A stretch of DNA of 64,000 nt from Trichoplax sp. H2 (taxonomy: Eukaryota), in assembly GCA_003344405.1 (NCBI GenBank), contig NOWV01000016.1, positions 372,001 through 436,000 of the forward strand. Reading direction: 5' to 3'. Numbering within the stretch: position 1 is the stretch's first letter; every line of letters begins with the position of its first letter. Of the stretch, positions 1-64,000 are shown piece after piece. Position numbers and translations under genes: made by a program. Under the pieces are notes generated by a model. It was not told the origin of the DNA, made no database searches, and saw only the letters and a program-made list of their open reading frames with translations.

Positions 1-1776
1 GGGGTTATATTCTTTCCTGTAGCAATAGAATGCACATTAGTAACCTAGGATACTAGCAATTAGATGTTATCTTGCTTGTACAGATAGGTCATCTTAAACC
101 TAGGTTTACTCTAGAATTATACATAGGTATAACAATTAACTTGGTAGGTTGAGATTCTTATAAATTCTCCCTTGTGATAGCATATACGTTTTTTCTAGCG
201 TTTATAGAATGTCTGTCATGTCAAAGATTGCTTAATTATCGTGTCATTAAAGGATTATTCATGAAATCGTTTATTAATGATATCAAAGGTAGATAATAAT
301 TAAATTTACAAGTTAATAAATTTTACATTTGGCATTTGATCAGAAAGTAAATGTATCATTTTTGTTGATAGTATAGGTAGTCTTATCAAGACTATACTCT
401 CGTATTAGTTCTTATCCAGATATTTTATCTAATTTATGTTAATTCACTGAATTACTTTGTACTATAGTCAAATATAAACAAGCTATGAAATAACGTCATA
501 TTAACATGCAGTAAGCAGTGCAGCTCTAATATATATCATAACCACTCCTACAATTTGGAATGATCCGTCGAATTTCCTCAAGTAAAGTCAAGATATTTCT
601 ATTTCATTATGAAGATAATTACATTGCTGTTGTAGCACAAACAATTTTCCAGTATCACCATAGAAGCATGTTATGAGACAGTGTTCTATTTAGGTATGAT
701 TAATATCGTTATGCTTATATTTCTGATGGTGTAAATAGTCCTACTAAATGCGCGTGAATCTCTGCCAAAGATCTCAAATGTTACCTGCCGAATTATATTG
801 ACGAGCCTATAGTATGAAAAAGGCTAGTTATTGAATTACTAGTAGAGATTAAGACAGTACTGATTAAATACGCGTTATAATTTGGGATTGCCCTGCTAGA
901 TTTATTTTAGATATGGCTAACGTTCCTAATTCTTCATACTGATTTCGATTTAATTAATCATGATCAGCATATAATCTCTTGCATAATCTTCCATTTAAAA
1001 TAATGTTGTCGATAGTCTTCTCAAGTATTTCAGTTACTAATGATACACATTAATTTCCTGGAATGTAGTAGTAAACAGTTACATGTTATATACTGTTAGA
1101 CAGTATGGGAGCAGTACGGAGATGCGTCAGGGAATGGTGAAGCTTCACTAATATAATAGGCGTTCCTTGTTGTAAACAGGAAGAGACAGTTTCAGACTAA
1201 ACGTAGATACTCCTTGACAATTAAAAGCGGAATCAATTTCCGTAATAAAGTAAAGTTTTGCAGCAAATTGAAGTTTTTATTTCAATACTTTGAGGGACTT
1301 TAATACTAATGTCAACGTCATATTCACTCAACCAGAGATAAAGTGATATAACATAACCCTTTTAGTTAATCAATGGCATGTTTAAAGGTAATAAATTATG
1401 AAATAGGCATGGATTTAAAAATATAAGTAATAATTCATTTAATTTGAGCAGATGGCATCAATATTTTTGTTAAGCTCAGCTTGGCTTACATGAGAATTTT
1501 ATAAATTTCTGTAAAGATATGATTAATACTAGTACTTGGATTTTGAAAATATTGACTGTAATTCACGATTTTCCTCTTGCTATTAATCTTACATAGGAAA
1601 GTAATCATTAATCTGTCATAGAATAATGCAGTGCCTGTACTTATAAATAAGATCCAATGCTAGATAAAGTTATTTGAAAACTATATCAACTTCAATGACT
1701 AGAGAACTGTATGCAGTTATAATATATTTACACAGCGTGCATTAAATTGAATTAATTTGCGCTTTTTGTTCAATAG

Positions 1777-1862
1777 GTTGCGCTCGCCCAGAAACACCTG
1801 GTGTTTATGCCCGTGTCAGCAATTATGAAGCTAGGATTTCTGACACCAAAGCAAAAGCGTAA
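1777..1862 (+). pseudogene. Orphan terminal exon of a trypsin-family (S1) serine protease, probably a decayed gene
   Basis: After the acceptor gctttttgttcaatag the frame reads (G)CARPETPGVYARVSNYEARISDTKAKA*, matching the S1 protease C-terminal motif GCA.P..PGVY.RVS.Y..WI with W changed to R. No intact GDSGGP exon is visible in 1-1776. Confidence 0.6.
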
Positions 1863-3323
1863 ATGGCACGATTTTATTTTAATTTCGTTGCTGTAACAAA
1901 ATTTCTATCCTTAGCCATACTGTTTACTTGGTAACATAGAAACATAAATTTACTACTTAGAACTTTAGAAATGGTAAATACCGACTTATCTACTCGTATT
2001 GTTGTACGTTTTAGCATTAACTCTAAGTTAGAGTTATAAGTACGATTACTTATTTCATACACTTCTATTTACACAAAGTAGATAATAAAACAAATTGCTT
2101 AATTTTTTGAATGTTTGATCAAAATTATGTTATATGTGAATTAATTGATACGATATTATCAATATTTATTTGCATAAACTCGTATAGCAATTTTATGTTT
2201 TAGAATGTGTAGCTTTCCTGGCACGAAGGTTTTGCTATGAGACTCTAACATATTTTATGCTAATCATATCATTGATGCTACAAAATTTTGTAAATTTAGA
2301 AACCTAGTTATCTGTGTGACTGTAGAGGAGAAATACATTCTATAGTTCGATATTTTTGCTAGAGAATTATTCTTATTCTGAAATACTTTATTATAGTATC
2401 GAAATTTTAGCTATACATATACAAAATATTGCTCAGTATTTCCGGTGATTGAAATCTGGACTGCTTATTAAGTTGAATGATAATTTAAAATCATTTCAAC
2501 CACCATATTTAGATTGAGTACTTTTATTTCTTTTCATCAAAACACATAAAGATAATTTTTAATAAAAATAGTGGATATTTGCTTCATTATTAAATATATT
2601 CCTTTAATGCTAAGGCTAAGTAAACTAGTTTGTTAATTGTAACATTTTGCATAAGCTTAATTACTTATTGCTTTGTGATGTAAATAAGCTCAATTTTTTC
2701 CAGACACCTTCGAAATCCGATTGATAATATTTACAGCTAGAGATCGAGACATCAAATAGGTATATCGTATACGAAGAAAAATTCAAAAAGACCTACATAA
2801 AATATTTCAATTTTAGGCTATAACTCATATCTATACTAGAGTAAATTTAACTTAGGTGGAGCTGTGAAAATCATTATAAGAAATGATAAGGATAACCTAA
2901 TCAATTCATTTATATTCTATTCAAATCTCCTCGTATCGATTTCATATTAATTAAGACAAGTAAAGCTGATTCATCTAACTATTAGCTTCTTGACTAGACT
3001 TAATGTCTATATCTTCTATTGGATTGAAATGATTAGAAAAATCTTGTGATACCATTTCAATTAGAGATAACGGCGACATGACTCATTACTATTGAAAATG
3101 AACGATGCCTATACACTTTGTAATATTTAAATTTTTGGTCATAGTATTTATCTGTATATTTAATTCTAACGATATACTACTGCATGGCTAATGGCAGTTT
3201 TTCATATACAACGAAGTTTGTGATAAAAGAAATACTATTTATCATTTCTGTAAAGTGATGTATATGTACAGAAGATTGACCAATAGATTATTAGTGTAAT
3301 GTTAACAATAAAGTTTGATGTTA

Positions 3324-5095
3324 TCAATATGTAGCTACCCATCGATGATTTCGTTTAGCCATTTGCCTCATCCTTAAAATGTTTGCATCAACTTCAGCAT
3401 TAGCTTTCCTTTCCGATATACTCCTATGTAATTGTTTCTCACTTAATTTTAACGATTCTATATTGTCGTTAATCGTTACTAGCATATCAACTAGTTCTGT
3501 TGCTTTTCCATGAATTTGAAATTTCTGACCATTTATTGTGGTTGGAACAATCGATTGAAATTTGCCCGATACTGTATGCTGGGTCTATTAATAAAATTAA
3601 GGTTAGTATTTCATAACCCAAATGTGCACGATTAAATAACTAAGCTAATCTATTTAGCTCACCATTGGTATTCCGCATGCCCTATCGATAGCTTGTTGAG
3701 CTCTTTGTTGTCGCAATCTAGAATATCTAGTGGCACATCGCTGTAGTTCCACTTGTGCCTATCCATAAAATTAGTTTTGATCAATATTGATGACAATTAC
3801 TACTGACAGTCTATCTAAGCTATAGATCAAACAATACATACGCGTACATGATAAAAATTTATTATTAATATAATTGAAAAAGAATCATCTTGATTTTGAG
3901 CAACATATTAGGAAGTTGATAAAAAAATATTGAAATATTTGTAGTATGGAACCATTTGTTGACATTAAAAATTACTTGGCATTCTGCTACTAGTAGCTTA
4001 AGAGCAAATTACCTTCGCTGACGATGCACTTTGCAAATCTTGTCGTAAGTTGGTATCAACAGCATTAAATGTTGCTTGTTGTATCCATTCCGTATTCTCA
4101 AGGGCACTTTTTGATTGCTGACGAAGTGATTTGGAAAATCTGCAAACTGCATTGACTCCTTCGATTAATTTACCGACGCTAATACTTGGCAATACTTCAT
4201 GATTAATATCATCAGCAGTTTTAATGGCTTGGCTTTGACGGATATATTTTTCAACAACGGCAGTCTTTGAGGTGGCACTAACAATATGCTGTTGTGTTGA
4301 TTTAATAGTCTTGCTACGTTGTTGGATAGCATCATGTAGGCTATTTCGAGTACGACCTAATTTTTGTAAGTGTTCCAGTACAGCTTGAAGTTGCATTTCA
4401 AGCGATTGCTTGATTTTTAATAGTGTATTTCGTTCTTTACCAATCTGTTTATCGGCAATACCTAGTGTGGCCTTTTTAGTAGAATCGTATTGAAATAGTA
4501 ATTGGTTATGACGAGTGAGAGATAGCGTAATTTTAGATAGACTTTTAAGATACATCATAGTCAGCCTACGTGCATATTACAGTAATACTACAACATTAAT
4601 CAAAGCTAATACGTAATAAAATTTCATTTCATTTTTAAACTTAACTATTCCATTAAACAGAACTTATCTACGCGTCTCTTTAGAATATCTCGATTGCAAA
4701 TAAACGGGCGTACGTAGATTACTGTAACTTACCGCACTTTTTCCTAGGCGTGTCGATATTGCTGAAGAGCATCTAGAATTGACCAAGATATTCCGTCGGA
4801 CCTTGTCCAATGATGCTTCTAGTGAATTCTTACATTTATTTAATTGCTTAATTTCCTCATTAGTCTTATTGATGTTATCGTATAACGCTTGAATAGATGC
4901 TCTCGCATCTCGCATTAAGATATGAGCTGTATTATTATTTTGATGGATTAATTTTTGCATAGCTACTGGAAGGCTTAGCGATTTAGTTTTAGCATAAAAC
5001 TTTTCGGTTTCTTGAATGACTGTTGATGCACCTTGCAACGTATTCCTAGGTTTATAGTAATTGCGTCCCTTATACTGTACTCTAGCATTAGCCAT
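3324..5095 (-). CDS. CCDC105: Coiled-coil domain-containing protein 105 / tektin-like protein, 4 exons (5095-4733, ~4471-4013, 3758-3663, 3584-3324)
   Basis: Spliced coiled-coil protein containing AHILMRDARAS...TNEEIKQLNKCKNSLEASL, ADKQIGKERNTLLKIKQSLEMQLQAV and a C-terminal AEVDANILRMRQMAKRNHRWV, which resemble CCDC105/TEKTL1. GT-AG introns keep frame; the exon 2 acceptor is approximate. Confidence 0.75.
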
Positions 5096-5407
5096 GATAG
5101 TGGTTAAAGAATGGATTGAGATTGGCAATATACTTTAAATCCAACTGGTGGTTTCAATGCTGCTGTAAGTTATTGACTCGAATTAGTGCTAATAGCAATT
5201 TTCTTGATGATATTTAATCTTGCTCTATCGATAATTGGGTGATTGAAATCTTTCTTGTTCACCAATTTGATGTCATATGGGTAATCAATTTACACGCTGT
5301 CGAACCTTGTGTTGGCAATTAATGTTCTTATTCGGAATGAGGATATGTCATAAGTTCACTTTTATTACCGTTGAAATAAGTTAGTAGCCGATGTCGAATT
5401 GAGAGAT

Positions 5408-5467
5408 AATTTTATGGCAACAACAACACGTCAAGTCTAGTCCAGTCTGCTTTATCACTATAGCAAC
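5408..5467. promoter_or_regulatory. Candidate RFX X-boxes upstream of CCDC105
   Basis: ATCACTATAGCAAC (5454-5467) and a TATGGCAAC half-site (5413-5421), about 320-370 bp upstream of the ATG of an axonemal gene. The X-box consensus is GTYNCYATRGYAAC. Confidence 0.45.
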
Positions 5468-6735
5468 AGCGTTTAGTGTTATTAGATATGTTATTCCAAA
5501 TATTAACAAAAAAATAATTTATTCATGCGCATTATCATTATTATTATCATGCTGAACTAATAATTAATTAGCGGCCTTAAAAGTAGAGGTAATGATTTAC
5601 ATGTGCTGGCAAGATACATTCTGTATACTGTAGTATTGCAACATCCAGTTCAATCGCTATTAATATATTATAATAAATAAAGCGTAAAGTATAATTAGTC
5701 CTCAGCATCTATTGCATTGAAAACAGGTCGCATTTTAGTTAATTATTCATCAGAACTATTATTATGCTGAATTAAGAATGATTATAATTAATATCCGTCT
5801 CAAGAGTAGAGGTACTCATGCACTCATGCTATATAATATACTAACTATGATATAAAGGTGTTTAGTAGCTTCTCGCCTGCAGGCATTCTAAGGTGACAAA
5901 AAAGCACCACAGGCATGAGAAGAAATGGCGTCAAGTAATCTGCTAGCTATAAAATACTGCCTAAAATACAAGTTTAAAGTAAAGATACATTAGTAAGTAT
6001 GCTGTAGCAACAGGATACGAATGGAATGTAAAATAATTTGCACAGAATCGGTGCACGAATAAAGTGTCTACTCTTGTGCATCTTATTTGGTCATACGGGT
6101 ATAATCCAGTATAGTAAAGCAACGCTAACAGTACTTGATTATGCGGTCTAAGTGGATATTCTAATCGCTCTATGTGACAATTGACTCGACATTTCATTCT
6201 GCATCGGGAGCAAAATTGATGACACCAACCATGATCTACTCATCTCTCGCCATGGAATACGGTAGACGTTTATACTTTTGGAAGCATACAATATTATATA
6301 GTGCTAGCGAATGTACTGTACAGTGTACAGTAGCGTAAGTGACTGGCCAACTACTGAAACCATAGATCAAAAGTCAGTCAAATTAAAGCCATACGATAAG
6401 ACTCGAAAGATACCATATCCCTGTCGGAACCTTCCATCATTGCTACTCCAAGCTCTCAAAATGATAGCAAAATGAGTTTTATGATGCTCAAATTTTGTTG
6501 GATCAAGCCTATTTGAACATTATAATGAAGTTACACTTATGATATAATCCTAGAATTGGTAGGTACAGCAGTATTGCAATATTGAAAGAGTTACAGCAAT
6601 TATTATAGCCAAGTCATGGTGATGACTTAGTCCTTGATCGAGGATGCATTTAACGACAGAAGTAAAACTAAGCAACTTTCACTGTTGGATTAATTGACCT
6701 GGAGAAATCGTCAAAATCAAGCCAATTATTATATT

Positions 6736-9700
6736 ATGGCTGATACAACAGGGAGAAGATCATCACAAGCTAATAGCTTAGAAGATTTATTTAATTTATT
6801 AAGCTCCAAGGACGCTGCTTGGAGCCAGCAAGCTAAAACAGTCATTATCGACGGATTGATTAATTCAGCTCGTGCCGGAGAGACCAGCAGCTGGTTACAA
6901 AATCATTTAATTGATTACTACATGAGAACAGGTTGTGAGAATGCAGCTGAGATATTAACTAAAATACAAGATTCTCAAGCTCGTGTGAGTCAATTTAATT
7001 GGTATAATACGGAGATAGATGTACATTATACAGTATGTTATTAATTTACTATGTTACATTTGTACGATCATTTCCTGAACGAGATATCAAATGATGATTG
7101 CTAAACCTAAGCCTAAAATTATTGCTCATACTACACAGTCTATTCTCCTTATACTTGTACTTGTACGTTTCAGCTTCACAGCTACGTCGATAGGGATAGA
7201 ATTCCAATCTGTTGTAATCCATAAGTGTCTGTATACACTGTACGAATAATAGTAGAATGCCAATTTAACTGTAATTTTCTCTATAAATGTTATTCAAACT
7301 TATTTATGCACTAGATTCATTGCTAGCCAAAAAAAACCAGTTCTATAATTGAGTCGATTTTCAAGCTTATCATTATGTGGAGCACTAGAACCCATAAAGA
7401 TCTTTGCATATGATTTATAATGTATACTGTATCCTGTTGTAACACAATGTAAGATAAAAGATCTTTAATAGTCACCATTGGCTATAATGAGTATTACCTT
7501 GTATTTAAAAATTGAATGTAACATTAGTAACACAGCGATAATAGCCATTTTGTTCTTATAGATTAATTCTTTCTCAATTGTATTTATGTAGTTCTTATTC
7601 GATAAAATCAACGCCAGCCTATCCAATGGTAATACCTGCTTACAAGCCGTAAAACTACTCGGAAATATTGCTAGAAGTCAAGTATGTAGCTGCTATAAGT
7701 CTGAATACTTACTGTAGACGTAATGATAAAAATACCAAAGTGATTTCCATTAACTAAGTCATGTAATACGATCCTCACTAAATTCTCAGTGTATTACCCT
7801 TTCATAATTCACAATGGAGAATTAGGAGATAATGTCTTTCGAAAATTGTTGCAACTGCAGTGCAAATAGAATAAGCTAAACGTATCTCAGTATGATACAA
7901 TTTATACTGTAATTATTACATACGCCAGCAAGATGATCAAAGAGTTTACTGAAACATATTTCATGCTTCCTATGTGTTACAAAAGTAATAAATTTTATTT
8001 ATAAATATTAGCCATCCTGGTTGTATCGAATTGGAAATAATGCTGCGGTACCAACTCTTCTCAAGTGTCTTAAGGTGCAAAATAGCTTAAGAATTTTACT
8101 TGATAAATTATAATAAATATAACGCTAAGAAATCCTTCTTGATTATTTGCCCATGTTAGAGTCAACAAGATGCTGAAGTCCTTATAGGTGGCATTCTAAC
8201 CCTAACAATTTTATTGCCTTCAATGCCTACCTTAGTTAAACCTTACATGCCAGAAATGGTTGAGATTTATATAAGATTAGCCAGTTGGAGAATAAAGAAG
8301 CCAGGTAAATAATGTTTAATTTACAACGAAACAAATAGGACTGCTAGTAAAATGCAATACACTGTAAATAATATACAGCATATTGTTAGTGGACGCTAGT
8401 AAGCATAATAGCTTGAACACTATTATTTCTTAGTTTAGTGAAAACCTTTACTTTGCAATTTATTCGTTTGAATTTAAACCATTTCATTGTTTGTAAATGT
8501 CTTTATGGACTGTGAAAATATTAGGTCACATCCCGGATCTATTCCTGCAGCATTTACTTATTGCAGCTAATGTTTTCTTCCAACGTTTATATGGCATGTT
8601 TCCATGTACATGTATGTCGCTATTAAAGGCTTTTTGTAAAAGTAAAGCCAACAGAGACATTTTCGACAAAGCACTTCAAGTGAGTTCTTTCCTGCTATTC
8701 TTTTTGCTTAAAAATTTAATAGTAACGACGTATTTACCATTGTAGCCATTATTAGGCCAATTACGATTCCATCCTATGCTGGTTACCTCTGATTGCGATG
8801 AAGAATCACAACCCGATAGGTATCCTATTTAGTTTTAAGTGCATGTGGTACTGCTAAGTATTTGTTTAGTTGTAACGGTAATTTTGACATCACGAGTTAA
8901 TTACGGTATGACTTATTGATAAAATTTTACTGCCACATTTTCACTCTCTACGTATAATATTTATACTTATTTTAGAAAATAGTAACTTATACTTATAATA
9001 AACTGTAGATGGAAAAAATTAGAGCCTTATGAAATTGTTGTTGAATGCTCAAAGTTTGCATCCGGCATTTATGATGATCGATACAACGAAAACTATAGGG
9101 AATCGACATTTATTCCTCGTCGGTGTCCTCATACTTATCAGGTTGTCAGTGATGGATTACCAGATAGGGCGCCTAATAATACATGGAGACAGAACTCATC
9201 TACAACTGCTGAAATGAATGATATTAATAGAAGTTCGAGATCAAACTTTAACAGTGCTTCTATCGTATCTAAGACCGACACAGAAACTGATAAACAACCT
9301 GAGATTGAGAAAGTTGATGCATCCTTGGAGCACGCTACAGTCGCTACTGTTACGACTAATAAATTAGACAAAATACCATTAGTAGCTTTTCGAGATTCCC
9401 ATGAATTATGGAGTCCCTCATTGCTGCTCGATGTCGATTCTCCACCCACTTCTCCAGATCTTAATCGAAATAACCCTACTCGTATCTCAACTCCTGGAAA
9501 GTCGTCTGAGACGCATAATCGTTTGGTCGATTCACCTATTCATGCAGCACCTCCAGATACGATCAATACCTCAAATTTTACAAATTCTATGACGAAATTT
9601 ACGCATCAAACGAATATTAGCAAAGAAATCCTATCACCAACGAAGCAGAACGATTCGTTGGATCAGGAGAAATTTACCGACTTCAAATATTCGACACCAA

Positions 9701-12476
9701 AGAGAGTACTCGGTGATTCACAAGATGATGTTGTAATTAATCAATCTGCTACTGATAGCATTAAACAGACAGCTGATGATCAAGCCCTTATACATCGAAA
9801 GATATCAGAGGGAAAACTAAGAAAGAAAGTATCAACTGCAGCCGTTCCTGTCAGAAAAGTGAGCACTGTATTTAATAAGCGATATGTGCAATTTTTTAGA
9901 AAGTACATTTTTAATAGCTATGAACTCTCTTAATTATTATAGGAGTTAGGTTTGGCGTCTAATACTGAAGTACAAGATCCCGCGGATAATAAAGTGATTC
10001 CAAATAGAATATACTCTCTTACCAGCATGGACTTATTTACGTCAGATAATATAAATCAGGAAGATGCACATGGATTACCGGACATACATTCTTGGCCTCC
10101 CAATGCTTATTTATTAAATGACAGCAAATTAAAAGAAGTAGGAAATGAATGTAGTTTGCTGTAAAATCTCGCGTGACAATGGCTTATATTATGAATATTC
10201 CTATGATACTGTAGGATTCTACGGAAGATATACTTACGGATAATTTGCATCATTCCTTCAAGCCCAAAGAGAGTCCGTTTGAAAGCTCTCAAAGTAAAAT
10301 TGAAGATGATACTGCAACTGATAATAAAGATTTTACTTCTAGCTCAGCAGTAAAGGAGAAAAACTTTACGAATACGGATAGCGAGTCTACTGCTGATTTA
10401 GGTACCAGTGTACAATAAATAGTGACATTTTTATCTTACTACGAAATTAGGATATCATGAATAGCTAATCAGCAGCGATTATAATGCTGTACTTACCATT
10501 CTATTTTATTTAGATAGCAAATTAGCACATCAGAATGCTTCGTTGAGTTCATATATTAATCTGATGGATGCTGCTTTACGATCACCAATAATGGGTGCTC
10601 CATTAAACCAACGAACAGCTAGCGTTGCTCCTGTCTTGAATGATTCTTTCCAAGACTTTAGTCCTAAAACATCGTCTGATTGTCATTCTTGGATTTATCC
10701 ATCTTTTACTAGTTTTGAAGAATATCTAACTCTGGCAAGCGAAATTCACTCTGAAGAACTTAAAAGGTAAGTCTAATCAAATCAGTCATTACGTACTCGT
10801 GCTTAAATTTATTTTTAAAATTCTCTATTAATGGCAATCTATCACCTTTGAGACAGAATACCTCTAGTTGATCGCTTTGATACTACTTGGAATTATTTTG
10901 GTGGATCAGCTCCTGCCGATGAGGTAACAATATTCAAAGGCCAAACGCGTTTGCTTTTAAATCAGCTTTTGTTTGAGCGGTATCAAACGGAAATGTACGC
11001 ACAACGTAATCGCCAGCTGGTGGGAAGAACTTATAGGCTAAATGCCCTTGAAGAGGAATGCTTAGCAATGGTTAGTTGTTTAATCTATTCGATCAATAAA
11101 ACTCTTGGACGTGAACATTTTTTGTCTGTATTGTCGTAGAAAGATCAACTTCGTTTCCAAGAAGCCGAAATTCATCACTTAAAACTTTACTTAAAGTTAC
11201 AAGAGGAAGAACAACGGTATAAATATTACTCAATCTTATTATGTTTACTTGCTAAAAATACTTCTTTGTCAATATAATTTTGCAGGAGGGTTATAGAAAG
11301 TAGAGAAACTTGGGAATCTGACATGAAATCCAGAGTACGGTACGTTCCGAATATTAGTTTAATATTTACGTCTGCACTAATATTTGTGTAATTTTTAGCC
11401 ATTGCATAACTGTCGTTTTTAAATTAGAACTTTGAATAATGAAAAATTGCAATTACAACGAAGAATTGATCAGTTATCAGACAAGCTATCAGTAGTATTA
11501 TCGCAATCTGATCGTATAAAACAGGTACGCATATTTTCTAGCATGGGATACAACGCAATGACGTATTGCTTTTACCGTTAACATAGTGTTGTATATACGC
11601 AGGAGCTAAGTATGACCAAAGCAGAGTTATTTGATGCTACATCTAAATTGAAACGGCTAGATCAACTAGAAATCAAAAATAAGGCTGTGATTGAAATGGT
11701 ATACAAAATTAGCTAGTTAAATCTTGCGATCAGTCTAATCTAACTTACGTTAATCTATCACTACAAAAACAGAATGATCGCTTAAAGAATGAATTAGTCC
11801 TTCTAGGCGAATATTGCAATCAGCAACTTGAGTCTAATGAAAATAGCTTAAGAGCCAGTTTATTAAAAGCAAAGCAGCAGGTGTTATCGTATGACTCGGA
11901 ATTATCAGGTCAGTTGCGACATTGCAATATTTTGCCCTTGCAATCTACACTTGTATAATCAAATTGTTACCCTTGATGCTAGCGCGAAATGAGGCATTTC
12001 AAAAACAAGACATCCAGTTGGAATCGATGAAATGTCAAATCACAGATCTTGAAAATCGAATTAAATCAAAGGTAAAATGAAAGAGTTTATAACTTATCGA
12101 AATACAAAATTAAAATTAAATACCATTTTAATGTAACGTAGGAGTTAGCGTTAAAATTAGAAAAGGACATGTTGAAGGAGTCAAAAGATATTCATGCATC
12201 CGAGATTGAAGTAAGTCCAATATTTCGCAAGTCACAACGGTATAAATTGACAATATACTAATTGATAAGGAATACCTCGCAATTTAGGTTATCGAGCGAA
12301 AATATAAGAGTTTACAAAGGATTTGTCGTAAATATGAATCATATATCCTAAAACTTCACTCACAGTTGGAAATAATACAGAAGGAAAGTGGATTAAAAAT
12401 TTCAGCAGATTCGGATACACAACTAAGTGCTGATTCTTTACAAACTACGATTTATAAAGAAGCAGAGGCAATTTAA
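6736..12476 (+). CDS. TSC1: Hamartin (TSC complex subunit 1), multi-exon
   Basis: Exons translate to hamartin motifs: LIDYYMRT, PSWLYRIG...LLKCLK, FFQRLYGMFPC, LRFHPMLVT...DRWKKLEPYEIVVEC, WNYFGGSAPADE...LLLNQLLFERY...RNRQL, then a C-terminal coiled coil. ATG at 6736; TAA at 12474-12476. Confidence 0.93.
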
Positions 12477-13114
12477 TTAATTAACATTAATATTTTAAGT
12501 ATTCGTAACCTAAAATAGTTCATCTGATATAGCTAACTCAACTATCCCATTAAAAATGATCCCATATAATAATATTAAATGGAAATATTCATGTACTAAT
12601 TTAAAATTAAGCAAGTACAATTTGTTATACTGTATACAATATTAAAGTTAAAGAATAGCATTTATCAATTGATTGATAATCTTGGATAACTTTAAAAGTT
12701 AACAGAGCTAACGATGTTGCAATGTAATTGCTCAAATTTTGTAAATTTCATGTATTTGATATTGTTTCTCTAATTGATAATTGTGCTTTATTCAATTCCA
12801 AATTTGCTTCATTAAAACATCAAGGTAATATATATGCTATTGCAAGTTCATGAATTTTGATTCAATTAAATAGAATTTTATAAGGCTACAGCTCTGTATT
12901 TTTGAATGTTAAATTTAATTCAGCGATCAAATAGCAAATTTATTTTACAATCATATTCATGATATGCTCGATAATCGATTCGTCACTACACGGTAAGCAA
13001 ATTTTAATTACATCCTTAAATTATTATACATTATGTGCGATAGAAGCTTTGAAGACTATGATCTTTGAGTTTATTTCAATTTCACTTATAAGTTCTGGTG
13101 AGTTACAAGAGCAT

Positions 13115-16100
13115 CTACGAATATATTCTGGCCTCGCATAAATCGAGTAAGCACTTGAGTCGATCAATTTCCCGATTACAATGCCTGTAGAACTTTTTTC
13201 TAGCTATAACTAGTAAAATTTCGTAAAATCCATCAAAATCGAGCAATTTTCCATTGTTATGTACAGTATTAATGGCTTTACAAGAGTATCCATATCGATA
13301 GTTACGAGTCATGTTGATAAATAGTACATCTAAGTCGGCGATACATATTTCTTTGCTGGGTATTCGGCAAGCCCTGAAATAAACAGAGATTAAAGTACGT
13401 ATTGCGAGTTAGTAATCTTCTAATTTTATCCGAAGTCACATCTTTGATTAGTTATAACTCAATAGCCTGGATAAAACATATCCATTGTAACGTATAGTTT
13501 GCAAGAATTCTAGTTAACCTTATGAATTGGCGAAAAAAGGACAAAGACATCGTTCTCGTATCATTGCGGCATGAAAATTTTTGATATATCTTGCAACACC
13601 TTTCAATAATTCTTAGCTCTGAATATTCTTCACTTAACTTTGGAAAAATATTACTAAATTGGATAGTTGTTTTTTCGATATTTTCTGTATTATGTGAAAT
13701 TTCCACTTTACTACAATGAGTACAAAATATTTACATATTAAGTTCAATCCGAAGCAAGCCTGACTTAGATTTCGTTTCACATTAAATGTAAGTTAACCTG
13801 GAAATTAATATTAGCAACAACTTAGTCGATAGGCGTAGTAACAAATTACCTTGCTTTGAATGATGGCTGGACCAATTTTAAAGTTTCGGCAATTAGTTGG
13901 CACTTTATATATTCATCAACTGGACTAATTACATTTGAAGATATCCCTCTCTTATTATACCGTTCGTGCTCTATATTTAAGCTTGGGTTCGCATTAACTT
14001 CAAGTAAATGTGGTTTTAAATCTTCGTCCAGTATTACATCAAAACCTAAGATCTAATATCGATGATTAGGCTATTAATGTAACTACAGGGTAATATTTCA
14101 GTAAGAAATATGTAGAATAATATGTTGTATACATTTAAAGTTAAAGCTAAAACAAGGAAAAATTGATCTTCTAGTGCGTCGATAGCCTATTATTATTATT
14201 AATATGCCACTATTAAGTAAATATTATACTGTGCTAACTGTATAACTACTAACAACAGCGTTATTTAATGAGAATAAGTCTAAATATTATCATAAAAGAA
14301 GTCGGCACGGTAATTTAAATTCCAAATCATTATGTAATTAACTTAAACTAGCACAACTTTACTTACATGGAAACAGCTAAATTTGTTATCTGGTACTTTA
14401 TGAATTGCATTCCAGCTATCAAATTCAATTTTTAAACTTGGTAACATTGCAATAATTGTTTTAGCGACTAATTGTTCGATAGCAAACCAAATAATATCAA
14501 TAGAGTGACCCAAATTTTCCATATTTTTTAATACCGAAGATATGGTTCTTTTGCTACCTTCGTGGGGATTATTCATCAATACAAATGATGGATTACTTTT
14601 ATTTAATGAATAATTGGTTAAATGCATACAAGTTTGTCTAAGATTTTTTAAATTTGGTACTTGATACGGCACAGTACAGAATCTTGCTAGACCATCACGG
14701 AATATATAAGTTTCGAGTGGATTTAAATTAGTTAATACGGCATATAATCTTAAATCGAATTTAAAGCCATCAATTAAATACGGATTTGATATATACTTTT
14801 GTATAACAACTGCTTCAGTGATTTGAAAATATAACGCTTCCAGTTGCTTTAAACCTTGCAATAGAAATATACCACGACCTTCGGAACCTCCATCAGGTTT
14901 AACAATAAATGTAGTACTATTTAACTCCTTCGGGCTTAATTTCATTACTTCAGTCATCATTTCTTGTAATGCAATCCAAGTTCGAGGATAAAAGGAGAAA
15001 TGCTTAGGAAATAGGGACCGTAGTCGATTTAGTAAATAAGCAAATTTTGCTTTACAAACTATTTCCTTCATTCCTATAAAGTAAGATTATAACTACGTTA
15101 TTGATATTTCAAGCTGTAGCAGAAATACCGTTGATCTAGACACATTTTATTTTAGCATATTATTGGCTTTATAGAGTGTCATTTATTCTTAAGTCATTTA
15201 AGTCATTTATTCTTAAGTGTAACACCAAAAAAATGTAGCAATAATTCTATAAAAACTGGTCATACTACTGATGCAATATTACCTGGAAATTTATTGACCT
15301 TTCCTTGAATAAATCTTTCTCGACTGGTTAAAGATTTTTCATGCCAATAAATATCACAAGACTTTACGTACAGAATGTCCCAACGTTCCTAAATTATTTT
15401 TAAAATTATAGTTAAAGTCGGTTTCAAAATTTAGGTAGTATTGATTTGAGTACTTTAAAAGTGATAACAAATGAAATCGTATTACAATACTGGCATAGTG
15501 CAGGTATTTCATTGTCTGTAGTAATGTAAAGTACTATGTTGAAGTAGATGCATACTTTAGAACATCTTGTAGAATTGAGTAAAGAAACAACAGCATAAGC
15601 TAATAGAGTAATTTATAAATGATTCCATTTCTTAGACAGAAGTCAATAAATCAATACTAGATGGTAATTAAATATAGGCTATTAGCATTTTCAATCTTGG
15701 TTGAATGAATACTATTTGATGTTAAACTATTTTATAAGAGCGAAGTAAATAAATTAGTAGTAAGCTTATCCTGAATGTGTTTAATATACGTCAAGTAGAG
15801 CATGGATAAAAGAAATTCGCTAATCGGTAGAGCTGACGCTAGCTATTACTGTTGCTGCGATGACACTATGGCAGCATAGGTTTAATTCATCATGACATGG
15901 CGCTTCAATTTCAACTCTATGTAAACTGCATGGATAGAAACTGTTGGATGCAGTTACTCAGATTTGATTTCAATTATAATTTTTTTAATTAAAAATTTAG
16001 TAGAAGAATAAAAATCTTAGTTGACATGCAATAGCTTTCATAAAAGTAGTGCTATAAAATTTTGAATGTTATTGGCTAATCTTGTAGTATTATATGATAT

Positions 16101-16592
16101 ACTGTATGTAGACTGTAATTTCAGCGAATTACTGTTATGTTATGTACTGCAGATATTGATTTGAAATTATCTTTATTTTAGTCATGGAATGTAAAGAATG
16201 AAACTTTAACAAAGTTGGCAATTATACGCTCGTATACTACGATATTAGAACTTATATCAATATCAACAAAAACAGTTCGGTGGAGCGATATTTTGGAAAA
16301 AAATTCAAATACATTTAAGACAGTCTGCTTTCATTCTAAGATTGCAATGTATGCTGTACTATCATGAAAATATAAAATTATGAATCGTTTCCTTTAAATT
16401 AACCTCGTGCCATCCATTGCCCAAATATTTGAAGCAATTTGATAACGCCTTGAAAGATGAATTTGCGTGAGATGTATTGATGGTGATCCTCGTCTGATCA
16501 TTTTGTGACTGTTTGCCTTTAGTTTTAATTCTTCTATCGGTATTGACTGTTTTAGCCCTCTTTAAAAGTGGCCGAGATGATAGCATAGCCAT
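13115..16592 (-). CDS. TTLL11: Tubulin polyglutamylase TTLL11, 6 exons (16592-16404, 15388-15283, 15073-14367, 14052-13850, 13710-13519, 13373-13115)
   Basis: TTL ATP-grasp motifs VNKFPGM, FYPRTW, FIVKPDGGSEGRGI, QKYISNPYLIDGFKFDLRLY, HLTNYSLNK and ILGFDV...LLEVNANPSL, plus a TTLL11-type C-terminal domain (FRQFIRAC...DLDVLFI...LLDLCE). All introns are GT-AG and in frame. Confidence 0.9.
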
Positions 16593-16712
16593 TCCTTAAC
16601 TAGGGTCCAATCGATTAATTATAATAATCAGCTAGTCTACGATATTCAAACAATATGATCATCACTAGCAAATGTTTCTCATTTTTGTTATTATGGATTT
16701 GGCTTATGTTTC

Positions 16713-16726
16713 GTTGTCTTGGTAAT
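16713..16726. promoter_or_regulatory. Candidate RFX X-box upstream of TTLL11
   Basis: GTTGTCTTGGTAAT, about 120 bp upstream of the TTLL11 ATG; close to the X-box consensus. Confidence 0.45.
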
Positions 16727-16927
16727 GTTACCGTTGACGAATTGAAGATCCTTTACGAAAATCAGATGTCACCCGTGATGGCTGTGTATACTGTACTATA
16801 CAATACAGTACAGTACAGTATACTGTAAACTACAGTACTGTACACTTACAGTTACAGTACAAACTGGAAGAGAAGGGTGACATGACTTTGTACTTACAGC
16901 ACACTAATACGATGTGATGTTATGGAT

Positions 16928-16993
16928 AGCGGATAAAGGTCATGTGATCGACCCTTCTGGAGAGCGGACAAAGGTCATGTGATCTACCCTTCT
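16928..16993. repeat. Two 31-bp direct repeats (period 35) carrying GGTCATGTGATC
   Basis: agcggataaaggtcatgtgatcgacccttct (16928-16958) and agcggacaaaggtcatgtgatctacccttct (16963-16993); 2 mismatches. Confidence 0.85.
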
Positions 16994-18081
16994 ATAGTAA
17001 GTCCAGGATACTGCTTGTGTCAGGTAACGAGTATTAATTAGTGGCTGCATTTTGGAAGAGCGTGTTGTGATACGGAATCGTTTCAGCGTATTTTTAATAC
17101 TTCGTAATCCATGCGTTAGCTCTCGTACGCGTACCCGATTGTATCAGGAAGCGTGCGGATGGGACATCATACTGTTTCTCGATAGCAATCCCTATATCGT
17201 TTATTGCATTTATATTCCTAATAACTCGCCAAGTATTTTAAATATTTTTGAATATAGAATACTAGATCAATCTTTATTAAATGTGTTTCAATTTCTTTAA
17301 CTATAATTAGACTATGTTAAACTTATCTGTAGGCAAAATTGAATGCGTCAACAGTTGTGAAATGTCTTTAGTATAGCATCGTAAACGCTTGGTAAATGTG
17401 CGTATGTAAACCTATAGAATCATAATACGAAATAAAAGCGTACTGTAAAGCGTTAGCAGCCTTTGCAAAGGGATCCGCCTATACGCCTAGAGAGCTCTTA
17501 TCCGCTGTAGTCCGTAGATGTGCTTATTAAATTGTTTTATTCAATTTCTCAGCTATTTGGATGGCAAATTAGATAAAAATTAGAAATTATTGCTATATGC
17601 TTGGACAGTTCTTACATGGATAGATGTTGGTATAAATGATAGTATTGAACTTCACAGCGAGTCAATACAGTAGTCTAATCCAGTACGAGGTATTCCAATA
17701 GCAGGGGTTGAAGCTAGCAAATACTGATTATAATTATAATTCATAAATTTATTCTGTCATAGTATAAATTATACATTATCGTTCCGTTAATAGAAGCTAA
17801 AAACGCTCAATTTGATCTACAAAAGCCTATTATTTTGATAGGTTTACTCTCATAGTGGCTAGAACATGTTGAACGGTGCTCTACTATAGCTACACTGGCA
17901 TATTCGAGTGAAATTGTTCAATATCGCCTAAAAATAGATAATATCCGTATGCTTTGAACAGTAATTTCCAGTAAATAAGTTCATCAAATAATGAATTCAA
18001 ATCATAATGATAGTTGTTAATTCTGGTCATCCAATAAAATCAACTGTAGGATTAGGAGTTATAAATAACATTTGTACAAGT

Positions 18082-18663
18082 TGTCACGGTACCAACCACC
18101 GTCAAGACTAAATGACTAAATTTAGTGGTTAATATGCATATATGCAGATAACTAATAATGACTTACAGTAAGAATTACGGTAGTGATTATTTTGTTATAT
18201 TAAATTATGCTGTACTGTAGGAAGAGTTCTTACAGTATACGATAACTAATGTTAATTGATTATAGTGTTTTGTCTTGTAAAGCTTGTGACGAATATCCAG
18301 TAGATATGCAATTATAGAAGATATTATAAATAATTCTGTGTACGGACATACTGTAATCTAATTATCTAGGATCATTCAGTACAAAGATTATGAATGATTT
18401 CTGCATTAATTTAGCTATCCGATATAAACTAAGTTTCATGAATTGTAATGAATTATACATGATAGCAAGCTGCATGATACCAGCTGCCGAAGGGTATTCA
18501 AGCTCGGCGGATAGTTAAATAAAAGAAGAGTTCTAGAATTGTTTAACGTAGAAGCAAAATCGTCTAAATTCTTGTGAGACAGCCAAGGGATACTGATCCC
18601 GAAGACTATAGTAATTTAGAGATTCGTTTTGCGTTATCTTTGTCGCAAAGCTGGTTTGTGGCA
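18082..18663 (+). mobile_element. Solo LTR (582 bp) with perfect 5-bp target-site duplication CAAGT
   Basis: Begins TGTCACGG and ends TTTGTGGCA; CAAGT flanks both sides (18077-18081 and 18664-18668); internal AATAAA at 18518. Its ends recur elsewhere in the window. Confidence 0.85.
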
Positions 18664-20067
18664 CAAGTCTGGTCATTCTTTATAACGCTTCGTGCTTGTA
18701 GGATTGATTAAAATATGAAATATGTGTAACATACGCAAGGGCATAAAACCTGCAAAATAAGATTCGTCATCTCCTTTTAGTTTTAATCAATTGCTTTAAG
18801 GGTTGAGAAAAATTCACAAATACATTATGGATTCGAATCTTATTTGTACTAGCCGGGATAATACATCGTTTTCTAAATTGATGTCAATCTACCCACTCCT
18901 AGCAGAGTTTTCATCGCAGGTGATATAAAACCAAATCTCTACCTCATCTGCCAAGAATGGAAAAAAACTCTCTCTTCCACGAATAAATTCCATTATTTGT
19001 ATCGCTATTTTAATTATAGTAAACTTATACATAAGTCGTAACTTTAATCTGGTGTGTCAAGAAATAACTAAATAATCCGATATTTTACAAAATCGGCAAG
19101 CTGGATTAGAAGCGATAGTGTCTATGAATGCATAGCAATATATGCTACGTAGATCTTGGATTAAGATTTAGCGCGTAGTTATTACTGTAGTCATTATTCA
19201 TTAATACTATCCTTGTAAATCCAAACATATTTCTGAGCTCGAATTTTTTGTTTAGAATTCTCACATGCTATATTCCATCATGGTGACCTTAATTACCTTG
19301 ATCATATCATTGTACGAGTATAGGAGTTGGTACTTTATTGACCTGGTTTTTGATCAATTTTAACCTACAGTTATTATTATTATAGATATCTCATCGACTC
19401 TATAGTTACTATGCCAAATCATTATATAGATATGTTAGATATAATCTTGCTCTTGAAGTATGCATTCAAAATGTAGCCTGCAAATAGCACCATCATCCGG
19501 AGTTATATCGTTAAAACTAATTGTATTGTAGTAGACATATGCGTTTAAATTTTCCAATAAAATTTGGATCTTCATTTAGCCTCGTAATCAATATTTAAAT
19601 CGATGAAATAAATGTTTAATCGTAAGCACACAATATCGTTTACATAGCTTTCCTAATTTATTGAAGGGCACTAGGCAACGCCCAGTGCAGTTTGATAAAA
19701 GCTTACGAAAACTTTTAACCTTTAGTCTAATAAACAAATGGCCATTTCATAAATAATTTAATAAACACACTGTCTTAGTAAAATTGATTACAGTGATATT
19801 AATACAACTACATCTTAAGGACGCTGACTCGTTCAGAACAAATAATGAAGGAAATTTATATTGCAATTTATTACAACTCTGTAACAACTTTCATATAATA
19901 GCTTTAAGTGATAAAACATTCACATGTGTGTAGGCTTACAATGCCATCATAAGAGTTAGAGGAATTACTTTTATATGTTAAGTTTAATCCTTTTATAAAT
20001 ATGGAAATCGCCAAATTTCAAATTTATTCCATATTTTAATGCGAGCTAATTATTCTTGGCTTCAGGC

Positions 20068-21066
20068 TTAATTATTATGGTACTTTGAGCACGGCAATGC
20101 ATGTAAAGTTGTCGTCAACACCTTTATAAAACCGCTACGGAATTTCTTATTTGTTGTACCATATATGATGGGATTTAATGCCGAATTAGTGTACACTAGC
20201 CAGCGACTTAATAATGTTATGACATGTGATATACAATCAAAGGAGGTTAATCTCATTGCTTCCGCAACAAAAAACAATAGCCAACACGTAAAGAAAATAC
20301 CAACAACAAAAAGGACAGTTCTAGTTAATTTGTTTTTAGCTCCAGTATTCCAGACTAAATAACAACAATTTTCATCGCAATGTACAACACGGGTATGACC
20401 TTTTGCAGTGGTAAATATTTTATAATAGGATAAACATATGATGATGGACGGAATATAATAGCACATAGTTACCACCATCGCTTCATAACGGATATCTTTG
20501 TTAAGCTTGCGAAAGAAGCAATGTCCGTAACTTGGTACAAAATCATAATATCCGAATCCTACTAGTGGTAAAATGGATAATATTGATGAAAAAATAACAA
20601 GGCAGCCAATAACAGCGAAAATAATGGATGGGGTTATTTTTCTCTCATATTTGAGAGGCAAGGAGACAGCGTAGCAGCGATCTATGCTAATAACTGCAAC
20701 AAATAAAGCCGAATTAAAAGATAAGAACGTATTGGAAAATGCTGTAAATGTACAAAATGAAGATCCTAATGTCCATCTTGATTGTAATAATACAGTTAAC
20801 CATAGTGGAAAGTTAAAGATCATAATTAAAAAGTCAATAATTGCCAGAGAGGCCATTAATATACTTGCGCCTTTATGCATTAAATTAATACGATAGATTA
20901 CAACCACCACTAATGCATTTCCTAATGCACCAATAACACATATAACCGATGTTAATGACGTTAAAATAATTATTAAAGCTGGAGAAAGTGAATTACAGTC
21001 TTTTAAGATACACCAGCGACTGTAGTTAAGATCATTTGAAAGTTCATTACATCCTGAACTCGACAT
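20068..21066 (-). CDS. Intronless class A (rhodopsin-like) GPCR, orphan
   Basis: Single ORF (332 aa from ATG 21066) with 7 hydrophobic segments and the motifs GN, LAIID, C3.25, DRC, CW and NSALNPIIY...KKFR. Confidence 0.92.
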   Translation of the reverse strand: MSSSGCNELSNDLNYSRWCILKDCNSLSPALIIILTSLTSVICVIGALGNALVVVVIYRINLMHKGASILMASLAIIDFLIMIFNFPLWLTVLLQSRWTLGSSFCTFTAFSNTFLSFNSALFVAVISIDRCYAVSLPLKYERKITPSIIFAVIGCLVIFSSILSILPLVGFGYYDFVPSYGHCFFRKLNKDIRYEAMVVTMCYYIPSIIICLSYYKIFTTAKGHTRVVHCDENCCYLVWNTGAKNKLTRTVLFVVGIFFTCWLLFFVAEAMRLTSFDCISHVITLLSRWLVYTNSALNPIIYGTTNKKFRSGFIKVLTTTLHALPCSKYHNN

Positions 21067-24000
21067 TGTTGTAAACAAAGTTAAGCCGAAAAATTTCGTT
21101 TCAGTAACTTGATTAATAGTGCTATCTCTTTAGAAAATGAAAATTGTAAATATAGATTAAATCCGTATGATTGTGGAATAAAACGGAAACTAGTAGCTTC
21201 TCCAAGCGGATATCTGGATCAATAAAAAGCAATACCAATATAATAAGCTTCATTGTTAGTCTAAATCGAATAATTGAAGGAATAATACCTAGGATTATTA
21301 GCATTTTTATAGTCTTCTAAAATGATAAGATGTTATCAAAAGCTCTCTTCTAACTATTAATAGATGGTAACTGGAGATTGCATTCTAGGATAAAAATTAC
21401 TTTTAATATATCATAGAGCGTTATCTAATTAATGAAAGAAGATTTGGACAAACAAGTTTCCGATTGTAACATTGACTATAGCGAAAATATGTTCGATAAA
21501 TCTAGTACTCACTTCTTAAAAGCCGTGTAATCTATGAGACTAAGAATTGGCTTCTTTGAGTTACCAAATTTTAAACTAATACTATAAATGGAGGATATAA
21601 GATTCATGCAATTGATCAAGAAATTACGATAGCTTGTTTAGAGTATTGACTTTGCTGTAGTAAACTATTACATTATCACATGCTTCATTTATTTTCTATT
21701 TGTGAAAGTTCTATAAATAATAGACTGAACAATTTAAGTCCTACAGCAGCAATTCGATACGATACTCAATATTTCAAGTTAACAAAATTTTTTTTCTACT
21801 AATTTTAAAATAAACATTTGCCTTACCACAACTGAACTTATTTCCTAGGATAGTATTGTAGATAAATTCTCCTCTCCTATTCAGGTTACTTAAATTGAGC
21901 CAATAATTGATAATTCAAGTTAACTTTTAAAAGATAAGAGTTGGTAGAAACCGCAGAGCCGTTGTCCTAAATGTTTTGCTAATTAGAAAAGAAAATTATT
22001 AAAAATTTTCAGCAACATTTGCAATAAATAAGATCTGGTAAACAACTTTATTGCTAGAGCATGTGAATATCATATGGGAAATTTGCTTTCGAAATGAGTA
22101 ATGCACTGTATCATAGCTTTTCAAAAATAAACTGCAGACAGCGATCAACAATCTGAAATAAATTTCTTTTTATTCCCTTCTCGTGGCTTAATTATCTTAA
22201 TACAAACATTCTAAAGCCATTTAAGTATACATGCAAACTACTATGCTTGCATCCCAATTAATTTTAGCGTAATAGTTAGTAATTGAAATTGAATATAATT
22301 GTTGTTTTAGTCATAAAGTTGTCATAACCAATACAACTAGCAATAATTTCATCTTTACCGAACAGATGTGACTCATTAAAGTCCTATTCAACAATAACAC
22401 AAGATAATGTTTGATTAAAAATTAAAAATTCAATGCTATTACCAATGGGGCAGCAAAGAAGGACGTGATCAAGGAATGGTGAGAATTTATAAATTAAACA
22501 GCCTTCTGTTACTACAACAACTACATTGCAGTGTTGTCTAAAATACTGAAAATATCCTAATAGTCAATTGAATATCAAAATTAATCTTGTGGTCAACACA
22601 AACTAGAACTGGCTATTTTAAAAAAATTTGAAGTTTACTTTATTCTAAGCCTGAATTAATTTCTCGTATATGTGAAGATTACTAAAGTTCATTAGGCAAT
22701 CGTAATCGGTTGCCTAAAGTAATAGAAAGTATTAAATATGATATCTTGATCATTCTGATAGAAGAAGGTAGATGCCGTTGGAGTTAAATAAATAATGTAA
22801 CCTTACAACTAGGGAATTGTAAATCTAAACATTTTATACAGTGGTAAATTGTCACTTGTGCTTCCTTCACGAGTAGAAGCTTGTTAAAGTTTCTGGCTTA
22901 TTTATAAGTTCAGAACCTTAGATAGTAAGAAATACGTTTGCTTCCAAGAAACATGCAATCGCATTTTTTAATTAAACCCTGAAATCTCTAACGTATATTA
23001 AATCGAAATCATCGGCATAGAAAGGTATTGTAAGAAATCAAGAGCTGAATTTTCTTGGCTTTAAATTGGTTGTTTCAAATTTCGCATTAATCAAAAGCAC
23101 TGAAATACAAGCGTAACCTATAGGCTTTGCTTTTATATTTTATATTGTAACTTTCAGTATTCTCAGTTTGCATGCAAATTGAAGGCATTAAGATAGAAAC
23201 TTGCCTAAAGAACGAATACTAGTATTTTTTGACTTTAAATATCAATATTTCTAGTTATATAACAAAAATGGTGTTGAGTTAAAAACTTGTAGTAGAAATG
23301 AATAGTTTCATTGTTGATTTAGTTTCAGTATTTCTATTTTACAAATAAATCCAAAGAATTTAGTTAGAGAACTTATTCCAAACAAAACAATAGTCTAATA
23401 CTAACTTAGTTTTCAATATTTCTAGTCTGTATCGAAATCTAAGACTAAAATAAAGCATAGTAAGAGAATTGACAGTGATATATTCAACTTCCAAAAGCTG
23501 AGAATAAAAAGTAGTGATTACTTAACAATAAATACACGTAATTTTGACCTCAGCAATGAATAACTGAGAAAGAAAGACCATTAATGAGAAAGAGGGAATA
23601 AAGCTTTAAAATGCAGTCGCAGTACTTTGTATAATGGATAAAAATTTTTTGATATTTCTATTTATAAGATGAAAATATTGGATGAAGAAGTTTAATTCAC
23701 TTATAGGTTGCAGTTACCTGATACGCCTTCGTAGTTGAAATAGAATAGATTTAAATGATCTTATTAATCGAATTCTAGTCTATTGACCAGCCAAAATTGG
23801 ATAAGCTTCGAGTTCTAAAATTTTCAAAATACTGTTATTAAACCTTAGAATGATAATAAACAATCAATTACCCCAAAGATTCAAGTTAACAAGATGAAAA
23901 TTGTGTCAACAATCTTTTAGTAATATGAAATGAATAAATTGCAAGCATTGTTGATAGTATTTAATAACTACCAGCTAGAATTCAAGATTGACGTATGGAT

Positions 24001-27000
24001 AGACGATTATTGAATAAAATTTCAATCAAATAATTAAAAAAATCAAGACTAGCAGTAAACTAACTGATGTTAATTCAGTTTTCTTATATTATCATCGATT
24101 GAATTCTTGTTGTCATTAAAAAGAATAATACCGTAGCATTAATCAATTAAACCTCTAAGATTCAATTAATTACTGTTTATAGAAAATGGATGAATACTCG
24201 ATTTGTTATTCTGTTGCTAATAAACAGTGAATTATACAATACGTATGGTATTGTTATAAATGACTGATTTTGTTTAAGTTATGAGCCAAGTTAAAAAATT
24301 CGGTTTTGTTATTGAATATTGGGAAATAATTTTCACGCATTGAGTAGTACAACAGTGAGAAAATTATGAATCCCTTGCATAGGCAGGATAATTTATGAAA
24401 TAGACGTATCAATGCTCAGATTGACATAAAATGATATTGAATATGAAAATGGTATTAATAGGTAAATAAATTATGAGGGCAAATTCCACCTTGTTATAAA
24501 ATCTCTTTCCTATGACATAATATCGAATTAAAAGACATGACGCTAATTGTGTACCCAATTTGCCACTATTTAGGCGTACAATAGCAGCATAAACAAATAT
24601 GTATTAGTCTTGAATACAGGGTGAAAAATCTATATTAAAATTTGTGATCGTTTACTAATAAATAATGAATAAAATAAACGTATAGATGATAATGGTATTC
24701 TGGAGACTTACTGGAATGATATGTAACATGAAGAGTTTACAATGGTAAATATAAAATTTCAACTGTTAAACTTTTCAGTCTTTCTTCTAATTCTAGACGT
24801 AATAAATAAATAGCGATGCAGCAGTAAATCATTATCGAAGCTGTAGCTACTTTATAGAATATCTTATGATTATACAACAGACATTCGTTATTAATTGTAG
24901 TAGAACATTGAGAATCGAACACCCAACTTTTGGCAATTGGGTTAATACAATCAGTAATACATGAAGTATACAAATGATTTAGAAATGGACTAACTAGATT
25001 GATGCACATCACCTAGTATTAATAATTGCAGTCATTAAGCGTTTAAATACCCTGCATAAAACTCCATACCAAAATATCTTGTTATCCTAGTACATAGCCA
25101 TGATGGGGATATAATGCTACGTCTGTATCTATTTTGAAACAATTTACGAGATGTTATGACAGGAAAAAATATACACAGATTGGCATAGCAGAAATGTGAG
25201 GAAAATTAAACTAGCGGTGGGTAAGTAAAGAATGCTTTAAGTAAATATAGAGTGGGATGTTATTGAATGAAAACAGCAATTAAAGCTGAAAAATCATGGA
25301 TTAACTTAGGCTTGATGCTTTATCATAGCATAACAAAACGAAAATCGAACTCAAATCTCCTTGTCGATTTGTAATAATTTGAAACTATCGTGACTGTAAA
25401 TACGGGAAATGTTGAATCTTGATAAAATTATTGACTTATTAGACGGTATAAATATTTCTCGAAATAGGAACTAAGATTATCAAATTAGTTACGACTAGCG
25501 TCCATTTCCTTAAAGGTTCATGATAGTATCTAAGAATTAAATTTCCATAACGTTAAATTGATGGTTTTTAAAATATAAGAATTTTGCTACAGACTCATTC
25601 AAAAATTACCAAAACCAGATACAAGTCTTATTATCCAAATAGTATCAAATTTTCTGTTTTATGCAGTAAGAAATAAATGGATAGAATCCGATACTATATC
25701 TCGAATTAAGGCTTAATTTTGATTTATAGAGCAGTATTTATCAATTAAAATTTCTAATTTATATTATAGTAACAAATAGATAAATACTAATAAGACATGT
25801 TGAATTAAAAAGCTTTATGTTAACTTCAAGAGATATAGTTTCTAACCAACACTTCTAATGTTACTCCTTGGTCAGAAACAAATAACACTCATGGATACTG
25901 GAATCGCATCTTAAACGAAAAAATTTCCTTTCCGTTATATAAAAACATTTAGTAATGAAATATTTTAATCTTATTTTCTTATGTAAAGAATGATGGATAT
26001 CTACAAAATGGACTGTCTTAAAACATTTATTTCACTGCAGAGTATTGATTCAAAATTGAATAGAATTTTTGAACATATTTGCATTTAGACTTAAACATTA
26101 TGAAATTCTCAAATTAGGAATTACAGTAAAATTAATCAACTCAATTTTGTCTAATTTATAAATTAATCGGAACCAAGTCTATTTAATCAGCTTGAAATAA
26201 AGGATTTAACTATCCTCTTATCCGAAACATGTTTATTTATCGTTAAAATTTCTAAATCTAATTGATGGAATGTCTGCCCCTTCTTTTTTGACATTATTAT
26301 TAATTTAGTAAGCTTTGCAGAAGGTGAAAGAGTTATGATAAAATTCAAGTGCTGTAAAAATAAGAAATCAAATTATATTGAATACTAAATAGCGGAAGTC
26401 TGTCATTATAAGAGTAGAATAATACAGCAAGAGAAAATAAAAGGTTTTTAACTATAATCATTTCTTAACTACTAGTAATAGTAATTTACTTTAAACTGCC
26501 TTTCAATATAGAGGAAATTTAATTAAAATGGAAGTAGCAAGTATCACTAATCTATCCAAAATCATTGATTGAAAATTTTACTACTAATTGATGAGGCCAA
26601 TAGAGCTACGTTACATCAATAGATACTATTTGAAACGACGTACACTATATTAAGCGAGGAAAAGCACTTAAGTTTTTATCAAATACCGCTTAGTGCATAT
26701 CGGTAGCCACGGCTAAGGAAACTTCAAACTAGATAATTATGTAATAAAAGTGGCGTCTAAATTCTTCCATTCTCTAATATCAAGATTTCAGCCATAACGT
26801 AGAAACCAGAGTTAAATGTTTCAAAAGATGTTCTCGAAAGATTCGTAAAGTGAAATGAAATATTAAAATATTTCGCAGAACATGCCCTTCAAAGTCAATT
26901 ACACTTGATATTCTCGTAATACTTGTGCCATAGTGAATAACATTATTAGTATAGCCATAAAGCAAGATAGAAAGAAGAATAACTAATGAGCTAATTGGTA

Positions 27001-27769
27001 TATAGAAGATGTGAATAGTTAATAAAATGGAATTTAATATTAACATCTAGATATGAAATCCAGATAAATTTCTATTGGTAAATCATCGACTGCTTTAGTA
27101 CCTCTTACTACTATTACTAATACTATTACAACTGCCACGAAAATAAACATGAGAAATAAAGAAAAGTCAATGACCTAATTGGATTAAGCAGAAAGTACAA
27201 AATATTCCTAATGCCCCGCAGATATACCTGAACATACTGTAATATTCGTTAATTGTTATAGTATCCCTGCTATGGCGACTAACGTCTTTACTGCTACTAA
27301 CTAGACTAAACAACGGACTCACAAAATTCATAAAAACAGAATGAAACCTAAAAAAGTTCCAGAAAATCATTAGCAATCCTACATCATAGCATACATTAGG
27401 GAAAACTTCGACATCTATGAAGTGCAGTGACAGCACCTACTCAGTCTAACAGGATTAATTTGAAAGCTTTCGAGCTGCTAAGTAAACCTATAAGCTTTTA
27501 GATAATTACTTGGCTTGATATCAATAGCATTCCGAAAACTCTTTTCTAGAGAATAGCTTATTTAGATAATTTAGTAGAGTTCATTCGGTCCGTAATCCTC
27601 TACTATTATACTTCTGTGTGCTGATAATTTTGATATTCTTAAATGAAAACTGAAAATAAGAATTATTATACTATTTTTAATAAATAAAGAGACCAAGCTT
27701 AGATTAGAAATGGTTCCGGTTAAAATGTTACTAAATTATTTGAGACTTGAACAACTCACGGTATTTAAG

Positions 27770-28145
27770 TGTAAGGTGCAATTACTTTGCAGAGCCTTGC
27801 GGCTCTAGTTGCTATACTAGGATATGTATACTGTACAGTGTAAGTCGCTATGTCAAGAATATTCACAAGGCACCATCGGCGTTGGCCGAGACTATAAAAA
27901 GCCGAGCACTAGCTTAGTTGCTCAGTTCCATTTAATCACTTACAGGATCTAAGAATAGTTTTACGATTTTCTTTAATACATTTTATGACTAAGATTAACG
28001 TAAATAAAGTGAAGTATTTAAACCTATTACTCATTAGTAGCTCATTTGTGTAGCTGAGAGTTAGTTCAACTACGATCGGTCCCTAAGTTAGTTGGGAACA
28101 CGAGTACTAGTGAAGATAGTGTTTAAGACCCGGTTTCTAGTTACA
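27770..28145 (+). mobile_element. Candidate solo LTR of a second family
   Basis: TGTAA...TTACA inverted ends; TATAAAAA (27893), TCAGTT initiator-like site (27922) and AATAAA (28003) in LTR order; locally GC-richer. Only a 3-bp flank match (aag). Confidence 0.45.
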
Positions 28146-31100
28146 AAGGAGATTTGTAACAATTTCCCATCTCGTCTAATTGATCAGCATATACAGCAAA
28201 GTATGGCCAAATTGTAGAAGTGAAGTATTTCACCAGACAATAACAGTCAGAAAATAAAATGGGTTATGCTTTGATATTAATTGTGCGAATAGATAGGTTA
28301 AAAGAAGAAGTAAGTGTCATCATCTTCCCATAGGGAAAGATCGAAATCTATTCACTAGAATATCTACCTTGAAAACAAAGATGTAAACAGTAACTATTAA
28401 AAATATTTACTATTCAATTTTTCCTCAACAATTTCGATATTTCTTCTAGATGGAAAAGATTAAACTTTATACTGCCCCTAGATTTTCATGTATAAGGATT
28501 ATAGGAAATTACATAATGCAAATTAATCATAAAAATTTGTTTCACAAACGCTAACGTATAAGTAAAATTTGATATCAAAACTTGTCTAAATGGGGTGATT
28601 TAGCCACTGATTATAGTTATTAAAAATTATGATAAAAACGATGCGGATACTAATCTTTTCCATAAAAGAGTATTATTATTTCTGAATTATTTGAGCTTTG
28701 AATGGGAGAGATTGAGATAAGGGAGCTATGATTGCATGTGAATGCTAATTTTTTCTATAAAAAGCTATCATTACTTCTACCATATTTGGTGTTAAGAAGA
28801 GAGCTGGAATTAGAGAGTTCCAATTATTAAATATCCGAAATTACATATTCAAATAAAGGTTATATTCTCTTAATCATGGTTTTCCTTAATAAAACCTGCT
28901 AAATTATTGAACATCTGTATAAAACTTCCCTAGTATGAAAACAGATCTATAAAATGAGAGATGAGTAGTTCGAGTTTAGTCTGTTATTCCAGTATCTTAT
29001 AAATGGAGTACTTGGGATAGTCCTGGAATGGTTATTTAATCAGTCTCGGTGTCTAAGCTGATTAAACTAATTGCAGTATACAATTTTTGATAACCATTAA
29101 AGATATATATATATTTTTGAATTACTATAAAGCAGAGCATAAGAAGTAGCTTCTGATATAATAATCTAGAATGATCAAAATTAATACCGTCGTAGCTAAA
29201 GCGAAACATGAACAGAATAATGAATATGGGAGCAATTTTGGGACTAACATTAGATTACAGATAAGCTATACAGACAATTTCACCTTCGTAATTTCATTTT
29301 TTTAATCAGCATTTTCATATTAAGTTACGCTAAAAATCTTTATGTGATTAATTTCCTACCATAACAATTATTAGTGAACGGATATGGAAACTATTCTACT
29401 GCCATTTAATGAAGATTCCGGTTTGGAAGGGAATACATGAACTATAGCAAGATTGGATTCCAACTAGGCAAGCGGTATAGTTTCTAATGCTTGCCATAAT
29501 CTGTAAATTTTCAAGTCTTTGATAGCTTTAGACGTTTTTTTTGCTATAATATTTTTACCGCATATAGACCTCACCCTATCTACAGTAAACCGGAAATTAA
29601 TGACAAAAGTAAAATTCTGATGAGAAAGATCAAGTTTCTATCGATGTCTTTGTTTAAAGATATCATAATCCGTAATCGATTTCACAATATATATTTGCTC
29701 TTGCTTTAAATTCAAGATGGCTACTTGAGTATTGTGAAATGCTAAGAACTATTACAAAAGTTTTATAATTCAAATTCAGTCCGTTTGATAGCTTTAATGT
29801 ACATGACTATTCCTTGATCTCTGTATTGATGAAGAATAATATTGCGAGCAAATAGTGCTTGTAAATCTTAGAAATTCATGAAAAATTTCAGGCATTACTT
29901 TTTTTAATTTAAAGTATACGTTTTATGAAATATGATTCTATAGCTGCTGTCGGCTATAGTAATCAAAAGATCTTCAAGCAGTCTAGTCTGCACATGGTCT
30001 AGATAAGCTGTGACTAAAAAACTAACATAAACTTCCATTTCTAGCACATTTACCTTATATATTTGGAAATAAGCATAATAAGGTACAATATCGTTTTGAG
30101 GAAATAACACGGTATTAAATTCAGCACTTGAAATTTTTGCTCATATAACTTATGCTCCGAATTTTACTCTTGAATTAGTTGGTCAGATCGACTAATTAAT
30201 ATCTTACCTTATCGTAACTGATAGTAGTCTTTTCTGAACGTATAGTCTTAATAAGCTCTAACCCGCCAAAACTGTCACGAATTTCCTTCCCTATCAAATT
30301 TGAAATAAAAATAGCAGAGTCATCACAGTTTCGATAGAACATAGTACATTTGAATTCTATTCTGATCTTTGCAAATTTTCTTATCTAACTTGTAATTTTA
30401 CCACTGAATTAGTCAGATCAACATATTATTAACTTATCCTATCTTGTGTGCGAGCAAATAAAAATATACCAATCGATAGCTTTAAAGATTGATTTAATAT
30501 TATAGACATAATACAATCATAAAGGTATGTATTTTGGCAAATTTAATAATCGACATTTTGGCGTAGCTAGATATGGTATGATAAATGTGATACATACTCG
30601 TAAATTGCCAACTCTCATATTTTTTCCATAATGATCTAGAGACAATGTTCTAGAAACTATTTATCTACGTGACACAACCGTATATAAGATTTATTTGGAT
30701 TAACAAATGACGCCATCATTTCGACGTTATGACAAATTTAAATACATTTTCTTTTTAAATAATTTAAGACATAACATTGAATCTGGCATAAAGAATGACT
30801 CCTGAAATTATAATTTTATATCAATGTGGGATCACTCACATTGTTTAGCGTGTGCTGATATATCTCATTGTTACGGTGTTAAAGATTACCTTAAAGTATA
30901 AATACGTTATTTTGATCGTTAAAAAGTTGATAGCTTGTCGCTGGGGTTATAGATTGTAAAACTAATTCATTTTCCATTAAGGGTAAGTGAATGAGTTAGA
31001 TATCTCATTTACAAGAGAGCTCAAAGGTCAGATCGTGTCTTGATCATAACTGTCTCGTGTTCTATGCGTGCTCTAACGCATTTTAAAGTAGAGCATAAAG

Positions 31101-31394
31101 TTATATAAATTTTGGTCTAATAGGCGACAGCAATATCGTTTACTAGTATAGATTTCATGTATAATGCTATAGATACTGGCAAATATACATAGAAGGTATA
31201 AAAGCGATGTAAGAAGGTCGCTATTTTGCCATTTGATTGTTTACGAGAAAGGAAAAGGTCGACATCGCTTCTGCAGTGAAACTTTAGGAAAAAATTTAGT
31301 TATCACGGAGAAATATTATTGATATATAGTTTGAGATTGGTGAATGCTATTCATTAATTATTAGATGATGACATAAATCATTAAAATTGGGAGC

Positions 31395-32081
31395 CAGACA
31401 TACTCTGGGAAGAATTGCAATGTACGTTTTGAAACATAGTGAGAATATAAGAACTGATGATTATGGTATGAATAGAAATAAAATGACTCTTGTCTGGATA
31501 ACTTCTATGTAAATCAATGTATAATGAAACCTTTTACATTTTTATATTACTGTGAATTGTAAATTACCGTAGTATGAAAATATTATAATAACAGAAAATT
31601 AATAACTCNNNNNNNNNNNNNNNNNNNNCATACTGAAATTAATAGTTATAATAGGGAATGCAAATCATCTGCTTACAGTTCGAATCATTGTGATTGTAAT
31701 TTACTTATGGTAGACTGTAAATTATCATGGAAATTTTCCGTGATAGGACATATCGTAATCTGACTATTCTGTATTAGTCNNNNNNNNNNNNNNNNNNNNA
31801 CGTGGTTCAAGGAATTGACTTATTGATCGTATATTGCGTTATCTTGTTGCAAAGCTGTTTTGTGACACAGACATACTCTGGAAAGAATTGCAATGTACGT
31901 TTTGAAACATAGTGAGAATATAAGAACTGATGGTTATGGTATGAATAGAAATAAAATGATTCTTGTCTGGATAACTTCTATGTAAATCAATGTATAATGA
32001 AACCTTTTACATTTTTATATTACTGTGAATTGTAAATTACCGTAGTATGAAAATATTATAATAACAGAAAATTAATAACTC
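31395..32081 (+). repeat. 214-bp near-identical duplication (31395-31608 and 31868-32081) spanning two 20-N assembly gaps
   Basis: The copies differ by 3 substitutions; N runs at 31609-31628 and 31780-31799. Confidence 0.9.
31800..31867 (+). mobile_element. 3' end of an LTR of the 18082 family, truncated by an assembly gap
   Basis: gcgttatcttgttgcaaagctgttttgtgaca (31836-31867) matches gcgttatctttgtcgcaaagctggtttgtggca (18631-18663). Confidence 0.75.
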
Positions 32082-35000
32082 AGTAAATTTATAATATAGG
32101 TAAAATACATATTATCGATATGATATTTACAAACCTTCATTTGCAACTCAGTGCGCGAATATTAGTTCGTAAAACTAAATCTAGGCACTGCTCGTTGAAT
32201 AGCAATTAGCTGATCATACCGCAATCTCTCAAGATTATAAAATAGGCTACGGACTATCATAACAAATGTCGCCATAAAAAATGATTTGTAAATTGATAAC
32301 TCAGTAAATTTCTATCAGGTATAAAATTTAGTACGTACGGTATTTATATCTATTAGAATATAATGTACATAAGTCAATTAGCTAAACCAAATTTATACTC
32401 TATACGTTGAGCTATCCGTACAATACACACGCCTTACTCTAGAGGTTATCATATAAATGAATTGTGGACTATCTAATCAATATTGCAAAGTTGAAAATTT
32501 AAAAGGAAATTAAACGAGTTTCATTACAGATTTCATGAAATTATAGCCTAAAACATCAACATCTATTGCTAATAAATACTGTTACTTGAATTAGCCATGA
32601 ATTACATATCCTTTAACCCTCAAAAGTGAAAAATATATTACGGATTATTACATTAATCTATCAAAAAACCCTAACCCACTGTATAAACGAAATGCTAAGT
32701 AATCATTCGTTACTTCTAATATTAGTATAAATTAGAGCCCTTTAATCCGGTTTGTTCTCAATTTTACCAGCCAAATAATATTGTATAATTGTCACATATG
32801 CTCGTATACTTATTGTGTTTGCTAACAAGATGATTCATGTTGTTTTGCTTGCATAAATGAAGAAGTAGAAAAAGGAATATACCACAGCGGCGAATAGATT
32901 TTACTTTAATAAATTAACTTAACTAAGTATCAATGCTCTGATTACAAAGCAGAGAATATTATCCTGATGATTAAAAATTATCGGCGATCATCAGCAATTG
33001 CAGGTTACTACGTCAAATAATAATATATTAATAGCCGTGAGCTCCCCGCCAAAATAATCAATAATTTATCAATTTCTGAATTGAATATAAAATTGTTAAC
33101 AATTGTAAGATTTTTCATAGATTGATCACCAGTTAATTATATTTACGTCAAATATTAAATTATTAACATTACAAGATTTTTCCAAGGATTTTACCATGTT
33201 TATGCCTTATATTTTTGTTGAGTATTCATTAATTTTTTAACGCATCGTTATCTAGTCATTTATAAAAAAATTTTACTTTTGTATTTACTATTGATGCAAA
33301 GCATATCATAGCTTGTAAAACTTCTGTTAATATCTAAATGCTTTCACCTTGATTTTCTTTTCTGTTCCGAAAGATTCTATAATGATTTAAAAATTAGCTA
33401 GACTACCTCAATATCAATCAATAAGAAAAATTACTGCCGATTACTAAATTCTGATATAGTCATACAAAACTCCTAGATTACTGGCATTCTAAGCGCTTGA
33501 AAATGTATATTATCATTGCTATACGAGAACAGTAATATCTTACTAGGTAAATGATTTATCCACATAGATACTAAAATGAAATTAACATTTAAAATCCATC
33601 TTGTGGATAGATCCAGCGTTAATCTAGAAAAGTATGATTAAAGCATATCAGACTAAGCTGATTTATACAACAAATAATTAGATATTTTCCTTAGTAATTT
33701 ATTACAAGTAGCCAAAGTAATTTTCTCTATGTCTCCTAATAATCTATAGAAAATGCAGTTTAGAAAATTAATCATAAGAAGATGCATTTAATCAATTCTT
33801 TTTTCCGTCCATAATATGTATATCAATTCAACAGATATCCAAATGCATTTACTTCCTTAACCGAGAAGGATAATAGAACAGGGTCGTAATTTTCTCAGTT
33901 TACTTAGAAATAATCTACTACTCACTATCCACATCTAAGCAAAACTTTATTCACTTCCCATATCTAGTTATAATTGTCTTCTTGGCATGACAATAGAATA
34001 TACGGAACTTCTTGTAGTCTTGCCTGTCGTCTACTTTTCTATCAGTATAGAACGAAAATAATCAAATGAAAGAACAGACTATCCGCTTATTTACATTCAA
34101 GTACCGTATAGACTTATTTACTTTTACTGAATCTATCCGAACTAGCTAAAAATATCTTATTATAACAGTAAAATATATACTGTACATTTCCGTATACCCT
34201 AGTCTATTATCTATCTAGTAGTATGTATAGATCGGAAGTAAACTAACAATAATAAAAAAGATAACTATGCCATCATTCTTTCTATTAAGATAACTATTCC
34301 AGCTGGGGATTGGAAAAATACAGTATAAGCTATATATTTATATATTACAGCTCCATCCAAAAAGAAAGCATGGTAGGAATTTCCCATTGCTAATTAACTT
34401 TCCATACCAATCTTCTTCCTTTCATATTCCTTCGATAGCTCCACTTTGTAATGGAAAACATCATAACAAGGAATGCTAAATCCAGATAAATGATTTTGAA
34501 TGATTCTACTAATTTAGTATTGCCATTATCCCTAGCTTTATTCAGCAGTGTGCCTCTTATACACAGCTTTCATTTCTGTTACTTCCATGTTTAAAGATTT
34601 TACATTCCAAATGATCATACTGTTTTTGCATAAGTAATCTATATGAACTTTTAGATTAATTTTCTTCAGTCTATATTGCAGTACGAAATAATTTTTATAA
34701 GCAAAATCGACTGGAAATGATAAAGACATTGGTTATCTTCTTGCAATAGCCAACAAATCAATGCATACCCAAGGTAGATAGCTATCCATAGAAAATTTCT
34801 CAATTTTTTTTGCTATTTCATGAATTATTTTGACATCACTGCTTTATATGGAGTCTATAGATCATTTTTAATGGTGATCAAACGGCTAAAATATAATCAT
34901 TTATCAATACAAATCACTTGTATTCGATACTCATCTAGATGCTAATCTCTACCTCCCAGATAACTTTTAGTAACATCCCGTAAACAAATCATTAAATTAT

Positions 35001-38000
35001 TAAAATTTGACTCGAAACAATCAGCTTTAAATGTCCTATTGCTGCTTTTATAACAGCTAATATGTTTAGTACTGTCTTTGTCTTCAAAATGGGACTTTTT
35101 ACAACGGTAGACAACGATTTACATCCTTGATCAATGTTCTAATACACAATCTGCACATATTGAAATATTTTCTTATAATAGGTCTAACAAGCGGCTATCC
35201 AAATGAAGATACAATAATATTTTATTAATTTTACCAGAGGTTAAAATAGATTGTATATCGTAAGAAATGTCAAACTAATAGATTTGTTTCCAATCATTGA
35301 TGGAGAACGCTACACAATCGTTTTATGAAATATAATGATCTCAGCTACTTGCTATACAGTAATAGCAGGAGACTATTACGCGGTCATTACAAGAAGCAAT
35401 ATCTATTTAATAATTTAAAGTGTAAAAGTTTTGACTAAAAATAACATCCCCCCAAGTGAGTCCTCCAAAACATGCTAACGTGGTTAGAGCAAATTTTGTG
35501 CTTAAATAGCTCTACTGGACTATCGATCATTGTCATAAATTACGCTTCTAAGAATTTCATAAGTTACAATTTGGTTTTGAAGCAAAATGAAATGAAACAA
35601 AATTTCGAAAAATTGGCGGCTTGACTATCTTAAAGTCTTCGCTTTTGGTTAAGCGACACGTTGGGCAACTAGTTTGATTTTAAATAAATGATAATGAATT
35701 TTCCCTATCAACTTGAGTGAGTAGCTGCAAAGTTTTGTTATTAATTGGCTGTAAAGACCATTTTAAAGCAAAGTAGGAATATAAGATCAAATTTTCTCAT
35801 TTTTATATAAACAGTTACTAATTTTCACCACAAACTCATTTTTAAATACTGTTTTAAACCATAGTCAGACAAAAGTATTATGTTTTAATACGGTAGCAGA
35901 TAATTTAAATATCTTGACTTATATTTTTGACTGCATTCAATAGGAAATAAATAGCTTGGTATTATGTAAAACAGATGCAAAATTCCATCATGACTGCCTT
36001 TTGAAATTAAAGCCATGCTAGGTATAAGTATGTTAACAGCAATTATCTGAGTTTGAGCAATTTGCTTTAAAGGATGTTTGAAAGCAATTTAGGAACGGCA
36101 TAATTTAACAATCAGCGATTTAAATGTGATATTGTTATATCATCTGCTCCTTTTGACTATATACATTATTATATATGCACGGAGCGATAATATTATGTAA
36201 TCAGTTACAATTTTTTATCACAACTAGTATCACTAAATTAGAGCTATAGTCGGCTTAGGTAGGAAATCAATCGAGCTCTATCGACATAATTGAAATAATT
36301 TCAGAGCGTAATCGAATAAGTAATTTAAAAAGTGGATGGTTGCAATATTTTCTCCATAGCTATTTGCATAAGTCAACTGATTTTGTGTCAATAGCTTATA
36401 AATTTCATCAGGACTAATGTCTATTATCAAGAGAGATAGTAAACATAAACAGAAGATTTCCAATTCACTGCGGCCATCATCATATTGATATTTCTATTTA
36501 AACTAGAACTACTAAATAAATTCTTTTCGCTTATTGATTACCTGATACTCTTACAGAAATACCGATAATGTAATGCCAAGATTGTAACCGCTTACAATTT
36601 TTTTCAGGAAATACAATCAACCTATCAAGCATTGGGTTACAATATATCCTGGCTATTGCTCATCTTGACAATAACATCTTACCTATAAGACTTGAAGCTT
36701 TCTTAAATAACTATATCTATTCTGCAGGCTCTTCATTCGACTATAAAGCAAAATAACCACCATGAATAAATGGCTGAGAAGATGCAAAGCAATAGCTGAA
36801 AGTGGTATTGGGCAAGGAAGTATTAAGTTGTTAAGCTGTTCTTTTCGATAATCTGATCAATCCAACTTGCGTCGCCGATCCACTTATTGATACTTTAGCC
36901 TTTATTGATACGTTCTTAATTGAGTTATAAATTTTCAACTTGGTTTTCAATCTTTTTATTACTCATAACTATCCATATTCTAATCCGCCCATTTTAAAGA
37001 ACATTTAACGATACCATGACAACATACTATATCACGAAAAAATGTTTTGTCCAGTATCGAACTTATCTTCTAGACAAATCAATGGCCATGTCTTTATTGA
37101 TTAGTTTCAAAATCGATTGTTTCTAATTGACCTCTCTGGCATCGTATCTAAAGCGAAAAATAATTAAATTCAACATTGGCTGGCAAATAAAGTAGAATAG
37201 ACAAAAGCAGAACTTTTAAATAGAACAACTTTGTGTTCAAAATTGGTTAGACTCTTAAAGCCTTATCAAGTTATCATTCTTATACAATCTGATAGTAGTT
37301 ATTTACCTGAATGGCAATATAGTTAATATTTTCTAGCCTGAATAATTACCTCTTCTATCGACATCGTAGATTATATTATCGAAATAAGTATGGAATTGAA
37401 TGAATTTACAGATTAATTTGAAATAGATCTAGTCCATATCAATCAGATCAAAATTGATGGTAAATAAAGTCATAGCTAATAAAATACTCAATCTATTTAA
37501 AAATCCCTATTCTTCTATAGTAAACCGGATAATGTTTATTATGACTCATGCATAACGAATATCACCTATTTTTATAAAGCTGATATGATTTGGTTTAATT
37601 CTAGAAAATCTTTCTTTTACTAAAAATGGAACAAACAGTCTGTCTCGCGTAAAAATTATGGACAGTGTTAAAATTTTCCACAGTATTTTGTTTTTAAAAT
37701 CAAATATTATAGTTACAATTATTTGGTTTAATGATAAAATATATTAATAATCCTAAAAGATCTTGTTGTTTGCAGTCATTTTCTCTTCCCTTACATATAA
37801 CACATCAGTACCTATATGCGGCAATCACAATTGATTATTTACAATTCTTCATTATTATATACTGTATAATGTATAGCAGATTGATTGATCAATTACTAAC
37901 TGCTTTAATTCAAACAACTATTTTTTAAATTTCTACAGCAAATACATTTAAGACTCGTATTATTTATTGAAATAATCCTGATTTTATGATAAGATTTCTA

Positions 38001-40447
38001 CGAATAGATTATATGATCAATTTCCAATCTGTGCTACACTTTCGTTGTCTATTTCAGTATTGGTTAAAGATTGTTCTACGCCAACTTCATTATTTTGCTG
38101 TCTATATGAATAAAGGAGAGCTTCATATAAAATGTGGTTATTACAGATACGTACATTCAATGGACTGATTAGTAAATCTCAACTTTTTCATGAAAAATAA
38201 TACGCGGTATTTTATACTATGGCTAGAGCTTGCAGTTTTATTTTTTGACCATGTCTAAAATATGAAATTTAATTGAAATTTTCCTTTGCATATATAGTTG
38301 TCCAAATTATTAAAATATGGAAAGGTCTTATGATTAGCTAATAAAGATTTGATACTTTAGGATGGAAACCGCTTAAAAATCTTTATGATCATAACAAAAC
38401 AGTAGAAATATAAAATTGAAATGGTATTACTACATCTAGTCATTCATTCTTAATAAAATATTAAGATATTTTACAATTAGTTCAGAAAGAATATCAAATT
38501 AAAGAAATTTAGAGCTTATAAACTTTTCTTATTATTACATAAAAGTAGAAATATCGAATAGAAAATTAAATTTTACTCTAGATATTCAATTTTAAAGAAA
38601 TATTAATAATTGTCATGAATGAATCACAGAGAGTATCATATTATGGATTTTAAAATTTTTTCCTAAATATAATATGCTTCTATAGCAAGAAATATGAAGT
38701 AGGATAAAATTTTTATGAACAGATGTTAAATTTTAATTGCTTTACCGCTGCTTAAAGGAGATTATAATTTTGATGCTAATAAGATGAATAAAATAATTCT
38801 AAAATTTAGCTAGAAAAATGAAATATTAACGGAGAAAAAATATTCATGGGCGGTTGTTTATTTTTAATGAAAGTATTAGCAACATTCCAATAATAATTAA
38901 TGATTAAAGTTATACTGCATCATTGCAAAGACTTATAAGCTGCCGTCGTTATATCATAAAAATATCATAAGAATAAACTTCTTATTATCTCATATGTTTA
39001 AGTACTTGAAGTTTCTAGCTCGAATAACAAATCTATGAAACTGAATAGAATTTCTGTACGACGTAGTTCATATTTAATGATGTACTTAGAAAAATTTCAT
39101 TAAAGGATAACTGAAATAAGCATCTCTAACACTAACTGCCATTGCACGTACTCGTATATTAACTCAAATTTTAATATTGGTATATAGAGAGAAGTGGATG
39201 AAACAGAAATAAAAATACAATAGTTTTGTGTATTGTTATTCAATCTTTGATGGAATTGCAAGACAACTTCTCTTACTCATTGACTAAGAATCTCACACAA
39301 CATGCAGCTTATAAAATTTTTATAAATTGAAGCTAAGTCCAAGCAAGAGAAGAAAGAGAAAGCATATCAATCAGAAAAATTTCTTAAATACAGTCCTTTA
39401 CTCCTAGAGAATCGTAATAAAAATCAATAAGATTAGTAATGAGCTATGTCACTCTAAATCTGCTAAAGTATTCGTTATTGCTACACATAAGTAGCCGTGA
39501 AGAGTATAAAATATGCTCTTTTCTTCTGTAATGACCGAGTAATAGTCTTTTACTATTACTACAATAGCTTACTCGATAGACAGTATTATATTTCTGTAAG
39601 AATAATGTTTCCTTAAATAAATTTAAGGCAATGATTTTTATTAAATTATATCCAAAATTAGCCATGATTATCTAGAATTAATCTTGTAAATATCATTCTT
39701 ACCCATCAAGATTTGTTATCGCAAAACGGTATTGATCTAATTAGACTACTACAATCTATTCTGTTCGAGATATGACCTTTATGCTTTTGATTAATCCATG
39801 GCTATGTATTAGTTCATAGAGCGATTTCAAACTTATTAAATCACCGTTATGAAAGCAATTGTCTAGCAACGTGAAAGAAAGTCACGTATAATACAGGAAG
39901 CCTTTTAAGCGTATTAGGGAAGGGAGATACAATAATACTACCTCCAATGACTCGGTGGTAATTAGTTATATTGCAATCCATAAAAGTCATGATCTTTACT
40001 TTTGTAGGCACAATCATTCGATTTAGGAATACAATTACTTGCGAGTGATTATATGATCAAATAGAAGCCGCTTTGCCGAATAAATGTGGTATCCTTTCAC
40101 TTCTGGCTGGCATTTTTAACCTTTGGGTTAATTTAAGACTATCTAGTTATTCACTAAATCATAGTTTATCAAATACCGTTCTACCGCATTTATATTGGCA
40201 ATTTTCTAGAATTTATTGGTATTATATATGATACGGAGTCAAACAGGTAATAGAAAATGATCGAAAAGAATGAAAGCAAAGTACAGATGATCTTTATAGA
40301 AAATATTAAACGAGAACATTTTAAGTAATGATATATCTAACAGTGTGAAAAAGATTGGATACCGAAATTAGGAACTTTCATGAAGCAGTTTATAATGTGG
40401 AAACACTGAACAGCTAGGCTAAATTGTTTATCTTGATCGTTAACTAT

Positions 40448-40557
40448 AAAATAATCACTACCGTATTTCTTACTGTAAGTCATTATTAGTTATCTCCATA
40501 TATATGTTAATCACTAAATTTAGTCATTTACTCTTCACGGTGGTTCGTACCGTGACA
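40448..40557 (-). mobile_element. Inverted 5' fragment (~110 bp) of the 18082 LTR family
   Basis: The reverse complement reads tgtcacggtacgaaccaccgtgaagagtaaatgactaaatttagtg...cttacagtaagaaatacggtagtgattatttt, roughly 90% identical by eye to 18082-18193. Confidence 0.85.
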
Positions 40558-41699
40558 ATGCAATAAACATGCCAAGACATAAGATTGTGATTGATGAAAC
40601 CATATCCGCAGCCTTACATTAGTATGGATGCAGCTTTTATCATTCATGATAGGTTTAACTACACCTAGCAAAAATTTTGCATCTAACAATTGAAATTAGG
40701 TTACTTGCTTCACGATCAAGTGCTCAAGTCTAAATAAAATATCATTTAATCATATTATTACCATTCAAATTTATCGCTTCAGCACACATTTTTTTATCAG
40801 TCTATTAACATAAGAAATAGGTCAAGACGTTTTCGTTAAAATGCCTAGATTGTCTAGCTCAATTGACTATAAACCAAGACAAGTTTAAAATATTTTTTAC
40901 GTACGGTGTCTACTTTGTTTGACATCCATGTTATCGGAAACTAGTCTGTAAGCTATCTAGACTTTGGCTAAGCTGATAAATGATCAGAATTAAAAACACC
41001 TTGTACTTTTATTCATCTACTTTATGGAAGTAAACAGATTTACCTATCTTTATTAACGATAAAAAATCATAACTATTGTATTTTACTACCTATATTTCAT
41101 AAATTATTAGTTAAAAATAAAAATGATAGAATAACATATAATACAATGTTTCAATGCCTATTCGACATAAAACCGCTACAAATTGAATTGGATTGATTAT
41201 AAGGCCGCTTATTGATTGTCACGTTGACTTTTATTTCAGTATAAATCTTATTAAGCTCGGCGCATCAAGTTCGCTTGGTATAATGTAAACTATTCTATTC
41301 GTCTATATATTTGCGTATATAATTTTTATTATATTCCAAAAGAATTTATCTTATTATCACCATTTTGATGCAACATTTAAGTGGTATGTAAGCTTTAATA
41401 ACAAACTAACAGCTTTCAAAGAAATATCTAAATTTGCTATAGAGATTGACAAATATTTCGCTTTCATATGGCCACGACATAATTCTATTCAGTCTGAAAT
41501 ACGACTAACGCTACTTAGTATTCTTTACTATGAGATATCGTGATTACAAATTTTTCATATGAAATTATAATACAATACAAAATTTTTATGCGTAAGACTA
41601 AGCTTGTTTACTTCAATGGGATTTCTTTTCTTATAGAAAATTACTACAATATTTAGTAATTAGTTCCCCTAACCTCAATACCAATATTACGCGCTAATA

Positions 41700-44070
41700 G
41701 ATCAAAATTAAATCTATCATTTTGGTACTTACTATAGTCTTAACAAAAGCTAACGATCTCAACAAGCTTCAATATAGGCACGATTTCTTGCAAATGATAT
41801 CTTTACATATAGTTGCTTATTTTCCATTTCATCATACTTAAGTGATGCAAAATCTTACTATGACATCTAGTAATTCGTTTAGATAGTCTAAGCACCAATA
41901 TCTTTTACTAGGAAGATTAAATCAAATCAATCACATTGCTACTTACCATAGTCTTAGCTAATTATTTTAGCAAGCTCCAAAGGTAGCACGATAGTTTTCA
42001 GCTAGTATCTTTATATATATACAGTTTTTATATATTTTATTTCATCATACATACGCGATACCAAATCGTCATGGATGTCAACATTATATAGTAAGATCTA
42101 TTATATAATAATAGTATCGCTCAATCTTTAGATGTCTTCTGATATTATAATGCAAGATGCTAGAAACACATTTAGTAGTACTCTGGATAAAGGTTCTATC
42201 TGATACTCTACCCTGTGATATATACCGATCACGAAGTTCCAAATTTTAGAAAAATAAGGGCTTTATTGAATCTTATACAAAGATTTACTACTCACAGCTG
42301 TACTCTAGCCGAATACTACCTACTAAAGACTTCTAGAACGAACTAAACAGAATAATCTTAAGTTGCATGCTTTTATACTTTTCGTAGCATTCGCAGCTAC
42401 AATCCGCATTGCAACCTTTTACCTTATTTTACACATAGTTAAATTATTCTTAGTAACACTATTCTACTGCGGACCATCATTAATCCGATATGGATACGAC
42501 TACAGTATTTATGTTGACATAATTCACTCCAGTCAAAGTACAATGAATTAACCATATCCTAATATAGATTTACGGTTCTATTTTTACCTATAACCTTATT
42601 AGTAACTCAACACCTTACTGTATATAGTCATCTGTACTCTAGCATAGAGTCTATACCACTACAGTCTATAGTTATGGCTACCAAATATCTCTTAGGATAA
42701 ATATAGAACTTACGCTACCGTACATTGTACTAAACACGGCTAACAGTCTACAATCACAATACTAAGTTACATTACATACCCATATACCAAAATTTTAATC
42801 AAATCAATCTTATCTTTCCTGGACTCATATTTACCATGATCTATGATCAAGATTAAAACAAAGAGCCGAAAAAATTCTAGAACACTAGTAACAAGACGGT
42901 ACTCAAAGTATTATTTATATACAGTTGCTTACTTTCTATATTACCTATCCTTTACAATATCACCACAAATTGTTAATACAATCTAATGTGACTGGTTGAA
43001 TCATGCCAATATCACTCAACCTTTAAATTTCTTCTGATATTATCATGCAAGAAGTTATAAATATATATAGCAGTCCTATTGATTGAGAGTTCTATCTGAG
43101 GTTCTACATATCTACCCTAGATTGTGATTGAATCAATCTTATCTATCCTGGACTTCTATTAACCACAGCCTATGACTTAGATTAAGGCTAAAGATTTAAA
43201 CAAACTCTAATATAGTAGTAACGCGACTGATTTCAAAGCATTACTTATATAAAGTCATTTATTCTCTCTTATATAATCTATCCACTACTATATCACCACG
43301 AATTTCTAGCGCAATCTAATATGAATAGTTAAATCATACTAGTATCGCCTAATCTTTATTATCTTCTGATATTAACATGCAAGATATTACAAACACATAG
43401 TAGTCCTATAGATTAAGAACTCTATCTAAGATTCTACCATCTACCTAAAATGTGATGGTCTAAATCAATCTTATCTATTCCGGACTGGTAATCATTATAG
43501 TTTATGGTCTAGATTAAAATTAACGATTTGAAAAACTCTAATATAGTAGTAACACGACTATTTTCAAATTATTTATTTATATACGGTTGCTTATTCTCTG
43601 TTTTATCATCCACGTAATATTATATCACCACAAATTACCAACATTATGTGTCACTCAATTTTTAAATTTCTTCTGATACTGTCATGCAAAATGTTACAAA
43701 CAGATATAGTATCACTCTTGTTAAAAAGGGTCCTATTTGAGGCTCTATCGATCTAAGTTATGATTGAATCAGTTTTATCTATCCTGAACTTGTATTTACC
43801 CTAGTCTAGACTAAAATTAACGATCTGAACAAACTCTAATATGGTAGTGGCACGACTGTTTCCAAAGTTTTCATTTATGTACAGTTGCACATTTCCTATT
43901 TTATCATCCATATAATATTATATCGACACAGATTACTAATATAATTTAATAGGACTGGCTAAGTCATAGCAGTATCGCGCAAGCTATATATTTATTCTGA
44001 TATTATCATGCAAGATATGACAAATCCATACACCGATGATCATTTATGATTATAGTTCTATCTAGATTTA
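41700..44070. repeat. Degenerate tandem repeat, ~310-330-bp unit, about 6 copies
   Basis: Recurring landmarks: ttctgatatt.tcatgcaag near 42136, 43030, 43362, 43670 and 43995; aatcaatcttatct.tcc.ggact near 42801, 43131, 43462 and 43766; older copies at ~41700 and ~41920. Confidence 0.8.
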
Positions 44071-46876
44071 ACTTTATCTTAACCAGAAGCATAAAATTAC
44101 CATCTATCTAATAATACACTTTAATTATCTAGTGCGAGTAGATAATTGCTACTTGATTCCCAGAATCCATTTTTTCATTCTTATCGCTTTTAGCATATGA
44201 TATTTTAAGTCCAAGCTAGAGATATTAACAAGCTGATTAACAGCATGATTGTTTTTAAATTTCACGTTATTATGAAGTTAATAATTGATAGACATTTTAC
44301 TTGATATGCCATATCATGACGTGTGCATTATAGCGTCCATGGCAGCTTTGTTATAGTCAATCATCAGTTTATTGTTATCACGATCTCGTGATGAAAAATA
44401 ATTGATATTATTGACAAAGCATCGTTATTGACAACCAAAATAATGATGGATTGTCGATGGAGTACAAATATAGTACTACATGTATTCATATTAGTATATA
44501 TTGTAATATCATGACTGACGTAAATTCAGATTGGTTTTTCAATGCTGGAATTACTTTATTGGCAGTTGTATGGGCAGTCTCGAATAGTATTTTCCTATTG
44601 CAAGTCAATGTGAATTTTTCCGTTATGGACAATCAGGAAATGATCACACTACTTCAATTGCTTTCCAACTGAAATTGGGTTGTACTGGTTTGAAAATTGA
44701 AATTAACGCCTATCTTTCTATACTAATAACCGAACTGGACACATTTGGTCATTCTTTTATACAAGCAATTAATTCTTCTTTCAAATCAAACAGTTAAGCA
44801 GTTGCTAATATTACTAAACGCATGACTTATTTCATTTCTACAAAGTACTACGTCAATAACCACAGCAATTATTTTCAATTTTGGCTGCTATAATATAAAT
44901 TATATCTGTCTATCGTTATTTTGTTGATGATCGACCATCGAGTTATCCTAGAGGCAGAGAAACAAATAGCTATAACTAACTATACTTAATCTTCCTATAT
45001 TGTGCTACAGAGCTATTGATTCTATTATTTCAACTTGAATTGTTGTTGTCTATCCCTATAATGTGGAACAAAACAACATGATGGATTTAATATGTCGTCA
45101 ATTAATTAATCAGTTATTGAAAGCAAAGACGTTTTCTAATAGAATGTCTTCAAATTATATCAACAAGAAATCAATCTAGAATAAATTCCTCCAATCGAAC
45201 CGATCGGTATAATATGGCCCCATTTATATCGGCAACTATTCTATTCTTTATCGTTTCTCAACGTAACTAGAATAAAATCAAAATTCATAATAGTTGCGTA
45301 GCTACTTATAGGGGCTTTAAATCAAACCAACAATTGAAATCGAAGCTCACGTACATCACAACCTATTTTATTTATGTTCTCACACAGTGATTTCATTATC
45401 TGACCACTAATTGCACCGATCGATGTATTCACATCCATTTAATACCAGTGTTCTTATATCCGTGTCCTATTTCAAGAATCATTCCTTGAATTAAAACTCA
45501 ACAAATTGATGCTTCATATATGTCATAAATTCTATCGGTCATCCTATTGCTATCACAATTTTGATTATCTTAATTTAAAAATAAGTCTTGATATATCTCA
45601 ATTAGTCGATAATATGATAATTTCATTTAGATAATTTAAATCATGTCCGTTGTTCCTAGATAGCAATATCAAATCAATTGAAAATATATCAATGAGCAAT
45701 GGACTCCAGTAAAGTAGTCTATACGGAAATCATCTTAGCACTAAATCAACGAATCGAACGAAATCTATCCACATACAAAGTCTGTGATAATTTTACTAAC
45801 TTTCATCGTTTCTTAATAATGCTTGTAGAAAACAAAACTGATCATAGTAGAATGCTTTAGTTCAAATTTTTGTAACTTAATATCCTGTATAATTCTCTTT
45901 AACAGAGTTACTCTGCATGGAATTATTACCAGCTATATGCAAACTCTATTCGTTTCAACTGTTATTGATAACGAATAACCACGAAAATCAAATTCACATT
46001 TAAGATACAAGTATAGTTTGCTTTTCATAGCTGAAATGATTAAAATAGAAAATTATTCATTATTCTAGCCCATATCAGCTTAAATTAAGGCTTACCGGTA
46101 GTTACAGCGACGCAGTACGTATTCTATAACTTACACCCTTTTCCCAATAACTTAATGATCCTATCGCTGTGGCCTTTCAAGGCACCACATTATCAATTAT
46201 CAAGTTATCATATTCAATGATTAGATTATTATTTTAGCTTTCAAATCATGCTACTATCTCATAGATCCAAGGGCAATCTCTTCTTCTGATATTTTGGTAT
46301 ATTATTATTCGCTTTTCTATTGGCTTTATCAGGTGATAACTTATCGCCTCTTCATCTTACCTTCGACTTTGCAAAGTCTTAACCATATTCTTTCTAGAAT
46401 TAAAATAATTCAGATTTTTAAGTGATAGTCTATCTTACTAACTAATGGCATTGCTATTATTCCATCAATAACAATTTATTAATCCCTGGCACGAATCTTA
46501 GGCTTCATTTTTTTACTATAAATTTAACCATTGGCATGAAAAATATGATATCTTTTTTTATCTATTAAACAATTGAAGAGTACATAAGCTTGCACTTTAC
46601 ATTCACAGTTTTGCTTCTTATTGATTTAACAACGTTAATTTATAGCTATATTATAATGCGATATTTCAAAAATCAGCAGTTGTCATTTTATCATGATCAG
46701 GAACCGTTATCAATTGCCGACAGGTTAATATTTTAATTCTTTATTTCTTAACAGTCATATCCAAACATTTCATACATCCTTTTCTCTCTCTTTATCCTGT
46801 AACTTTGACAAGTCTCGCCATAAGTCTTTAGATTACATGCTCTATTCTTAAGACTTTTATTGTTAATTGATGATTT

Positions 46877-46960
46877 TACGGTCTAAAATTACGAAACGAT
46901 CGAATCAAGATTTTCGTATTTTTTTAATAATTCTACGGTCTAAAATTACGGAACGATCAA
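46877..46960. repeat. Short direct repeat, period 57
   Basis: tacggtctaaaattacg(a/g)aacgatc at 46877 and 46934. Confidence 0.8.
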
Positions 46961-47121
46961 TCTTTTGATTTTTCAACCCTCTGTAATAGTGTGTTGGTTC
47001 TTATTATGTTCGGGGCTTTGCTCTAGATTTGATCCTTTCATTTACTATCATTCATCAAAGTTTCGTAACTACAATCTTCGTTATCATTACTAATTCTTGA
47101 AACTACATTAAGATTAAATTT

Positions 47122-47545
47122 TGTCATAATTTTACTCAGTATATAACTTGATTATCGAATAAAGTTATAACAATTCCTCTACGTGAGGTATGGTAGTTCC
47201 GAGAATCAGCACATCTGGACTTTCCTAATATAAATTCCACAAAAATTTGTGAATCTTCCACCTATTTCTTCTTACAGGATAGATCTTGATCTCTACCAGA
47301 TTTATGCCTTCATAATTACTCCTCTATCAAGTAGCCTCATAGTTCAGCATATTTGATTTCAGCGAACCATACATCAAGAAAAATTTACAAACTATAAAGA
47401 TACTTATTGTACAATGTCGCTGACCATGCCATGATGATCTGATTAAGTTATAATAATTTGAATTGACGCTAGACCACTTTATAACTTATTCCAGTCACGC
47501 TTTGAGAATCTATATTATATCGTAAATTGACAGGCTTCCGTGACA
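47122..47545 (-). mobile_element. Possible diverged solo LTR upstream of the CLIP gene
   Basis: On the minus strand it starts TGTCACGG and ends aagttatatactgagtaaaattatgaca; ATTT flanks both sides. The 4-bp match is AT-rich and weak. Confidence 0.35.
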
Positions 47546-47951
47546 ATTTAAGTTAAAATTAATATAAAATCTTGTGCCAGTTCTCAACATCAGGTTTACA
47601 AGAATAACTGTAGGGATTGATATTTATAATCATCTTTTCATTCATTTCTTTAAGTATCGATTAATTATTATTATGATTAATCTATTTACAGTAGCATAAA
47701 TCTCTAGAATAGCTATATATGCCATGATCAACATTAAAAACTAATGGATATGTTACTTTCCTAGAAAGTTTCTTATAATTGATGAAAAATTAATGAATTA
47801 CCATCCTATAAAAACTTATGATTGTAATTAATGCATCATTAGTTCATCATAAATATTCTTTACCTTACGTAGTGCATTATTTCATACTTGTAGTTAATCA
47901 ACCTCGAAAATCTGATAGATTCAGCCACTGATATAGGTAAGTGGTGTTAGG

Positions 47952-50900
47952 ATGCCGGAATTAAAGCCTAAAAATGATAAACCAACCGTTCACAATCTAT
48001 CTCCCTTGCCTGTCTGTTCATTAGTAAGTTTCATGCTTCAATATCTTAATTCTACAAGAATTTAGAGCAGATTCTCTGCTACTAATCCTAAGTACTTCAA
48101 TAATTATCGATATAGTGCAAAAGTTCTGGAGTGACGCGCTTTAACTTCGACTGTGCGAAATGCATGGAGAGGTTAAAGAGGTAAGCATAGGACAATTATC
48201 GATTCTTACATGGGTAACTTTACGTAGATAGCGAATAGCTAACCATTCAGAAAATTCTGATAAAACTTTTCTGGGTTCTACTTCTAGCTCCAAGACAACA
48301 ATATCTGAGCTATTTGCTATTTTACGTATATGGACTTCTTCGGTGCAGCAAAATATTTCAATTATCCTGAATCTTGTAAGTACATCTTATGGGATAAACT
48401 TCTGCAGCATTAATTAGACATATTAGCTATAATAAAGTAAATGCAACACCCTATTCTTGTCAGTAATTGTTATATATACATTATTAAACAGCTATCATTT
48501 ATACTCTAAAATATATCAGTAAAAAGATTTCAGGAAACTGCGTTCTTAAAGAGATGCATTCATAATCGGACATTATAATCTACAGATCTAAAACTAGGTT
48601 ACTCGAAAGACCTGATCTAAGACCAATATTAATTCATATTTAGCACGAATGCAAATACAGTCTTAATGATTATGATAGCGTGTTATTATAGCTACATGTA
48701 TATGTAATTTCTTAACTAATTTACTATATAATTGAAAACATAAAGATTTTCCAACGTGGCGCAAATATTAACGATCGAGACGGACTAACTGATTTAACTT
48801 TATTACATTACGCCTGTAAAGCCGGAGCAAGTATACTTAACATTAGATCTATACTTACAGCTACCTAGCTGCAGTACTTGATTGCCATTATTACAATTAT
48901 TAAGCAATCTGCATATCTAACCTATGAATGAAATATTCTATTTGAACTAGATCATATTGGGGACGAAAATATTGCGTCAAAGATCATAACTGATCTTATA
49001 ACTAAGGTAAAATAAGAGTCTTTGTAAATGACTACCTCTAGATTGACTCCGTGATGGACAAGAGCAGTCTTATACGCTATGGCTAAACATGGCTATCACT
49101 CTTGTACCCAAAATTTCAGGATAAACGTGCTAATCACCAAATATTTTATTTTATAATCATACCGATAATATCAATAGGGAGCAGATGTTACAGCTCGAAG
49201 CCGATGGACCGATATGACGCCGTTACATTATGCATCATTCTTTAATTGCTCAAACGTAATCAATGTATTAGCGAAGACGCTAACTTCTTCAGGTTAGCTT
49301 AATTATATTCAATCTGGCCAATTACGGCATTACTACCTAATATTCTCGATATACATTACCCTGTAACTAATTTTACTCTCTCCGGCATAAAATATCCTGT
49401 TGCTAAATGCAATTTTTACGTAACTTTGATGATTTATGTCTATTACTAATATTTCTATAGAAATAAATGCTAAATGCTCGAGCTTTGACGATGGTACCTC
49501 TCTTCATATTGCCGCTAACAATTTATGCAGGGGTGCAGTGATAGCCCTGGTAAAATATCTATCCTTTCATGGCTAAATTTCATTTACTGAATTTAATAAC
49601 GAAATATATGCTCAAAAACAGATAAAATAATATATCTCATCCAATTATTCTAATAAATGTAGACATTGCCCTTACCCTTTTCTATCTTACGTTTATAACA
49701 CAGTTAGGTCATGGTGCTAATCCTAACATAACCAATAATTTAAATCGTTCAGCATTGGAAGTTGTACCTGATGGTAAGAGAAAGCTCAGAATAACTTTTT
49801 ATAAACTGAGCGGAAAATAACACTTGCTCTATTTATTTTTATGGATACCAACTAGTGGTCGCATTAGGTTCACAGGCTGAAGCTGTCATTATCGCTAAAG
49901 ACATTCAAGAAATGCTGCAATGTGGAAATGATATTGCGAAAATGGTAATAATAACAAGTGTGAAGGGATCTAGGATGATAAAGCCGTTAAAGCTACATCA
50001 TAATGGACGACCTTAGCTCATTTACTTACAGATTTATTAGATGATCTAACGGTATATTTCGATTTGTCTTGTTCTCGCTTAATATTAAGGCTAATTGATC
50101 TCTCTTTATTTTTCTAACAAAATAGAAGACGATCCGGGATAGAATCCGATCACAAGAACGTGAGCAGCAAAAAATTAATAAAGCATTTTCTCCATTGACA
50201 ACTCAGGTCAAGTTAATGATATGTAGATAAAAAAGTTATTGGAGCACTACTAGATACTTAATTGCTTTTCAAGTCATAAATAGGACTAAACCAAGATGCT
50301 ATATAAAAATGAAACTATCGACTAATGACTATACCACTGAACGAGCAATATAAGACTTATATAATTCTAATCTTTAATATTCTGTAAACAGGTGTTGAAA
50401 ACGGATATGAATAAGGAAGTTAAGAAGAATGAATATCAAGAGAAGGTTGTAATACTTTTTATATTCATTAAGGCAGTCAACCTATTTATAAATCCATTTG
50501 AGTATTAAGCGTTAATTTGTTCCATAAAATTTTTCATAAAAGTTCTCATTATGCTACTGATCTGGACATTGAATAATAATTCCTCAGATTTTGCCCAACT
50601 CGAATAATAGCCGAGATCAGACAGAAAAATTAAATGGAATTAATCACAGTATATCGCCTAATCACGTTAAGGTAAGAATTCAATCGAATTTAAGAAAATT
50701 TAAGGCTAGAAAGCCACTGTGTTACTTGTAATAAACTATAATCGGTTATAATTGTGATAAATTCACTATTTACATTTGAAAAATCTGGTAAGTATGCTTG
50801 TTCTTAACGTTGACAGTTGAATAAGTAAACTATCCTATTTTCTTTATTTACATTTCTATTTATTCATTTATTTTATATCTTTCGCTAATGTAGAAAAATG

Positions 50901-53900
50901 AGAACAAAAGTGATACAGCTAATTTACCATCCATAGCTAATAATGTTACAAAACTTTTCCACATTGACGTGAAAAGTATGATACTTTTAGATAGCTCTTC
51001 TATTACTGTCTACTTCGTATTATTGAAAACATAAATAATAAGACAGTATAACTTCTAAATTGATATGGAAAAGTAGACAACAGAAACTAAATCTTAGAGA
51101 AGAAATGATCATTTATGTTTTCATTTAAACTACACTTACGTATGTTTTTACTGAATTGAAATTCAATATAAATTTTTAAACTATCACAAAAAGTAAAAAT
51201 AATATAGTACTACCCTGCATCTGCTTTATATTACATAATACAGTATTTCGATAGCATTCATCACCTAGAGACATTAAAAAAAGTAAATTGAGAAAAGGTG
51301 TTAAGAAAAATGATTCATTAGAGCAGGACGAGGTTGATATAATACTTAACAATTCTAATCATACTAAAATTGAATATAGATGCTTAAAGATAGGAAATCA
51401 TTAAATGGTATATTGTTGTGTTATACAGGTTACAATTATACAATAGCTTAGATAATTTATTATAAATTTATGATCATATATAGTACCTTTTAATATAATA
51501 AATATTTATGACTATGTCTTAATTATAGTTATCCATGTATGCGATATTTTTATAATTTATGCACTGTCCAGAAATTTATATCTTATTATTGTTTAAATAT
51601 AATACTCAATTTTGCTCTTTAGACAACCAAGGACGGTAAAAAAAGTAAATCTAGGGACAGCAACAAGAAAATTAATTCATTAGATGAAGATGAGGTAGGA
51701 ATAAATTACTCGCTTATTCTCACATTAATTTGATTTATTAGTGCTTGTATGCAAGTAGAAAAGGACAAAAAATTTTTTGAATTCTATTTCGTATTTAATT
51801 TAATTTCCTATCTTAGGTATCGCCTAAGGATGGTAAAAAGAATAAGTCTAAAGATAGCGTTAAGAAAATCGATTTATTAGATCAAGATGAGGTCAATACC
51901 AAAATTATATATAAAAGCTTGAATTAAATATCGCTACAGAAAATGAATACTTTCAGAACATGTATTTGATAGCCTAATTAATTTCTTCTCTTCAGATATT
52001 CCCTAAAGATATTAAGAAAAATAAATCTAAAGATATTACTAGGAAAATCGATTCATTAGATCAAGAGGGGGTTCGTGTAAAAGCTAACTTTCACGTCTAA
52101 ATTGCTTTAGAAGTACCATAATAAATTATTGGTACGGTAAACGATGAAAAGCATTGAAATAATTTAATATCTTTCTCAATAGGCTTCACCCAGAGAGAGT
52201 AAAAAAAACAAATCTAGAGACGGCAGTAAGAAAGGCGATTCATTAAATCAAGACGATGTAAGTAGATTTAGGTTGGCATTTTCACATTTAATTTAATTTC
52301 GAGTCATCTCAGTTGAGCTACATTGGTTATAAATAGTTTCACTTTCAGGTGAATGATAGAAAATACTTCCAAGAACTATTTCCTATTAATCATTTAATAT
52401 TTAATTTCCATTCTTCAGGTATCGCCCAAGGGTAGCAGAACAAAGTCTAGAGATACTGTCGAAAAAATGGATTCATCAGAGCAAAATGGGGTATGCTGAG
52501 TTTATTCGCTTCATACACGTTTAATCAATTGGATGCCGTAGCTGGAGTGTTCTAATCAATTTTGAACATGATGACAGAAATTGCCTCAATCTCCTTTTCA
52601 TAATTTTGTAGACATCGTCCAAGTTGCCTCCTAACGGTAGTAATAAGAAAATTAGTGATACAGTTGACAGAATTTATTCTTTTCATAATCAAGATGAGGT
52701 ACAGATGAATTATCTAATTTTTCCTCATGGTTTTTTCATACCTATTCTACTAATTATATACGTGCTAGCTTGTGATGAAAGATCTAGCCACAAAGTAACT
52801 GCTTTCATTATCAATCTATTGCTGCAGGAAACTCATAGGGATAGAACTACTGATTTTAGCAAAGGAATTAAGTCTTTAACTCAAAACGATGTAAGACGTT
52901 TAGATTTGCATTCCAAGACTAAATCATAAGATAAAATTTTCATAGAGTAAGAAAAAAGAGATCTATAGTAATAAATTTCTTGTCCATATCGATTAGATCA
53001 ATGTAATGCAATCATTCAGAATCCTATAGAATTCAATATTACGATTAATATGTTAATATCCATTACAGATATCGAGTGAAATACTCCAGAAAGAAAGCAA
53101 ATCAATCAGAACGATCGAAAAAATGCACGAAATGAATTCACTTGATGATGACGTAAGAAAATGTCTATTCTCGATCACTTTATTACTTATTCATGCTTCA
53201 ATAAAAGAATTAAAGTAGAGTAAAATTTCAATACAACGAATGGGAACATTGAATCTATTTGATGATCTTTTCCTATAGATTGTAACTGATCTATCTCTTA
53301 GTGAAAGCAGTAAGAATAAATCTAACGAAACCGTGAGTTGAATTCAAGCCTTAACCTAAGATCGTATTCAAACATATTTTACTCTCACTAAACTTGATTC
53401 AAATGGATTACATCTTGGACTTTGATATTATACAAATGATTTTCGATGCTGATAATCCTTACTTGAAAGAATTACATGGTAGTTTTTACGTAATAGATGC
53501 GCTATATGGTCGCAAACTTGGGCTCTAACGAGCTTAAATACTGAACTTTGATAGCTTAATAATGCTGTCATCTAGTTTTGGCATAAAGGAGCTCAAATCT
53601 TAGCTTGAAAATGCATAAACATACTTTAGCTACCATTATTCCTGGCTTTCGTGAGCTTAAATTCTAACCTTTGAGAGCTAAAAAATACCACCCAGAAACT
53701 TTGGTTCGAAGAAGTTCAAATCTTAACTTTTGGGATGTAGAACTAACTACTTTTAGTGGTGATCAAGCCTGATTTTAATGAGCTAAACTAAAAATAAATC
53801 AAATCTTAGACTTTGAAAGTGTAGAAAAATGTTTAGCTGTCATCAAACCAGAATTCCAGGAGTTAAAACTCTAAGGCCGTAACATTATAAGAAACTTTTT

Positions 53901-56900
53901 CGGCATCGTTCAACTTGGCTTGGCGAAGCTTATTTATTAGACTTTAATACAGTAAAACTGCTTTTAGCTCGTCATTAAAACTTACATTAAGAGAGTTTAG
54001 GCTATAAATTTTGATACCATATCTTATTGCTTTACCATTGCCACACTTTGTCCAAAAATACTCAAATCTTAAGCTTCAATAGTTGAAAAATACTTTCCAC
54101 TGTTCCCAAAATTGGCTTAAAGAACTTCGATCTTTCGATTTTGCATAAACATTTTCTACCGTAAAATTTAGCTCGGAAGTATTTAAATCTTATATTTGAA
54201 TGGTAGAAAAATACTCTTTACTATCACCAAATTGGCTTGAAGGACTTTAATCATTCGATTTCGTATAAATATTTTACTGTCTGAAGTCTAATTTAGACGC
54301 ATCAATTCGTAGGCTTTAAGGACTTCAATCTTTTGATATCGTGTAAATATTTTACGACAGCAAAATATAGTTCGAAAGTATTCAAATCTTTGGCTTCAAT
54401 AGCTGAAAAATACAATTACCGTCGCCAAAATTGGCTTGAAGAACTTCAATCTTTCGATATTTCATAAATTATTACTTTCGCAAAATCTAGCTCGAAAGAA
54501 TTCAAACCTTAGCCTTCAATATTAAAGAAATACTCTTTTCTATCGCAAAATTTGCCTGAAAGAGCTTCAATCTTTCGATTTTTCTTAAGCATTTAACTGT
54601 TGTATAATCTAATCTGGAAGTACGCAAACTTTAGACTGCAATGATAGATAGATGCACCACATATCTTGCTACCATTCAATTTGGCCTGAAAATGTTCAAA
54701 TCTTAAATCTTGAGCGCAGAGAAATATATCTTTATGCTTATAAAATTTGGCTTGTAAACCAGTTTTTTTAATTTATAATACCATACCGTAAATATTAATA
54801 GTAATGGAATATTCTTTTATATTAGTTTAATATACTTCCTAACTATGATTTCATGACAGGTCCAGTCGTCATCTGAATATAAGGTTACTAAAAGAGAAAA
54901 ATCAAAGCAGTCATTGAGGAGATTGAATTCACTAGATCAAAGTGATGTAAGAATACCCTAAATTGTAATGCTTAATCATACATAGCCTATTTATAATATA
55001 CCTTTAATGGCATAAATATGAATTGCGTCACCATGATAGAACTGAATTAGTCATAGATATGCGATTTTAATTTATATTTGTATAGAGAAAGAAGTCGCTT
55101 GTCGATAAAATTAGATCCATATCATTCGTTAAGGTCAGGAAAGGAATTTATTTTCTACTAAAATTTAAATTTCTTGATATAACTAGCCCAATAGAGTCCT
55201 TACGGCTAAAACTACACAACCTTTATTCAATTACTGAATATTGTGATTCGAAATTCAATAGAATTTTGATAGTAGCCAGGATGACTCTCCATCTGATTCG
55301 GGAATAGAACGTAAAGTTAAAGTAGGTCTTCTATTCTTAGCTATTAACTTCATTAATTTCTTAATTTAAGATATTATAAACAAAAATTGGAATAGTATTT
55401 ATAGGCTGATTTCTTCATATCAGTTCTTAGTTTAGAAAATCGCTAAATAGGATATCAAAAGTCTATCTCTAAATAAATTCGATCAAATCCTGTCCCATTC
55501 CTCCGGTAGAATCTCTTAATTTATAATAATGGCTAGATCTATTTCAATTTCTTTCCTCAAATAATTGAATCCAATCCAGTTTCAAGTAAATTCTTTAAAG
55601 CCACCCCAGTTTACAATAACCTGCAGATAAAGTATTTTAATAATGATACCTTGAATGATCGAATTTAATTAAACTGCAACTAATTTTATCACACAGCTCC
55701 TAGTTTAAAAATTGTTGATAGGAAATTTTAATGCTAATTACCTTCGATATTGCTCTTAAGTAACAAAATCTAAAATTTAATATTTATAATGTTGCTTCTC
55801 GAATGGTTGGATTTAACTAATCCTAAACGAAATTTTTACTACTTCTTTTCTACTATCATATTGATAAGTAGAAAATATTAAATGTCGATTACTTAAATAA
55901 CGAAATTACATTAACATTACTTTGAACCATTTCGTAGACTGTAATTACAAGTTAATATTATTAATTAATAACGACAGTACACCGAAATGTATGAGACATT
56001 TATGATGAAATGTTCGCCATATTATATCAAAAATGTGGCATGGCTTCAATATCACCTCGATAGATCGCTTAATATATGAATTTCTGATAACTTCAGATTT
56101 TATATTTCTAAACATTTAATAGAATACTGAATTTTTACTATCTTGAATCATGATAGAAACGTGAAAGCAGTAGAACTCACGCCAGTAAAGAAGAAGATAC
56201 GGAATCAAGTCATAATGTAATTCGGATATATAGGATATAAATTAATAGCATATTGCATGATATACGTACATCTGCATGAGTATACGACTAAGTAACTGCT
56301 ATTAAAAGTTTTAAAACTATCAAAGTCTAGTAATATATATTAGATTCTGATGAGTTACTGTATGCTAGAGTTAGCTAGTGTACCCTTAAGAATATTAACT
56401 AGACACTTATCTTTCAGAAACGCGATAGTAACAAAACCCGTTCTAGCAAAGAAGAAGACATCATATCCAGTAATAAGGTTGATAAGATATGTACTGAGTA
56501 GTAAAGCAATTGCTATACTATATATTCAGTATGCACTGCTAGGCAATAAATTGAACAGTATTTATAAGCCATCAAACTTAGTAAAATAAAACATCTATTA
56601 TGCATACCTACTTCAGAAACATGAAAGTAGTAAACCTCATACTAGCGGAGGAGACGACAGTCTATCCAGCAATAAGGTGGAAAGGGTATCTTCTAAACAA
56701 TTTATCAATTTCTATGCTATAAATTAAATATATAACGCTAGATAATAGGTTGAACAACATGTATAAGTCACCAATCTTAGTAACATAAGACATGTGTTAA
56801 ACGCTCTCTACTGCAGAAACATGAAGGTAGCAAAACTCAAGTTTGTAAAGCAGAAGATAATACATCTAGTAGCAAGGTAATTATTTTTGTATGATAAATA

Positions 56901-59900
56901 GTAAATTAAAGTATTATACATTGGATAAATGTTGTTGAATAACAAACTTAGGAGTTTTAAAAATTATCCAGTTTAATCAAAGAGATGCAAGTATGTAAAT
57001 ATTAAAAATTATGGATGAAAAATGTATCTATTACAGAAACATGAAAGTAGTAATACTCATATCAGTAATGGGGAAGACATCATATCCAGCAGTAAGGTAG
57101 GAAAGCATAACCTAAATAATACATTATTACACACCGAGTATATATGGAGTGCCTTCCTTTTTAATAATGTACTGAAATCGTCTAGAGAACCTTTTATTTA
57201 AACCTTCCTTTTAATAATGTACCGAAATCGTCTAGTAAAAATTAGTATATATCGTTAAAAAATGTTAATATGCAAATTAAATGAACATATCATAGAAACA
57301 TGAAAGTAGCAAAACCCACACCAGCAAAGGGGAAGATAACGCAACCAGCAATAAGGTAGAAAAACACGTTCCAAATAACAAATTATTATTCACTCAGTAT
57401 ACGTGTATAATGAGTGTGTTTCTTCAAATAACATACCAAAGTCACTAAACATTAACATAAATCATATTAGAAATATCAATATAAAAATTAAACGTACATA
57501 TTACAGAAGCAAGAAAGTAGCAAAACCCATACTGGCAAAGGTGAAGATAACACATCCAATAATAAGGTAGGAAGCACATTCTAAATAGCAAATTATTGTA
57601 CACTTAGAATATATTAAGCGTATTCCTTTTAATAAAGTGCTGAGGCCATTAGTATAAATCACATTAAAGATGCTAACATATAAATTAAATGCATACATCA
57701 CAGAAGCGTGAAAGTAGCAAAGGTCTTACTAGTAAAATCGACGACAATCTATCCAGCAGTAAGGTATTTACAATGTCATAACCATATGACATAACGCTTT
57801 TGCAAATATGAATGACATAAAATGATGCATACAATAAATTCTTTACCTCATTCTTATACATTAAAAAAATAGCTTTACATAAAACATACAATAATTAATG
57901 CAAAAATATGAAATAAATTTCATGTTTTCCTTTTATACAAACTAATACTCAAAGGTAAATTTATCTTTACTCATTTTAATTGCAGAGGAGTTCTAAGGAT
58001 AAGATTGATCGGAATCGTAAATCAAGATCAAGTGGTGATCGTAGATCGTCAGATAAAAAGGTTTACAATTAATTAAAATAGATTAATACGTCAGTTTTAT
58101 ATCTAGATCTTGGAAAATTTAAAAAACTGCAGCAGTTAAATGAATTTAACGATTCTCAATTATTCCTGGTATTTGCAAATTCGATGTTCTATTTGAGCTC
58201 GCAAACGTATTAGCATTTAAATATAAATTTGTAGGATATAAAAACAAGAAATTAATTTACCAATATACGTATAATATGCTTTTTGGCTGATACTAGTCAA
58301 GTTTATTAATTTAAATTTATGATACTATTAATAATACTTGCGTACTTGTACGTACTAAATGTTATTGCACCATTCTTGATATCAAAAATCTACAGCATAT
58401 CTAGAATTTCTATGTTATGTATATACACTTTTAGTCATTAAAGGAAACTATTTTGAGCTTCGATTTCAAGCCTGGAGATACTGTTCGTAGTGGTAGCAAA
58501 GTGAGCTTAATTTTCAAATTTTCAAATTTTCCAAAATATCTTCATATGAAGAGCTACTGCGTTAAAATCTTTAAGCTATGAATTTTTTACACTATATTTC
58601 ACACCACTTTTGGCTAAAATGATGCTAATATCAACTAAGGTCGGCAAGTTATGCTATTTTGGGAGGACAGAATTTGCCGATGGAATATGGGCTGGTATAA
58701 AATTAGATGAACCTATCGGTAAAAACGATGGTACAGTAGATGGAGTAACTTACTTTAGTTGCAAACCTAAGCATGGTAAGATGTGAATGAATATGCAAAT
58801 ATATTCTAAGGTCAACAAGGCACTCGTCAATTTGTTGTAATTTAGGTATTTTGGTAAATGCGTCCAGAGTACAGAAAGTAACGGACCATACAACTAGTGA
58901 TAGCAATCAGTTTTCCGATCTTATACCTAACCCTTCGGAGATAAAGAATATTTTCGAAAGTGCAAGTGATTCTTCGCAATTACAATCCAATCCTGACGAA
59001 ATTAGCGTATTAGACCTTTTACAACTGAAATATGAATCATCAAAAATTAGGGTAATGCGACTTTACAATCCACTCATTTACTGTAGAATAGAATAAGTTC
59101 TAGAAATATGAGATAAGACATTCAAAATAAGATTGTATAATTAGGATATAGACTGTCATAAGCATTTCTATTCTGCCATTTTAGATAGGAGACCGAGTCA
59201 TTGCGTCCGATGATAAACCAGGAGTAGTTCGTTTTGTAGGAAAAACTAAATTTGCTAGTGGGTGAGTAAATTCTCAATATTGCGATTGCTGGTCAATCAT
59301 TAGATAATTAAATCTTATTGATCTTCTTAACTGATTTACTTCATGAATATTTATTAAAATACTGATATTGGAAATTGAAATTAAATTGAAAAGTACCTGG
59401 ATTGGGATTGAACTTGATGAAGAGCTAGGTAAGAACGATGGTTCGACGGCTGGCGTTCGCTACTTTACTTGTAAGCCCCGCCATGGCGTCTTTCTTCCAC
59501 CATCTAAAGTTATGAAGTATGTCGATAGCATCATTATTCCTACTGCTTTCATTTTGGGTATTTTTACTAAATATGAACAATTTAGAGGATATCTAGATTA
59601 GCATGTATTAACTTATTAATCGGTGTATCTATAATTTAGGGATTTAAATTACTACTACGCAGCGAAATTACAGAAAGAATCTGACTTACAAGCTGCTCAA
59701 GCTGAAAAAGCCCGATTAATTAAAAATGCTAACTTGCCAGATGAGAATAAAAATAGGTATACCTACCTTTATCTCATTTTTCACTCTATATATCAATCAG
59801 TACATTTGATTTCATGACTACGAAATTGTTGACTAAAAGACTGAACTTTGATACTATGTAATTATGTTAAAACATAGCAGTATTTGACAAAACGACAACC

Positions 59901-61044
59901 TTTTGATTTTACCATACTCATTTTGTACTTACTTTAAAACGAAACTGTACATATTACGAGAAAAGTATACAATATACTGTAATTTTAAATCAAGCATCCA
60001 TTAGAAATTTTTACGCTCGAGGTTATTGGAATCGAATTTAGACGACATATAAAACTGATTTCAGGACATTTCAATTCTTGCATGCTGTTCCAATAAATTT
60101 TTTATCACAAGTTAAATTAGTTGATTCTATGGTGTACTATAAATTTATCAGCTAGGGAATTTAAAACCTAACAAAGAACGCTATGTTTTCATATTGGATT
60201 AAAATTATCAATATGCAACCTATAACCCTATTTTAATCGATAATTTAAGAATTTTTTTATCCACTATGTCTGTGACAGGGATGTTTCTGCTTCGAAATCA
60301 AGTATAAGTGACAGCGTTGATACGGTGCTTAGAAATAGTAAAATCAAAAGAGAGAGTGATGAAAAAGCGATAGCAATGAATCTAAAGCTCAAAACCAATA
60401 CCAACAATTCTTTAGGCAAATCTGACCCTAACTCTTCCAGTATTACTGTCACAACGGTGAGTTATTATGGTCAATTTCAGCTGCATTGGTAATTTTCTAA
60501 ATTAGAAATTGTATTTCATCGTACAGGGAATGAGTGCATACGTCAACAGCGACATTGGAATTATCAGATTTATCGGTTATGTTGAACCCCTGCATGGAAA
60601 TTATCTCGGCATCGAGTTACGCAAACCAAGTAAGTTTACTGCGGAGTAGCCAGGAAGCCTATTGCTACACTGATAATGATAATTCATACTAAATTTATCT
60701 GCATCAGTTTAATTAATTTCACTTACAACGCTATTTTAGAGGGAACCATGGATGGCACATATGAAGGCAAAAAGTACTTTGCCTGGTATGATATTTAGTT
60801 ATAATCCAAACACGCGCAAATTCTTTCTAGACACAATAATTTATCGTAGGAAATGTGATATACGCGTATGTTAATTTTTATCTGTGTTTAAAATTGAAAA
60901 ACTATTCTGTTAACTCTCATGACGATCATCTTAAAATTTTGTTTTTACTTTGTCTTCTTTAGTAAACCCAATCATGGTCTTTTAGTTAAGCCAAGTGCCG
61001 TTACAGTCCGGGGAATTAATGCAGCAGAATTAATTGAAGAATAG
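47952..61044 (+). CDS. CLIP4: CAP-Gly domain-containing linker protein (CLIP3/CLIP4 family): ankyrin repeats, ~590-aa repetitive linker, three CAP-Gly domains; roughly 45 exons
   Basis: N-terminal exons: [79 protein letters not shown]-Gly motifs [17 protein letters not shown] (~58.7 kb), [13 protein letters not shown] (~59.4 kb) and GIELRKP.GTMDG (~60.6-60.8 kb). The C-terminus [27 protein letters not shown] is CLIP4-like. Confidence 0.88.
51255..54946 (+). repeat. Coding exon array A in the CLIP gene: ~11 related phase-0 exons (54-87 nt)
   Basis: Exons at 51255-51332, 51623-51694, 51817-51891, 51996-52070, 52183-52257, 52419-52490, 52612-52698, 52828-52890, 53069-53152, 53279-53332 and 54860-54946. 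All are AG/GT-bounded, multiples of 3 and stop-free; consensus approximately [25 protein letters not shown]. Confidence 0.85.
53500..54760. repeat. Degenerate ~60-bp minisatellite with ~120-bp A/B higher-order period inside a CLIP intron
   Basis: aaattggcttgaagaacttcaatctttcgat units (near 54109, 54229, 54428, 54549) alternate with aaaatctagctcgaaagtattcaaatcttag units (near 54164, 54363, 54483, 54605). Confidence 0.75.
56157..57763 (+). repeat. Coding exon array B in the CLIP gene: eight 60-nt phase-0 exons
   Basis: Exons at 56157-56216, 56418-56477, 56617-56676, 56817-56876, 57037-57096, 57296-57355, 57507-57566 and 57704-57763. Each encodes 20 aa, consensus [20 protein letters not shown]; flanking introns are also homologous. 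Confidence 0.92.
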
Positions 61045-61822
61045 TCTTCCATTACTTATTAAGAAGTATATGACAAAATACCAACTTTTAACTAAGAAAC
61101 TAAATTTTATGCGTTGCAATAAATATAGAAAAAGCAGTCTTGAGTCAATATTCTAATTCGATATAACAGTAGTATTGTGCAGTATATGGCTAATTTATTA
61201 ATTTAAGATAGCATACCATATGCTTGAATATAACCGTATCTATATTTGCGAACTACGCGGTCAAATAATCTTATACGCATCATTCTTTCAATCTTACCCT
61301 TCTATTTTTACTAATTATATTGCAATATTCTAATTTCAAGGATATCATTATCTGCGCTTACTTGCTATTTCATACAATCATTCCGTTGTACTAATTCTAT
61401 ATACTACGATTCGTCGTCAATTTATAATATCTTTTCTCTTAATGGTGTGTTCTCGCTTGCTTATACATATATATTATAATTCTCATTTATTAAAATTGCT
61501 TATTGTATAAGGCCATGTTTGTACAATGTAAAATGTATCGAGTACCTGCCTTGACATTATATAGTTCATTGTAAGGCACTGGAATATTTATGAATTAATA
61601 ATGTTTATAATTAAGTATCTATCTATTATCACTAGATTCATTAGGTCTCGAAATAAAGTTAAAAGAAAAAATGGTTCTTAGCTAGTACTATATTGTAGGT
61701 AGTTTTACCATTAACAGCTCAACAATATTTATATACGCGTATTTGCTAACGTTATGAAATTATACGATAAAAATAAATTAAATCACTTGTATTATGACAT
61801 AATCCTTTTGCCTGTATTGAAG

Positions 61823-62160
61823 TGTCACGGTGCTAACTCACCGTACCAAAATAGTACACGCTTTGCGGCTACAATGATATTGTAAGCCGAGGAGATTACG
61901 TAACCAGATATAGATTGTAGACGGTACGATTTAAATTGTGATGTGTTAAAGGTCATTTATATCTATAGTTGGATTAGTATTATTCTAAGAGGTGTGTAAA
62001 AGCTTGTAGATAAGATCTATTTAAACGATTGGACAAATTAATAAAAAGTTAGTTCTTAGTTCCTAAGGTTAGAAGTATAACGGAAATCGAAGGTGTACGA
62101 ATTATTGCGAGATCGTAGATTCGATCACAACGTTATCTTGTCACACGGGAATTTGTGACA
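61823..62160 (+). mobile_element. Solo LTR (338 bp), distant relative of the 18082 element
   Basis: Starts TGTCACGGTG and ends cgttatcttgtcacacgggaatttgtgaca; flanks TGAAG / TGACG (4 of 5 match); AATAAA at ~62040. Confidence 0.7.
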
Positions 62161-63199
62161 TGACGACGTTTCCATATGTTGTAATAGCTCTAACGTAACT
62201 AATTTGAATTTGTTTAGGTAAAAGAATGACAGTAAAGGCGAATAAATCAGTTGTAATACGCGATAATTATGAGATTGTTAGTGATTATATATGTTTATTT
62301 GTTGTTAAATAAGCAATGGCAGCTATACAATTTATATCGAGCATACTCCCCTAGAATATTACAGAATTGACTATCTTATGTACAATGATCGAAAACAATA
62401 GATATACATCATATAAGCCAGGTGCGGAGTACAAATATACACACGTCTAACAGTCATTTCTCAGTCGCCCTTTGCCTATATAATAAAATCTGTTCTACTA
62501 GCTGTAATTAAAGTGTGGTTCACACAAGTAATTTAGAATAGCAGATTTTATTACTGATTCTCTATCGATTGAGATACTACGTATTACGTAGACAATAGTA
62601 CAACAAGCTCCGATAGACAAGGAAAACTTCCTGCAACAGCAGATCTTAGAAAAGAAGGACTAAGAACAACAATGGCAGAAAAGTGTCGCTGCTTAAATAT
62701 ATTATCTTACTTGTTTGTAGCATGATAATTGTGAAAAACATAATTCAAGACTTACAGAACTTAGTATGAGAATAAAATTATACGATTAGTATCATATTCT
62801 ACGAAGCTGAAATCAACATACTTGAATTATCACAAACATTACTAATATATATCTATTATTGTTAACAACCCTAGATTTTGGTATTATTTTTAAGTTATAT
62901 CTAATTTACTTCTACATAACATGTTGACAATAATAGCTTATCTAACAGCTGCACTACAGCCTATTCAACAACAGTAGATAACTCGTACATTGATCAGTAA
63001 GAAGGCTGGAAAATTTTCTGCATAAAAGATATGAAAAACTGCAAATTACCTTAAGGAATTATAGCAAAAGTTATTTTTGAAAAATTTTTGGTACAAGTCA
63101 TTACATAGTACGCTGTTAATATTAAACTAGCTTTCTCTCATACTATATTGTCAAACTAAAATATAGCGGCAATTTTGCCTGTTAATAATTACAATGTGC

Positions 63200-63929
63200 T
63201 TATGTACTGCTTAAATTTAAGTGCTTAGTATCTGTAGGTGACATAGCGTCCCTATCAACCTTCCAAGTCACACATTGTTCAATTGTCATATCTAAATAAT
63301 TTTGCATACGAATTGGAATGTTTGTCTGATTACGAACACTTCGTAAATGTGCAAGATCTTTCCAAAGCATTGGACAATATTTTGTAGCTAAAATTTTAAA
63401 ATGTTGACGTTAGTAAGCTAACCACGCAATGAATAATTAATATTTAGCAGCAAAGCAGATTACTAATAATAAACTTACGGTAAACTCCAGTCAAATTTGC
63501 AAATGCCCAACTAGCAAAGTACTGGACTTGCATTGTATCATTAAGTAGAAGGTAAATTATCGGCGTTAACGATCTGCAATGGATACACCATGAATAAGCA
63601 TTAGCCGAGTATAAGTATCAAGTGGTACATTTAAATGGCAATCACTTTTAAATGTCATTAACCTATAATTGATTGTACGGTCTGCTTTTATATTCCAACT
63701 TTCGCTTACACTAATCTTTATGTGAAAAATGAGACATTTAGGTTAGAAAAATTTTACTTGAAAAAATGTAAAAAGTTATCAATGGATTGAATCGCTCACA
63801 ATTTCATTTAAAGTCTCTTCACGTAACGTTTCGCTAACAGTCCAGGCATCCTCTCCATCGGATGCTAAATGAGCCAAAATACCTGCTGAATTATAGCCTA
63901 TTTCTAATTCACTTTCTCGTAGTAAAGAT
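63200..63929 (-). CDS. ZER1: 3' exons of a ZER1 (ZYG11-family Cul2 substrate receptor) gene; 5' part lies outside the window
   Basis: Four exons read SLLRESELEIGYNSAGILAHLASDGEDAW..., WNIKADRTINYR, SLTPIIYLL...QYFASWAFANLTGVY and TKYCPML...; these resemble the ZER1 C-terminus (EVSYNACGVLSH..DG.EAW, NINYRSF.PI, WALYNL..VY..KYCP). Stop at 63200-63202. Confidence 0.85.
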
Positions 63930-64000
63930 CTATAAATCATGACATAGAAACAACATTTTTTTAATTTTATCACATATATTGCCACAACAATCTACAGCAT

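Follow-up and report, generated by a model that had tools for sequence, protein, structure and literature searches.

The window, a stretch of 64,000 nucleotides of Trichoplax sp. H2 DNA, contains a gene that appears to be of the CLIP3/CLIP4 type, and the long linker of its protein is best explained by tandem duplication of exon-plus-intron units, the exons being included together. The probability of this reading as a whole is estimated at roughly 75%. The gene has already been annotated and deposited. Growth of the linker in this manner would provide a clean example of how the tandem duplication of symmetric mini-exons adds more than 500 charged, low-complexity residues to an otherwise conserved cytoskeletal linker, and it would place this kind of expansion in an early-branching animal. 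It also leads to a correction, namely, that a uniform exon phase need not imply regulated skipping. A first-pass annotation, made from the sequence alone, had described the linker as a spacer whose length and charge could be set combinatorially by splicing, and its interpretation as a whole is partly supported.

Gene Structure and Domain Architecture

The whole coding region extends over positions 47952-61044 on the + strand, on which all the features described below are also located, and consists of 43 exons with a CDS of 3498 nt including the stop codon. The translation of the joined CDS is identical to RDD45439.1 (1165 aa), a protein named CLIP3 by its depositor, so that the exon map reproduces the deposited protein letter for letter.

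According to the Pfam matches, the ankyrin repeats lie on the N-terminal side of the CAP-Gly domains. The ankyrin-repeat region is encoded by model exons 3-9 (48288-49944), which have mixed phases, and the matches to Ank_2 (1.2e-12), Ank, Ank_3, Ank_4, and Ank_5 all fall within residues 73-211. CAP_GLY, a domain that binds the tails of tubulin and EB proteins, is matched with E = 2.1e-70 in three stretches of the C-terminal half. The first CAP-Gly (model exons 34-35, 58435-58775) is crossed by the contig joint 58500>58640, and its position was assigned by reading the sequence, with Pfam coordinates being given for the best stretch only. This best stretch is the second CAP-Gly at residues 925-989 (model exons 37-38, 59185-59516), where contig joints are also found. 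The third CAP-Gly (model exons 41-43, 60527-61044; joints 60455>60526 and 60784>60962) is followed by the stop codon, and the C-terminus lies only a few residues past it.

In a PDB search, the best match to a solved structure was the CAP-Gly of CLIPR-59 (1whh, E = 2.3e-24), and the CAP-Gly of CLIP4 (2z0w) was matched with E = 1.1e-20. The matches to the CAP-Gly structures of CLIPR-59, CLIP-170, CLIP-115, and CLIP4 are alike, with E-values of 1e-20 to 1e-24, and thus do not discriminate among the types of CLIP proteins. The combination of ankyrin repeats with three CAP-Gly domains, as predicted by Pfam and the PDB search, supports the assignment of the gene to the CLIP3/CLIP4 type, compatible with the CLIP4-like identity proposed earlier. 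Rfam gave 0 matches over the whole window, and the literature on CAP-Gly proteins of Trichoplax, considered by titles and the beginnings of abstracts, contained no report on this gene.

Exons of the Linker Block

The linker block between the ankyrin region and the first CAP-Gly is composed of 24 exons, model exons 10-33 (50126-58060), all of phase 0-0 and 48-87 nt in length, which encode residues 244-788. The first-pass annotation had reported about 26 symmetric exons here. All 26 were recovered at 50126-58060 by a scan for stop-free segments with AG|exon|GT borders and a length divisible by 3, giving a sum of 1779 nt or 593 aa, and 24 of them are present in RDD45439.1, contiguous and in order. 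The observation of the exons is thus confirmed, apart from three details: the segments 50894-50968 and 51255-51332 are absent from the deposited model, and the exon at 56617 uses the model donor at 56685 (GTATCT) instead of that at 56676 (GTGGAA), which adds the three residues VER. When the exon 58435-58500 is included, phase 0-0 continues without interruption from model exon 10 to model exon 34, each of these exons being 48-87 nt long, and it is found in 25/25 of these block exons vs 0/16 of the other internal exons (Fisher p = 1e-11).

Both of the segments absent from the model sit in a 951-nt intron. The open AG..GT segment at 50894-50968, listed as the fourth exon in the first-pass annotation, has no family resemblance and is unsupported. 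The fifth, at 51255-51332, is open in frame with AG/GT borders, is 70-72% identical to exons 13-15, and represents an unannotated sixth copy of the exon family termed A below; no other extra copy was found in the window. This segment may be either a cassette exon that is rarely used or a copy in decay. The contig depth in the bin 51006-51456, which holds this segment, is 0 in two RNA runs (X5 and X8) and 1.6 in a third (X4); a lack of contig cover does not prove that the exon always goes unused. This copy deserves a targeted look, as does the run-specific depth anomaly described later.

Exon Families and Probable Tandem Duplication

Two families of similar exons were identified in the block. 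The core of family A consists of model exons 13-17 (51623-52490), which encode about 25 aa each and have a DNA identity of 71-80% between copies. Family B consists of eight exons, model exons 25-32 (56157-57763), arranged at a spacing of 199-261 nt with a DNA identity of 66-83%; seven of them are 60 nt long, and exon 27 is 69 nt long in the model. The introns of family B are also partly alignable between neighbours, namely, in units 29-31 and 26/27. Together, the two families and the partial alignment of their introns point to the tandem duplication of exon-plus-intron units, which by itself would account for the symmetry of the exons. A further repeat was found in intron 21 (53333-54859), which is the longest intron in the gene with 1527 nt and contains diverged tandem repeats whose period is about 120 nt; genome-colinear contigs cover 53305-54889 as single records in X5 and X8 and as two pieces, 53305-54042 and 54097-54889, in X4.

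The phase of the exons can be understood in the same terms. Tandem copying preserves the reading frame only if the copied exon is symmetric, and the uniform phase is therefore a signature of the duplication origin. Because tandem exon duplication requires that all phases be symmetric, symmetry alone is no evidence of regulated skipping. Similar neighbouring exons, alignable flanking introns, and symmetry in 25/25 exons, which together characterize tandem duplication, were all found in the block. By titles and the beginnings of abstracts, the literature on tandem exon duplication and symmetric phase contained no report on this gene or organism. In the proposed course of events, tandem copying of exon-plus-intron units would have caused the linker to grow, yielding two duplicated families, one built on a 25-aa unit present in about six copies and the other on a 20-aa unit present in eight, in addition to exons that are probably older and more diverged; the mini-exons are transcribed and spliced and, as far as the data show, included together.

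Splicing of the Linker Exons

The splicing was examined using assembled RNA contigs (Logan) from the runs X4, X5, and X8 of three studies, where rare variants are dropped by the Logan contigs. The organism code of X5 differs from that of X4 and X8. GT..AG joints were found in these runs at 49944>50126, 57096>57296, 57566>57704, and 58500>58640, connecting the ankyrin region with the linker, linker exons with one another, and the linker with the CAP-Gly region; loose contig ends fit 50445>50588 and 56477>56617, and six further GT..AG joints lie in the ankyrin region, from 48375 to 49856. In X8, the joints from exon 29 through the CAP-Gly exons have the same contig depth throughout. In the run X12, all the pieces were genome-colinear and joints were absent, as expected of DNA. 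Spliced RNA thus connects, by way of the linker, the ankyrin and CAP-Gly halves, which had been assigned to one transcript in advance of such data, and the contigs of three runs include linker exons.

These joints also bear on the reading in which the mini-exons would be open segments that arose by chance, with the ankyrin and CAP-Gly halves belonging to separate genes. The AT-rich DNA does yield many short open AG..GT segments, and 296 phase-0 candidates were counted in 17 kb. However, exon 9 is joined to exon 10 in spliced contigs of three runs, the X8 joints from exon 29 to the CAP-Gly exons share one contig depth, the exons fall into sequence families, and the deposited model maps exactly, so that such an artefact is extremely improbable.

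A different question is whether the mini-exons are cassette exons, so that cells set the length and charge of the linker by skipping subsets of them, as in titin PEVK. Every block exon is symmetric, and any subset could be skipped in frame; moreover, the two additional open AG/GT segments are available, of which the family-A copy 51255-51332 could be a rare cassette. Nevertheless, all the joints listed (15 of 40) and the 6 loose ends listed fit neighbour-to-neighbour splicing, and no skipping was found among them. The joints number 40 in total (the 15 listed and 25 more), and the compared stretch likewise has 40 model introns.

The strength of the donors gives a similar result. The mean number of donor matches to CAGGTAAGT is 5.67 in the linker (n = 24) vs 6.00 in the rest of the gene (n = 18), with a Mann-Whitney p = 0.15, and a pyrimidine at donor position +3, which would favour cassette exons, occurs in 7/24 linker donors vs 1/18 elsewhere in the gene (Fisher p = 0.11). 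The weak donor strings noted in the first-pass annotation are real, but the linker donors as a class are not significantly weaker than those in the rest of the gene. The introns are also short, mostly about 100-200 nt, and exceed 300 nt in 4/24 of the introns bordering linker exons. In addition, RNA-seq of T. adhaerens indicated a lower exon-skipping frequency, according to the accessible part of that study (PMC6142364), and the literature on exon skipping and alternative splicing in Trichoplax, by the titles listed, contained none on this gene. With no skipping among the listed joints, donors that are not weaker, and short introns, the claim of a combinatorial length set by splicing was not borne out, and splicing as the control of the linker length is unlikely.

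The contig depth provides one observation in the opposite direction. In X5, the depth is 30.5 over the linker exons vs 166.6 over the ankyrin region and 187.9 over the second CAP-Gly, that is, about five-fold below the flanks, which could result from isoforms without the linker. In X4 and X8, the linker depth is not below that of the flanks (178-186 vs 122-176 and 73.5 vs 53.8-73.5, respectively), although contig depth is a weak measure that cannot rank parts of a gene. Moreover, of the two depth steps in X5, the 3′ one (about position 58900) falls on a polymorphic site within exon 36, off any splice junction, while the 5′ one is placed at or near the junction of exons 11 and 12.

A step at a polymorphic site is consistent with variation between genomes, in which the linker length would differ in copy number between Trichoplax haplotypes or strains, not between transcripts. 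The tandem units are 66-83% identical and have alignable introns, which makes them suitable for unequal crossing-over; the run with low linker and high flank depth is the one with the other organism code; and base differences between runs were found in family-B exons at 56647, 56826, and 56844. On the other hand, none of the contigs listed lacks a unit or has an additional one, the joints listed are all GT..AG introns, the compared contigs are all at least 90% alike (134/135 at ≥95%), and the depth on which this reading draws is a poor measure. Copy-number variation is considered quite improbable.

The two kinds of variation could also be combined, with unit gain or loss between haplotypes and cassette units regulated by cell type or condition, for which 51255-51332 would be the best candidate. 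This possibility is doubtful; if true, a morphologically simple animal in which exon skipping is reportedly low would adjust how far a membrane-microtubule linker reaches and how it is charged. Likewise, either differential inclusion or copy-number variation, if true, would make the gene one of the few documented cases of a PEVK-like tunable spacer beyond the bilaterians; with neither of them, it is a modest curiosity at the level of annotation, since the gene is already deposited.

Composition and Possible Role of the Linker

In the deposited model, the linker is 545 aa long and rich in Ser, Lys, and Asp, with 25% S+T and 40% charged residues, and it carries 25 S/T-x-x-D/E sites. Its normalised hydropathy of 0.318 is low compared to the charge-hydropathy boundary of 0.431. 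The description of the linker as long and highly charged therefore holds, and the linker is presumably disordered, as judged from composition alone. In a single-sequence AlphaFold2 model of the whole protein (mean pLDDT 35, pTM 0.27), the ankyrin and CAP-Gly domains also scored below 50, and because the scores are poor even for these domains, the model says nothing on linker disorder.

Apart from the protein itself, no relative of the linker was detected in a search of 1.84 billion representatives, and the ESM Atlas gave no usable match for the linker part. Word-indexed searches at near and shorter lengths also found no relative, which is weak evidence because only the 8000 candidates sharing the most words were scored. 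These results agree with the earlier proposal that the linker is lineage-specific, in that no relative was detected in any search run. One extra match from the linker searches (E = 7.6e-4) was rejected as an unrelated protein with KKFEDPLTAN repeats.

As for function, we only infer that the linker would serve as a long flexible polyampholyte tether, which keeps the ankyrin module at a distance from the CAP-Gly modules. The basic, Ser-rich part adjoining the first CAP-Gly would probably add electrostatic affinity for the acidic tails of tubulin, and it may offer many phosphorylation sites.

Comparison with Known Systems

Vertebrate CLIP4 has ankyrin repeats and three CAP-Gly domains in about 700 aa, with a short spacer between the ankyrin repeats and CAP-Gly. 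The Trichoplax protein resembles CLIP4 in this architecture and differs from it in its long linker. Human CLIPR-59, as described in the accessible part of its report, has 547 aa in total, two CAP-Gly motifs, whose activity is regulated by adjacent domains and between which a serine-rich region lies, and a C-terminal Golgi-targeting domain of about 60 aa (PMC2174080). The likeness to CLIPR-59/CLIP3 consists of ankyrin-like repeats before CAP-Gly, a Ser-rich region beside CAP-Gly, and the lack of a long coiled coil, as far as that text covers them (PMC2174080). On the same basis, the Trichoplax protein differs in having three CAP-Gly stretches instead of two and in having no Golgi-targeting domain (about 60 aa) behind its last CAP-Gly. 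It also has the 545-aa linker between the ankyrin region and the first CAP-Gly, for which a human protein of 547 aa in all, the length given in that text, has no room, and the expectation that vertebrate CLIP3 has no comparable linker is upheld to this extent.

In the PEVK region of titin, a charged, low-complexity spacer is encoded by numerous short and symmetric exons that were duplicated in tandem, and the differential splicing of these exons is documented. The Trichoplax exons are similar in that they are short, symmetric, and duplicated and encode a charged, low-complexity, presumably disordered spacer. The sequences are unrelated, the host protein and organism are different, and the documented differential splicing is that of PEVK.

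Basic Ser-rich regions flank CAP-Gly in CLIP-170, and MAP1B has KKEE-type repeats; such repeated, charged, Lys/Ser-rich motifs adjoin, or act as, microtubule-binding elements. The analogy with the repeated Lys/Ser-rich charged motifs of the Trichoplax linker may serve as a lead on mechanism and is not a claim of membership. A serine-rich region of CLIP-170 is also mentioned in the accessible part of the CLIPR-59 report (PMC2174080). Compared with these regions of CLIP-170 and MAP1B, the Trichoplax linker is about ten times longer and has repeat sequences of its own.

Exon Structure of the Gene

The GC content of the window, 27–35% per 2 kb, is that of AT-rich eukaryotic DNA. A plus-strand scan for an AG, an open segment of a length divisible by three and a GT recovers, between 50126 and 58060, the 26 symmetric linker exons traced in the first-pass annotation, which sum to 1779 nt, or 593 amino acids. 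When the non-repetitive exon at 58848–59051, which neighbours the linker, was used to query the protein collection, a single protein was matched, at 100% identity: P0001, a protein of 1165 residues deposited under the name CLIP3 (RDD45439.1). P0001 was threaded through GT/AG introns with a script, and the resulting model fits the window exactly, with 43 exons, a start codon at 47952, a final coding base at 61044 and a coding sequence of 3498 nt. The gene and its exons are therefore already in the public annotation.

The proposed exon set held for 24 of the 26 exons, which are found in P0001 in order and contiguously. The other two (50894–50968 and 51255–51332) are absent from P0001, both lying within a 951-nt intron of the model, and the exon starting at 56617 ends at the donor at 56685 (GTATCT) instead of that proposed at 56676 (GTGGAA). 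Model exons 10–34, including 58435–58500, form a run of 25 consecutive phase 0-0 exons of 48–87 nt. The gene has 16 other internal exons, of which none is in phase 0-0 (Fisher p = 1e-11) and only two have a length divisible by three (p = 3e-9). The symmetric-exon pattern is genuine and greatly exceeds what chance would give.

Upstream of the gene, at 42000–48000, the GC skew is strongly negative (−0.09 to −0.23 per 2 kb), which suggests a minus-strand gene. Two runs of 20 N at 31609–31628 and 31780–31799 resemble assembly gaps.

Origin of the Linker Exons

Two sets of similar exons are found in the linker. Family A consists of model exons 13–17, which share a DNA identity of 71–80% and encode peptides such as [25 protein letters not shown], and family B consists of exons 25–32, which share an identity of 66–83% and encode peptides such as [20 protein letters not shown]. 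The sole further family copy in the whole window lies at 51260–51332, inside the fifth exon of the first-pass annotation, and is 70–72% identical to exons 13–15. Exons 18–20 and 22 have in common, at the protein level only, a C-terminal tail of the S-L-D/N-Q-D/E type, and may be older copies. Because the introns flanking units 29–31 and those flanking units 26/27 can be aligned by eye, the duplication unit appears from sequence comparison to be the exon plus its intron.

Since tandem duplicates can persist in frame only if the exon is symmetric, the run of 0-0 phases is explained without splicing regulation. The process, tandem exon duplication, is an ordinary one; what is unusual is the large scale on which it has affected a presumably disordered region of an annotated gene. 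The unannotated family-A copy in the 951-nt intron (51255–51332) is open with AG/GT borders, and its donor hexamer, GTTGAT, is that of exon 26, an exon in use.

Splicing of the Linker

The public sequencing runs matching this stretch fall under two organism labels. Contigs of four runs from four studies (X4, X5, X8 and X12) were aligned to 48300–61800; the splice evidence thus consists of assembled contigs, not reads, with 15 of 40 joints listed. In X4, X5 and X8, the GT..AG joints coincide with model introns, as at 49944>50126, where ankyrin exon 9 meets the start of the linker, at 57096>57296 and 57566>57704 within family B, and at 58500>58640 into the CAP-Gly exon. Loose contig ends agree with 50445>50588 and 56477>56617. 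From exon 29 onward, the joints of X8 share one depth, 73.5, with the 1520-letter record 23 (exons 36–41), as for one contig, and the 566 letters of this record upstream of exon 36 match exons 35–29 (517 nt) and part of exon 28. X12 gave genome-colinear pieces and no joints, as expected of DNA, and acts as a control. The joints from ankyrin to linker and from exon 29 to CAP-Gly therefore show that the two halves are not separate genes and that mRNA carries the linker exons in spliced form.

The linker had been proposed to be a splice-tunable spacer, in which the mini-exons are skipped in subsets. Any subset of the block can indeed be skipped in frame, and the family-A copy omitted from the model looks splice-competent. 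However, every listed joint and loose end connects neighbouring exons, and the 40 joints equal the 40 model introns in the stretch, which leaves little room for many alternative joints. The linker donors, described as weak, have a pyrimidine at +3 in 7 of 24 cases against 1 of 18 elsewhere in the gene, but neither this difference (p = 0.11) nor that in donor strength (p = 0.15) is significant. The pyrimidine content of the acceptors is alike (0.64 and 0.60), and the introns are mostly ~100–200 nt; of the 24 that border linker exons, 4 are longer than 300 nt. Published RNA-seq analysis reportedly gives T. adhaerens a lower frequency of skipped exons (PMC6142364).

In X5, the contig depth falls from 166.6 to 30.5 after exon 11 and returns to 187.9 at ~58900 (window 50445–58900), as skipping would predict, but no such drop occurs in X4 or X8, where the linker depth is not below that of the flanks. 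The 5' edge of the drop coincides with, or falls close to, the junction of exons 11 and 12. The 3' edge is not at a splice junction but within exon 36, at a place where base differences occur in other runs (58898 and 58900), and points more to a haplotype mixture than to isoforms. The drop could be due to such a mixture, to a repeat block that varies in structure or to alternative transcripts. Regulated skipping is not supported so far and is unlikely; a reading as copy-number or haplotype variation is about as unlikely.

The longest intron of the gene (53333–54859) holds a diverged tandem array of roughly ten copies with a period of ~120 nt. This intron is spanned by single genome-colinear contigs in X5 and X8 and by two pieces in X4 (53305–54042 and 54097–54889), at a depth of 15–27, several-fold above other intronic contigs of the same runs (4.5–7.7). 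Intron retention, a transcribed repeat or inflation by repeat copies elsewhere are possible causes.

Domain Architecture and Possible Function of the Linker

P0001 contains ankyrin repeats within residues 73–211 and three CAP-Gly stretches (Pfam, E = 2.1e-70), and its best solved-structure matches are the CAP-Gly domains of CLIPR-59, CLIP-170/Restin, CLIP-115 and CLIP4 (E 1e-20 to 2e-24). These matches support the CLIP3/CLIP4-type assignment and agree with the CLIP4-like family named in the first-pass annotation. Because it lacks the C-terminal domain of human CLIPR-59, about 60 residues that direct that protein to the Golgi (PMC2174080), and has a third CAP-Gly, the Trichoplax protein is closer to CLIP4 in architecture.

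The linker (residues 244–788) is highly charged, as had been proposed: 40% of its residues are charged, with a slightly positive net charge, 25% are Ser or Thr and 15% are hydrophobic. Its normalised hydropathy of 0.318 is well under the charge-hydropathy boundary of 0.431, and it holds 25 S/T-x-x-D/E sites. Two word-indexed protein searches and a complete HMMER search of 1.84 billion representatives found no relative of the linker apart from itself. One marginal match, to a repeat protein, was unrelated.

The most likely role of the linker is that of a long and flexible tether, polyampholytic in character, which would join an ankyrin module for protein binding to three CAP-Gly domains for binding tubulin/EB tails. 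CLIP-170 has basic serine-rich regions beside its CAP-Gly domains. By analogy, the Lys/Ser-rich family-B segment directly upstream of CAP-Gly 1 may strengthen electrostatic binding to the acidic tails of tubulin and may be switched by phosphorylation. PMC2174080 mentions the serine-rich region of CLIP-170 and gives a total of 547 residues for human CLIPR-59.

In the AlphaFold model, which is poor, the only linker helices are at residues 244–274 (window 50126–50445), where the pLDDT of 51–68 is the highest anywhere, and at 562–573 (55086–55133). The first two linker exons may, according to this model, continue a helix that begins in the ankyrin region instead of being disordered.

Follow-up and report, generated by a model that had tools for sequence, protein, structure and literature searches.

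Short exons repeated along a gene are familiar from the fibrillar collagen genes, which carry a family of 54-bp exons, a size linked to the Gly-X-Y triple helix. Copies that lie in tandem and share length and phase are the usual anatomy of mutually exclusive exon clusters. In the PEVK region of vertebrate titin, many short exons were multiplied together with their introns, and the number of exons sets the length of the repetitive, unstructured segment that they encode; the region counts about 100 exons dominated by Pro/Glu/Val/Lys, is extensively alternatively spliced and serves as a mechanical spring. Exon duplication and loss reshape it, according to a published analysis (PMC6469411).

The CLIP3 (CLIPR-59) and CLIP4 proteins of other animals have N-terminal ankyrin repeats followed by CAP-Gly domains. 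There are two CAP-Gly domains in CLIP3 and three in CLIP4, and CLIP3 additionally ends in a membrane-targeting C-terminal tail with palmitoylated cysteines after its last CAP-Gly domain.

Here, we show that eight 60-base units of Trichoplax sp. H2, referred to as Array B, are genuine coding exons that are spliced into the transcripts of a placozoan microtubule-linker gene. We assign a probability of roughly 0.8 to the whole account, in which exons 25-32 of a CLIP3/CLIP4-type gene are used in series, arose by tandem duplication of exon plus intron and contribute to a flexible linker acting as a tether. The array resembles PEVK in its short exons multiplied with introns, but it comprises eight exons, is dominated by Ser/Lys/His/Glu/Asp, sits in a CAP-Gly linker protein and shows no skipping among the RNA joints listed. 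With mutually exclusive clusters it shares adjacent, similar exons of equal length and phase and, in part, homologous introns; in contrast, its copies are used in series, so the protein becomes longer and is not diversified at one position. As in the collagens, the gene repeats a short exon whose constant length is a multiple of three and which begins at a codon boundary, whereas no structural period is evident and an exact 60-nt test is without power (P = 0.65). CLIP3/CLIP4 relatives contain no counterpart of either Trichoplax exon array (A or B). Titles and abstracts on Trichoplax with CAP-Gly, and on exon duplication with Placozoa, gave no account of the array, subscription journals and supplements lying outside this coverage.

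Results and discussion

Host gene and family assignment

In the 64-kb window (the whole stretch of DNA analysed, to which all positions refer), a GT-AG spliced reconstruction on the forward strand yielded a gene of 43 exons (47952..61044, +) encoding ankyrin repeats, a long linker and three CAP-Gly domains. Its translation is identical at 1165/1165 residues to GenBank RDD45439.1, deposited as 'CAP-Gly domain-containing linker protein 3 [Trichoplax sp. H2]', which includes all eight exons of the array (exons 25-32). The deposited gene models derive from an evidence-based MAKER run using transcript assemblies, as described in PMC6057997. Pfam detected CAP_GLY (2.1e-70, three stretches), Ank_2 (1.2e-12) and Ank (6.8e-10) in the host protein, with the ankyrin repeats at about residues 73-210, and no domain in the linker.

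The host protein shows the N-terminal ankyrin repeats and subsequent CAP-Gly domains of the CLIP3/CLIP4 family. The top relatives (E = 1e-113 to 1e-124) are CLIP4-like proteins of Varroa and Priapulus and a CLIP3-like protein of Branchiostoma, names that are automatic annotations, and these relatives are 36-39% identical to the host protein over the alignment. In its three CAP-Gly domains the protein agrees better with CLIP4 than with CLIP3, the name under which it was deposited. A CLIP3-type tail is missing, as the protein stops 4 residues after the final element predicted in the third CAP-Gly domain, with no Cys among its last 26 residues.

The array and its units

Array B consists of eight units of 60 nt, each open in one frame, preceded by AG and followed by GT. 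Copies 1 (exon 25, 56157..56216, +) and 4 (exon 28, 56817..56876, +) are supported by their AG/GT flanks, the spliced reconstruction and a profile match, as is copy 2 (exon 26, 56418..56477, +), whose donor at 56477 is also seen in use in loose ends of RNA contigs. Copy 3 (exon 27, 56617..56676, +) is 60 nt long by homology and matches the profile. For copies 5 (exon 29, 57037..57096, +) and 6 (exon 30, 57296..57355, +), and for copies 7 (exon 31, 57507..57566, +) and 8 (exon 32, 57704..57763, +), flanks and reconstruction are joined by an RNA joint within each pair. The initial annotation had placed eight 60-nt units with these peptides at 56157..57763, and we recovered the same coordinates, flanks and translations for all eight.

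An nhmmer profile built from the eight units found every copy at E = 9e-15 to 1e-18, with the next-best place in the 64-kb window at E = 2.6; no ninth or decayed copy was detected in the window, and the copies number exactly eight. Pairwise identity among the exons ranges from 60 to 83%, too low for Tandem Repeats Finder, which left the array unreported. All copies are of phase 0-0 and reach 60 nt at a homologous AAG|GT boundary. Their consensus 20-mer is K-[RH]-E-S-S-K-T-H-x-S-K-x-[ED]-D-x-x-S-S-x-K, and together they encode 160 aa (163 in the deposited model) with 9% hydrophobic residues, 33% Ser+Thr, a charged fraction of 0.37 and a net charge near 0. That the open reading frame track misses these exons, as initially remarked, is merely a consequence of their 20-codon size.

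In exon order, the array is preceded by exon 24 (55262..55321, +; 60 nt, phase 0-0) and followed by exon 33 (57986..58060, +; 75 nt, rich in Arg/Ser/Lys), the latter leaving through a joint at 58060/58435 in 4/4 runs. Nucleotide and peptide profiles of Array B did not pick up exon 24, exon 33 or Array A as related, and introns 21, 24, 32 and 33 hide no further open, AG/GT-flanked hydrophilic unit.

The proposed invariance of exon length holds at the homologous AAG|GT boundary but not in the deposited model, where the third exon runs to the next in-frame GT (56685|gtat) and is 69 nt long, adding the 9-nt extension V-E-R (56677..56685, +). The 60-nt donor AAG|gtggaa scores 6.2 bits, with 17/34 reference donors scoring lower, whereas the 69-nt donor AGG|gtatct, at 1.4 bits, ranks under every one of the 34 reference donors; the weight matrix was built from the 34 donors of the host gene outside Array B and assumes independent positions, so that these scores are only a hint. 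The RNA joints listed contain no row deciding between the two. Here, the deposited donor of copy 3 looks doubtful.

Splicing of the array in RNA

We examined Logan contigs of four runs, two recorded as RNA (X5, X8) and two probably RNA (X7, X4). GT..AG joints at 57096/57296 (exon 29 to 30) and 57566/57704 (exon 31 to 32) occur in 4/4 runs. In X7, a 10-letter loose end that fits nowhere but the end of copy 2 links 56477 to 56617 (exon 26 to 27). In X8 a loose end shows the donor at 56477 in use, its 14 letters being equally compatible with the beginnings of copies 3, 5 and 6. In X4, depth is 127.7 on exons 27 and 28 and 0 at three listed variant places inside their intron. Among the joints listed, 2/7 junctions internal to the array are thus seen directly and a third through loose ends; use of junctions 25/26, 27/28, 28/29 and 30/31 is read from the deposited model and the joint count. 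In total, 30 joints fall on a stretch with exactly 30 annotated introns, and all of the joints listed (15/15) coincide with annotated introns. The initial annotation would have been undermined had no spliced reads used the AG/GT boundaries; spliced contigs of all four runs do use the predicted borders.

Unspliced contigs crossing array intron 3 (X5, about 56614-56877; X7, 56648-56843) were considered as a case of intron retention, which we rejected as specific. Depth over the 1.5-kb intron 21 in those two runs is similar (14.9 and 17.9), so that the contigs represent a general background of pre-mRNA or DNA.

Since the copies lie in tandem and share length and phase, a cluster from which one 20-aa variant is chosen per transcript was among the readings weighed, mutual exclusivity having been raised initially. 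Copies 5-6 and 7-8 are directly joined in 4/4 runs, copy 2 is joined to copy 3, and the deposited protein carries all eight copies in series. These consecutive joints refute such a choice, which we consider next to impossible. Overall, the mature mRNA appears to carry the eight exons in succession.

A second alternative is that any subset of the exons can be skipped without a frameshift, giving isoforms of graded linker length as in titin PEVK. The eight array exons and all 25 linker exons are of phase 0-0, which would permit it, and duplicated symmetrical exons have been argued to be prone to skipping (PMC6335736). Furthermore, the same linker contains an Array A-like, open, AG/GT-flanked unit of 78 nt (51255-51332) that is absent from the deposited model and that contigs of 4/4 runs bypass, joining exon 12 directly to exon 13. 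Logan contigs lose rare variants, so minor skipping isoforms could go unseen. Against this, no skipping joint was found among the 15 joints listed of 30 in the four runs, and 30 joints for 30 annotated introns leave none to spare if there is one per intron. The array joints listed have 60 letters on their shorter side in three runs, meaning whole exons flanked by further joints within one contig, and the evidence-based deposited model contains all eight exons. We therefore regard regular skipping as unlikely and retain use of the exons in series.

Duplication and selection

The seven introns within the array measure, in order, 201, 139, 140, 160, 199, 151 and 137 nt, matching the range of 137-201 nt given initially. 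Introns 2 and 3 (56478-56616 and 56677-56816; block 56478..56816, +), which flank copy 3, form a homologous pair (z = 14.5 against shuffles; 71% identity, two gaps totalling 3 nt). Introns 5, 6 and 7 (57097-57295, 57356-57506 and 57567-57703; block 57097..57703, +) form a homologous trio (z = 7.8-11.4) that differs by many indels: aligning introns 6 and 7 takes 5 gaps, and aligning introns 5 and 6 takes 9. Similarity is weak in four more pairs (1-2, 2-7, 4-6 and 4-7; z = 2.7-3.5), and the other 20/28 intron pairs, at z = 2.1 or below, are not clearly different from shuffles. The claim that the exons were duplicated with their introns is thus demonstrable only for introns 2~3 and 5~6~7, while the remaining pairs are weak or shuffle-like. 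A local duplication of about 33 bp noted at 57152-57235 is real: intron 5 contains two copies of about 33 nt, about 17 nt apart with a 50-nt period (57150..57235, +), in which 57159-57185 and 57209-57235 start 50 nt apart and are 96% identical.

These observations suggest that a unit of about 200 nt, comprising one 60-nt phase 0-0 exon and its intron, was copied in tandem several times, and that the most recent duplications would have produced copies 2/3 and 5/6/7, whose introns can still be aligned. Because the unit is symmetrical, each duplication would add 20 codons and leave the frame undisturbed.

The proposed comparison of indel rates between exons and introns was carried out on three independent contrasts. 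Homologous introns showed 16 gap events in 423 aligned columns, and the matching 180 exon bases showed 0 against 6.8 expected (Poisson P = 0.0011). NG86 dN/dS was 0.14-0.41 in the three informative pairs and 0.20 pooled, and copies of Array B differ 98, 151 and 242 times at codon positions 1, 2 and 3, respectively. Hence the Array B exons are under selection for frame (P about 0.001) and for the 20-mer itself (dN/dS about 0.2). Exclusion of frame-breaking indels is common to any coding exon. A constraint on exactly 60 nt, as initially envisaged, is unsupported: of the 16 intron gap events only one has a length divisible by three, giving 0.4 expected exon events and a test without power (P = 0.65), and the deposited model has one 69-nt exon. 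Otherwise, the initial view of real coding exons multiplied with their introns and kept in frame by selection is supported by the deposited protein, the RNA joints, the indel contrast and dN/dS, with intron homology clear for 2~3 and 5~6~7.

The same data bear on whether the units could be a non-coding intronic repeat or a gene-prediction artefact, open by chance. In favour of this stand an AT-rich genome (30.5% G+C), the shortness of the exons and the failure of protein searches with the array peptide to return any relative except the deposited model. Nevertheless, spliced RNA contigs use the predicted borders, differences concentrate at third codon positions (242 against 98 and 151) with dN/dS about 0.2, and indels number 0 in the exons against 16 in the homologous introns. 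Such an origin is extremely improbable, and we treat the units as coding exons.

A long linker between two modules

Array B lies within a linker block of 25 consecutive exons (exons 10-34, 50126..58500, +), each 48-87 nt long and of phase 0-0, encoding residues 244-810. In a set of 56 relatives carrying both ankyrin and CAP-Gly modules, the spacer between them has a median of 37 aa (range 20-211), compared with 568 aa in Trichoplax. Hydrophobic residues make up 16% of the linker and charged residues a fraction of 0.40, a composition that places it on the disordered side of the charge-hydropathy boundary. In an AF2 model based on a 26-row alignment, pLDDT is below 50 for nearly all of residues 290-792 and 29-36 without secondary structure for residues 601-763, low values that are partly an effect of there being no aligned relatives in the linker. 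The ankyrin and CAP-Gly domains reach pLDDT 90 or more, the N-terminal part being confident over residues 11-290 and the CAP-Gly domains forming three beta-rich blocks. The linker is thus predicted to be unstructured, between an ankyrin module and three microtubule-binding CAP-Gly modules.

Searches with the array peptide in protein libraries that may not include other placozoan proteomes found only the query itself among proteins of 640-2039 aa (residues 581-790; 1/1288 candidates), whereas proteins of 30-639 aa gave no match with an E-value of 0.1 or lower (residues 560-800; 0/2010 candidates). An ESM Atlas features search gave no usable match.

We suggest that the linker may act as a long, flexible and highly hydrophilic tether that determines how far apart the ends of the protein can reach. 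Since the 20-mers are conserved (dN/dS about 0.2), they would be more than filler; most plausibly, these Ser-rich segments are repeated phosphorylation or weak-binding motifs, for which the Ser-rich basic flanks of other CAP-Gly proteins offer a model.

Significance

The exons are already in a public protein record and are no new kind of genetic element; the array is an ordinary case of protein growth through exon duplication. It is nonetheless a clean, datable example of how a disordered linker grows, with two generations of copies still recognisable and a spacer of about 37 residues in relatives extended to 568 in a placozoan. It also calls for caution in annotation, as 20-codon exons are invisible to open reading frame scans.

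A bolder possibility, to which we give little credence, is that the 568-aa linker is a placozoan invention, an exon-modular tether of tunable length to which arrays A and B contribute their phase 0-0 exons individually, depending on cell type; the bypassed unit at 51255-51332 would then be one skipped exon. If so, skipping would alter both the reach from membrane or cargo to the microtubule and the number of conserved Ser/His-rich 20-mers, which would matter for phosphorylation or multivalent weak binding. Such a PEVK-like design would then have evolved separately in a linker protein of the cytoskeleton, in an animal from among the earliest lineages to branch off, in which skipping of exons has been reported to be rare. 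Returning to the serial exons of our preferred account, the array may serve as a teaching case and may prompt the question of whether non-bilaterian animals tune linker length through exon arrays.

Array B lies within the linker of a CLIP-family gene

Direct reading of positions 55500-58500 recovered, exact to the base, the eight 60-nt exon copies of Array B on the forward strand, starting at 56157, 56418, 56617, 56817, 57037, 57296, 57507 and 57704. Each unit is immediately preceded by AG and followed by GT and is open in its frame 1, and the peptides given in the initial annotation are the translations of all eight. The intervening introns (1 to 7: 201, 139, 140, 160, 199, 151 and 137 nt) fall within the 137-201 nt originally reported. 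A repeat finder placed the eight copies in register with a spacing of 197-261 nt and supported the duplication described inside intron 5 (57159-57185 versus 57209-57235, 96% identical, 50-nt period); Tandem Repeats Finder did not report the array. Within the 64-kb window, a nucleotide profile of the copies matched these eight alone (E = 9e-15 to 1e-18; next best match, E = 2.6), as did a peptide profile. Neither profile revealed a decayed extra copy in the window, nor was kinship with Array B detectable by profile for the upstream 60-nt exon (55262-55321, +) or the downstream 75-nt exon (57986-58060, +).

A CAP-Gly-like open reading frame downstream of the array (58619-58786) matched the 1165-aa [quoted passage not shown] (RDD45439.1). 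Reconstruction from the window under a GT-AG constraint reproduced this protein at every residue, yielding a host gene of 43 exons (47952-61044, +). By Pfam, residues up to ~210 carry ankyrin repeats and the C-terminal 355 carry three CAP-Gly domains, an arrangement by which the protein belongs to the CLIP3/CLIP4 family. The number of its CAP-Gly domains and the lack of a Cys-bearing tail, the features that distinguish the two types, make it more like CLIP4 than like the CLIP3 of its deposited name. The Array B units are exons 25-32, and because all eight are within the deposited protein, they are already in the public record. An excerpt of the source paper attributes the deposited model to evidence-based MAKER annotation supplied with transcript assemblies (PMC6057997).

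The linker between the two modules is encoded by exons 10-34 (50126-58500, +; residues 244-810), 25 exons in a row of 48-87 nt that are all in phase 0-0; the ankyrin and CAP-Gly modules are built from exons of mixed phase. Of 1.84 billion representatives scanned in full with HMMER, 10592 were relatives at E ≤ 0.001, the top ones, from mite, priapulid and amphioxus, being annotated CLIP4-like or CLIP3-like. Both modules were present in 56 of the best 150 of these relatives, and the spacer separating the ankyrin module from the first CAP-Gly domain is 568 aa here but 20-211 aa (median 37) in those 56. The long linker and both of its exon arrays are thus lineage-specific, added to a protein whose two modules are old.

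Exon usage in RNA

Eighteen public runs cover part of 51500-61100, and the Logan contigs of four were compared with the window, two recorded as RNA (X5, X8) and two probably RNA (X7, X4). All 15 of the GT..AG joints listed, from a total of 30, coincide with introns of the reconstruction. Within Array B, the joints 57096/57296 (copy 5 to copy 6) and 57566/57704 (copy 7 to copy 8) occur in 4/4 runs; in three of these the shorter side of both joints is 60 letters long, so that one contig spans a whole exon with a joint at each end. Loose contig ends add copies 2 and 3: one in X8 behind 56477 shows the copy 2 donor in use, its 14 letters fitting the starts of copies 3, 5 and 6 equally, and one in X7 before 56615 carries 10 letters that match the end of copy 2 alone, joining copy 2 to copy 3. 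At these junctions the spliced contigs use the predicted AG/GT borders.

Mutually exclusive use of the copies, a possibility raised initially, is refuted in its strict form, as neighbouring copies are joined in RNA contigs. No appreciable exon skipping was seen among the 15 listed joints of 30 in the four runs, whose contigs do not reveal rare isoforms. The joint total equals the 30 annotated introns of the stretch, a count that would leave no room for skipping joints, provided that each intron has one joint. In X4, the three listed variant places within the intron that separates copies 3 and 4 have depth 0, against 127.7 on the two copies themselves. Specific retention of intron 3 was considered and rejected, because the unspliced contigs have the same depth there as across the 1.5-kb intron 21 and are therefore background.

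The initial annotation held exon length to be invariant. This is correct at the homologous boundary, where every copy is 60 nt, but not in the deposited model, which ends copy 3 at the next GT, at 56685, 9 nt further, giving 69 nt and three added residues (V-E-R). Scored with a position-weight matrix of the 34 donors of the host gene outside Array B, the homologous 60-nt donor (AAG/gtggaa) reaches 6.2 bits, about the median (17/34 donors lower), and the annotated 69-nt donor (AGG/gtatct) 1.4 bits, lower than all 34. These scores weakly favour the 60-nt boundary. The extra bases at 56677-56685 (+) may reflect an error in the annotation of exon 27 or a true change of its donor.

Duplication history and selection

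Array B exon copies are 60-83% identical pairwise. Among the introns, 2 and 3 share 71% identity, interrupted by one 2-nt and one 1-nt gap (z = 14.5 versus shuffles), and the trio 5, 6 and 7 is also clearly related (z = 7.8-11.4 versus shuffles). The proposal that the exons were duplicated with their introns is therefore strong for these two groups but weak for pairs 1-2, 2-7, 4-6 and 4-7 (z = 2.7-3.5), and the other 20/28 intron pairs have z ≤ 2.1. The simplest reading of these alignments is repeated tandem duplication of one ~200-nt exon-plus-intron unit, in which copies 2/3 and 5/6/7 probably arose last and the others are older. The youngest introns still differ at ~25-29% of aligned columns, whereas the two Trichoplax genomes are 99.1% identical according to an excerpt of their description (PMC6057997), so that the duplications occurred long before the Trichoplax genomes split.

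Three independent contrasts (introns 2-3, 6-7 and 5-6, with the matching exons) gave 16 gap events in 423 aligned intron columns, from which 6.8 are predicted in the matching 180 exon bases; none was seen (P = 0.0011). The contrast between exon and intron indels, first taken to indicate selection on the reading frame, is real, yet typical of any coding exon. Only 1/16 gap events was a multiple of three, giving 0.4 expected in the exons (P = 0.65), too few to gauge a constraint to exactly 60 nt. NG86 dN/dS was 0.41 for pair 2-3, 0.21 for pair 5-6 and 0.14 for pair 6-7 (pair 5-7 was saturated at synonymous sites), and 0.20 when pooled over all 28 pairs, which are non-independent; differences at codon positions 1, 2 and 3 numbered 98, 151 and 242. 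The Array B peptide itself is constrained, beyond its frame, and follows the motif K-[RH]-E-S-S-K-T-H-x-S-K-x-[ED]-D-x-x-S-S-x-K, in which K1 and D14 are the same in every copy.

Three strain differences were listed in Array B exons, all non-synonymous by codon reading: 56647 G>A (+) in copy 3, and, in copy 4, 56826 G>A (+; Gly to Ser at repeat position 4) and 56844 T>A (+; Cys to Ser at repeat position 10). Copy 4 carries Gly and Cys in the window and in X4; X5, X8 and X7 have A at 56826 and 56844, giving the consensus Ser, with A at 56826 making up only part of the depth in X8 and X7. Both indels listed inside Array B (behind 57571 and 57691) are intronic.

Composition and predicted structure of the linker

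Array B (residues 601-763) is 9% hydrophobic and 33% Ser+Thr, with 33 Lys+Arg, 28 Asp+Glu and 10 His, and both the array and the whole linker fall on the disordered side of the charge-hydropathy boundary. In an AlphaFold2 model from a 26-row alignment, pLDDT is ≥ 90 over the three CAP-Gly domains and most of the ankyrin module, and a helix spanning residues 240-288 scores 85-88. Residues 601-763 have pLDDT 29-36 and no secondary structure, in a region with no aligned linker relatives, which itself lowers confidence. The model places one helix within the linker (residues 487-513, pLDDT ~61-63).

Array A and the surrounding sequence

Array A, the other exon array of the linker (51623-55133, +), has clear repeats in exons 13-17 (72-75 nt, phase 0-0) of the type [VS][21 protein letters not shown], and the joints between these exons occur in 4/4 runs. 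Exons 18-23 look like diverged relatives. An additional exon-like unit at 51255-51332 (+; 78 nt, open, AG/GT flanks, phase 0-0, [26 protein letters not shown]) matches a profile of three Array A exons (14-16; E = 6.7e-10), sits in annotated intron 12 and is missing from RDD45439.1. Contigs of 4/4 runs pass from exon 12 straight to exon 13, a loose end at 51621 being the last bases of exon 12; the unit may be a cassette exon that is seldom included, or a pseudo-exon that is silent.

Non-coding tandem repeats occur inside the 1.5-kb intron 21 (54312-54588, 121 nt x 2.3) and upstream of the host gene (42787-43643, 332 nt x 2.6). Pfam searches of long open reading frames identified as neighbours hamartin/TSC1 (6694-11136, +), a tubulin-tyrosine-ligase family gene (14346-15086, -), a rhodopsin-type GPCR in a single 353-codon frame (20071-21129, -), a ZER1-like C-terminal domain (63779-63991, -) and, below the Pfam cut-off, a tektin-like gene (4001-5134, -). 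Two 20-N runs (31609-31628 and 31780-31799) are assembly gaps or masked stretches.

Proposed working and known parallels

Array B exons are present and in frame, are spliced in series where visible, and encode a conserved, hydrophilic repeat without predicted structure. Conserved Ser, Lys, His and acidic positions suggest that sites for modification or weak binding recur from copy to copy. One candidate is Ser10, which has an acidic residue at +3 in 6/8 copies, as in the casein-kinase-2 pattern. The fixed 54-bp exons of collagen genes offer one parallel. The closest design analogue is the titin PEVK region, described in an excerpt as short exons multiplied with their introns, encoding an unstructured segment whose length matters (PMC6469411). 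Duplicated symmetrical exons, an excerpt of another study notes, keep the frame and lend themselves to skipping (PMC6335736). PEVK is famous for exon skipping, which was not seen in Array B contigs. In a full-text search judged from its listings, the gene was absent from the literature found on Trichoplax CAP-Gly proteins or placozoan exon duplication; GenBank contains the exons, but as an array they seem not to have been described. Array B is nonetheless a well-known kind of event, a tandem exon duplication expanding a disordered linker, in which each duplication of a symmetrical unit would add 20 residues and keep the frame at no cost, and the array as a whole would lengthen a flexible tether that connects the ankyrin end with the end that binds microtubules.
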